Assembly (NCBI GenBank): GCA_030615855.1
Contig: JAUWYL010000015.1
Location: 1-31,322 of the forward strand
Origin: a bacterium
GTDB lineage: Bacteria > UBP18 > UBA7526
Direction: 5' to 3'
Length of the DNA: 31,322 nt
Of this stretch, positions 1 to 31,322 are shown one piece after another. Numbering within the stretch: the first letter of the stretch is position 1; each line of letters begins with the position of its first letter. The notes beneath the pieces are model-generated. The model was not told the DNA's origin and did not search any database. It saw only the letters and a program-made list of their open reading frames with translations. The position numbers and the translations under genes were made by a program.

Positions 1-43
1 ACAATGAAATCATTCCCGCTGGCAGACATCTTAGTAAACCTAA

Positions 44-1519
44 TCATTCCAAGCCTTTCTCCGCCATCTCTACCGCTCTTACAAGCGCTCTTGCCTTATT
101 CACCGTCTCTTGATATTCTTGCTCTGGAATAGATTCAGCAATGATCCCTGCTCCTGCCTGGATATAGGCCTGGTTTCCTTTAATGACTATGGTTCTTATG
201 GTAATACCGGTATCGAGATTCCCGGAGAAAGAAAAGTAGCCTACTGTTCCGGCATAGGGGCCCCTTCTTACTGGTTCTAACTCATCAATAATCTCCAGGG
301 CCCTTTTTCTTGGAGCACCCACAACTGTCCCAGCAGGGAAGTTAGAGCGCAGGACATCGAAAGAGTCTTTATTTTTTCGTAGTCTTCCGGTAATATCACT
401 CACGATGTGCATCACATGGGAGTATTTTTCGATGACCATGAGTTCATTTACCCTCACGCTTCCCGGTCTTGACACTTTCCCTACATCATCCTTCCCCAGG
501 TCAACAAGCATCATATGTTCTGCCCTATCCTTAGGATGGGCAAGGAGTTCTTTTTCTAAGGCTTGGTCTTCCTTTAAAGTCTTCCCCCGATGCCTGGTCC
601 CGGCAATGGGTCTTACCTCTACTATCCCCCCTTCCAACCTCACTAAAATCTCTGGTGAGGAACCGATCAATCTCAAACCCTTGCACCTTAAATAATACAT
701 ATAGGGGGAGGGGTTGATGGTTCGTAGTGCGCGATAGATATCAAAGGGATCAACGGTAATTTTAGTCTCAAATCTCTGGGAAAGCACGACCTGAATGATA
801 TCCCCTGCTTTAATATATTCCTTCGCCTTCTTTACCTTTCTCTTAAATCCCTCTTTCGTAAAATTCGACTTTATGATAATCGGTGAACGGTGAACGGTGA
901 ACGGTGAACGGTAATGGGGAGTTGGTTTCTTAAGCTGATTTACCAGATTTTCAATCCTCTCGATCGCCTCCTGGTAGGCCTTCTTGGGATCCTTCTTGAC
1001 AGAGGCATTGGAAATCACCTTTATCTTATGCTCTAAATGATCGAAGATGAGAAGGGTATCGGCTAAGAGAAAGATGGCATCCGGAAGGTTCAGGTCATCC
1101 GGGTTCTCGTCCGGGATTTCTTCAAAGAAGCGCACCATATCATAAGCGAGATAGCCCACCATCCCTCCCACGAACCTGGGAAGCCCCTTAACCTTTACAA
1201 ACTTATAATCTGCCATTAACTTTTTCAAAGTAATGAGGGGATCGAATACCTCTTGGATTTTCTTTTTTCCCTCGCTAATGATCTCTACCCTTCTTCCCTT
1301 GCTCTTAAATATTAAAGAGGGATTACTTCCTAAGAAAGAATAGCGACCTAATTTTTCCCCTCTTTCTGCGCTCTCTAAGAGATAGGCATAGTCACCAGTA
1401 TCGATCTTGGTGAAGGCAGAGACCGGAGTTTCAAAGTCTGCTAAGATTTCTCTATAGACTGGGATGAGGTTCCCTTTTTTAGATTTCTGAATAAATTCTT
1501 TTAGACTTGGATAATACAT
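44..1519 (-). CDS. Chorismate-utilising enzyme, anthranilate synthase component I / aminodeoxychorismate synthase component I family (TrpE/PabB)
   Basis: 491 aa; N-terminal 'ETPVSAF' region and C-terminal chorismate-binding signatures (GAPRKRALEIIDELEP, GTVGYF, AGAGIIAES); ATG start at 1517-1519; contains an in-frame heptamer tandem repeat at ~882-916. Confidence 0.8.
   Translation of the reverse strand: MYYPSLKEFIQKSKKGNLIPVYREILADFETPVSAFTKIDTGDYAYLLESAERGEKLGRYSFLGSNPSLIFKSKGRRVEIISEGKKKIQEVFDPLITLKKLMADYKFVKVKGLPRFVGGMVGYLAYDMVRFFEEIPDENPDDLNLPDAIFLLADTLLIFDHLEHKIKVISNASVKKDPKKAYQEAIERIENLVNQLKKPTPHYRSPFTVHRSPIIIKSNFTKEGFKRKVKKAKEYIKAGDIIQVVLSQRFETKITVDPFDIYRALRTINPSPYMYYLRCKGLRLIGSSPEILVRLEGGIVEVRPIAGTRHRGKTLKEDQALEKELLAHPKDRAEHMMLVDLGKDDVGKVSRPGSVRVNELMVIEKYSHVMHIVSDITGRLRKNKDSFDVLRSNFPAGTVVGAPRKRALEIIDELEPVRRGPYAGTVGYFSFSGNLDTGITIRTIVIKGNQAYIQAGAGIIAESIPEQEYQETVNKARALVRAVEMAEKGLE
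882..916. repeat. In-CDS tandem heptamer (GGTGAAC)x4 + degenerate copy; minus-strand CGTTCAC family
   Basis: Read directly from the sequence; encodes 'SPFTVHRSP' in the TrpE-like protein, reading frame preserved. Confidence 0.8.
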
Positions 1520-1531
1520 AGATAAACCTTT

Positions 1532-2293
1532 TTATAAACGAACTGCCACTCCCTTTTTCTTTAAATACTCCTTGGCCTCTCTTATAGTATATTCTCTGAA
1601 GTGGAAGATAGAGGCGGCCAAGACAGCGTCTGCCTTTCCTTCTGTCAGGGCTTGATATAGGTGCTCCAAGTTCCCGGCGCCGCCAGAGGCGATCACCGGA
1701 AGACCAGTAGCCTCAGCAATCAAACAAATGGAATGGATGTCATATCCCTTCTTTGTTCCATCAGCATCAATACTGGTAGGTAAGATTTCTCCTGCTCCCA
1801 AATTCTTTACCTCTTTGGCCCACTCGATAGCATCCTTGCCAGTAGGGGTCTTTCCTCCCTCAACAATCACCTCATATCCTGAGGGCATACTGGGATTTTT
1901 TCTGGTATCGATGGCTACAATGATACGCTTTGAGCCAAACTTTTGAGAGGCCTCTTTCACTAAATCTGGATTTCTGACCGCTGCGGTATTGATGGCTATT
2001 TTACTTGCCCCCGCTTCGAGTATCTTTTCTATATCTTCCAGGTTACCGATCCCTCCTCCAACAGTGAGTGGGATACTTATCGCTTGCGCTACCTTCTCCA
2101 CCCAGGGAAGCATGGTCTTTCTCTTCTCCACAGTAGCACTAATGTCAAGGAAGGCTAATTCGTCTGCTCCTTCTTTCTCATAAAGAAAGGCAATCTCAGC
2201 AGGATTTCCTACATCCTTCAGATCAACGAACTTTACTCCCTTAACCACACGGCCATCCTTGATATCCAGACAGGGAATGATTCTCTTGGTCAC
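1532..2293 (-). CDS. hisF: Imidazole glycerol phosphate synthase cyclase subunit HisF
   Basis: 253 aa; N-terminus 'KRIIPCLDIKDGRVVKGVKF' is the HisF signature (not HisA); GTG start overlapping the stop of the upstream GDH gene (GTGA). Confidence 0.85.
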   Translation of the reverse strand: MTKRIIPCLDIKDGRVVKGVKFVDLKDVGNPAEIAFLYEKEGADELAFLDISATVEKRKTMLPWVEKVAQAISIPLTVGGGIGNLEDIEKILEAGASKIAINTAAVRNPDLVKEASQKFGSKRIIVAIDTRKNPSMPSGYEVIVEGGKTPTGKDAIEWAKEVKNLGAGEILPTSIDADGTKKGYDIHSICLIAEATGLPVIASGGAGNLEHLYQALTEGKADAVLAASIFHFREYTIREAKEYLKKKGVAVRL

Positions 2294-3573
2294 GGATAGA
2301 TTCCTCGTAGTCTTGTGGCGTCTGCTACCCGGAAAACAGCAAGCATATAAGCGGCCATTCTCATATCTACTCTGTGCTTCTTCGCAGCGCGCAGGACATC
2401 ATAGAAAGCCTCAGTCATGATCTCCTCTAACCTTCGATTGACCTCTTCCTCCTTCCAGAAGAGGGCCTGGGTATCCTGAACCCATTCGAAGTAACTGACC
2501 ACCACCCCAGCGGCATTGGCTAAGATATCGGGAATGATGAATATCTTCTTCTTAGCTAATATCTTATCCGCTCTGGGAGTGATAGGACCATTGGCCGCCT
2601 CAGTAATCATCTTGGCTTTTATGATGCCAGCATTCTCCTCTGTGATCTGATTTTCCAGGGCAGCAGGAATGAGGACATCGACCTTTAAGCCAAATAGTTT
2701 CTCATTCGCTCTTTTAAAATCACTGATGAACTGTGGACCCTTGAAGCCCTTAATAACTTTATATTTAGTTCTTTTTACATGTTTTATCAAAGAAGGGATG
2801 TCTATCCCTTTAGGATTGAACAGACCGCCACTGATATCGCTGACCGCTATAATCTTCGCCCCGGCCTCACTCAATAGTTTAGCAGAGGCGCTCCCCACAT
2901 TCCCAAATCCCTGGATGGCAATGGTCGTCCCCTTTAAGGAAAGGCTAATGTGTTTCAATCCTTCCCGGGTAACGAACATCACTCCTCTTCCCGTAGCATC
3001 GAGCCTTCCTTTAGAACCTCCCAGGTGGACCGGCTTTCCGGTAACCACCCCAGGAACAGAGAATCCCTGATGCATACTGTAGGTATCCATCATCCAGGAC
3101 ATAACCTGAGGATTAGTATAAACATCGGGAGCGGCGATGTCCTTCTCCGGACCGATCATCATCATGATCTCGTAAGTAAACCTTCTGGTCAATCCCTCCA
3201 GTTCCTTTAAAGACATCTCCCTGGGGTTACAGTATACCCCTCCCTTGGCCCCTCCAAAGGGAATATTCACTACAGCGCACTTCCAGGTCATGAGCATGGC
3301 TAAGGCAGTAACCTCCTCCAAGGTAACCTCGGGATGATATCTTATCCCTCCCTTCCCCGGACCCCGATCCAGGTTATGCTGTACCCGATAGCCAGTAAAT
3401 ACTCTTAAATGACCGTTATCCATCTTGACTGGTATGGAGACGATCAAAGCCCGTTTGGGAAACTTGAGTTTATCCACCAGTCCTGGATCCAGTTTCAACT
3501 TCTTGGCCACCATATCCAATCGCTCCCGGGCATCGGCTAAGAATTGCATTCCTTTCCGGTAATCTCTGGTCAT
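2290..3573 (-). CDS. gdhA: Glutamate dehydrogenase (Glu/Leu/Phe/Val dehydrogenase family)
   Basis: 427 aa; 'GPGKGGIRYHP' and catalytic-Lys box 'NIPFGGAKGG'; C-terminal Rossmann GFGNVG; SD GGGGGAG upstream of ATG at 3571-3573. Confidence 0.85.
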   Translation of the reverse strand: MTRDYRKGMQFLADARERLDMVAKKLKLDPGLVDKLKFPKRALIVSIPVKMDNGHLRVFTGYRVQHNLDRGPGKGGIRYHPEVTLEEVTALAMLMTWKCAVVNIPFGGAKGGVYCNPREMSLKELEGLTRRFTYEIMMMIGPEKDIAAPDVYTNPQVMSWMMDTYSMHQGFSVPGVVTGKPVHLGGSKGRLDATGRGVMFVTREGLKHISLSLKGTTIAIQGFGNVGSASAKLLSEAGAKIIAVSDISGGLFNPKGIDIPSLIKHVKRTKYKVIKGFKGPQFISDFKRANEKLFGLKVDVLIPAALENQITEENAGIIKAKMITEAANGPITPRADKILAKKKIFIIPDILANAAGVVVSYFEWVQDTQALFWKEEEVNRRLEEIMTEAFYDVLRAAKKHRVDMRMAAYMLAVFRVADATRLRGIYP

Positions 3574-3685
3574 CTTCTCTCCCCCCTTATACGCTGATTT
3601 CTTTGTATTATTTATCTATTAAACTTTTGATTAAAAGCTTTTCTTCAGTTTGCAAGATAGACCTCACTATGTTCGGCAAAACGCG

Positions 3686-4084
3686 TTAGGATTTCACAAA
3701 TTGAAGACCATAACAAACCTTGCCGTAAAATTCTTTAATTTTTCCCACCCTGACATTCAGTTTCATCCCTATCTTTGGTTTATCCACCAATAATCGTCCC
3801 GATGCTCTTATACCGTTCTCAAACTCAACCAGGCCAAAGTCCAGATAGCGCTGATCAAATCCTATTGGTAAGTTCCAGAGTCTGGTATAAGTTAGAAGTT
3901 TGCAAGAACCTTTTAAAGGGGTCTTTTCCCAAGGTTTATATCCTTCTCTCTGGAAATTCGGTTCAATTTCCTGCTCCGGATAGCGCCGATATCCACATTT
4001 TTTACACCGCATTGGGGCGGGATAATGGAGCTGTCCGCATTTAGGACATTTGTAAGCATAGACATTTTTATCTACTCTATACAT
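3686..4084 (-). CDS. DUF35 family protein (Zn-ribbon + OB-fold), partner of thiolase-like protein
   Basis: 132 aa; CPKCG..(x)..CKKCG zinc ribbon followed by OB-fold-like region; 3 nt downstream of thiolase-like gene (classic thiolase/DUF35 pairing); SD AAAGGAG. Confidence 0.7.
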   Translation of the reverse strand: MYRVDKNVYAYKCPKCGQLHYPAPMRCKKCGYRRYPEQEIEPNFQREGYKPWEKTPLKGSCKLLTYTRLWNLPIGFDQRYLDFGLVEFENGIRASGRLLVDKPKIGMKLNVRVGKIKEFYGKVCYGLQFVKS

Positions 4085-4087
4085 TTA

Positions 4088-5311
4088 CTACTCCTTTGCC
4101 AAAATGGTAGCTACAACATTGTTTCCAAATCCTCCAAAATTGATCGCCAGACCATATTTTGGATTCTTAACCTGGCGGCCTTTCTCAGCTTCACTTCGCA
4201 GTTGCTTTACCAGTTCATGTATTTGAGAAATACCGGTGGCCCCCACAGGATGACCTTTGGCCTTCAATCCTCCGGAAGGATTAATTGGTAATCTCCCGGA
4301 AACTTCAGTTTCACCTTTCTCAGCTGCTTCGATTGCCTTACCCTTTTCAAAGAAACCAACCTCTTCAGCAAGACAAAGTTCCAAAATTACAAAGGCATCG
4401 TGAAGTTCAGCAAAAGAAATATCTTGAGGTCCGATACCGGCCATTTTATAAGCCATCTCAGCAGCCAGGCGAACAGCTTTTAAATCCAAAGGATCTTTTC
4501 TATTGTGAACGCAATGGGTGTCGGTAGCGGAACCAATACCGGCAATTCGTACTGGTTTCTTTTTAAATCTCGCAGCCCCATCCATAGCACACATCACAAC
4601 AGAAGATGCTCCATCTGAAACAGGGCACATATGATATAACCGCAAAGGTTCTGAAACGTAAGAATTGACAACAGAAGCATGGCAACTATCTGCAATCCCT
4701 TCCATGGTCACTGGTAATTGGACATGAGCAAAAGGATTTTTTTCTGCATTTAGATGGTCTTTTACGGCAATTAAAGATAACTGTCTTTCTGTCAGACCAT
4801 ATTTAGCCATATAAGCTCTGGTAAACATGGCTGCAAAAGCCGGTAAAGTCAGGCCATAAGGATATTCAACTTCTGGATGAGATAACGTGGCTACAAAATC
4901 TGTTGCTTCCCACCCAGTAACTCTTCGCATCTGCTCTCCCGCAGTGACCAGCACAACATCAACCATTCCAGAGACGATAGCCATATAGCCCATCTTGAAT
5001 GCTGAGGAACCCGAGGCCGGGCCATTGCTGACTAATTCAGCCATTGCCGGTTCCAGATTAAGCGTAGAAACCAGTGCAGATTCAATTCCTGTCTGATGAT
5101 TCAACATACCTGCTCCCATGTTGCCCACGATAACCTGGTCGATCCCCCCATCAATACCAGCATCTTCCATGGCATTTAGCGAGGCATAGGCCATGATATC
5201 GACCAGTTCATAATCACTAAGATTGCCAAATTTGGTATGTCCAATTCCTACTACCCCTACTTTTCTCACCCCGTTAGAAGTTTTTTCTTTTAAAAGTTGT
5301 TTTTTCTTCAT
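4088..5311 (-). CDS. Thiolase-like protein (SCP-x / nonspecific lipid-transfer-type thiolase)
   Basis: 407 aa; C-terminal thiolase motifs 'NPSGGLKAKGHPVGATG'; SD GGAG upstream of ATG 5309-5311. Confidence 0.75.
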   Translation of the reverse strand: MKKKQLLKEKTSNGVRKVGVVGIGHTKFGNLSDYELVDIMAYASLNAMEDAGIDGGIDQVIVGNMGAGMLNHQTGIESALVSTLNLEPAMAELVSNGPASGSSAFKMGYMAIVSGMVDVVLVTAGEQMRRVTGWEATDFVATLSHPEVEYPYGLTLPAFAAMFTRAYMAKYGLTERQLSLIAVKDHLNAEKNPFAHVQLPVTMEGIADSCHASVVNSYVSEPLRLYHMCPVSDGASSVVMCAMDGAARFKKKPVRIAGIGSATDTHCVHNRKDPLDLKAVRLAAEMAYKMAGIGPQDISFAELHDAFVILELCLAEEVGFFEKGKAIEAAEKGETEVSGRLPINPSGGLKAKGHPVGATGISQIHELVKQLRSEAEKGRQVKNPKYGLAINFGGFGNNVVATILAKE

Positions 5312-5325
5312 AGTTTCTCCGGTGC

Positions 5326-5350
5326 CCCATTAGAACTTCTAACGGGGCTC
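5326..5350 (-). other. Intercistronic RNA hairpin (11-bp stem, 1 mismatch) overlapping the GNAT-like stop, immediately 5' of the thiolase SD
   Basis: GCCCCATTAGAA-ct-TCTAACGGGGC; no U-tract follows, so not an intrinsic terminator. Confidence 0.4.
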
Positions 5351-6083
5351 ATCTGTGCCACCCTGGTATTTGGGGATACTCTTCCGGGAGAATGAGAGTA
5401 TCCGATGTTTTCAAAAGTTCTTCTGGCACCGGACGGGTTCCAGTAACCAATCTCTCTTTTGCAGCGAAATAAAGATCCCTGGTCAGAACATAGGTAGGAA
5501 CTCCTCCTAATTCGTGTTGAACATGAAATCTGGGCTCGAGTTGATATTCAATCATCCATCTTCGAAAGCCGATAGGACTTTCAGCCACAATAAACACTTC
5601 TTTCTGATTCAGGATCTCTATGTGGTATTCCATCTTTGCAGCGAACATTTGTGCTCCACAACGAAGGCCTCTCTTTATAGTCATGGTGTGATAACTCATA
5701 CCTAAATCATCATTAACAAGCCGTCCATTACAGATACTTGTGACAACCCCATCTATCGTTCCTACAAGACAATACTCATCACGAACCCGGTAACGGAAGA
5801 ACCCCAACAGTTCGGCATAAAAGCGGGCCGCCACAATATCATAGAAGTCCTTCTCTACCTTTATCAAAGGTTCTATCACTTCAAGAAGCAAAGGAATTTC
5901 TTCTCTTTTTGCCTGCCGGATCACCATTTTTTCTCCAGAAGCCATGGTAATGAATTTGGCTGGATAAGGTAGCATTTCTTTTTGAGGTGGCCGGAGCTTC
6001 ATCTCCAATTCATAAGCGATGTTCATAAACGCCTCCTTTGGTTTCCAATCTCCTTCACGGTTAACTTCTTCTCCATCTTCCAC
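5349..6083 (-). CDS. Hypothetical protein, possible GNAT-like acyl-CoA N-acyltransferase fold
   Basis: 244 aa; weak GNAT motif-A-like segment 'IKRGLRCGAQMFAAKMEY'; GTG start (alternative internal starts possible). Confidence 0.35.
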   Translation of the reverse strand: MEDGEEVNREGDWKPKEAFMNIAYELEMKLRPPQKEMLPYPAKFITMASGEKMVIRQAKREEIPLLLEVIEPLIKVEKDFYDIVAARFYAELLGFFRYRVRDEYCLVGTIDGVVTSICNGRLVNDDLGMSYHTMTIKRGLRCGAQMFAAKMEYHIEILNQKEVFIVAESPIGFRRWMIEYQLEPRFHVQHELGGVPTYVLTRDLYFAAKERLVTGTRPVPEELLKTSDTLILPEEYPQIPGWHR

Positions 6084-6204
6084 CTCCTCATTTTACAATG
6101 AACATTGAACATTTCACACTGCTCACTTTCCCACTTTCACACCTGCTCTTCGGCAGTCATTGCTTAATATTTATGCTCTCTCGGATGCCAGCTAAGCGCA
6201 TCCG

Positions 6205-7596
6205 TCATCTACGTCTAAGGTATTTGTTTATTGCCTGGGCGGCCCTCTTTCCATGTCCCATGGCATCGATCACCGTGGGCTCGCCCGGTATTATGTCTCC
6301 CCCCGCGAAGACTCCCGGGATAGAGGTGGCCCCATCCTTATCCACCAAAATATGGCCCTTAGGAGTGGTCTTCAGACTTGGGGTATAAGAAGGTAACAGA
6401 GGATTGGGCCCCTGGCCTATGGCTACCACTACCGTATCTACTTCCATCATAAACTGAGAACCCTCAATGGGTAAAGGCCTTCTCCTCCCACTCTCATCGG
6501 GCTCCCCCAATCTCATTCGGGTACACTCCATCCCTCTGACCCATCCCCTTTCATCTCCCAAGAAACGTATGGGCAAGGTCAGGAGTTTTATTCCTACTCC
6601 CTCTTCCTTAGCATGCTCTATCTCCTCCTGGCGAGCAGGCATCTCTTGTTCACTCCTTCGATAAGTAATGGTTACTTCTTCTGCTTCCAGGCGCTGGGCA
6701 ACCCGGGCAGCATCAAAAGCCACGTTTCCTCCCCCGATCACCGCCATCCTCCTTCCCTTTCTAACTGGGGTGTCGTACTCTGGAAACCTGTGGGCCTTCA
6801 TCAAGTTGACACGGGTCAGGAATTCATTCGCCGAATAGATACCATTCAAATTCTCTCCCGGGATGTTTAGAAAGCGAGGGAGCCCAGCCCCAGTGCCGAT
6901 AAAGACGGCCTTATATCCTTGCTCGAATAAATCCTTAAGAGTAAATACCTTGCCTATGAGCATATTGGTCTGGATCTCTACCCCCAGCCTTTTTATTCCC
7001 TCGATTTCAAAGTCCAGAACTCCTTTGGGCAATCTAAAGCCCGGGATCCCATACCTCAAGACCCCTCCTGGAAAATGCAAAGATTCGAATATGGTTACTC
7101 TATACCCTGATTTGGCCAGGTCGGCTGCTGCGGTCAACCCTGCCGGACCAGAACCCACCACCGCCACTTTTACATTTTTGAGTTTTGAGTTTTGCCCGCC
7201 CCGCTTCGCGGGGCGAGGCCGGGGAGTTTTGAGTTTAATATTCTGTGACTTGCCCCAGTCGGCAACAAACCTCTCCAACTTCCCAATGGCTAAAGGTTCT
7301 CCTTTTTTACCCAGAATACATTGGACCTCGCACTGGGTCTCCTGGGGGCAGACCCGACCGCAGATGGCGGGCAGGTTATTCTTCTCCCACAGGAGATTGA
7401 GGGCAGAATCGAACCTTCCCTCCTTTATATGAAGAGTGAATCCCGGGATGTCTATCCCTACCGGACATCCCTCCTTACAGGGTGCCGGGGAACATATCAG
7501 ACATCTACTGGCCTCTTCCCTTGCCCCTTCTGCGCTATATCCCAGGGCTACCTCTGCGAAGTTCCTAATCCTCTCCTCTGGCCTCTGCCTGGGCAT
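6205..7596 (-). CDS. NADPH-dependent glutamate synthase beta-subunit-like oxidoreductase (NfnB/SudA/GltD family)
   Basis: N-terminal Fe-S Cys cluster (CLICSPAPCKEGCP...CGRVCPQETQCEVQC), FAD/NAD Rossmann 'VAVVGSGPAGL' and 'VIGGGNVAFD'; start taken at internal ATG (7594-7596) giving 'MPRQRPEERIRNFAEV', which matches the SudA/NfnB N-terminus; ORF-track start is 7620; contains in-frame palindromic mini-insertion at ~7177-7238. Confidence 0.8.
   Translation of the reverse strand: MPRQRPEERIRNFAEVALGYSAEGAREEASRCLICSPAPCKEGCPVGIDIPGFTLHIKEGRFDSALNLLWEKNNLPAICGRVCPQETQCEVQCILGKKGEPLAIGKLERFVADWGKSQNIKLKTPRPRPAKRGGQNSKLKNVKVAVVGSGPAGLTAAADLAKSGYRVTIFESLHFPGGVLRYGIPGFRLPKGVLDFEIEGIKRLGVEIQTNMLIGKVFTLKDLFEQGYKAVFIGTGAGLPRFLNIPGENLNGIYSANEFLTRVNLMKAHRFPEYDTPVRKGRRMAVIGGGNVAFDAARVAQRLEAEEVTITYRRSEQEMPARQEEIEHAKEEGVGIKLLTLPIRFLGDERGWVRGMECTRMRLGEPDESGRRRPLPIEGSQFMMEVDTVVVAIGQGPNPLLPSYTPSLKTTPKGHILVDKDGATSIPGVFAGGDIIPGEPTVIDAMGHGKRAAQAINKYLRRR
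7177..7238. repeat. In-CDS mini-insertion: GAGTTTT direct repeats flanking GC-rich hairpin GCCCCGC-TTC-GCGGGGC
   Basis: Read directly; encodes 'KLKTPRPRPAKRGGQNSKLKN' immediately before the 'VAVVGSGPAG' Rossmann motif of the NfnB-like protein. Confidence 0.8.
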
Positions 7597-8431
7597 TCTC
7601 ACCCTTAAGTTCTTCCTCATATCTCTCCAGGGCTATCCTCTCCTCTTTTGTGAACCTTTTCTCCCGGACCAAAAGCTCATCGAAATCCACCAGCTCTCCT
7701 GGAAATTCTGGACCGTGGACGCAGACGAACCTATTCTCTTCTCCTACTCGTACACGACAGCTTCCACACATCCCAGTGCCATCCACCATGATGGTATTGA
7801 GGCTTACCGTAGTGGGAATTTTCTCCTTTTTAGTGATCTCACAGACCTTCTTCATCATGATCAAAGGTCCTATAGCCAGGACCTGATCCATCCTTTTCTT
7901 CTGGGCGATCAATCTCTCCAGGATATCGGTTACCAGGCCCTTCTCTCCATAGGAACCATCGTCAGTAGTGATATAGATCTCCTGGCTTAGATCCTTCATC
8001 TCTTTCTCTAAGATAATGAGCTCCTTAGTCCTAGCTCCCAGGATGGTGGTAATCCTATTCCCGGCCTCTTTTAGCGCTCTTGCAATAGGAACTAAGGGAA
8101 TGATCCCGATGCCCCCTCCAATAGTAAGCACCTCCCCATACTTCTCTATAGAGGTAGGTTTCCCCAAAGGGCCCAAAAGATCCGGGAGGGAATCCCCCAC
8201 CTTCAGGGTAGAGAGCTTCTTGGTAGTCTTTCCCACCTCCTGGAAGATGATGGTTATCCTGTCTTGGGTCCCATCCGCCTCATAGATGGTCAAGGGGATC
8301 CGTTCTCCCTGCTCATCGATTCTCAGGATGACGAATTGACCGGGCAGGGCTTTCTTAGCGATGAGGGGGGCCTCTATTTGGAATAGAGTGATCTCTGGCG
8401 CCACTCTTTTCTTGGCTACTATTTTGTTCAT
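7565..8431 (-). CDS. Ferredoxin-NADP+ reductase subunit alpha-like (NfnA/SudB/PyrK family; FAD + 2Fe-2S)
   Basis: 288 aa; PyrK-like FAD/NAD domain and C-terminal 2Fe-2S Cys motif 'GMCGSCRV...CVHGPEF'; 3' end overlaps start of NfnB-like gene. Confidence 0.8.
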   Translation of the reverse strand: MNKIVAKKRVAPEITLFQIEAPLIAKKALPGQFVILRIDEQGERIPLTIYEADGTQDRITIIFQEVGKTTKKLSTLKVGDSLPDLLGPLGKPTSIEKYGEVLTIGGGIGIIPLVPIARALKEAGNRITTILGARTKELIILEKEMKDLSQEIYITTDDGSYGEKGLVTDILERLIAQKKRMDQVLAIGPLIMMKKVCEITKKEKIPTTVSLNTIMVDGTGMCGSCRVRVGEENRFVCVHGPEFPGELVDFDELLVREKRFTKEERIALERYEEELKGENAQAEARGED

Positions 8432-8477
8432 CTTATCTAATCTTCAAGGGTTAGGAGGGGATAGAGGAGGAATATTG

Positions 8478-8630
8478 ATGTATCGGAGTATGGGCGTATT
8501 GGGGTATCGGTGTATCGGAGTGTCGGTGTAATGGTGTAAGTGAATATTTTTCTTTTTTACTCCCACACTCCACTACTCCCCTACCCCGTTACTCCCTTAC
8601 CCATCCTCACCCGTCCTTACCCTTCTCCTC
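8478..8630. repeat. Strand-asymmetric intergenic repeat region: G/T-rich (TATCGGAGT/GGTGTAAGTG units), then A/T centre, then C/T-rich (ACTCC/TTACCC units)
   Basis: Between NfnA-like start and aminotransferase stop; the two halves are loosely reverse-complementary. Confidence 0.7.
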
Positions 8631-9803
8631 TTAAAGTTTAGAGAGGCCAGCCTCAATTTTTTCCAGGCCCTTCTTTATATTCTCAATGGAGGTAGCATAG
8701 GAGAGTCGGATATAGCCCTCTCCATATTCACCGAAAGAGGTCCCAGACAAAACAGCTACCCCTGCTTCATTCAAAAGATAATCCGCCAATTCCTGGGATT
8801 TCTTTCCCGTCTGAGTAATATTGGGGAAGACGTAGAAGGCGCCAAGGGGGTTACGACAGCTAATCCTGGGAATCTTATTCAAACCCTCAACAATGACATC
8901 TCTCCTTTTTTTGAACTCAGCCACCATTTTATTTACAGCATCCTGTGGCCCATTGATGGCCTCTATTCCGGCAATCTGAGTGAAGGTTGCCGTGCAGGAG
9001 TTGGAGTTGGTCATTAACTTAGTAACCTTCTCGGCGATCCCTTTATTCATCACCCCATATCCTAATCTCCAACCAGTCATGGCATAGGTCTTGGAGTGGC
9101 CCTCTAAGATAATGGTCCTCTCCTTCATCCCGGGAAAGGAGACAATGGAATGATGCTCCCCCCCATAGATGATGCGAGAATATATCTCGTCAGATAGAAC
9201 CAAGAGATCATTGGTCACAGCGACCTTGGCAATCTCCTCAAGATCTTCTTTGGGAATAACCCCTCCAGTGGGATTGGCTGGAGAGTTCAGAACGATCATC
9301 TTTGTCTTTTTGGTGATCCTCTCCTCCAGATCTTTGATATCGAAGACGAATCCCTTCTCCTCCTTTATGGGAATGGGAACTGCCTTGGCTCCCACGAAGT
9401 TGATCATCGATTCATAGATAGGATAAGCCGGATTGGGATATAGGACCTCATCCCCTTCATCGATACAAGCTAAGATAGAAAAGAATAGGATGGGCTTTCC
9501 CCCGGGAGTGACTACCACTTCCTCTGGATCAACGGAGATATTCCTGGTCTTTGAGATATATTTGGCAAAGCACTCCCTTGCCTCCCACAATCCAGCAGAG
9601 GGACCGTAGTGGGTCTTATTCTCTCTGATTGCTTTAATGCCTGCTTCCTTGATATTCTCTGGAGTATCGAAATCCGGCTCACCGATCTGTAGATGAACGA
9701 TCTCCTTCCCTTCTCTCTCCAAAGCCTTGGCCTTTGCTAAGACCTCGAAGGCGGTCTCTGTTCCAATCCTGGACATCCTCTTAGCGATCATCTCCTTCTT
9801 CAT
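8631..9803 (-). CDS. Class I/II pyridoxal-phosphate aminotransferase (aspartate aminotransferase-like)
   Basis: 390 aa; PLP-Lys box '[13 protein letters not shown]', 'NPANPTG'; strong SD GGAGGAG; ATG overlaps glyA stop (ATGA). Confidence 0.8.
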
Positions 9804-11044
9804 TCTCTCTCCTCCATGAGGGAAAATTTATTGCACAACTTCTTAACCTCCCCTTTTACCTGAGCAATTATCTTTTCATCCTTTATATTCTTCAATACTT
9901 CTCCTATCCATTTAGCGATTCTTTTCATCTCTTCTTCTTTCATTCCCCGGGTAGTTAGGGCTGGAGTCCCAATCCTCAAACCACTGGTAATGAAGGGGCT
10001 TCTCTTCTCAAAGGGAATGGTATTCTTATTGACCACGATCTCTGCCTTTTCTAAGGCTTCCTCGGCGTCCTTACCGGTAATATTCTTATCTGTGAGATCA
10101 ACGAGCATTAGGTGATTATCTGTTCCCCCAGAGACGAGTCTGAATCCTTCCTCTTTTAACCCTTCCGCTAAGGCTTGGGCATTCTTAATGATTCTCTTCT
10201 GATACCCTTTAAAATCTGGTTTCAGGGCTTGGGCAAAGCAGACCGCCTTGGCAGCGATGGTGTGCATGAAAGGGCCTCCCTGGATCCCGGGAAAGACCAT
10301 CTTATCTATCATCTTGGCATGCTTCTCCTTACACATAATTATCCCTGATCTCGGGCCCCTCAAGGTCTTATGGGTGGTAGTAGTAACGAAGTCGCAGTGA
10401 GGAATAGGATCGGGATGGAGCTTGGCCGCCACCAGTCCAGCGATATGGGCGATGTCAGCTAAAAGATAAGCGCCTACCTCATCCGCAATTTCCTTAAACC
10501 TCTTGAAGTCAATGATGCGGGGATAGGCGCTCGCTCCACAGATGATGAGTTTTGGCTTACACTCCTTGGCAGTCCTCAATACCTCATCATAATCTATTCT
10601 CTCTGTCTTTTTATCCACACCATAGAAGACAACATTAAAGTATTTTCCAGAGAAGCTGACTGGACTTCCGTGAGAGAGGTGGCCACCATGAGAAAGTTTC
10701 ATAGAGAGCATGGTATCCCCTATATCTAAAGAGGCGAAGTAGACTGCCATGTTGGCCTGGGTTCCAGAGTGGGGTTGGACATTGACATGCTCACAGCCAA
10801 ATAACTTCTTCGCCCTCTCGATGGCTAAACTTTCGGCCACATCAACGAATTGACAGCCTCCGTAGTACCTCTTCCCGGGATAGCCCTCAGCATACTTATT
10901 GGTCATCACTGATCTTTGGGCCTCCATAACCGCATCAGAAACAAAATTCTCAGAGGCAATGAGTTCCAGACACTCCCTCTCCCTTCGCTTCTCATCCTCT
11001 ATCGCTTTATAGATCTCAGGATCAATATCCTTCAAACTTCTCAT
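9800..11044 (-). CDS. glyA: Serine hydroxymethyltransferase
   Basis: 414 aa; '[14 protein letters not shown]' PLP-Lys motif and conserved SHMT N-terminus 'ELIASENF'. Confidence 0.9.
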
Positions 11045-11056
11045 CTAATCTCCCTA

Positions 11057-11122
11057 ACACGGATTAGCACAGATTAGAAAAAACAGATTAGCACAGATTT
11101 AATCCGTGCCTATCCGTGTCTA
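11057..11122. repeat. CACGGAT/ATCCGTG-family inverted tandem array (abuts the DERA stop codon)
   Basis: 'ACACGGATTAGCACAGATTAG...CAGATTAGCACAGATT' then 'AATCCGTGCCTATCCGTGTCTAAT'. Confidence 0.75.
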
Positions 11123-12007
11123 ATAGCCGGCTCCAGCTGGGGTTCCCTTTATGATAGCCACGCTCGCTGAGGCCCCGATCCTGGTGGCTCCGGCCTTGAG
11201 CAAGGCTTGGACATCCTCAAAGGTTCTGACTCCTCCCGAGGCCTTTACCCCCATAATAGGACCAACTATGCGACGCATGAGGGCAACATCGGCTACCGTT
11301 GCCCCCCCTCCACTGAAACCGGTGGATGTTTTAACAAAGTCTGCTCCAGCTTCCTTTGCTATCTGACAGGCCTTAATCTTTTCCTCTTGAGTTAGTAAAG
11401 CAGTCTCCAGAATCACCTTAACAATCCTTCCATTGGCCGCATTGACTACCGCCTGAATATCCTTTTTCACCAGATCGTAATTCTTTGCTTTCAGGGCTCC
11501 GATGTTCATCACCATATCGATCTCATCCGCTCCATTGGCGATGGCATCCCTGGTCTCCATGGCCTTGGCCGTGGAGGTCGTGGCTCCTAAGGGAAAACCG
11601 ATTACCGTAGTGATCTTGACTGGGGTCCCTTTTAGTACCTTTGCTGCTAAGGGGACATAACTGGGATTGATGCAGACAGAGGCAAAGTTATACTTCTTTG
11701 CCTCCTCACATAACTGGGTGATCTTCTCTGGAGAGGCATCGGGCTTTAAATAGGTATGATCAATGGTATGGGCAATCTCTTCTTTTGGCGGCCTTGCTCC
11801 AATGGTAGCCCCTATCCTCTCTGCTCCAGCAGCAACTACTTTCTCCACCTCACTGGGACACTTAACAACGCATAATCCACAGGCAGTACATTCGCTATCC
11901 GTTGCCGGACAGATGGTCACTCCAGGAATAACTCCTGTCTCCTCTTCAGCAAGGCGCCGCATAACATTCCTGGTTATTCTATCTATTAGCTCATCGAACT
12001 CAGCCAT
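11120..12007 (-). CDS. deoC: Deoxyribose-phosphate aldolase (DERA) with ~75 aa N-terminal extension (encapsulation-peptide-like helix + 4Fe-4S-type Cys motif)
   Basis: 295 aa; catalytic-Lys region '[16 protein letters not shown]', DERA core from ~aa 80 ('IDHTYLKP'); N-term '[19 protein letters not shown]' amphipathic helix; '[12 protein letters not shown]' = CxxCxxCxxxCP; SD GGAGGAAG. Confidence 0.85.
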
Positions 12008-12035
12008 TCTTCCTCCACGTGATTTCCAAGCATAT

Positions 12036-12096
12036 CGTTTACCGTTAACCCGCTTCGCTGTTTACCGTTTACCGTAAACCGTTAACCGTAAACCTG
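12036..12096. repeat. ACCGT-family tandem heptamers (TTTACCG/TAAACCG/TTAACCG)
   Basis: 'CGTTTACCGTTAACCCGCTTCGCTGTTTACCGTTTACCGTAAACCGTTAACCGTAAACC' between BMV1 stop and DERA start. Confidence 0.75.
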
Positions 12097-12099
12097 CTT

Positions 12100-12369
12100 T
12101 CATTCCATGTCGATGCGGTCTATTACTCCTGCGATAAAAGTCCTCACGGGAATATCTGGATTGCCGAATGCCTGACGGGCAGAGTTTCCCTCATCGATGA
12201 CCAGGACCGTCTCCCCAAAGCCGGCATAACCCTGATCCACGGCCATCAGGGAATTCCCCTCAGGCTTTAGTTTTTTATTCAGAGGTTGAACAATTAAGAG
12301 CCTATTCCCTTCCAGGTGCTTATTCTTCCTGGTAGCTACCACTACCCCGGTTACTTTAGCTATTAACAT
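12100..12369 (-). CDS. BMC vertex (pentamer) protein, EutN/CcmL/PduN family
   Basis: 89 aa; 'MLIAKVTGVVVATRK...LLIVQP' typical PF03319 N-terminus; SD AAGGGAG. Confidence 0.85.
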   Translation of the reverse strand: MLIAKVTGVVVATRKNKHLEGNRLLIVQPLNKKLKPEGNSLMAVDQGYAGFGETVLVIDEGNSARQAFGNPDIPVRTFIAGVIDRIDME

Positions 12370-12381
12370 TCTTCACTCCCT

Positions 12382-12669
12382 TCATTTAGATCGCGGTTTG
12401 GTTGGAGTAACCAAGGACTTGTGAATCCATCCCTCTCTCTTATCAGGTAGTCTAACCTTATACCAATTCCTGCTTTCCTCTAAGACCTTTAGGCGGTCAC
12501 CCTGTTTAAGAGTAATAACTATCTTACTCTCTATTGTAGCCGCACTTCTTATGTTGGCCTGCCCTACTTTGATCCAGACCTTGGCCGGGATTTTCTTAGT
12601 AGTTACCGCAGCACAGCCAGCCAATAGGATAACAACTACTAAGCCCAGTATTAAAAGTCTCCGTCCCAT
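12382..12669 (-). CDS. Bacterial SH3-domain lipoprotein
   Basis: Start taken at ATG (12667-12669) with SD GGGGGTG; signal peptide + lipobox 'LLAGC'; SH3b-like 'AKVWIKVGQANIRS...GDRLKVLEESRNWYKV'; ORF-track start 12687 is TTG. Confidence 0.55.
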   Translation of the reverse strand: MGRRLLILGLVVVILLAGCAAVTTKKIPAKVWIKVGQANIRSAATIESKIVITLKQGDRLKVLEESRNWYKVRLPDKREGWIHKSLVTPTKPRSK

Positions 12670-12701
12670 TCTATCACCCCCTTTCAATCATTCTTCTAGG
12701 C

Positions 12702-12830
12702 TGTCACGAAACTCGTTCCAGCCTATGATTACACAGATTCTAAAAAGATTACGCAGATTTTACCGACGAGTATTTGATCTGTGTAATCTAAATTTTAATG
12801 GGTGTAATAAAGGACGACACTTTTGTGACG
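12702..12830. repeat. Nested inverted repeats: 12-bp perfect IR GATTACACAGAT(12727-12738)/ATCTGTGTAATC(12777-12788) with third direct copy GATTACGCAGAT; outer imperfect IR TGTCACGAAA/TTTTGTGACG
   Basis: Read directly; lies upstream of the SH3-lipoprotein gene and downstream of BMV2. Confidence 0.75.
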
Positions 12831-12836
12831 CCCTAA

Positions 12837-13115
12837 TCATTCTTCCTCATGGATATCTATGGAGTCCACGATGCCCACGATACCTGCATCAACCGGAGCA
12901 ACCTCAGGTAATAGAGGTAAGGAAGCTTCCCGGGCCTCAACGTAGAAGACATAGTCCCCGATCCCCGCCTGAACAGTATCTACAGCCACCTGGGGCTTGT
13001 CTATGGGCTTTTTATCCTCCCAAGTTAAGGGCTGAATGATTAAAAGTTTTGCCCCTTCCAATGTCTCATACTTCTGAGAGGCAACTACTGTTCCAATGAC
13101 TTTAGCAAGCTTCAT
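12837..13115 (-). CDS. BMC vertex (pentamer) protein, EutN/CcmL family (paralog 2)
   Basis: Start taken at internal ATG (13113-13115) preceded by SD GGAAGGAG, giving 'MKLAKVIGTVVASQK...'; the ORF-track N-terminal extension begins on GTG. Confidence 0.8.
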   Translation of the reverse strand: MKLAKVIGTVVASQKYETLEGAKLLIIQPLTWEDKKPIDKPQVAVDTVQAGIGDYVFYVEAREASLPLLPEVAPVDAGIVGIVDSIDIHEEE

Positions 13116-13164
13116 AGGCTCCTTCCAGTCGCGCTTCAAGCCATACACTTAGGAAGCGGTGAAT

Positions 13165-13235
13165 CGGAGATCCTCTTTCTCCGCATCCTTATATCCCTCT
13201 ATTACCGTTTCTCCCTTTCTCCGTCTCTCCGTTTC
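13165..13235. repeat. Hairpin CGGAGA-tcctctt-TCTCCG plus tandem CCGT(T/C)TCTC units
   Basis: Read directly, between RpiB stop and BMV2 start. Confidence 0.6.
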
Positions 13236-13255
13236 AACATTCCTACAGCCTGTGG

Positions 13256-13789
13256 CTATTTCAAGTATTTTTTTTCTATTCCCATTATCTTATCTACTCT
13301 TCGGGCATGACGACCACCAGCGAACTTAGTCTCCAGCCATACCTTAACCATCTCCTTTGCTAAAGCAACTCCAATGGTCTGGCCCCCGAGACATAGAATA
13401 TTGGCATCATCATGCTCACTGGCCATCTTTGCAGTAAAGGTGTCATAGGCCAAAGCCGCCCTTATTCCGGGAACCTTATTACAGGCGATGCAGGAACCCA
13501 TTCCCGCACCATCGATCATTATTCCTTTAGAACATTCTCCCTTTACAACCTCTGAAGCAACGAGATGGGCATAGTCCGGATAGTCGCAGGACTCCGGGCT
13601 ATAGGGACCACAGTCCTTCACCTTATATCCCAATTCATTGAGATATTTTCTCAGTTCCTCCTTTAAGGGGAACCCTCCGTGATCGCTCCCCATGGCAATT
13701 TTCTTCTCATCCTTAGGAGGAGCTTCAGAGGATTTTAACTGAGCAGCAACTTCTTTTACGATCTTCTTTATGATATCCTCAGAAACCAT
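13256..13789 (-). CDS. rpiB: Ribose-5-phosphate isomerase B (RpiB/LacAB family) with N-terminal encapsulation-peptide-like extension
   Basis: 177 aa; 'IAMGSDHGGFPLKEEL', 'GMGSCIACNKVPGIRAA'; ~30 aa N-terminal extension 'MVSEDIIKKIVKEVAAQL' (amphipathic). Confidence 0.85.
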   Translation of the reverse strand: MVSEDIIKKIVKEVAAQLKSSEAPPKDEKKIAMGSDHGGFPLKEELRKYLNELGYKVKDCGPYSPESCDYPDYAHLVASEVVKGECSKGIMIDGAGMGSCIACNKVPGIRAALAYDTFTAKMASEHDDANILCLGGQTIGVALAKEMVKVWLETKFAGGRHARRVDKIMGIEKKYLK

Positions 13790-13794
13790 TCTTC

Positions 13795-14028
13795 TTACTC
13801 TTTTATAATTTTGATTCTGAATTCCAGGGCCCTATCCCGGGCAAAAGGGGTGATGATGGCATCCCTGGGAACCCTTAATTCCTTGCATCCCTGCTTTGCC
13901 GCCTTAAGCATCACCTCTTCATTAACGAGCATCCTCTTCGTCCCACGGGGAGAAGTTACCTTCCCCTTTCCAGCCAACTCCTTCTGGACCTCTTCAGTAA
14001 CGATTTGAATCAACTTCTCTTTATCCAT
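13795..14028 (-). CDS. Small hypothetical protein with N-terminal encapsulation-peptide-like helix (BMC-associated, no recognisable catalytic domain)
   Basis: ~77 aa from ATG 14026-14028 (SD GGAG 8 nt upstream; ORF-track GTG start at 14037); 'MDKEKLIQIVTEEVQKEL' amphipathic helix then Gly/Lys linker and ~45 aa C-terminal module '...KELRVPRDAIITPFARDRALEFRIKII'. Confidence 0.5.
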   Translation of the reverse strand: MDKEKLIQIVTEEVQKELAGKGKVTSPRGTKRMLVNEEVMLKAAKQGCKELRVPRDAIITPFARDRALEFRIKIIKE

Positions 14029-14050
14029 TTCGCTCACTCCGTTCGCTCAA

Positions 14051-14151
14051 TACGCTGATTACCGCTGATATACTGCACTGATTGCCGCTGATTATCTGCG
14101 GTCATCTGCGTCTTTTTTCCATATCTCTCCTCGCCATCTGCGTCTATCTGC
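14051..14151. repeat. Tandem GCTGAT(T/A) x4 followed by ATCTGCG x4 around a T-rich centre
   Basis: Read directly, between PduT stop and the small EP-protein start. Confidence 0.7.
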
Positions 14152-14153
14152 GT

Positions 14154-14705
14154 TTATAAGAGGGCTTTACGTAGTGCCTCATGGGGCTTGGGGATGACGG
14201 TTCGATTGACTAATAGTCCTTCCTCTTCTATCTCTCTGCAACCAGCATCTATGGCAGCCTTGACCGCATCTACTTCTCCTGTCAAGGTAACGAAGCCCTT
14301 TCCGGCCAATCCCTTTGCTAAACGAATTTCGATGAGTTCTATCTTGGCCGCCTTTACTGCGGCATCTGCAGCCAGGATAATGGCTGATACAGAGAAGGTC
14401 TCTATTACACCAATTGCTTTTAGCTCCTTAATAACGCTCGTTCCCATTATGGCCGGAAAGACATCGGAGTGGACATTGGGAATGACGAAGCTATCCATCA
14501 CTGTTTCTTTACCCACTTCCTTTCCTTTATCGATTGAGGACCGGACACTGGCCACATCTCCCATTACCAAGACGATATATTTACCGGGGCAGATGGAGAA
14601 GGATTCGATGAGGTCCACTGCCGCTACCTTCATCATGGCATCACAGACCTCAAACCCCCGGGCAACACTATTCAATTCCACCATACCGATGGCATTTTTA
14701 ACCAT
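14154..14705 (-). CDS. pduT: PduT-like tandem-domain BMC shell protein (BMC-T, putative Fe-S pore)
   Basis: 183 aa; two PF00936 domains; strong resemblance to PduT as I recall it ('AIGMVELNSVARG...DAMMK', 'SICPGKY', 'AIGVIETFSVSA...AADAAVKAA', 'GLLVNRTVIPKPHEAL'); conserved pore Cys in 'CPGK'. Confidence 0.85.
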   Translation of the reverse strand: MVKNAIGMVELNSVARGFEVCDAMMKVAAVDLIESFSICPGKYIVLVMGDVASVRSSIDKGKEVGKETVMDSFVIPNVHSDVFPAIMGTSVIKELKAIGVIETFSVSAIILAADAAVKAAKIELIEIRLAKGLAGKGFVTLTGEVDAVKAAIDAGCREIEEEGLLVNRTVIPKPHEALRKALL

Positions 14706-14728
14706 TTCATCCTCGTTTCACTCGGATA

Positions 14729-14816
14729 GTTTACAGTTTATCCGCTCGGCCTTTGGCCTCGCTGTTTACTGTTAACCGTCTTTTACCGTAAACCGTACAC
14801 CGTTAACCGTAAACCC
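14729..14816. repeat. ACCGT-family array containing dispersed block TTTACCGTAAACCGTACACCGTTAACCGTAAACC
   Basis: Upstream of PduT start; 23-27 nt identical to copies at ~25787-25815 and ~26901-26925. Confidence 0.8.
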
Positions 14817-14840
14817 TATCTTGCTGGTTACTGCTCACTG

Positions 14841-16163
14841 TTATGCTTCGATAGTAATAGAGTCTCCGATATCGGTTATCTTTCCCTCTATTGAGGCATG
14901 AATCCTTGCTCCTAAGGCTCCTCTGGGAATATCGGCAATCAAATCTCCCACTTTTACTTTCTCATTCAACTTTACGGTCGGGATCGATTTTGCTCCCACA
15001 TGCTGAGAGAGAGAAATCCTGACAAGGTTCGTCCGATATTCTCTCTTCTCCAGAGGAGCATCAAGATTATATTCCTCTATTCCGATCCTTGAGATGATCC
15101 TCTCTGTAGGAACTTTGCGATACTCTATCATGGAATGGGCTTCCTCCGGAGCCTCCTTATGGGGATTCTTAACCTTGGCCTCTGTCAGTTCCTTTTTAAT
15201 CTCCTGATTCACCCTGAGTGGTGATAGTCCAAAAGGACAAGCATATAGATTACATAAACCGCATTCTGAACAGAGGAAAGCAGCGGTGATGTCATTCAAT
15301 TCCTTTCTCATTTCATACCCCACATGCCTCATTATCTTATGGGGTTTTAAGGAATGGCCGATTAAGTACCGGGGACAGAGTTCAGTGCAGTCGGTGCACT
15401 GCATACAGAGCATGGTCTTCCTGAGGATTTTTCTCATCTCCAGGGTCTTGTTCATAATGACCTGATGGTCTTTGGGCAGGACAATCAATCCCGTGGTGGT
15501 CTTCATTACTGGGGAATCCAAATCTTCAATCAGTTTCCCCATCATAGGTCCGCCATCCAAGACAGAAAAATCATTTATCTTTGGTTCAGCTAATCTTATT
15601 ACCTCTCCCACACTCATCCCCACGGGAACCTTCACTGACTTCGGTCCCTTCACCGCCCCGGATATTGTGAGATAGCGATGGGTGACCGGCCTTCTTTCTA
15701 TAGTATCTGCAACATTGATGAGGGTTCCCACATTATCCACCACCACTCCCACTTGTAGGGGAATTCCTCCCTCAGGGACGATCCTCTTCAATACCTCATA
15801 GACCAGTATCTGCTCATCACCCGCAGGATAGAAGTCACCAAGGATAAATAGTTCGATGTGGGATGGAGGATGTGGGATGTGGGATGTTAAAGCAGCGATG
15901 GCCTCTTTATATTTTTCTTTTAAAGCAATAAATCCCTTCTTGGCTCCCGTGGCCTCCATTACTAGCTTTAAACCCTTGATCACTTTGTTCGCTTGGGTAG
16001 CCATTAATTGCTGATCGATGCGCAAGAGAGGCTCACACTCCGCACCATTGGCGATGACATACTCTACCTTGGTCTCTAACTTCACATGGGTGGGGAAGCC
16101 CGCTCCCCCTGCTCCCACCACCCCAGCATCCCTTACTTTCTCAATAATCTCTTTCTTATTCAT
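14841..16163 (-). CDS. pduS: PduS/RnfC-like Fe-S flavoprotein (BMC-associated oxidoreductase)
   Basis: 440 aa; N-terminus 'VRDAGVVGAGGAGFPTHVKLE' as in PduS/RnfC; two ferredoxin motifs 'CMQCTDCTELCP' and 'CSECGLCNLYACP'; in-frame heptamer repeat (~15855-15886) encoding 'HIPHPPSHI'; my manual base count and the ORF track disagree by 1 nt at this start codon. Confidence 0.8.
   Translation of the reverse strand: MNKKEIIEKVRDAGVVGAGGAGFPTHVKLETKVEYVIANGAECEPLLRIDQQLMATQANKVIKGLKLVMEATGAKKGFIALKEKYKEAIAALTSHIPHPPSHIELFILGDFYPAGDEQILVYEVLKRIVPEGGIPLQVGVVVDNVGTLINVADTIERRPVTHRYLTISGAVKGPKSVKVPVGMSVGEVIRLAEPKINDFSVLDGGPMMGKLIEDLDSPVMKTTTGLIVLPKDHQVIMNKTLEMRKILRKTMLCMQCTDCTELCPRYLIGHSLKPHKIMRHVGYEMRKELNDITAAFLCSECGLCNLYACPFGLSPLRVNQEIKKELTEAKVKNPHKEAPEEAHSMIEYRKVPTERIISRIGIEEYNLDAPLEKREYRTNLVRISLSQHVGAKSIPTVKLNEKVKVGDLIADIPRGALGARIHASIEGKITDIGDSITIEA
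15855..15886. repeat. In-CDS tandem heptamer (GATGTGG)x4.5
   Basis: Encodes 'HIPHPPSHI' inside the PduS-like protein, in frame. Confidence 0.8.
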
Positions 16164-16224
16164 TCCGTCATTCCGTCATTCCGTCATTCCGTCAGTAAGT
16201 TAGACGGATAGACGGATTAGACGT
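16162..16224. repeat. (CATTCCGT)x4 tandem octamer followed by (GACGGATA)x2.5 near-reverse-complement units; includes the PduS start codon
   Basis: Read directly; on the mRNA strand gives ACGGAATG x4 immediately 5' of and including the ATG. Confidence 0.8.
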
Positions 16225-16249
16225 TTCCTTCAAAACTTAAAGTTTTTTA

Positions 16250-17680
16250 TTAGGCAATTCTAAAGTAATCCACCAATACGCATCTTAAGGGTCTAGTGAA
16301 GGTGCTGGCTTTGGTCAATCCTTCTCCAGTGGGGGTGGCGATGCTCATGGTGGCATATCCCTCTCCCTCGTACCCCAACCCGGCATAGGAAGGGGCATTC
16401 TTAACGAAGATGGAAACTTGAGCGGTCTTGGCCATCTTGGTCAGATTGGCAACATTTAAGGAATGCATGATGGCGGTATGCTTATTGGCCTGTTCAACTT
16501 CTACAGCAAAATTAATTGCCTCATCAACATCTTTTACCCTGACAAAAGGGATGACCGGCATGAGCTGCTCTGTCCAGACGAAAGCGTGGTTTCGGTCCAC
16601 TTCACAGAATAAGAGTCTGGTACTCTCTGGTACTTTTACTCCAATCTTGGAAGCGATTAAAGTGGCATCCCTACCAATATACTCCCTACTCACTTTGGGC
16701 TCTTTCCCTGGACCACCTGGTTCCAGTATGGCGGCCTTGGTTAACTTTTCAAACTCATCCTTCTTTAACTCATAGGTCCGGGGATCCTTGCGCAATAGTT
16801 CCAATAATCTATCAGCAATAGCTTCCACGGCGATGATCTCCTTCTCTGCGGTACACAAGACGCCATTGTCAAAACTGGCTCCCTTTATGATGGAGTCAGA
16901 GGCATGCTCTAAGTCTAAAGTCTCATCTATTACTACTGGAGGATTCCCTGGACCAGCAGCAATCACCTTCTTTCCGCAGGCCATGGCGGCTCTCACCACC
17001 CCTGGCCCACCAGTGACTAGGATGAGCTTTATCTTGGGATGCTTGAATAGTGTCTGGGCCTCTTCAATGGAGGGCTTGGCAGCAGTGGTCATCAGATTTG
17101 CTGGCCCACCTGCTTTTATAATCGCTTCATTAAGAATCTGAATGGATTTCAGGGATACCTTCTTGGCTGCCGGATGGGGGGCGAAGACCACACTATTCCC
17201 GGCAGCGATGATGGAGATGGCATTATTTATTATGGTAGAGGAAGGATTGGTAGAGGGAGTCACAGCACCTATTACTCCAAAGGGAGCCATCTCCACTAAG
17301 GTTAAACCATGGTCCCCAGTATAGGCTATGGGGTGTAGATCCTCTACTCCAGGGGTCTTCTGGGCAGATAATAAGTTCTTCTGGACCTTATCCTCCCACC
17401 TTCCCATCTTGGTCTCTTCCCAGGCCAATTTTGCTAAACTCTCTGCCTCCCGGATTGAGGCCTCCCTCATAGCCTCGATATATTTGCTCCTCTTCTCCAG
17501 ACTCTCGCGAAAGAGCTCCCTTTGGGCAATCCGTGCCGCCTCAATGGCTTCCTCCACATTAGGAAAGACCCCCAGGTCCCCAGCACCTGCCTTTACTTCA
17601 GGAGGTCTGGCCTCTTCTTTGGTCATCCTCTCTACTATTTCCTTAACAACTTCTCTTATCTTCTCTGGACTGATCTCCAT
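16250..17680 (-). CDS. CoA-acylating aldehyde dehydrogenase (EutE/PduP family) with N-terminal encapsulation peptide
   Basis: Catalytic Cys box 'FDNGVLCTAEKEII'; start taken at ATG (17678-17680; SD GAGG 6 nt upstream) giving 'MEISPEKIREVVKEIVERM'; ORF-track start 17707 is GTG inside the upstream repeat array. Confidence 0.85.
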   Translation of the reverse strand: MEISPEKIREVVKEIVERMTKEEARPPEVKAGAGDLGVFPNVEEAIEAARIAQRELFRESLEKRSKYIEAMREASIREAESLAKLAWEETKMGRWEDKVQKNLLSAQKTPGVEDLHPIAYTGDHGLTLVEMAPFGVIGAVTPSTNPSSTIINNAISIIAAGNSVVFAPHPAAKKVSLKSIQILNEAIIKAGGPANLMTTAAKPSIEEAQTLFKHPKIKLILVTGGPGVVRAAMACGKKVIAAGPGNPPVVIDETLDLEHASDSIIKGASFDNGVLCTAEKEIIAVEAIADRLLELLRKDPRTYELKKDEFEKLTKAAILEPGGPGKEPKVSREYIGRDATLIASKIGVKVPESTRLLFCEVDRNHAFVWTEQLMPVIPFVRVKDVDEAINFAVEVEQANKHTAIMHSLNVANLTKMAKTAQVSIFVKNAPSYAGLGYEGEGYATMSIATPTGEGLTKASTFTRPLRCVLVDYFRIA

Positions 17681-17703
17681 CTTCATCCTCACTTCGCTCC
17701 GGT

Positions 17704-17789
17704 GCACGGATAATCACGGATTTCATACGGATGAGCACAGATTAAATCCGTGCTAATCTGTATTATTATCAGTGCTAATCCGTGTCTAA
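17704..17789. repeat. Phased CAC(G/A)GAT x4 then ATC(C/T)GTG x4 array (same family as 21443-21523)
   Basis: Unit starts approximately 17704/17714/17725/17735 and 17747/17757/17770/17780 (~10 bp phasing); spans BMV3 stop to AldDH start. Confidence 0.8.
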
Positions 17790-18076
17790 GACTTTCTGAA
17801 TAAAACCTTACCTTCTACCTCAATGGTATCCACAATGGCCATGATCACCGCATCTGTGGGGGTATCCTTAGTCCTTACTGTCTGACGGGCAGAGGAGCCC
17901 TTGGCGATCAGGACCACCTCTCCGATTCCAGCTCCCACAGCATCGATGGCTACCAGAGGAGATCCCTCCTCTTTTCCTTCCATGCTTATGGGCTGAATCG
18001 CCAATAACTTACAACCCTCTATCTTCTCATCCTTCCTGGTAGCCACAACGGTACCAATCACCTTGGCAAATATCAT
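17786..18076 (-). CDS. BMC vertex (pentamer) protein, EutN/CcmL family (paralog 3)
   Basis: 96 aa; 'MIFAKVIGTVVATRK...LLAIQP'; strong SD AAGGAGGAG. Confidence 0.85.
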   Translation of the reverse strand: MIFAKVIGTVVATRKDEKIEGCKLLAIQPISMEGKEEGSPLVAIDAVGAGIGEVVLIAKGSSARQTVRTKDTPTDAVIMAIVDTIEVEGKVLFRKS

Positions 18077-18100
18077 CTGTCTCCTCCTTATAGATTAGAA

Positions 18101-18166
18101 GTTTACAGTAGCCAGTTAACAGTAACCAGTCTTCTACTGTAAACTGTTCGCTGGTTACTGGTTACT
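18101..18166. repeat. GGTTACTG-family element: GTTTACAGT...CAGTAACCAG then ACTGTAAAC...CTGGTTACTG (unit / reverse-complement unit, order preserved)
   Basis: Exact 9- and 10-nt reverse-complement pairs at ~30 nt offset; between AckA stop and BMV3 start. Confidence 0.75.
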
Positions 18167-19370
18167 TCTTTGTTTTGCTGATGACATCGTAGGTATCTCG
18201 AGCAATGACCAGTTCCTCGTTGGTTGGTATGCAATAGACTTTGACCTTTGAATTGGGAGCGCTTATCTCCCCCTCCTTCTTTATTGTCTTCTCGTTCCTC
18301 TCCTTATCGATAACCACCCCTAAAAATTCCAACCCAGCACAACTCAAGGCTCTTATTCTGGGAGCATTTTCGCCAATCCCGGCAGTGAAGACGATAGCAT
18401 CCACTCCTCCCATGACTCCGGCATAGGAAGTGATATACTTCCTAATGTGATAGGTGAAGATCTCTATGGCTAATCTTGCCCGGTCATTCCCCTTCTTCTC
18501 CTCTTCCAGGATATCATACATATCACTGCTCACTCCTGATAATCCCTGAAGACCAGAGTGGAAGTTAAGCATGGTATTTACCTCATTTATGGATAATCCT
18601 TCATTAGTCATGATATATAGAACGATGGCGGGATCGATGTCCCCACATCTGGTCCCCATGACTAAACCCTCTAGGGGGGTGAAGCCCATTGAGGTATCGA
18701 TGGATACCCCTCCCTTAATGGCAGCAATACTGACTCCATTCCCCAAGTGGCAGGTGATGACCTTTAAATCTGTCAAGGGCCTATCCATGAGATGGGCCAC
18801 TCTCTGGGAGACATAGAGGTGAGAAGTTCCATGGAAGCCGTATCTCCTTATCCCATATTTACGATACTGAGTGTAAGGCAATCCATAGATATAGGCATGG
18901 CGAGGCATGGTCTGATGGAAGGCAGTATCGAAGACCGCTACCTGGGGGATCCCGGGAAGGAGTTCCTCACAGGCCATGATTCCCCTCAGGTTATGAGGGT
19001 TATGTAGAGGAGCAAGTTCTATGCAATCCGCTATACCTTCTTTTACCTCCTCAGTAACCAGGACTGAAGTAGCAAATTTCTCTCCCCCATGGACTACTCG
19101 GTGACCGACAGCAACAATCTCTTTCTTATCCTTAATGACTCCCGTTTTAGGATGGAGAAGAGCATCTAGGGCTAACTTTATCGCCTCTCTATGATCCAAG
19201 ATCTCTGCTGCCGTCTTTACCGGCTTCTTCTTCCCAACCTGATAGGTTGAGAGCGCTCCACTCATTCCGATTCTCTCCACAATCCCCTTGGCTAAAACAG
19301 ACTCCTTTTCAATCTCAATCAGTTCATACTTCACAGAAGAACTTCCACAATTTAGTACTAATATTTTCAC
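18162..19370 (-). CDS. ackA: Acetate kinase
   Basis: 402 aa; 'KILVLNCGSSSVKYEL' N-terminus and ASKHA-fold motifs; GTG start with SD GGGGGT. Confidence 0.9.
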   Translation of the reverse strand: MKILVLNCGSSSVKYELIEIEKESVLAKGIVERIGMSGALSTYQVGKKKPVKTAAEILDHREAIKLALDALLHPKTGVIKDKKEIVAVGHRVVHGGEKFATSVLVTEEVKEGIADCIELAPLHNPHNLRGIMACEELLPGIPQVAVFDTAFHQTMPRHAYIYGLPYTQYRKYGIRRYGFHGTSHLYVSQRVAHLMDRPLTDLKVITCHLGNGVSIAAIKGGVSIDTSMGFTPLEGLVMGTRCGDIDPAIVLYIMTNEGLSINEVNTMLNFHSGLQGLSGVSSDMYDILEEEKKGNDRARLAIEIFTYHIRKYITSYAGVMGGVDAIVFTAGIGENAPRIRALSCAGLEFLGVVIDKERNEKTIKKEGEISAPNSKVKVYCIPTNEELVIARDTYDVISKTKK

Positions 19371-19403
19371 TTTTACCCCCTTTAAGGTTGGTATTAGTTA
19401 GCA

Positions 19404-19465
19404 GTGTACAGTTTACAGCAAAAAACTGGTTACTGTTCGCTGGTTACTGATTACTCTTTATCTTA
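19404..19465. repeat. GGTTACTG-family element (shares CTGTTCGCTGGTTACTG(G/A)TTAC with 18136-18166)
   Basis: Between PduL stop and AckA start. Confidence 0.75.
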
Positions 19466-19470
19466 ACTTT

Positions 19471-20136
19471 TTATGATATTTCTACTAGGTCTCCTTGAGA
19501 TAGGCCAGCGGCATTGGCCTCATCAATATCTATATGGAAATCTAACCTATGGGTTGGTCCCGACCTTATCATGACGTTATCGAATATTAATGCTCTCTTT
19601 CCCGGTACCTTTACCTTTACTGTATCCCCGTCCTTCACCCCAAAGCCCCTTGCTTCATCTGGAGACAAGTGGATATGGCGCTGGGCAATAATCGCCCCCG
19701 CTCTTAAGTTAATCTCTCCCTTGGGGCCGATAATCTTTATCCCGCTCGAGCCCTTTATATCTCCCGAAATCCTCACTGGAGGTTTGATTCCCAAGATGTA
19801 GCTATCTGTTCTTGAGACCTCGACCTGGGTCTCTTTTCTTACTGGGGCCAGGATGCGCACCTTTTCCATCCTTCCCTTTGGTCCTACTAAGGCGACTACT
19901 TCATTTGCTGCAAACTGCCCTGGCTGAGAGAGGTCTCTCAGTTTTGTCAGTTTCGCTCCCTTTCCGAATAGGGTTTCTAAATCCTTTGTAGTAAGATGTA
20001 CATGTCTATTAGAGAGACCGACTGGGATCTTTCCAGGAGGTGCTTTGGGCGCGGCACTCAGCTTGCTTAAGACCTCCTCCACTATGGAACGAACTAACTT
20101 CTCATCGTACACTTTCTTGTCCTCGATAGATGTCAA
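19471..20136 (-). CDS. pduL: Phosphate acyltransferase PduL (PTAC) with N-terminal encapsulation-peptide-like helix
   Basis: Duplicated RHxH motifs ('SNRHVHLT', 'AQRHIHLS'), 'SQPGQFAA', 'HIDIDEANAAGL'; ORF-track start is TTG; a GTG at ~20109-20111 with SD GAGGA would give 'M-YDEKLVRSIVEEVLSKL' (EP helix), so the true start is uncertain. Confidence 0.8.
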   Translation of the reverse strand: MTSIEDKKVYDEKLVRSIVEEVLSKLSAAPKAPPGKIPVGLSNRHVHLTTKDLETLFGKGAKLTKLRDLSQPGQFAANEVVALVGPKGRMEKVRILAPVRKETQVEVSRTDSYILGIKPPVRISGDIKGSSGIKIIGPKGEINLRAGAIIAQRHIHLSPDEARGFGVKDGDTVKVKVPGKRALIFDNVMIRSGPTHRLDFHIDIDEANAAGLSQGDLVEIS

Positions 20137-20153
20137 TAAAATACAGTATAATA

Positions 20154-20213
20154 GGTGGATTGGTTGGATTAGTTGGATTTAAAATCCACCTAATTTCCTA
20201 ATCCAACTAATTT
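20154..20213. repeat. GGATTAGTTGG-family element: GGTGGAT...AGTTGGATT then ATCCACC...AATCCAACT (order-preserved reverse-complement pairs)
   Basis: Between TPI stop and PduL start; related copy at ~30706-30740. Confidence 0.75.
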
Positions 20214-20222
20214 ACTCGGCGG

Positions 20223-20978
20223 CTATTTTTTATACTTAATGATCTGGGCAAAGGATTTAGCATCGAGGCTCGCTCCCCCCACTAAGGCGCCATCGATGTC
20301 CTCCTCCCTCATTAAATCAGAGATATTCTCTGGCTTGACGCTTCCTCCATATTGGATTCTAACCTTAGCGGCAGTAACCTCATCATAGAGTTCGTTTAAA
20401 AGTCCTCTAATGAAGGAGTGAACCTCTTGTGCCTGATCTGGGGTGGCGGTCTTTCCGGTTCCAATGGCCCATACCGGCTCATAGGCAATGACTATCTTCA
20501 GTATCTCTTCCCGGGATAGGCCTTCCAGTCCCCGGGTGATATGTTCTCTCACCACCCCTTCGGTCACTCCCCTCTCCCTCTCCTCTAACCTTTCTCCCAC
20601 ACACATTATAGGTGTAAGGCTAAACTTTAGAGCCGTCTTTACCTTCCTATTCACTGATTGATTCGTTTCAGCGAAGAACTGCCTCCTCTCCGAGTGACCA
20701 ATGATGACGTATCTGCAGCCCACACCAGTGAGCATCCCTGGTGAAACCTCTCCCGTATAGGCCCCCTTCTCCTCCCAGTAGACATCCTGAGCACTGAGAA
20801 AAATGTTCGTCCCTCGAATGGCCTTGCCCACCGCAAAGAGAGAAGTAAAAGGAGGACAGACTACAATGTCAAGATCGTTGACCTTGGCGACCTCGGACTT
20901 TAATTTAGTCACTAAGTCCAGGGACTGGTCGATGGTCTTATTCATCTTCCAGTTCCCGGCAATTATCGGCCGGCGCAT
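20223..20978 (-). CDS. tpiA: Triosephosphate isomerase
   Basis: Start taken at ATG 20976-20978 (SD AGAGGAGGAG) giving 'MRRPIIAGNWKMNKT'; 'AYEPVWAIGTGKTAT', 'GGASL'; the ORF-track N-terminal extension runs into the repeat array. Confidence 0.9.
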   Translation of the reverse strand: MRRPIIAGNWKMNKTIDQSLDLVTKLKSEVAKVNDLDIVVCPPFTSLFAVGKAIRGTNIFLSAQDVYWEEKGAYTGEVSPGMLTGVGCRYVIIGHSERRQFFAETNQSVNRKVKTALKFSLTPIMCVGERLEERERGVTEGVVREHITRGLEGLSREEILKIVIAYEPVWAIGTGKTATPDQAQEVHSFIRGLLNELYDEVTAAKVRIQYGGSVKPENISDLMREEDIDGALVGGASLDAKSFAQIIKYKK

Positions 20979-20994
20979 AAACTCCTCCTCTAAA

Positions 20995-21131
20995 CACAGA
21001 TTCACACAGATAAGAGACAGATTCACACAGATCACAGATATTTAATAGCATCCGAATTCCAAAAAATTCTAATATCGAATTTTATAATCTGTGATCTGTG
21101 GCCATCTGTAAACAATCTGTGATGATCTGTG
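20995..21131. repeat. Large symmetric array: CACAGAT x5 (~10 bp phased), then 46-bp A/T-rich centre with GAATT repeats, then ATCTGTG x5
   Basis: rc(CACAGAT)=ATCTGTG exactly; spacer lengths are nearly mirrored (3,4,3,0 vs 0,3,4,2); between BMC-H stop and TPI start. Confidence 0.85.
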
Positions 21132-21422
21132 CTATTTACCAGGAGTGATGGGCATTACCCCTTCCAGATCCGGATGAGGTCGGGGAATGACGTGGACGCT
21201 TATCAGTTCTCCTACTTTCTGGGCAGCACTGGCTCCCGCATCGCAGGCTGCCTTGCAGGCGGCAACGTCACCCCTCACCAAGGTAGTGACATAGCCGGCT
21301 CCGATCTTCTCCCAGCCCACGAGATTCACCTTGGCGGCCTTGATCATGGCATCTGTAGCCTCGATAAGGGTTACCAGTCCCTTGGTCTCAATCATCCCCA
21401 GCGCTTCTCTTGCTTCTACCAT
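21132..21422 (-). CDS. BMC-H hexameric shell protein (PduA/EutM type, PF00936)
   Basis: Start taken at ATG 21420-21422 (SD AGAGGAGGTG) giving '[30 protein letters not shown]...'; the ORF-track extension to 21476 runs into the upstream repeat array. Confidence 0.85.
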
Positions 21423-21442
21423 TTTCTTCACCTCCTCTAATA

Positions 21443-21523
21443 CACGGATAATCACAGATTCTTTACGGATGGTCACGGATCAAATCCGTGCTAATCCGTG
21501 TTGTTATCCGTGCTAATCCGTGT
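21443..21523. repeat. Phased (C/T)AC(G/A)GAT x4 then ATCCGTG x4 array upstream of the BMC-H gene
   Basis: Unit starts approximately 21443/21453/21463/21473 and 21484/21494/21506/21516; between DGC stop and BMC-H start. Confidence 0.85.
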
Positions 21524-23317
21524 CTATTTACTTTTAAAGAGGCAGACCTTATTTCTTCCTTCTCTTTTAGCGCGATATAAAGATTGGTCTGCCTGGCCGA
21601 TTAGTACCTCCTTACGCATACCCTTCTTATAACCGGCCACCCCAATACTCATCGTAATCTTGACTCTCTTCTTCTTTCCTTTTAGAAAATCAAAGCCCTG
21701 GACCTTCTTCCGCAGGCGTTCTGCCAAGAGACAGGCTCCCTTAGCATCCGTCTCGGGTAGGATAAGGGCGAATTCCTCTCCTCCGTAGCGGGCAGCGATA
21801 TCCGCTCCCCTTATAGCTTGCTTTAAGAGACGGGCGATATTCACTAAAACCGTATCCCCCGCTGGATGGCCATAGGTATCGTTAAATCTTTTGAAGTGAT
21901 CAATATCTAACATAAGCAAGGATAATGGAGTCTCATAACGTTTGGCCTTCCCCATCTCCTGCTCCAGGTAATTCTGAAAGAAGGTATGGGCATAGAGACC
22001 GGTCAATCCATCGTGAATCGCCTGCTCATATAGCATAGCATTCTGGATGGCTATCGCAGCATGGCTTGCCAGGGTAGATAGGAGCTCCTCGTCCCGGCGA
22101 ATGAACGGCTGGCGGGAGACCTTATTGGAGAGGGTAATCACTCCCACCCCCTCTCCCTTAGCCACCAGGGGAAGAGCGAGTAAAGTCTCTGTCCTATGTA
22201 ATTTCTTCTCTGTCTTTAGAGTCTTATAGCGTCGATCCCTTAAGGTATCATTGATTACCATGAGTTTCTTCTTCTCAAAGACGCTACCGGCAATCCCTTC
22301 CCCTATCTTTAGCCTCAGGTGTTTCCTGGCCTCCTCACTTATCCCTGTACCATAAGCGATATAGAGCCTCTTTTTCTTCTCGTGCCAGAGCATGAGGGAT
22401 CCCTTCTCCACCTGAGCCACCTCCATGAATAATCCTACGATGAGCCTCAAAAGTTCTTCCCTCTCCAGGTTGGAACTTATCTTTGTCGAGAGTCTTTGAA
22501 GCATCTGAAGATCCAGGACCCTCTGGTCAAGCTCCTCCTTTGCTCTGGCTAAGAGAGTGCTCTTCTCCTCAAGCGATCTCCAGCTCTGAGAGAGCCTCTT
22601 CCCCATCTGGTTAAATACCTCTCCCAATTCCCCCACCTCATCTCGAGAGGTGATCCTCACCCTGGCTCCCAGATCTCCCTTACCAATTTTCTTGGCAGCT
22701 TGAACTAACCTCTTTATCGGTCGGGTAATGCTGGCTGCCAGGAATAAGGAGATGACGATCCCTAGGATGAGCAGGCCAATGGTCAGAAGAAAGATGCGAT
22801 CTCGAATCTCAGCGATCCTTGCTTTTAAGAGGAGAGAGGAGAATCCCACCCTTACCAGGCCGATCCTTCTTTTTCCAAGAAGAATAGGAACTGCGACATC
22901 GTATACTCCCTCTTCTGTAATCTGTGAGAGGGTGGTCCTTGCTCCCTGGGCCTTGAGGCTCAAGTCATCACTCAAGGTCTTGCCCACCAGGCTCTTATTC
23001 GTGTGGGCCATGACCTCTCCAATATCATTCAAAATGATGACATAATCGATATCCTCACCCTTCTTGCCTATTCCCTCCACTATCTGGGCCAAGGTGATGT
23101 AATCATTGGATAGGATGGCCGTGGTGGAGGTGGTGGCCAGAGCATTGGTAATGTCCTTGGCCCTCTTGATCATCTGGTCAGTGGCCGTTCCCTCCTCCCT
23201 TTTGAGAGTGATACCAGCCACTAAGGACATGATGATCACGATGATCATAATCACAAATCCAGCAATCTTTCCTGCTAAACTAACTTTCATCTGTTTAGAA
23301 GTATCCCGGGCTGACAA
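21524..23317 (-). CDS. Membrane sensor diguanylate cyclase (TM - extracytoplasmic sensor - TM - HAMP - GAF - GGDEF)
   Basis: 597 aa; two hydrophobic segments flanking a ~150 aa sensor region, HAMP-like region, GAF-like region, GGDEF with 'RYGGEEFALIL'; TTG start with SD GGGAGG (alternative ATG at 23288-23290). Confidence 0.8.
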   Translation of the reverse strand: MSARDTSKQMKVSLAGKIAGFVIMIIVIIMSLVAGITLKREEGTATDQMIKRAKDITNALATTSTTAILSNDYITLAQIVEGIGKKGEDIDYVIILNDIGEVMAHTNKSLVGKTLSDDLSLKAQGARTTLSQITEEGVYDVAVPILLGKRRIGLVRVGFSSLLLKARIAEIRDRIFLLTIGLLILGIVISLFLAASITRPIKRLVQAAKKIGKGDLGARVRITSRDEVGELGEVFNQMGKRLSQSWRSLEEKSTLLARAKEELDQRVLDLQMLQRLSTKISSNLEREELLRLIVGLFMEVAQVEKGSLMLWHEKKKRLYIAYGTGISEEARKHLRLKIGEGIAGSVFEKKKLMVINDTLRDRRYKTLKTEKKLHRTETLLALPLVAKGEGVGVITLSNKVSRQPFIRRDEELLSTLASHAAIAIQNAMLYEQAIHDGLTGLYAHTFFQNYLEQEMGKAKRYETPLSLLMLDIDHFKRFNDTYGHPAGDTVLVNIARLLKQAIRGADIAARYGGEEFALILPETDAKGACLLAERLRKKVQGFDFLKGKKKRVKITMSIGVAGYKKGMRKEVLIGQADQSLYRAKREGRNKVCLFKSK

Positions 23318-24536
23318 AGCCCGCCTCCCTTCCCTCTGGAGTAATTCTCAAAGAGCCAAACTGAATAATCCTTATTCTTCCTCCATCTTTAACTGGAGTG
23401 GATAAGAGGACTTCCTTCTTCCTGTAGTCGATCTCATCTATCCTTCCCATTCCTAAGGTATCGCCTTTTTCATCCAAGAGGCCCACCAGTATTCCCTTCT
23501 CGTCTCCAGCAACGATGCTTCTGATATTTCCCAATTCTTTACCCAGCTCATTCAATCTCTCTTGAGGAAGAGGCTTTTGGGTAACAACCAATGTTCCTTC
23601 AAAGCCAGATAGTCTCTCGGCATAAAGAGTCCCGGGAATTTTCATCTCTCTTCCTGTCCTGAAGTAACACCTATCAGTTGCTATTCTCTCCAGGGGAAGT
23701 CTAATCTTCCTGGCCCCTTTAAAATACCTTGTGCTGGGCAGTTCCCTCAACTTCTTCCTCTCCCCCTCACTAGTAAAAGAGGCCTTCTTCGAAACATGAA
23801 TCCGAACGATCTTTTTGGGAGCATAACCCTTAATCAGATGTTCCAACTCGTTCGTCCTCTGTAAAAGAACAATGATCTCTGGAGAGAGGATTTCGATTTT
23901 CGCCCTCTTGAGCGCCCGCCCTCCATCGCTCTGTACCCAGCCTGTGGTATTGATAATGACCGTATTCGCTTTTTTCAAACCAGCCTCTACCAATCGCTTG
24001 ATTCCCACAATAGTGGGTAAAAAGTGCAGGCCTGGGGAATGGGAGCCCACGAAGTAGATGGCAGAAATGCGGGCTTCTTTCAAAAAGACCACCTGTTTCT
24101 TTAAAACCGCCAACCCCAAAGTGCCTGGGATACCGATGTCGCTCTGGCCCGGATCACCATCCAGGACCGCCGGCCTCACTCCCTTCTCCAGGAGCTTATT
24201 CGCTAAATAGGTGGCGAAGAAGGTCTTTCCCGTATCCACCTCCCCCAGAACGAGAATTGTTCTGGCTTTTTCTTTTACAATGCGGGAGATAAGATCATCC
24301 CAGGAGGAAGGGATAGTTCTCTCTTTAATTTTCCTTATCTCGCCAGGCCTCTTTACTTCTATAGAAAGAGTGGATTTTTCTTCGGCCTCTAAAGGAATGG
24401 TCTTGCCCGGAGGAATAAAGACCTCTTCATTTTCTTCGACACTCTTTCCCACCGCCTCTATCTTTCCCCTCTTTACTCTTACCTTTCCCGGCCCTTTCAG
24501 GATATAGATATCACCTTTCTTTACCTTATATTCCAT
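23295..24536 (-). CDS. Clp1/Grc3-family polynucleotide 5'-hydroxyl kinase-like P-loop protein
   Basis: 413 aa; N-terminal beta-rich domain, Walker A 'GEVDTGKT', family-typical 'DGDPGQS' (DxDxGQ) motif, C-terminal domain; strong SD GGGAGG; 3' end overlaps DGC start. Confidence 0.65.
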   Translation of the reverse strand: MEYKVKKGDIYILKGPGKVRVKRGKIEAVGKSVEENEEVFIPPGKTIPLEAEEKSTLSIEVKRPGEIRKIKERTIPSSWDDLISRIVKEKARTILVLGEVDTGKTFFATYLANKLLEKGVRPAVLDGDPGQSDIGIPGTLGLAVLKKQVVFLKEARISAIYFVGSHSPGLHFLPTIVGIKRLVEAGLKKANTVIINTTGWVQSDGGRALKRAKIEILSPEIIVLLQRTNELEHLIKGYAPKKIVRIHVSKKASFTSEGERKKLRELPSTRYFKGARKIRLPLERIATDRCYFRTGREMKIPGTLYAERLSGFEGTLVVTQKPLPQERLNELGKELGNIRSIVAGDEKGILVGLLDEKGDTLGMGRIDEIDYRKKEVLLSTPVKDGGRIRIIQFGSLRITPEGREAGFVSPGYF

Positions 24537-24554
24537 CCTTTACCTCCCTTTCTT

Positions 24555-24620
24555 TATTCGTGTCAATTCGTGTTCTACTTCTTTCGTCTACCCTTTATAG
24601 TTCGCGTTGATTCGTGTTCT
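24555..24620. repeat. ATTCGTGT(TC) tandem/dispersed units spanning the 3' end of the small Lys-rich gene and the intergenic spacer
   Basis: Five units read directly; partly coding (encodes '...EHESTRT...'). Confidence 0.7.
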
Positions 24621-25021
24621 TTAAATACTAAGGTAGGCCAGATCTTTTCTAAGACACCCTTCTCCAGCACCAGAATCTTCTTTATGTCCTCTTTCTTTAT
24701 CTCCACGCTCTGGGGACGTCTCACTACCTCTGGCTTCTCCAAGACAATTCTCTTCCCTTTTTTAGACTTCACGGTTCCTACTACTTCACAGCCCGGGGTC
24801 CTAATGAGTACTTTCTCCCCCCTCTTTAGTTCCCCTATCTTTTTCTCTTTCACCATACTGGGCAGGCACATAGAGATTATTCCGGGATAGAGAGGGACCT
24901 GCTTATGGGTCTCCCAGATCTCTTTCAATACCTCAACCACCAGGGCTGGGTTCTTATACTTCTGGATGAGATTTATCATCTCTTTCTTTAGATTGGGATA
25001 ATCCGATTCCTGAAAGGTCAT
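24575..25021 (-). CDS. Hypothetical Lys-rich small protein (translationally coupled to upstream P-loop kinase)
   Basis: 148 aa; SD GAGGAGGGAG; ATG overlaps upstream stop (ATGA); C-terminal codons lie within an ATTCGTGT repeat array; no recognisable domain. Confidence 0.5.
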   Translation of the reverse strand: MTFQESDYPNLKKEMINLIQKYKNPALVVEVLKEIWETHKQVPLYPGIISMCLPSMVKEKKIGELKRGEKVLIRTPGCEVVGTVKSKKGKRIVLEKPEVVRRPQSVEIKKEDIKKILVLEKGVLEKIWPTLVFKEHESTRTIKGRRKK

Positions 25022-25677
25022 TTCTCCCTCCTCAACGCGGATTTCTTTTTGCTGCTTACTGCTTGGGTAATCTTTTCTACTATTCCCTTATAGTGGGCCA
25101 TCCCGTTATAATCGGTATTGACCACTACTATTGGTATCTTTGATTCTTTTCCAAATCTTAGCAGATCATCTCTATCATCGTGAAGATAGGTCTCTTCCAT
25201 CTCCTCACGTGGTACCAGATGGTTATCCACTCCCGCAGCTAAGGTCGCCTCATGCCTTCTCACATTCCTCCTCCAGCAGGTCTCAAAGGAACAATCAATA
25301 TAGACAATCAAGGATTTATCTATGATTCCCTTATCAAAGTTTTTCAGGGAATGGACATAGTTTGAACGGGAGAACTCAATGAAGATCATCCTTCCCTTCT
25401 TATCCAGTTTCTTCACATCCCTATTCACCTCTTTTAGGATGTCATCCCAGACCTTGGGATCGGTAACTTTATATCCCCCATCCTCTGTCGGTTTACATCT
25501 CTTAAAATTTTTGTCGTTTACGAAAATATTCCAGAGTTTTGGGAAGTCATCCACCCTGACAAATTCCTGGGCAAAGCCTTCCTTCTTTAATCTTGGGGTA
25601 AGCCTCCTATGTAACTCGCTCTTTCCACATCCCGGCCTGCCCAACATAAATATATTCCTGCATTCTTTCTTAGCCAT
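25018..25677 (-). CDS. P-loop kinase, polynucleotide-kinase (T4 Pnk kinase domain)/AAA_33-like
   Basis: Walker A 'MLGRPGCGKSE' 10 aa from N-terminus, downstream 'RVDD' and Arg-rich lid 'WRRNVRR'; start taken at ATG 25675-25677 (SD GAGGG); the ORF-track first codon is TTG. Confidence 0.6.
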   Translation of the reverse strand: MAKKECRNIFMLGRPGCGKSELHRRLTPRLKKEGFAQEFVRVDDFPKLWNIFVNDKNFKRCKPTEDGGYKVTDPKVWDDILKEVNRDVKKLDKKGRMIFIEFSRSNYVHSLKNFDKGIIDKSLIVYIDCSFETCWRRNVRRHEATLAAGVDNHLVPREEMEETYLHDDRDDLLRFGKESKIPIVVVNTDYNGMAHYKGIVEKITQAVSSKKKSALRREK

Positions 25678-25778
25678 CAACCCTCGCTTCGTTCGGGAGT
25701 TTATAGTTGAGCGGCGCGTTTTACTTGCCCCGCTGGTGAATAACTGTTATTCAATTTACCCGTTCCCCCGATTTATCG

Positions 25779-25815
25779 GGGTCGCTGTTTACCGTAAACC
25801 GTACACCGTTAACCT
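25779..25815. repeat. Dispersed ACCGT-family block GTTTACCGTAAACCGTACACCGTTAACC preceded by hairpin CCCCGA-ttta-TCGGGG
   Basis: 27-nt identity with ~14783-14809. Confidence 0.8.
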
Positions 25816-25821
25816 TGCCCT

Positions 25822-26799
25822 TCATTTAAAAATACTATTTAGATAATCTGTCTCATCCTGCAAAAGCTTTCTAGCATTAATGATTTCTTGCGGATCCCTC
25901 ACTGCAGTCTCAACGACGATCAGTTCCACCCCTTTTTCCTTTATAATTTCAGCAAACCTCTCTAAGTTCTTCTTCTTCAGGGGGCCCCTCTGGTAATGGA
26001 GGGGGGGATGGAACTTCTTGATCTTGGGGATATAGTCATTGAGATGGATCTCCTTCAAGAGTTCCGCTGGGATCTTTTCCAGGATGCTTTCTGGGGGGTC
26101 TGGTATCTCCTTGGGTGGTGTTCCATCCGCCCTAGTAAACCAGTGGCCGATGTCAAAGCAGTAATAAATCTCCAACCCCTTCTTCTTCACCTCCTCAATT
26201 ACCGGATAGATCTCTTCTGACTCCACGAAGACGATGTCAAATACGGTGTTATTCTCAATGTGAAAGGAGATCCCCATCTCCTTAGAAGCCTGGCTCAATT
26301 CTATAAGGCTCTTGATGAGGCTCTTCTTCAAATCCTCTTGATACTGGGGGCCGGCCTGATAGAAAGGAACAGTGCCTGGATGCATGATGGCATTGATCGC
26401 TCCCACTCCTTCAGCAAACTTCAAGTATCTCTTCTGCAGGGTAACCGCTAATTCCCGGTCCACCTCCTGGAAGGCACAGGTGCTCGTAGCAACATAGGTA
26501 TAGGGGAGATGTAAAGAAATGGTAATTCCCGATTCCTGGGCCGTTTGCCTTACTCTTTCGATCTCTTCCTCACTCATCTCCAAGAAGGGGTTGGGCACCC
26601 CGCCATCCAGTTCTATATGATCCAGGCCGATCTCCTTAGCTACCTCTATCTGTTTAGGGATATCTCTCTTGGACTTTATCTGGGTCAGGGCGTCCAAGTC
26701 CGGAACATCTATCTCACCCCTCTTAAATCTCTCTCTATCCTCTTGGCTTACATAATCTAACTCTAAGAGATTAGTAAAGTTCCTTCCGATTCTAATCAT
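25822..26799 (-). CDS. Xylose isomerase-like TIM-barrel protein (sugar-phosphate isomerase/epimerase or Endo IV-like family)
   Basis: Metal-ligand pattern 'SLHLP', 'MHPG', 'HIEN', 'FDIGHW', 'HLND'; start taken at ATG 26797-26799 (SD GGAG); the ORF-track start is GTG. Confidence 0.65.
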   Translation of the reverse strand: MIRIGRNFTNLLELDYVSQEDRERFKRGEIDVPDLDALTQIKSKRDIPKQIEVAKEIGLDHIELDGGVPNPFLEMSEEEIERVRQTAQESGITISLHLPYTYVATSTCAFQEVDRELAVTLQKRYLKFAEGVGAINAIMHPGTVPFYQAGPQYQEDLKKSLIKSLIELSQASKEMGISFHIENNTVFDIVFVESEEIYPVIEEVKKKGLEIYYCFDIGHWFTRADGTPPKEIPDPPESILEKIPAELLKEIHLNDYIPKIKKFHPPLHYQRGPLKKKNLERFAEIIKEKGVELIVVETAVRDPQEIINARKLLQDETDYLNSIFK

Positions 26800-26818
26800 T
26801 TTTCTCACTCCGTTCGAG

Positions 26819-26925
26819 GGTTTACTGTTGACCGTTTACGGTAAAAAAAACCGCCTCTCGTTTTCACTCGAGACTGGGCGATCCTGAATGAAATGAAGGA
26901 CCGTACACCGTTAACCGTAAACCTT
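26819..26925. repeat. ACCGT-family element: GTTTACTGTTGACCGTTTACGGT...(A)8...GACCGTACACCGTTAACCGTAAACC
   Basis: 23-nt identity with ~14794-14816; upstream of the TIM-barrel gene. Confidence 0.75.
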
Positions 26926-27788
26926 TATTTCTTCAAATATTTTCCAATAAGAAGTTCTAGTTCCTTCTTCCTCTTCTCTGGTATGGCCTCTTTCTGAGTA
27001 ATAACGGCAGTGGCTAAGGCAGTGGCACAGGAACATTCCCTCTTATCTGGTATCCTGGGAATGATCGCTCTAACAAGTTCCTTTGCTTTTAAGGCATTTG
27101 CCTCTAAGTTTTTTATCACGGTCGCAACGCTCACTTCTTCTGTCACATGCCACACATCATAATCCGTAACCAGAGCCACTGTGGCATAGCAGATCTCTGC
27201 CTCTCGGGCAAGCTTCACCTCCGGAAGGTTGGTCATCCCAATGACCTCCACCCCCCAACTGCGATATATTCTGGACTCTGCTCGGGTAGAGAAGGCTGGC
27301 CCTTCGATGCAGAGATAGGTTCCGCCCTTATGTATCCGGTATCCCAAATCCTTGCCCGTTTCATATAGTATCTTGCTCAAGATTGGGCAGTAGGGGTCAG
27401 CGAAGGAGATATGAGCCACTATCCCATCCCCAAAGAAGGTAGGGACCCTAATCTTCGTCCTATCGAATAACTGATCGGGGATGAAGAAGTCCTGGGGCCT
27501 GATCTCTTCCTTCATGCTTCCCACAGCAGAAAAGGCAATGATCCACTCCACCCCCAGAGATTTCAGGGCATAGATATTGGCCTTATTGGGGAGTTCTGTG
27601 GGCATAATCCTATGACCCCGGGCATGACGAGGTAGAAAGGCCACCCTCTTCCCTTCCAAAGTACCAGTGATTATGCTATCTGAGGGCTCCCCGAAGGGAG
27701 TAGAGGGCTTCACCTCCTTCATATCCTCTAAGCCCTTGATATCATATAATCCCGTTCCCCCAATCACCCCGATCTTAATCTTCTCCAT
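26925..27788 (-). CDS. mtnP: S-methyl-5'-thioadenosine phosphorylase (PNP/MTAP family)
   Basis: 287 aa; 'IGVIGGTGLYD', 'FGEPSD', 'GMTNLPEVKLAREAEICYATVALVTDYD'. Confidence 0.8.
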   Translation of the reverse strand: MEKIKIGVIGGTGLYDIKGLEDMKEVKPSTPFGEPSDSIITGTLEGKRVAFLPRHARGHRIMPTELPNKANIYALKSLGVEWIIAFSAVGSMKEEIRPQDFFIPDQLFDRTKIRVPTFFGDGIVAHISFADPYCPILSKILYETGKDLGYRIHKGGTYLCIEGPAFSTRAESRIYRSWGVEVIGMTNLPEVKLAREAEICYATVALVTDYDVWHVTEEVSVATVIKNLEANALKAKELVRAIIPRIPDKRECSCATALATAVITQKEAIPEKRKKELELLIGKYLKK

Positions 27789-27789
27789 A

Positions 27790-29259
27790 TCAGAAACTCC
27801 TCAAGTTTTCCGAGCGATCAGAATTGATCTTGTACTTCTTGAGAATCCTCTGGTTGGCTTCCTGGACCTTGTCTCTCTCCAAAACTATCTCATAACCCCG
27901 CTCATCTACTATGGTGTGATATCTTCCTTCATAATCCTCAAAGGCTCTTACCAGATCTTTCATAGTAGAAATCTTCTTGCCATTGACATAAGAGATTGCA
28001 TTATACTTCCAGTTGTGATAGCCCACATTGACTTCATCAGCCAGGACCTTCACCAATACAATCACCTCTCTCCGCTCCTCTGTTGGCTCCCCCTCATAGT
28101 AGTAATTGACCAGATTTCGCGGGGCCTCACCCCACCACTCTCTACCCCATTCCTTCAGAAAGTTTCGGGTAAGGGGCTCAAATACTAGACCACCTAAGAT
28201 GTAATATGTTGGGGCTACATCATACTGTGCATGGGGTACTAAGCGCCAGGTATCTAAAGGTAGGGAGAGTCTAATCTCAACGCTCCTAATCTCTTTTTCT
28301 CTCAGGATCTCAAATCCGACTGGGTCATTGATATACTTCTTCTGTACTAAGTAGCCAAAGGATGTCCGCTCATCCTTCCTGAATTCTATGGTTCCATCGT
28401 TTGCGATATTCTGGCTATCGATGGAGAGGATTATGTCTCCCGATTTCAATATCCCTCTGGCGGGAGAACCAGGATAGATTTTATTCACCAGTATCCCGGT
28501 CTGTTTCTCAGTCATGTTAAACTTAGTTCTCAGATCGGGATTCTCCATCTTCTGCCAGGAGATTCCCAGGCCCGGTATCCCATTATACTCACCATCCTCA
28601 ATATCCTTTAGGAAATGGTTAATGACCGGGACGGGAACCATATAGCCGATATTCTCACCAGATCCCGCCTGAAAGGCCACCCCCACTATCTTATCATCCT
28701 TAATCACCGGTCCCCCGCTACTTCCCGGATTGATGGCGGCATCGATCTGACAGGTGAGCAGGTAGGCCTGGCTGTGGGTATATCTCTGGTGTTCTACCCG
28801 GGAGACCACTCCCTCAGTGATGCATAATTCATCGCCGCCTCTTGGAAAGCCATAGACCGCCACCCTATCCCTGACTTCTGGCAGGCTCCCCATCTCCAGG
28901 GGTCTGATGCCCGAAAAGAACGAGTCATCACTAACCTTGAGAATAGCCAGTTCACATTCATGGGCCACTATCTCTACCTCTGCGGTATATCTCTTCGCCT
29001 CTCCAGCACGTCTGACCTGAATGAATGTCTGGTCACCTACCACATGGGCATTGGTCAGGATCCGGTTGCCACTAATGATACATCCCGAACCACTGCGCCT
29101 CCTCTGACCCGACATCTGCCAGGGATCATAGTAATCATGTTCATTATATACTGTGTAGATCTTTACCACAGCCTCCTTTACCTCTCTTTTGGCGAACGAT
29201 GATGAAGTGATAAGACAACCCAAAACCACTATCAAGATAATCTTTGAAAATGATCTCAT
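27790..29259 (-). CDS. Secreted trypsin-like serine protease with PDZ domain (HtrA/S1C-like)
   Basis: 489 aa; signal peptide (possible lipobox 'VLGC'), catalytic triad context 'TNAHVV', 'DLAILKV'-like, 'GSSGGPV'; PDZ-like region 'GILVNKIYPGSPARGILKSGDIILSID'. Confidence 0.7.
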   Translation of the reverse strand: MRSFSKIILIVVLGCLITSSSFAKREVKEAVVKIYTVYNEHDYYDPWQMSGQRRRSGSGCIISGNRILTNAHVVGDQTFIQVRRAGEAKRYTAEVEIVAHECELAILKVSDDSFFSGIRPLEMGSLPEVRDRVAVYGFPRGGDELCITEGVVSRVEHQRYTHSQAYLLTCQIDAAINPGSSGGPVIKDDKIVGVAFQAGSGENIGYMVPVPVINHFLKDIEDGEYNGIPGLGISWQKMENPDLRTKFNMTEKQTGILVNKIYPGSPARGILKSGDIILSIDSQNIANDGTIEFRKDERTSFGYLVQKKYINDPVGFEILREKEIRSVEIRLSLPLDTWRLVPHAQYDVAPTYYILGGLVFEPLTRNFLKEWGREWWGEAPRNLVNYYYEGEPTEERREVIVLVKVLADEVNVGYHNWKYNAISYVNGKKISTMKDLVRAFEDYEGRYHTIVDERGYEIVLERDKVQEANQRILKKYKINSDRSENLRSF

Positions 29260-29271
29260 CTCTTCCTCAGT

Positions 29272-30675
29272 TTAACTCTTGAGATAATCCAGGCCCAGGT
29301 CTATGGCGATCTCCCTCTCCCTCTTCTTAAGTCCATTCTTGTCTGCCCGCAAGGAGAGATCCTTTAACTGTTCATAGAATCTGAAGAAGGCCAGTATGGC
29401 AGTGGGGGTGGGAACGGGTGCCGTCCGGGTATTGCATTCTGCCGCCCGGCTATGGCCTCCTCCAGTAATCAAGTCTGGAAAGCCATACTTCCTCACCAGC
29501 CTACTGGCCAGAGTATGGCAGATTTTACCACAGTGTATCCTATCCGAGGTGGCACGAAGGGAGAAGTGGGTTCCTCCATCAGGCTCCTTATTGATCATGA
29601 CTAAAAGGACATGCTTCTCACTCGATTCCTTAGTGAGATCATGGAGCTTCACCGAGCCCACCATGGGCAGTAAGGGAACATTCTCTCCAATGAAGAGCTG
29701 GATGGCCACCCGACCCATCTTCCCTATGGAGATGGTGGAATCTAAGAGGTGGCTAGCGCTCTCCCAATCCCTTAAATAATATTTGTATAGTTGCTGGATG
29801 ACCCAGCGATAGGGAATTTCTCCTGAGAAGTGATCGAGCCTCTTTAGATTCGACATCTTAGGGTTTCTTCTTCCATACTTGGATAAAGAGGTAAAGACCA
29901 GATCTACCTGGTCCACCCCCTTTAAAGACTTCGCTCTATCGTTATAGAAGTACTGGAAGCCTCCACCGCATGTTCCATGGATGAGTTCTGTGATCCGGGA
30001 AAGAAGAGAGGTCTTCTCCCTCTGGGTAATATCGAACATGGTGGGTCTGGACTTCAGAGGGGTGAGCAGGTTCTTGAAGTTCTTCTCATATGTCTCATAG
30101 AAGGATTGGGCGAATTTACTCACCTCTCCTGTTGCCGGATCGATGGCAAAGTCTCCCTTCAGGCCGATGAAGCATAGAAAATCATCATAATCCTCTTTTA
30201 AACCCAAGGTAGTAGCGATCATGTGGGTGAGAAGTGAGGTGGAACACATGATATACTCTTCTGCTTGAGGATTGCTATTAGGGTTATAGAGGAGGCACTT
30301 CTTGGGAGGTCCTTCGGGGAGATCGGGGAAGTGATGATCGATGACTACGATATCCTTTATGATCATGGTGTGTTCGTCATAGTAGCTGGTAGTCCCCTTA
30401 TCCAGAATGAAGAGAAGCTCGTATTTCTTCTTTACTGTAGAGGCTAATTGTTCCTTAGTTAGTATATAAGAAGGGGGAAAGAAATAATCAACCTCTGCCC
30501 CCAATTTATCCAAGAGACGCTTTAAAATAAGGGCGGAAACGATCCCATCCGGATCGTCGTGGCTTACTATGAGACACCTCTGTTCCTTTGTGACCTTTAT
30601 ACGCTCGACAATTTTTTCTAATCCTTCAGAGGATTTAATCTCTTTCTCTATCCACTCGGTATAGTCCTGGGCCAT
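29272..30675 (-). CDS. DHH/DHHA1 family phosphoesterase (NrnA/RecJ-like)
   Basis: 467 aa; 'SHDDPDGIVSA', 'VVIDHHFP' (DHH), C-terminal DHHA1 'GGGHSRAA'. Confidence 0.7.
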   Translation of the reverse strand: MAQDYTEWIEKEIKSSEGLEKIVERIKVTKEQRCLIVSHDDPDGIVSALILKRLLDKLGAEVDYFFPPSYILTKEQLASTVKKKYELLFILDKGTTSYYDEHTMIIKDIVVIDHHFPDLPEGPPKKCLLYNPNSNPQAEEYIMCSTSLLTHMIATTLGLKEDYDDFLCFIGLKGDFAIDPATGEVSKFAQSFYETYEKNFKNLLTPLKSRPTMFDITQREKTSLLSRITELIHGTCGGGFQYFYNDRAKSLKGVDQVDLVFTSLSKYGRRNPKMSNLKRLDHFSGEIPYRWVIQQLYKYYLRDWESASHLLDSTISIGKMGRVAIQLFIGENVPLLPMVGSVKLHDLTKESSEKHVLLVMINKEPDGGTHFSLRATSDRIHCGKICHTLASRLVRKYGFPDLITGGGHSRAAECNTRTAPVPTPTAILAFFRFYEQLKDLSLRADKNGLKKREREIAIDLGLDYLKS

Positions 30676-30705
30676 TCTACACCTCGCTTACGCTTGGAAT
30701 AATTA

Positions 30706-30832
30706 AGGAAATTAGTTGGATTGGGTGGATTAGTTCAACCTTGCCCACCTACGAGGTGGGACAGGTTATACGTATTCTCATATTTTTTTGTCAACTTGTA
30801 TCCTTGTCAACTTCTGGTTACTGGTTACTGTT
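30706..30832. repeat. Intergenic region with GGATTAGTTGG-family copy (30706-30740), perfect hairpin CCCACCT-acg-AGGTGGG (30744-30760), TTGTCAAC direct repeat and a CTGGTTACTGGTTACTGTTC copy (30813-30832)
   Basis: Read directly; matches the families at 20154-20213 and 18136-18166. Confidence 0.7.
30765..30810 (-). promoter_or_regulatory. Candidate sigma70-like promoter for the DHH phosphoesterase gene (two TTGACA boxes on the minus strand, TATAAC -10)
   Basis: Minus strand reads AAGTTGACAAGGATACAAGTTGACA-(A)7TATGAGAATACG-TATAAC; spacer ~18-19 nt, so weak. Confidence 0.25.
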
Positions 30833-30863
30833 CAATTATAAAACTGTTGGACCATATATTGAT

Positions 30864-31124
30864 TCACTTCGACTTTTCTATTTTGTCTTTTAGTTCCTTT
30901 AGTTCTTTCTTATAAGCTAAAGCTAATGCAGCAACATAATAGCGTAGAATAGCGCCTATAAATAGTACGAAACCTAGAAACCACCATGGAAATGTATAAT
31001 CTATTACAAATGTACCCCATACGAGAACTAGGAAGCATAAAATTGCTAATATCAGATTCCACAATTTCTCTTTCTTTAGTTCTTCTACTATCCTTTTCTC
31101 TATTGGTTTCCACCCTAATTTCAT
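30864..31124 (-). CDS. Small membrane protein (two predicted TM helices)
   Basis: 86 aa; hydrophobic segments 'LWNLILAILCFLVLVWGTFVI' and 'WWFLGFVLFIGAIL'; strong SD GGGGGTG upstream of ATG 31122-31124. Confidence 0.5.
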   Translation of the reverse strand: MKLGWKPIEKRIVEELKKEKLWNLILAILCFLVLVWGTFVIDYTFPWWFLGFVLFIGAILRYYVAALALAYKKELKELKDKIEKSK

Positions 31125-31322
31125 TTATTTCACCCCCTGTCTTTTTTAATTTTTACTTATCTTATCATACTCTAAATCGGTATGTCAAATATTTTTTCAA
31201 TTTTGAGGCCAATTAGTCCTCAGAAGGCTCGTAAGGGATCCCATCTGCTGCTGGAGGAACCGCTCTTCCAATGGCACTTGCCAAAACAACCAAGGTTAAT
31301 AGGTAGGGAATCATCTGGACGA

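Follow-up and report, generated by a model that had tools for sequence, protein, structure and literature searches.

Comparable arrays have been noted in Geobacter (2009) and Xanthomonas (2015) and left unexplained. In Geobacter metallireducens they were described as paired tandem-repeat "putative global regulator binding sites" of classes 1–3 (Aklujkar et al. 2009, BMC Microbiol 9:109, PMC2700814). Like the arrays reported here, these sites are intergenic, also occur within operons (in Geobacter, e.g., proB/proA), and consist of 3–5 tandem 7–9-mers with an opposite-strand array at variable distance, several families being present per genome. The GACGGAGA words at 13149–13255 of the present window match the class 2 consensus TCTCCGTS in reverse complement, as the TCAGAAT words at 3551–3750 of the related contig L003 match the class 3 consensus MTYCTGA. 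The Geobacter sites were described by alignment only, with binding of IHF/HU proposed; folding, turnover and cross-phylum analysis are not reported and the CACRGAT family is unmentioned in that paper (PMC2700814), and array density is far higher here, where many spacers of a 31-kb window are occupied. The GGGAATC heptamer repeats of Xanthomonas (Rehm et al. 2015, PLoS One 10:e0144275, PMC4692102) are also intergenic tandem heptamers, with 70–75 convergent opposite-strand pairs per genome that are capable of forming stem-loops or cruciforms and with a repeat length that differs between related species. They are distinguished by being G-rich, studied as G-quadruplex formers, and of a single word family, and same-context retention is 83% between two Xanthomonas species as compared to 4 of 16 spacers here.

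Direct heptamer arrays include the cyanobacterial STRR and the TAACTGA repeats of Beggiatoaceae, Cyanobacteria, and Bacteroidetes (MacGregor 2015, PMC4679880), which resemble the present arrays as short intergenic tandem 7-nt arrays, often directly upstream of start codons, with a patchy cross-phylum distribution suggesting horizontal spread. These are almost always direct (169 direct sets versus one indirect), whereas the present elements are mostly palindromic pairs. REP, BIME, and REPIN sequences, with their RAYT transposases (PMC2817692, PMC3733652, PMC3116915), are likewise short, high-copy extragenic palindromes that are co-transcribed with operons, show a non-replicative-looking dispersal of copies, and serve as IS targets; effects on mRNA stability, termination, and supercoiling have been proposed for them. 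A REP is a single imperfect palindrome of 20–40 nt bearing a GTAG or CGTC end tag (PMC3733652), in contrast to the 75–200 nt of tandem 7–10-nt words found here, which are without a tag and have ends of the form ACACGGAT... and CACAGAT.... The present arrays are paired, inverted tandem heptamers that are intergenic and multi-copy, with several families in the window and its relatives and a variable distance between arms. Bacterial MITEs (Correia/NEMIS, RUP, ERIC, Chunjie) are small non-autonomous elements with inverted ends, found in intergenic and intra-operon positions without disruption and able to form RNA hairpins; they carry terminal inverted repeats matching a parent IS, together with a target-site duplication. 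The arms of the present arrays are inverted copies and in this respect are terminal inverted repeats, but they are internally tandem-repetitive and no target-site duplication was identified.

The window, i.e., the whole 31,322-nt stretch of DNA that was analyzed, encodes a BMC-H shell protein gene on its minus strand between two such arrays, as a first-pass annotation had noticed. The features of this region are as follows.

21132 to 21422, minus strand: BMC-H shell protein gene, 96 aa (PF00936, E = 3.7e-28)
21443 to 21523, minus strand: upstream array, in the GGDEF/BMC-H spacer (sequence reading and folding)
20995 to 21131, minus strand: downstream array, in the BMC-H/TIM spacer (sequence reading and folding)
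21430 to 21442, minus strand: Shine-Dalgarno region of BMC-H, TTAGAGGAGGT, unpaired and immediately 3' of the hairpin base
20979 to 20994, minus strand: Shine-Dalgarno region of TIM, TTTAGAGGAGGAGTTT, unpaired and 3' of the hairpin base

Four words, CACGGAT (21443), CACAGAT (21453), TACGGAT (21464), and CACGGAT (21474), make up the first half of the upstream array on the + strand; its second half is ATCCGTG at 21484, 21494, 21506, and 21516. Spacings within the first half are 10, 11, and 10, the halves are 10 apart, and the second half has 10, 12, and 10, so that the previously described layout of four words followed by four inverted words at ~10-bp spacing was borne out by direct reading. In the sense of the mRNA, the 5' arm comprises four CACGGAT words (21522–21484) and is separated by a 3-nt loop from a 3' arm of ATCCGTG, ATCCGTA, ATCTGTG, and ATCCGTG (21480–21443). 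The downstream array had been described as five plus five words; five are indeed present per arm, but only four of each are exact, since CACAGAT at 20995, 21005, 21026, and 21033 is accompanied by the variant GACAGAT at 21016, and ATCTGTG at 21087, 21094, 21115, and 21125 by the variant ATCTGTA at 21104. Spacings of 10, 11, 10, and 7 are mirrored as 7, 10, 11, and 10 on the other side of a 47-nt A/T-rich center (21040–21086), in agreement with the nearly mirrored spacer lengths reported earlier. Read as mRNA, five CACAGAT-type words (21131–21087) form the 5' arm, 21086–21040 the loop, and five ATCTGTG-type words (21039–20995) the 3' arm. The TAG stop codon of BMC-H (21134–21132) abuts the first word of this array, and the TIM start codon lies at 20978–20976.

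CACRGAT occurs 34 times in the window as compared to 5.3 ± 2.4 times in shuffled sequence; as the shuffle maximum was 11, the pattern is not due to chance. The two BMC-H-flanking arrays contain 15 of the 34 words. Both arrays lie in a 1349-nt stretch that is identical in the independent assembly L002 (Logan SRR14872660), and they are therefore not an assembly artefact. Tandem 7–9(10)-nt words with an opposite-strand copy nearby (4 + 4 and 5 + 5 words) characterize both. Inside the downstream array, 21012–21022 of the + strand reads ATAAGAGACAG, which matches 11 nt of the Nextera mosaic end; an adapter artefact was considered and rejected, as the corresponding array of L003 reads ATAAGAAACAG and the sequence is the same in independent assemblies.

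Both arrays are predicted to fold, as RNA or single-stranded DNA, into hairpins made of 6–8 bp stems separated by internal loops, as expected from the earlier description of a long segmented hairpin in RNA. The downstream array folds at −55.8 kcal/mol (z −6.8) and the upstream array at −38.8 kcal/mol (z −6.3), and none of 200 shuffles folds as well in either case. A stop codon precedes each hairpin, and the Shine-Dalgarno sequence of the following gene comes after it. Strong folding is widespread, with z ≤ −3 in 11 of 20 spacers across the window. The arrays had also been suggested to act as partial terminators; neither is followed by a U-tract (the 3' flanks are UAUUAGAGG and UUUAGAGG), and neither is thus terminator-like. 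A terminator scan of 20200–23400 returned no terminator-like sites. Promoter-like matches in the A/T-rich loop were at chance level (4 versus 3.1 expected), no match to Rfam 15 reached the gathering score in the window, and the sole match at E ≤ 1 in 20900–21600 was at chance level (E = 0.88).

The same architecture recurs all along the window whatever the flanking genes, which include enzymes, BMC-P, BMC-T, and unrelated genes. Tandem repeats of period 7–10 occupy most spacers, and a strict test for arrays (an exact 6-mer at least twice, with its reverse complement at least twice downstream) was passed by 7 of 21 intergenic spacers versus 1 of 1000 coding segments; most spacers failing it still hold looser arrays. 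More than 10 word families, with periods from 7 to 10 nt, are found in the 31-kb window. Additional elements are listed here.

17708 to 17785, minus strand: paralogous CACRGAT palindromic array, BMC-P (EutN)/aldehyde dehydrogenase, z −4.8
11045 to 11119, minus strand: paralogous CACRGAT palindromic array, DeoC aldolase/SHMT, z −4.7
12688 to 12836, minus strand: composite spacer, BMC-P/SH3 protein gene, z −6.3
14706 to 14840, minus strand: GTTTACGG / GTAAAC word palindrome with internal AACAGCGAGGCCAAAGGCCGAGCGG module
20137 to 20222, minus strand: GGATTAG / CTAATCC word palindrome, TIM/PduL, z −3.8
19371 to 19470, minus strand: CAGTAAC / GTTACTG-type word palindrome, PduL/acetate kinase
18077 to 18161, minus strand: CAGTAAC word palindrome, acetate kinase/BMC-P, z −4.5
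16164 to 16249, minus strand: CCGTCTAA / GACGGAAT word palindrome of period 8, aldehyde dehydrogenase/RnfC/PduS-like gene, z −5.1
8432 to 8630, minus strand: 199-nt palindrome of degenerate 8-nt words (GGGAGTAA-type / ACTCCGATAC-type), −73 kcal/mol, z −5.7
12008 to 12100, minus strand: GTTTACGG / GTAAACGG word palindrome upstream of the DeoC aldolase gene
26809 to 26924, minus strand: GTTTACGG / ACCGTAAAC word palindrome

These elements measure 75–200 nt and consist of tandem words with internal loops, and the loop between arms varies from 3 nt (upstream array) to 47 nt (downstream array) and ~207 nt (L003). In the composite spacer at 12688–12836, ACACAGAT / ATCTGYG words are nested amid other hairpins. 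Within the palindrome at 26809–26924 lies a second, terminator-like hairpin with T8 after it, and the TAA stop codon of ackA falls within the first word of the array at 18077–18161. Direct-only half arrays are present, e.g., at 24537–24574. Heptamer runs were found inside genes too. A Pfam scan of 20 of the ~30 window genes detected no transposase domain, and no candidate binding protein is encoded adjacent to the arrays.

Comparison with relatives revealed rapid turnover. L003 is syntenic with the window over 19.5 kb at 84–96% (mostly 84–90%) nucleotide identity, yet the same family occupies only 4 of 16 orthologous spacers, the other 12 being replaced or empty. The ackA/BMC-P spacer is 85 nt long in the window versus 8 nt in L003, and the L003 spacer orthologous to 12688–12836 is just 31 nt. 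The array at 18077–18161 is absent from L003, L219, L220, and L221, where ackA and BMC-P overlap, while that at 19371–19470 is kept in L003 with one additional word. Among 11 relatives, at least four fillings were found at the GGDEF/BMC-H junction and at least six at BMC-H/TIM. Of the 9 other relatives covering the GGDEF/BMC-H junction, 8 either lack the upstream array or have it replaced: other word families take its place in L001, L003, L218, L219, L220, L222, and L224, and in L221 there is no spacer at all, the genes overlapping. The downstream array is retained in L003 only, where its loop has received a nested insertion of ~160 nt, and at least five other fillings occur in the remaining relatives. 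Conservation of the arrangement in relatives had been set by the first-pass annotation as a test of its proposal, and the arrangement is largely not conserved at either junction. Several further array-bearing junctions of the window are overlapping genes in relatives. The next-best TIM matches, L004 and L005, were rejected as BMC orthologues, being housekeeping gap-pgk-tpiA-secG operons without arrays.

Certain features of the downstream junction are more constant. Its spacer measures 92–314 nt in all 11 relatives, including the compact operon of L221, and a word-array palindrome occupies it in 8 of the 10 other relatives, although the families differ; in L221 its structure is ordinary (z +0.7). 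The junction may accordingly be a real expression boundary or be under selection, whichever repeat fills the spacer. Between the window and L003, 1 of 70 stem positions of the downstream array is changed (A to G, with a G.U pair kept) as compared to about 5 of 65 positions in loops and spacers; slower change in stems hints at constraint, with small numbers.

Copies of individual elements were found at non-orthologous sites. The ~115-nt element at 14706–14840 lies between RnfC and BMC-T in the window, while its 94% identical copies in L003 lie in different spacers, one neighboring RnfC/BMC-T and the other between BMC-P and AldDH. As a whole unit, the upstream array is homologous to 17708–17785, to L003 4425–4545, and to arrays in L199 and L225, and it has exact spacers in common with the L199 array, which is next to a pilin gene in a pilin locus. 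Elsewhere, spacers between cores vary while the CACRGAT cores persist. In three array copies TAG/TTAG stands at both ends, where it belongs to the repeat unit itself. No target-site duplication or excision footprint was identified; at 18077, filled and empty sites gave an ambiguous comparison. A perfect (AAAGTAGG)x5 array is present in L225, and the outer stem there is broken.

The CACRGAT family extends well beyond this lineage. CACRGATTAGCACRGAT was found in at least 120 metagenome contigs of 27–69% GC, among which, in the matches listed, reverse-complement words lie downstream in 62 cases, upstream in 3, on both sides in 2, and were not found in 53. Arm polarity is thus fixed (62 versus 3 among the matches listed). 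The R/Y position covaries between arms (A-T 72, G-C 40, A.C 13, G.T 7; p = 1.6e-15), and the unit length in unrelated bacteria is 10 nt in 147 cases and 9 nt in 73. The family is also present in Bacteroides finegoldii, Haliscomenobacter, and Persicobacter, the Bacteroides array (NZ_OY725947.1:16865–16933 in B. finegoldii) following a branched-chain amino acid aminotransferase gene. Profiles by position around the seed matches gave no signal, being blurred by mixed 9- and 10-nt units. Phage vectors were considered and rejected, as only 14 viral contigs contain the CACRGAT 17-mer, mostly direct-only or coding; the ACGGTAAAC inner module had no match among viral contigs. A full-text literature search for the word sequences returned only primers.

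The focal arrays are probably two members of a genome-wide REP/MITE-like population of dispersed small non-coding elements, here called tandem-word palindromes, in which one arm consists of 2–5 tandem words of 7–10 nt and the other is its reverse complement in mirrored order. Such elements would behave like REP/REPIN or MITE-type DNA: on a time-scale of ~10% nucleotide divergence they would appear in and disappear from spacers, change places between them, nest in one another, and grow by slippage; the perfect array of L225 and the copy-number difference at 19371 appear to support the slippage component. Arrays would persist within operons because they are confined to the interval from the upstream stop codon (just after or across it) to a point before the unpaired Shine-Dalgarno sequence. 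Once co-transcribed, an array would form a very stable interrupted hairpin, which might serve as a generic 3'-exonuclease barrier or processing point, and any effect on the BMC-H : enzyme ratio would be a side effect common to other array-bearing junctions. Against a dispersed-element reading, the 7-nt core, the 9–10-nt unit, and the fixed polarity across phyla are easier to explain by sequence-specific recognition, and this recognition could reflect a host function instead of mobility. A broader proposal, which we hold only tentatively, is that these elements form a pan-bacterial, unnamed class with shared 7-nt cores (CACRGAT, ACGGTAA, CAGTAAC, TCTCCGT, TCAGAAT, and others), fixed polarity, and modular nested evolution, built and spread by a putative sequence-specific machinery (a host enzyme or hairpin-acting transposase) and used as interchangeable stop-hairpin-SD punctuation.

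Several other explanations were weighed against dispersal of tandem-word palindromes. The original proposal, a dedicated BMC-H device (operator, stabilizer, or attenuator) controlling shell stoichiometry, is consistent with the two strongest arrays of the window being those that flank BMC-H and with the long downstream spacer in every relative. However, the arrays belong to a fast-changing family that fills many intergenic gaps in this organism and is also present in very distant bacteria, and they are for this reason not a dedicated BMC-H control device; the upstream junction is emptied or refilled in nearly all relatives, and the same array occurs beside the L199 pilin gene and the Bacteroides aminotransferase gene. 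Judged by comparison with relatives, the device appears largely refuted, and we give it almost no credence. Selected RNA punctuation, in which each junction needs a stable intercistronic hairpin (stabilizer, processing site, or partial terminator) to set cistron expression while the sequence turns over, and in which the BMC-H hairpins raise the shell : enzyme ratio, is a softened form of the first-pass idea. The very stable hairpins, the free Shine-Dalgarno sequences, the recurrence of some palindrome at BMC-H/TIM, and the better-conserved downstream stem with its sense-strand G.U all suit such a role, as does the proposal that REP elements act as mRNA stabilizers (PMC3733652). It is nevertheless unlikely, given the overlapping genes at several array junctions in relatives, the ordinary L221 spacer, the broken L225 outer stem, and the absent U-tract. 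CACRGAT arrays also occur in divergent spacers at about the rate expected by chance (16 of 74 classified), and strand-specific RNA selection was rejected, as G.U pairs number 36 sense versus 40 antisense, with no excess on the transcribed strand, and strand fold energies are similar. Also rejected was a three-frame stop cassette, in which stop-bearing words with periods that are not multiples of 3 would close all frames: over the initial 33 nt of 70 spacers, 1.64 frames are closed versus 1.51 in shuffled sequence.

Recognition as double-stranded DNA is somewhat less probable than RNA punctuation. By this account the arrays are iterated convergent sites about one helical turn apart for a nucleoid-associated or global regulator, or for a transposase with multiple subterminal sites. 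The conserved core with its 10- or 9-nt unit in unrelated bacteria, the fixed polarity, and the persistence of cores amid varying spacers argue for it, as do the IHF/HU-type binding proposed for the analogous Geobacter arrays and the IS elements inserted at a fixed distance from them (Aklujkar et al. 2009, PMC2700814). One-helical-turn phasing had been taken as the geometry of a cooperative DNA-binding protein array; the CACRGAT unit is indeed 9–10 nt, but other families of the window have periods of 7, 8, and 9, and the argument does not carry over to them. A dedicated operator protein cannot exist for every one of the more than 10 unrelated word families in 31 kb, complementarity of the arms, including the R/Y covariation, is unneeded in an array of double-stranded sites, no candidate protein is encoded beside the arrays, and they are dispensable at orthologous junctions. 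Still more doubtful is a pure mutational by-product, with in-place heptamer slippage and fold-back or template switching copying arm to arm, and neither mobility nor function. In-place expansion in L225, the copy-number change at 19371, direct-only half arrays, and intragenic heptamer runs are consistent with this origin, and among long simple repeats in prokaryotes heptamers are the most frequent (Mrazek 2007, cited in PMC4679880). It does not account for composite elements whose irregular spacers and inner modules are the same at non-orthologous sites and at another locus or in another organism, or for the same words with fixed polarity across phyla.

For BMC biology the result is negative, and the arrays should not be taken as a shell-stoichiometry switch. 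In practical terms, arrays of this type break short-read assemblies and can mislead motif-based regulon prediction. The non-orthologous copies, nested insertions, junction replacement, and dispensability raise a testable question, namely what builds and moves the elements and whether the fate of polycistronic mRNA is affected by them. For genome biology, many operon spacers in this lineage are filled by rapidly exchanging palindromes of tandem 7–10-nt words, and the CACRGAT family spans genomes from 27% to 69% GC, cultivable Bacteroides included. As a minor observation, the L002 contig begins and terminates within arrays.

Two palindromic arrays of the heptamer word CACRGAT flank the BMC-H gene of the window, in which the minus strand carries all genes. 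The presence of both arrays, as reported in the first-pass annotation, was confirmed by direct reading and by an independent assembly (L002) that is identical to the window over both.

21132–21422, minus strand: BMC-H gene (PF00936).
21443–21523, between the sCache-HAMP-GAF-GGDEF gene and BMC-H: upstream array, in mRNA sense TAG-A-CACGGAT-TAG-CACGGAT-AACAA-CACGGAT-TAG-CACGGAT-TTG-ATCCGTG-ACC-ATCCGTA-AAGA-ATCTGTG-ATT-ATCCGTG.
20995–21131, between BMC-H and the triosephosphate isomerase (TIM) gene: downstream array, five CACAGAT-type words and then, across a 47-nt A/T-rich loop, five of ATCTGTG type; the spacing is mirrored.

A Shine-Dalgarno sequence comes next after the last ATCCGTG word of the upstream array. 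The arms of the downstream array do contain five words as originally described, but only four in each arm are exact and one is a variant. The window contains 34 copies of CACRGAT as compared to 5.3 expected, with 15 of the 34 inside the two arrays. As RNA, both arrays were predicted to fold into the long segmented hairpins proposed earlier (upstream, −38.8 kcal/mol, z −6.3; downstream, −55.8 kcal/mol, z −6.8). Both ends of L002, a 1349-nt short-read contig, fall within arrays (the upstream array at its start, the one between TIM and PduL at its end), as expected if further genomic copies of the arrays interrupt assembly graphs.

Period 7–10 repeats were detected in most window spacers by Tandem Repeats Finder, and with every spacer printed in mRNA sense the same design was seen to recur with different words.

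11045, 17708 and 12688, with a half array at 24537: CACRGAT words.
12008, 14706, 25681 and 26809: GTTTACGG / GTAAAC words.
18077, 19371 and near 30800: CAGTAAC words.
20137: GGATTAG words.
16164: GACGGAAT words.
8432: GGGAGTAA-like words.
14060: CGCAGAT / ATCAGCG words.
13149: GACGGAGA words.

This palindromic tandem-word anatomy is accompanied by stable hairpins (fold z ≤ −3 in 11 of 20 window spacers) and high density: a strict array test, which required two or more copies of an exact 6-mer followed downstream by two or more of its reverse complement, was passed by 7 of 21 window spacers versus 1 of 1000 coding segments. Arrays begin at the stop codon and end just short of a free Shine-Dalgarno sequence. 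They flank the genes for aldolase, SHMT, PduL, acetate kinase, aldehyde dehydrogenase, an RnfC-like protein, BMC-P and BMC-T, as well as genes outside the BMC cluster, and BMC-H is not singled out. Tandem-word palindromic repeats are a widespread and little-studied class, of which the two focal arrays are just the best-preserved copies in the window.

Individual spacers showed further features. At 16164–16190, the 3′ arm, (GACGGAAT)x4, is continuous with the start codon of the RnfC-like gene, its last word supplying GGA...ATG and the earlier words making short ATG...TGA mini-frames. At 26809–26924, a GTTTACGG word palindrome encloses a terminator-like hairpin that carries a T8 run (CGCCCAGTCTCGAGTGAAAACGAGAGGCGGTTTTTTTT); a related motif, ATCGCCCAGTCYCGAGTG, is present in the BMC-H/TIM spacer of the related locus L001. 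The spacer at 5312–5348 is a plain G+C hairpin without words. Direct heptamer runs were also observed in coding sequence, namely (CCGTTCA)x4.6 at 881–912 inside ORF 44–1519 and (ACATCCC)x4.7 at 15855–15887 inside the RnfC/PduS-like gene (translated TSHIPHPPSHIE), the latter kept in the related locus L003 except for two bases in one unit.

The TIM protein defines a clade of ∼20 proteins with 80–100% identity, and eleven syntenic loci were compared as relatives. L003 and the window are collinear over 19.5 kb, with 84–96% nucleotide identity (mostly 84–90%). The same array family is kept in only 4 of 16 orthologous spacers, the other 12 exhibiting a different family or none. The ackA/BMC-P spacer measures 85 nt in the window versus 8 nt plus an ATGA gene overlap in L003, and the BMC-P/SH3 spacer 149 nt versus 31 nt. 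Fillings likewise differ at both BMC-H junctions.

GGDEF/BMC-H, CACGGAT: window; L225 (inner half only, the outer 5′ words replaced by perfect (AAAGTAGG)x5).
GGDEF/BMC-H, ACATTGA / CAGTAAC words: L001, L003, L222; remnants in L218.
GGDEF/BMC-H, CGCGAAT words: L219, L220, L224.
GGDEF/BMC-H, no spacer (gene overlap): L221.
BMC-H/TIM, CACAGAT: window, L002, L003.
BMC-H/TIM, ATCGC words: L001, L219.
BMC-H/TIM, GATAYCAGAT: L223, L224, L225.
BMC-H/TIM, GGTTACTA: L222.
BMC-H/TIM, ACCAATAACC: L220.
BMC-H/TIM, unrelated sequence: L218, L221.

The first-pass annotation had suggested that the arrays are a stoichiometry-control device for BMC-H and had itself named conservation of the arrangement in relatives as a check. 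Its interpretation is partly supported. The hairpins are real as judged by folding, but the arrangement is largely not conserved, and by that check a dedicated BMC-H device is not supported. BMC-H/TIM (window 20982–21131, set against L001, L003 and L218–L225) is nevertheless the only operon junction that is long in all 11 relatives (92–314 nt). It is long in L221 even though GGDEF and BMC-H overlap there and most other TIM-to-BMC-T junctions are 0–27 nt, and this L221 spacer displayed neither words nor an unusual fold. BMC-H/TIM may be a genuine transcription-unit or expression boundary, independent of repeat filling. The array at window 18077–18161 has reshaped the end of ackA: acetate kinase terminates in ..SKTKK, and its TAA stop falls within the first CAGTAAC word. 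L003 11640–11700 lacks the array; there acetate kinase terminates in ..TRGRRRRKK, an ATGA overlap joins the two genes, and ackA itself contains the Shine-Dalgarno sequence.

The arrays behave as dispersed, exchangeable elements, with rapid gain, loss and replacement and with non-orthologous copies. The upstream array, the 17708 array, L003 4425–4545 and L199 (a pilin locus on a separate contig) align as whole units including irregular spacers (...GTGACC-ATCCGT-AAAGA-ATCTGTG-ATT-ATCCGTG). The GTTTACGG/GTAAAC element (∼115 nt) contains the inner module AACAGCGAGGCCAAAGGCCGAGCGG and, reaching as far as the start codon, the 3′ module CCGAGTGAAACGAGGATGA; copies at window 14706–14840 (RnfC/BMC-T) and L003 15612–15730, one spacer along, are 94% identical, a further copy (L003 11993–12109) occupies the orthologue of the window CACGGAT spacer at 17708, and an Omnitrophota MAG (L031) shares the core. 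Nesting was observed as a palindromic insertion of ∼160 nt in the loop of the L003 downstream array and as a 20-nt hairpin inserted into one word in L199, while copy-number differences and perfect tandem runs indicate that slippage also acts. Another small dispersed element combines a short hairpin, CGGATGC...GCATCCG or CCAATGC...GCATTGG, with AGAGAG(C/T)ATAAAT(A/T)TTAA on its 3′ side; it was seen at window 6084–6204, in a spacer, and at L003 8573–8615, within the nested insertion of the downstream-array loop. In L199, from a related organism, a ∼500-nt spacer (500–1000) is packed with several other word arrays (AAAATGA, AATCAAAA, GTTTCTGT) and G+C hairpins, so the phenomenon extends beyond the BMC locus.

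By exact scan, CACRGATTAGCACRGAT was found in at least 120 metagenome contigs of 27–69% GC from soils, sediments and guts. Among the 120 matches listed, reverse-complement words lay downstream in 62, upstream in 3 and on both sides in 2, with none found in 53; the excess of downstream over upstream cases among these matches indicates fixed polarity. Word-to-word spacing was 10 nt in 147 cases and 9 nt in 73. Unannotated copies of the family are also present in Bacteroides finegoldii, Haliscomenobacter and Persicobacter; one B. finegoldii copy lies 3′ of the gene for a branched-chain amino acid aminotransferase and has a T-rich tract on its own 3′ side. Crude ORF calls placed the arrays among matches listed in 41 co-directional, 17 convergent and 16 divergent contexts, and CACRGAT arrays are accordingly not confined to 3′ ends or operons.

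The fourth base covaries between arms in 64 folded arrays among matches listed (A-T 72, G-C 40, A.C 13, G.T 7; p = 1.6e-15). Selection at the RNA level is argued against by the lack of excess G.U pairs on the sense strand, the presence of arrays in divergent spacers, the broken outer stem of L225 and several junctions without a spacer in relatives. Some constraint is nonetheless suggested by the downstream array, in which a single one of 70 stem positions differs between the window and L003, with a G.U pair preserved, as compared to ∼5 of 65 in loops and spacers, and by the 92–314-nt BMC-H/TIM spacer in 11 of 11 relatives. Sequence-specific recognition by a transposase or host protein is a possible model, consistent with the conserved core, 9–10-nt unit and fixed polarity. 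The elements would be dispersed through some copying process, or through recombination between spacers, and be tolerated between cistrons; any role in a polycistronic transcript would be that of a generic hairpin barrier or processing point.

Comparable arrays have been described. Geobacter metallireducens spacers contain three classes of paired tandem 7–9-mer arrays on opposite strands, for which IHF/HU-type binding was proposed and at a fixed distance from which IS elements are inserted (Aklujkar et al. 2009, PMC2700814); two of the consensus words are reverse complements of words found here. Xanthomonas genomes each carry 70–75 convergent pairs of GGGAATC heptamer arrays (Rehm et al. 2015, PMC4692102), and direct TAACTGA arrays, which are not known to have a function, are scattered patchily across phyla (MacGregor 2015, PMC4679880). 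The present elements differ in size from REP elements as defined in PMC3733652 and lack the GTAG/CGTC tag, and the arrays exhibited no demonstrable target-site duplication, Rfam match or terminator signature. For these reasons we file them as new members of a descriptive class, paired inverted tandem-heptamer-class arrays; they appear to work like REP/MITE elements without belonging to either family.

The locus encodes RpiB, DeoC, TIM, PduL, aldehyde dehydrogenase and a PduS-like protein, a gene set that suggests a sugar-phosphate-utilising BMC. A Clp1/Grc3-type P-loop protein (23295–24536; PF16575, CLP1_P), an unusual neighbour for a BMC locus, is encoded directly upstream of and overlapping the GGDEF gene, a position conserved in every relative whose sequence extends that far. 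Two small genes (13790–14059 and 12100–12381) fall below the 90-aa cutoff of gene calling; one encodes a conserved ∼76-aa protein between BMC-T and RpiB, which had no Pfam match in relatives, and the other is a third EutN/CcmL (BMC-P) gene of ∼89 aa. In L225 (4801–8696), genes for fumarase (two subunits), citrate synthase and the isocitrate/isopropylmalate dehydrogenase family are inserted between PduL and acetate kinase.

Follow-up and report, generated by a model that had tools for sequence, protein, structure and literature searches.

A conserved DHH, small-protein and Clp1 gene unit and its nucleotide-related gene neighbourhoods

The window analysed here, a stretch of 31,322 nt, carries on its minus strand two P-loop kinase genes with a gene for a small protein between them, and it raises the question of whether these genes form an RNA end-healing or repair module, as suggested in the original prediction, or belong to another kind of pathway. 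The three-gene cassette itself was borne out: all three ORFs lie on the minus strand with the limits that had been predicted, every quoted motif was found, the ATG of the small protein (S, 148 aa, 24575-25021) overlaps the stop codon of the first kinase (K220) at 25018-25021 as ATGA, and a 38-nt spacer (24537-24574), in which ACACGAAT occurs twice, lies between S and the second kinase (413 aa, 23295-24536). A TIM-barrel protein and a DHH protein, also encoded on the minus strand, were found nearby as expected. Since database searches yielded homologues of all three proteins (419, 46 and 240), the ORFs are real genes and not chance.

The two kinases and the TIM-barrel protein

The 413-aa protein is a Clp1-family P-loop kinase. 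In the profile search that had been proposed as a means of refuting this identity, it matched Clp1_P (PF16575) with E=6.3e-35 and 121 bits (cut-off 26.6 bits) over profile positions 1-188 of 188. Its central Clp1_P kinase domain is flanked by a beta-rich domain on the N-terminal side and by another domain on the C-terminal side, and its Walker A (GEVDTGKT), Walker B (DGDPGQS), clasp (TTGW) and lid (R260-K-K-L-R264-E) were invariant in 14 homologues of 47-100% identity. The closest PDB relatives were human CLP1 (8hmy, 1.5e-10), C. elegans Clp1 (4ohv, 1.9e-10) and NOL9 (about 6e-8). It is known that bacterial and archaeal Clp1 enzymes have 5'-OH polynucleotide kinase activity, and that Ts-Clp1 and Ph-Clp1 prefer ssRNA (PMC6777427). 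The rarity in bacteria that had been attributed to such kinases holds for cultured species, in which 14 of 1,543 carry Clp1 (PMC6777427); the members of the full-length subfamily, however, number in the hundreds among uncultivated phyla.

K220 belongs to an unnamed family and displays the motifs GRPGCGKSE, RVDD and WRRNVRR. Its gene can be read from a TTG (25018-25680, 220 aa) or from the ATG at 25677 (25018-25677, 219 aa), the end originally predicted, while the NCBI gene call takes a later ATG (209 aa); we consider the 219-aa start more plausible because the NCBI one would remove the first beta strand. By eye, the Asp after the P-loop and the R-N-x-x-R helix resemble those of T4 Pnk, and the protein had been described as T4-Pnk/AAA_33-like. 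However, AAA_33 gave 20.8 bits, below its 27-bit cut-off, the profile matches to PDB sequences were deoxynucleoside kinase and UMP-CMP kinase, and many small-molecule kinases were at least as close to K220 as Pnk was. By sequence, K220 is a generic P-loop kinase and not specifically a T4-Pnk-like one.

The TIM-barrel protein (328 aa, 25822-26808) had been predicted to be metal-dependent, with an Endo IV/sugar-isomerase fold. It matched the AP_endonuc_2 superfamily (PF01261, E=2.8e-24) and has a set of invariant residues, H100 (HLPY), H143 (HPG), E185 (HxEN), D219/H222 (DIGH), H255/D258 (HLND), H267 (FHPP) and E300 (ETA), with metal ligands similar to those of Endo IV and MJ1311. Its profile matched MJ1311 (3wqo, 1e-14) and Endo IV (2x7v, 1e-4) in the PDB with the HPG, EN, D..H and HLND motifs aligned; the NCBIfam matches, to CbiR phosphodiesterase (1.4e-9) and to nfo (6e-6; 25.7 vs 129.65 bits), were both below cut-off. 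The activity that we infer is that of a phosphoesterase, not of a sugar isomerase.

The DHH-S-Clp1 unit

Gene order was compared across 79 species-level representative genomes, and 85 loci were analysed. What is conserved is the set of a RecJ-like DHH nuclease, S and Clp1, rather than the combination of two kinases with a small protein. Of the 85 loci, 72 carried an S homologue; wherever both genes were found, S lay immediately upstream of Clp1, often with a 0-6 nt gap or a 1-nt overlap. A DHH homologue occurred in 59 loci, usually directly upstream of S. Much of this count comes from a single phylum, so that the loci of Riflebacteria are not independent. The neighbourhood is conserved in part; K220 and the TIM barrel were found as a pair in only 13-14 loci. 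These two genes form a separate, translationally linked pair in which K220 is the genetic partner of the TIM barrel, and the pair is duplicated within operons rich in nucleoside phosphorylases and deaminases. S is the partner of Clp1 and not of K220; an adenosine deaminase gene intervenes between S and K220 in several loci labelled Elusimicrobia and Caldiserica.

Searches of Pfam and PADLOC with S gave no match, and among 1.84 billion proteins its family has only 80 cluster representatives, each a standalone protein no longer than 156 aa. The conserved motifs are M-[ST]-F-[KQ]-E-[ST]-[DE]-[FY]-P, VPLYPGI and WPxLVF, the last being C-terminal to a helical N-terminal part and a small beta-barrel core. 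The AF2 model was poor (pLDDT 55.6, with barrel residues 57-101 at 70-80), and the hints of a KOW, uL24 or Sm fold were weak, none reaching useful confidence. The description of S as Lys-rich is accurate in the window (17.6% Lys, pI 9.86) but does not extend to the family (median pI 5.1, 46 of 70 members acidic), the trait being confined to the window clade. Judged by gene order alone, S would be a Clp1-associated subunit that probably has a stabilising or bridging role.

A direct repeat spaced by 44 nt (24544-24576 and 24588-24620, 73% identity over 33 nt) runs across the spacer and the 3' end of the S gene, the spacer forming one arm. A diverged tandem duplication (24544-24620) probably gave rise both to the Lys/Arg-rich C-terminal tail of S and to the 38-nt spacer. 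In the relative L002 (68% identical), S has 137 aa, lacks the tail and abuts the Clp1 start, and in close relatives its length is either 136-137 or 148 aa.

The DHH/DHHA1 phosphoesterase (467 aa, 29272-30675; PF01368, E=5e-11) matched RecJ_archaeal (2.4e-15) and bacterial recJ (1.1e-13) in NCBIfam, both far below cut-off, and 7bhi (8.5e-7), P. furiosus RecJ (5x4h, 1e-5) and GAN (5ghr) in the PDB. Its catalytic motifs DDPDG, LDKG, IDHH and GGGH were conserved in 50 orthologues. Together with the gene order, these features suggest that it is the exonuclease partner of S-Clp1, and the three proteins may form a physical complex. Archaeal RecJ-family enzymes include 5'-3' and 3'-5' exonucleases (PMC5615345, PMC11193018), so a dependence of the DHH protein on 5'-phosphate is not assured.

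Gene neighbourhoods

The loci came from metagenome-assembled genomes labelled Riflebacteria/Ozemobacteraceae, Elusimicrobia/Endomicrobia, Caldiserica, Hydrogenedentota, Mcinerneyibacteriota and Spirochaetes, plus one Hadarchaeum, and displayed four differently arranged neighbourhoods, all of which concern nucleotides or nucleic acids. In the window clade, the module is accompanied by an MTAP-type purine nucleoside phosphorylase, the TIM barrel, K220 and a microcompartment locus of the sugar-phosphate-utilisation (SPU) type. The phosphorylase (287 aa, 26925-27788, minus strand; PF01048, E=2.8e-43) exceeded the TIGR01694 MTAP cut-off (322.5 vs 274.85 bits), and in type-B loci its gene lies between the DHH and TIM-barrel genes. 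Elusimicrobia and Caldiserica-labelled loci carry PYNP, PNP, PfkB, adenosine deaminase and dGTPase genes. In Riflebacteria, ComEC, ComEA and a split-off MBL gene are upstream and NrdD-NrdG downstream; ComEC and ComEA may stand next to the module simply because an ancestral order was kept, with no bearing on function. A clade lacking S has a phosphate transporter, two PNP genes, a HAD hydrolase and a PLD-like protein, and PLD-like genes also follow Clp1 in three other loci (L026, L039 and L049).

The SPU locus, downstream on the same strand (11120-21476; Pfam matches), encodes BMC-H, TPI, PduL, acetate kinase, an aldehyde dehydrogenase, an RnfC-like flavoprotein, BMC-T, RpiB, EutN, an SH3 protein and deoxyribose-phosphate aldolase. 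The aldolase matched deoC (TIGR00126) with 313.5 bits against a cut-off of 117.3, RpiB was also confirmed, and the microcompartment is likewise next to the module in relatives L002, L007, L008 and L009. SPU microcompartments are considered to consume deoxyribose-5-phosphate from DNA degradation (PMC12747264, PMC9324843), and this one is likely a sink for that compound.

Repair, housekeeping or degradation

The idea of an RNA end-healing and sealing module with two polynucleotide kinases, comparable to Pnkp-Hen1 or RtcA-RtcB, rightly included a genuine Clp1 kinase, and besides the T4 Pnk likeness of K220, the Endo IV-like enzyme could in principle be a 3'-phosphatase. The ligase that had been suggested as a check, however, was not found: no domain of RtcB, Rnl, Hen1 or any other RNA ligase was present in the nine contexts annotated with Pfam, and no such gene cluster was recurrent among the 85 loci. 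As K220 is not Pnk-specific and the constant partner is a nuclease, which points to destruction rather than rejoining, we regard end healing as improbable. DNA end-processing, for repair or of incoming DNA, is a less doubtful alternative, although still an unlikely one. The functions of PNKP would then be divided among several proteins, with 3'-phosphates or AP sites cleared by the Endo IV-like enzyme, 5'-phosphates put back by K220 and/or Clp1, resection by the RecJ-like nuclease and sealing left to a housekeeping ligase. The invariant metal ligands of the TIM barrel, the type of nuclease and the ComEC, ComEA and MBL genes of Riflebacteria are consistent with it, and in one distant locus (L087) the gene for the NAD-dependent DNA ligase LigA lies immediately upstream of the TIM-barrel-K220 pair, an arrangement more in line with repair than with catabolism. 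Against it, this adjacency is a single case, other repair genes are not recurrent, the TIM barrel is far below the nfo cut-off, and base-specific small substrates match better the duplication of the pair in phosphorylase/deaminase operons.

To our knowledge, every characterised Clp1-family member acts in RNA processing, and DHH nanoRNases are housekeeping enzymes. It is conceivable, if on balance rather unlikely, that DHH-S-Clp1 is a bacterial counterpart of Grc3/Nol9-Rat1 that matures or clears 5'-OH cellular RNAs (rRNA or tRNA precursors, toxin-cleaved RNAs, nanoRNAs), the nearby nucleoside genes being only loosely related. The ssRNA preference of Ts-Clp1 and Ph-Clp1 agrees with this, in Riflebacteria the triad behaves like core genes, conserved and in single copy, and an adaptor for RNA binding or for a decay complex would be compatible with the weak Sm/KOW-like hints for S. 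Nevertheless, no ribosomal, tRNA or RNase genes were recurrent beside the module in the analysed loci, where the recurrent neighbours are phosphorylases, deaminases, dGTPase, phosphate transporters, PLD-like proteins and DNA-uptake genes, and the DHH protein is closest to RecJ-type nucleases and not to NrnA. An anti-phage or other mobile accessory system is the most remote of these readings: the dGTPase neighbour can be defence-related, and there are weak P-loop-level matches (NCBIfam DS8_antiphage, E=0.0039; PADLOC mad8, E=7e-4, for K220), whereas PADLOC gave no match for Clp1, S or DHH, metabolic-gene synteny is stable across phyla, integrases and variable defence islands were absent from the analysed loci, and GC content and skew are uniform throughout the window.

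DHH, S and Clp1 sit among nucleoside-breakdown genes, with no ligase recurring beside them in the analysed loci, so their most likely task is to make nucleic-acid fragments ready for degradation or salvage and not for repair. We give a probability of about 0.45 to an explanation that can be summarized as phosphorylate to degrade, in which the substrates, the nuclease polarity and the direction of flux are those that we infer. Endonucleases leaving 5'-OH and 3'-phosphate ends would generate 5'-OH fragments, endogenous or taken up, the Clp1-type kinase would phosphorylate them with ATP, and the resulting strands would be substrates of the DHH exonuclease, which would reduce them to mononucleotides for salvage. 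The outlay of ATP on such a step is not obviously economical in a catabolic route. There is a eukaryotic precedent for a kinase that licenses a nuclease, in that phosphorylation by Grc3 is reported to license Rat1 and the Trl1 kinase to license Xrn1 on tRNA introns (PMC2948184, PMC4102763). The TIM-barrel phosphoesterase and K220 would probably act on nucleotide-level phosphate esters or 3' ends, and the MTAP-type phosphorylase, joined in relatives by deaminases, a PfkB kinase and dGTPase, would release pentose-1-phosphate.

As the original prediction had stated for the gene combination, no description of a DHH-S-Clp1 module was found in the searchable literature. On our best reading, the window would represent a nucleic-acid/nucleoside catabolism or salvage cluster with DHH, S and Clp1 as its core, the deoxyribose branch of which would lead, in this organism, into the adjacent microcompartment containing deoxyribose-phosphate aldolase.

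Conservation of the Clp1-type kinase, its small partner and the DHH nuclease

The genes of the 31-kb window all run in the minus direction, with GC content and skew uniform throughout. The three ORFs of the original prediction were found where it had placed them, with the ATGA overlap, the 38-nt spacer and all the motifs that it quoted. The P-loop protein K220 occupies 25018-25680 (TTG start) or 25018-25677 (ATG start, 219 aa), the small protein S of 148 aa lies at 24575-25021 with its ATG overlapping the preceding stop as ATGA, and the 413-aa kinase follows after the spacer at 23295-24536. Membership of the last in the Clp1_P family was judged by an above-threshold profile match over the P-loop domain together with the motifs GxxxxGK[ST], D-x-D-x-GQ, T-x-G-W and a lid R-x-x-x-R, and on each of these sequence features the proposed Clp1 assignment was confirmed. 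The protein matched PF16575 with 121.1 bits (cut-off 26.6, E=6.3e-35) over profile positions 1-188 of 188. Direct inspection of the alignment of homologues, with identity down to 47%, showed that GEVDTGKT (98-105), DGDPGQS (126-132), TTGW (197-200) and R260/R264 are intact and invariant, and they align with the motifs of human and C. elegans Clp1. Among proteins of solved structure it comes nearest to human CLP1, C. elegans Clp1 and NOL9. Both N- and C-terminal domains are present, and since residues 1-384 and 12-404 align, nearly end to end, with proteins of two archaeal MAGs (one of them Helarchaeota), the protein is by its sequence a full-length, archaeal-type Clp1.

In eukaryotes, the part that Clp1-family kinases play in tRNA, mRNA and rRNA processing has been studied in depth; to our knowledge their role in prokaryotes is not known, and those of bacteria have passed for rare curiosities. 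The full-length subfamily is widespread in uncultivated phyla. It shares with human, C. elegans, Ph- and Ts-Clp1 the central Clp1_P domain with Walker A, Walker B, clasp and lid arginines, and differs from Ts-Clp1, a short bacterial form, in being full length (PMC6777427). Considering its motifs and the 5'-OH polynucleotide kinase activity demonstrated for Ts-Clp1 and Ph-Clp1 (PMC6777427), the window protein would be expected to phosphorylate 5'-OH RNA or DNA in an ATP-dependent manner. It has no TSEN, Pcf11 or Las1 partners; instead, in uncultivated bacterial phyla, it stands in an operon with S, which is of an uncharacterised family, and with a RecJ-like DHH nuclease, beside genes of nucleoside catabolism.

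No relative of S was found in Pfam, PDB or PADLOC. In a set of 1.84 billion proteins the family is small, with 80 cluster representatives, each a standalone protein; it is marked by an N-terminal M-[ST]-F-[KQ]-E-[ST]-[DE]-[FY]-P, by VPLYPGI and by a C-terminal WPxLVF. Unlike Las1, to which it has no similarity, S carries no HEPN nuclease motif. An AF2 model built on a shallow alignment of 23 sequences reached a pLDDT of 55.6, and in this low-confidence model a small beta barrel at residues 57-101 was better defined. A Foldseek search with it yielded Sm/LSm-like matches only, all at E>0.07, and the S profile, run against PDB sequences, had one match below 0.01, to a designed helical-repeat fusion protein, and reached uL24 at 0.06. 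Hints of a KOW, uL24 or Sm fold are below significance.

S had been described as Lys-rich, which holds for the window protein with its clade-specific basic tail but not for the family, where Lys richness was ruled out as a shared property because the median pI is 5.1. The tail results from a local event. The junction between the S gene and Clp1 contains a diverged tandem duplication (24544-24620) whose arms, 24544-24576 and 24588-24620, are 73% identical over 33 nt at a spacing of 44 nt; one arm lies in the 38-nt spacer, within which ACACGAAT occurs twice, and the other encodes the Lys/Arg-rich C-terminal tail. Close relatives have an S of either 136-137 aa, with no tail, or 148 aa, with the tail, and since in a 68%-identical relative S lacks the tail and its gene directly abuts the Clp1 start, the tail and the spacer represent a recent local duplication.

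The 467-aa DHH protein (29272-30675) matched PF01368 with 43.4 bits (threshold 28.1), and across 50 orthologues at least 95% conservation was seen for each of DDPDG, LDKG, IDHH and GGGH. Its best database matches were RecJ_archaeal (56.3 bits, cut-off 360), recJ (50.3 bits, cut-off 396.9), PfuRecJ and GAN, with an alignment limited to the N-terminal DHH domain, and on these scores it is a RecJ-like protein, not a RecJ orthologue. With about 470 aa it is similar in size to archaeal RecJ/GAN and keeps DHH motifs I-IV and the DHHA1 GGGH, but it differs from the archaeal RecJ/GAN/Cdc45-type proteins in having no GINS or MCM partners. Literature searches returned no paper on PDB 7BHI and nothing relevant on Art22.

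A scan at one genome per species gave 79 loci. ORFs were called in the loci, searched with the window's proteins and clustered, and 85 loci were analysed, from which synteny and the identity of neighbours were read directly. A homologue of S was found in 72 of the 85 and lay directly upstream of Clp1 wherever the two were found together; in the loci with gene calls they are 0-6 nt apart or overlap by 1 nt. The DHH gene was present in 59. Type-A loci, whose labels include Riflebacteria and Ozemobacteraceae, have DHH directly upstream of S and, upstream of DHH, ComEC, ComEA and a split-off metallo-beta-lactamase gene, with NrdD and NrdG downstream. The expected conservation of the neighbourhood was upheld in part, for S-Clp1 with DHH; K220 and the TIM-barrel protein form a pair that was restricted to 13-14 type-B loci, where it is sometimes duplicated. 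What is conserved is a unit of three genes, for the kinase, its small partner and the nuclease, in surroundings that consistently belong to nucleotide and nucleic-acid metabolism, and no ligase recurs.

In L003 (1497-9254), L090 and about 30 more Riflebacteria-type loci, the C-terminal metallo-beta-lactamase domain that is usual in ComEC is missing; a metallo-beta-lactamase of 315-320 aa has its own gene after ComEA, directly upstream of DHH-S-Clp1, and ahead of ComEC comes a conserved protein of 260 aa without a Pfam match. In a MAG labelled Candidatus Hadarchaeum, which is an archaeon, S and Clp1 come after a tandem pair of DHH genes (L059, 6789-11248), an arrangement that could reflect archaeal origin, horizontal transfer or binning contamination. 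Further contexts agree with a setting in nucleotide metabolism. In a sister clade that has neither S nor DHH, Clp1 is flanked by transketolase, phosphate-transporter, PhoU-like, HAD-hydrolase and PLD-like genes and two PNP genes. PLD-like genes also come after Clp1 in three further loci (L026, L039 and L049), and PLDc_2 proteins lie just downstream of the kinase in two separate clades (L089, 11517-12092; L049, 11592-12623). Some PLD-family nucleases leave products with a 3'-phosphate and a 5'-OH; if the products of these proteins carry a 5'-OH, they would create a substrate for a 5'-kinase.

The TIM-barrel protein and K220

The original prediction had K220 as a T4-Pnk/AAA_33-like kinase, a reading that we do not maintain. 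The match to AAA_33 (PF13671) was below threshold (20.8 bits, cut-off 27, E=5e-4), as was that to AAA_18 (25.4 bits, cut-off 29.4), and by structure it stood no nearer to the polynucleotide kinases than to P-loop kinases of other kinds. All members of the family keep R-V-D43-D44-F and R137-N-V-R-R141, and such motifs are also present in PSTK, gluconate kinase and dNK-type kinases. As compared with T4 Pnkp, K220 has the P-loop, followed by Asp-Asp, and an R-N-x-x-R helix; set by eye beside T4 Pnk, with its catalytic Asp about 20 residues past the P-loop Lys and its R-x-x-x-R lid helix, these residues may be alike. The start of K220 may be TTG 25680, ATG 25677 or ATG 25647. The public gene call of 209 aa takes ATG 25647 and would thereby lose the beta strand before the P-loop; relatives with lengths of 210-213 aa speak for an earlier start.

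The preceding 328-aa TIM-barrel protein (25822-26808) matched the superfamily PF01261 (AP_endonuc_2) with 86.6 bits (threshold 31.1) and stayed well under the cut-off for nfo (TIGR00587; 25.7 bits, cut-off 129.65), which places it outside the Endo IV family proper. H100, H143, E185, D219, H222, H255, D258, H267 and E300 are invariant in its family, in the motifs HLPY, HPG, HxEN, DIGH, HLND, FHPP and ETA, and of these HPG, EN, D..H and HLND align with Thermotoga Endo IV 2x7v. The residues of HxPY, HPG, xEN, DxxH, HLND and ETA that fall on metal-ligand positions of Endo IV appear to be kept, and the His, Glu and Asp residues may map onto the ligands as numbered in E. coli Endo IV. The closest solved protein is MJ1311 of M. 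jannaschii, deposited as "uncharacterized protein", for which the literature yielded one passing mention and no functional study. From the alignment of the motifs with Endo IV and, closer still, with MJ1311 we infer, without certainty, that the protein is a phosphoesterase rather than a sugar isomerase. A match to D-tagatose 3-epimerase (7.5e-6) would suggest an isomerase or epimerase, a reading that is less likely since the extra invariant His of HLPY, HPG, HLND and FHPP fit the Endo IV/MJ1311 pattern. In contrast to Endo IV (Nfo) and MJ1311, which belong to the same fold family, the TIM-barrel gene is always paired with K220 and embedded in nucleoside operons; the pairing of a P-loop kinase with a metallo-phosphoesterase would resemble that in T4 Pnkp and Pnkp-Hen1.

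K220 always comes after the TIM-barrel gene, and the two often overlap. In the window they are separated by 141 non-coding nt (25681-25821) that hold a CCCCGATAAATCGGGG hairpin, in close relatives by 50 to 257 nt, and in Elusimicrobia-labelled loci the genes overlap. The 141-nt gap folded no better than shuffled sequence (z=-0.58) and no copy of its hairpin was found in the other loci; over the whole window no Rfam family matched, and a promoter and terminator scan gave counts that were not above those of shuffled sequence. The type-B loci are those of the window clade together with MAGs under the labels Elusimicrobia, Endomicrobia, Caldiserica and Spirochaetes, and there genes for PNP/MTAP, pyrimidine-nucleoside phosphorylase, PfkB kinase, adenosine deaminase and dGTPase stand on either side of the pair. 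Outside the Clp1 loci the relatives of K220 were again with nucleoside genes, once with cytidine deaminase alone and once, in a distant genome (L087, 3454-7633), with the pair placed just after LigA, the NAD-dependent DNA ligase, and directly adjoining it. No other ligase adjacency was seen, and with this one the pair may conceivably have a role in DNA-nick repair.

A similar nucleoside operon on a metagenome contig (L086, 448-10424) contained PYNP, PNP, PfkB, the TIM barrel, K220, adenosine deaminase and cytidine deaminase, with an unrelated 407-aa P-loop protein in the position of S-Clp1 and, upstream, a RecJ protein into which an RNase T exonuclease domain is inserted. The 407-aa protein had a sub-threshold AAA_33 match and none to the Clp1 HMM, so that a divergent Clp1 was ruled out; it may represent a non-orthologous replacement of the kinase.

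The adjoining SPU microcompartment locus

Directly downstream of the cluster, also on the minus strand, lies a complete microcompartment locus of the sugar-phosphate-utilisation (SPU) type (11120-21476), identified with Pfam and TIGR00126. It encodes BMC-H, TPI, PduL, acetate kinase, an aldehyde dehydrogenase, an RnfC-like flavoprotein, BMC-T, RpiB, EutN, an SH3-domain protein and deoC, the last matching deoxyribose-phosphate aldolase (TIGR00126) with 313.5 against 117.3 bits. The domains that define the SPU type were all found (PF00936 twice, PF03319, PF00171, PF06130 and PF02502), and the composition agrees with that of published SPU loci in the BMC-H/T/P shell genes, DERA, RpiB, TPI, aldehyde dehydrogenase, PduL and acetate kinase. 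The difference is that in the window and its close relatives DHH, MTAP, the TIM barrel, K220, S and Clp1 (plus a GGDEF gene) stand directly before it, and the same juxtaposition was found in four related loci (L002, L007, L008 and L009). The SPU papers, in which deoxyribose-5-phosphate from DNA degradation is read as the entry metabolite, do not mention a link to such a gene cluster (PMC12747264, PMC9324843).

Clp1 is separated from the microcompartment locus by an sCache-HAMP-GAF-GGDEF diguanylate cyclase (21524-23317, minus strand) that overlaps its 3' end by 23 nt; only the window's own clade conserves a GGDEF gene in this place. Between DHH and MTAP (26925-27788) is a gene for an HtrA-like serine protease of 489 aa with Trypsin_2 and PDZ domains (27790-29259, minus strand), which is absent from this position in L002 and L009, is represented by a 118-aa remnant ORF in L007, and looks like a lineage-specific insertion into the cluster.

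Possible role of the cluster

We believe that the most economical explanation, to which we would give a probability of roughly 0.45, is that Clp1 phosphorylates 5'-OH termini and that the DHH exonuclease then degrades the strand. Clp1 would add the 5'-phosphate, the nuclease would reduce the phosphorylated strand to mononucleotides, the phosphorylases, the deaminases and the TIM barrel-K220 pair would process these and, in the window organism, deoxyribose-5-phosphate would enter the microcompartment. That S, Clp1 and DHH form a physical complex we infer together with the substrates, the polarity of the nuclease and the physiological direction; the polarity is the main weakness of the model, since archaeal RecJ-family enzymes can have either (PMC5615345, PMC11193018). 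The logic of a kinase followed by an exonuclease would be that of Grc3/Nol9-Las1-Rat1 and Trl1-Xrn1, where the 5'-kinase makes the 5'-phosphate that the exonuclease needs, and which is established in yeast for Grc3-Rat1 and Trl1-Xrn1. Like Grc3, the window Clp1 appears, from gene order, to have an obligate partner protein; in contrast, its nuclease is of the DHH/RecJ and not of the Xrn/Rat1 family, and the context is catabolic or salvage rather than ribosome biogenesis. More tentatively, one may picture in several uncultivated anaerobic phyla a three-protein machine that had gone unrecognised (archaeal-type Clp1, S, maybe Sm- or KOW-like, and the RecJ-like DHH) that would heal 5'-OH ends only to destroy the strand, a prokaryotic counterpart of Grc3-Rat1 turning DNA or RNA fragments into food, whose products would pass through MTAP and TIM barrel/K220 to the deoxyribose-phosphate microcompartment.

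Other functions appear less probable. The kinase and its partners might serve housekeeping RNA processing or turnover, which we consider unlikely, or the processing of DNA ends for repair or for incoming DNA, a rather improbable reading that the Endo IV-like ligands of the TIM barrel, the RecJ-like nuclease, the ComEC neighbourhood and the one LigA adjacency would nevertheless favour. The RNA end-healing and repair originally proposed, in which broken strands are healed and sealed, calls for a ligase, and none was present: no RNA ligase, other ligase or Hen1 gene was found in nine Pfam-annotated contexts, save the LigA beside the pair in L087, nor did RNA ligase or Hen1 form a recurrent cluster in the conserved neighbourhoods searched among the 85 loci. 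We thus hold heal-and-seal repair to be very improbable, and an anti-phage defence, given that PADLOC was negative for Clp1, S and DHH, to be hardly credible.

Our literature searches found nothing that connects Clp1 with DHH or RecJ proteins, and DHH proteins go unmentioned in the main survey of prokaryotic Clp1, which does not discuss operon context either (PMC6777427). The enzyme family is known, but here it belongs to an undescribed and widely conserved three-gene module that has a new small partner, a catabolic setting and a putative function. If the phosphorylate-to-degrade model is true, S, K220 and the Endo IV-like TIM barrel would be defined as three new families for biochemistry. Polynucleotide kinases that are thermostable or substrate-selective, and systems that couple kinase and nuclease, could become useful as reagents. 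The model offers a concrete, testable role for bacterial Clp1, that of licensing 5'-OH fragments for exonucleolytic breakdown, and, if it is true, the cluster would fill in a missing step at the upstream end of the "DNA as food" route that has been proposed to lead into SPU microcompartments.
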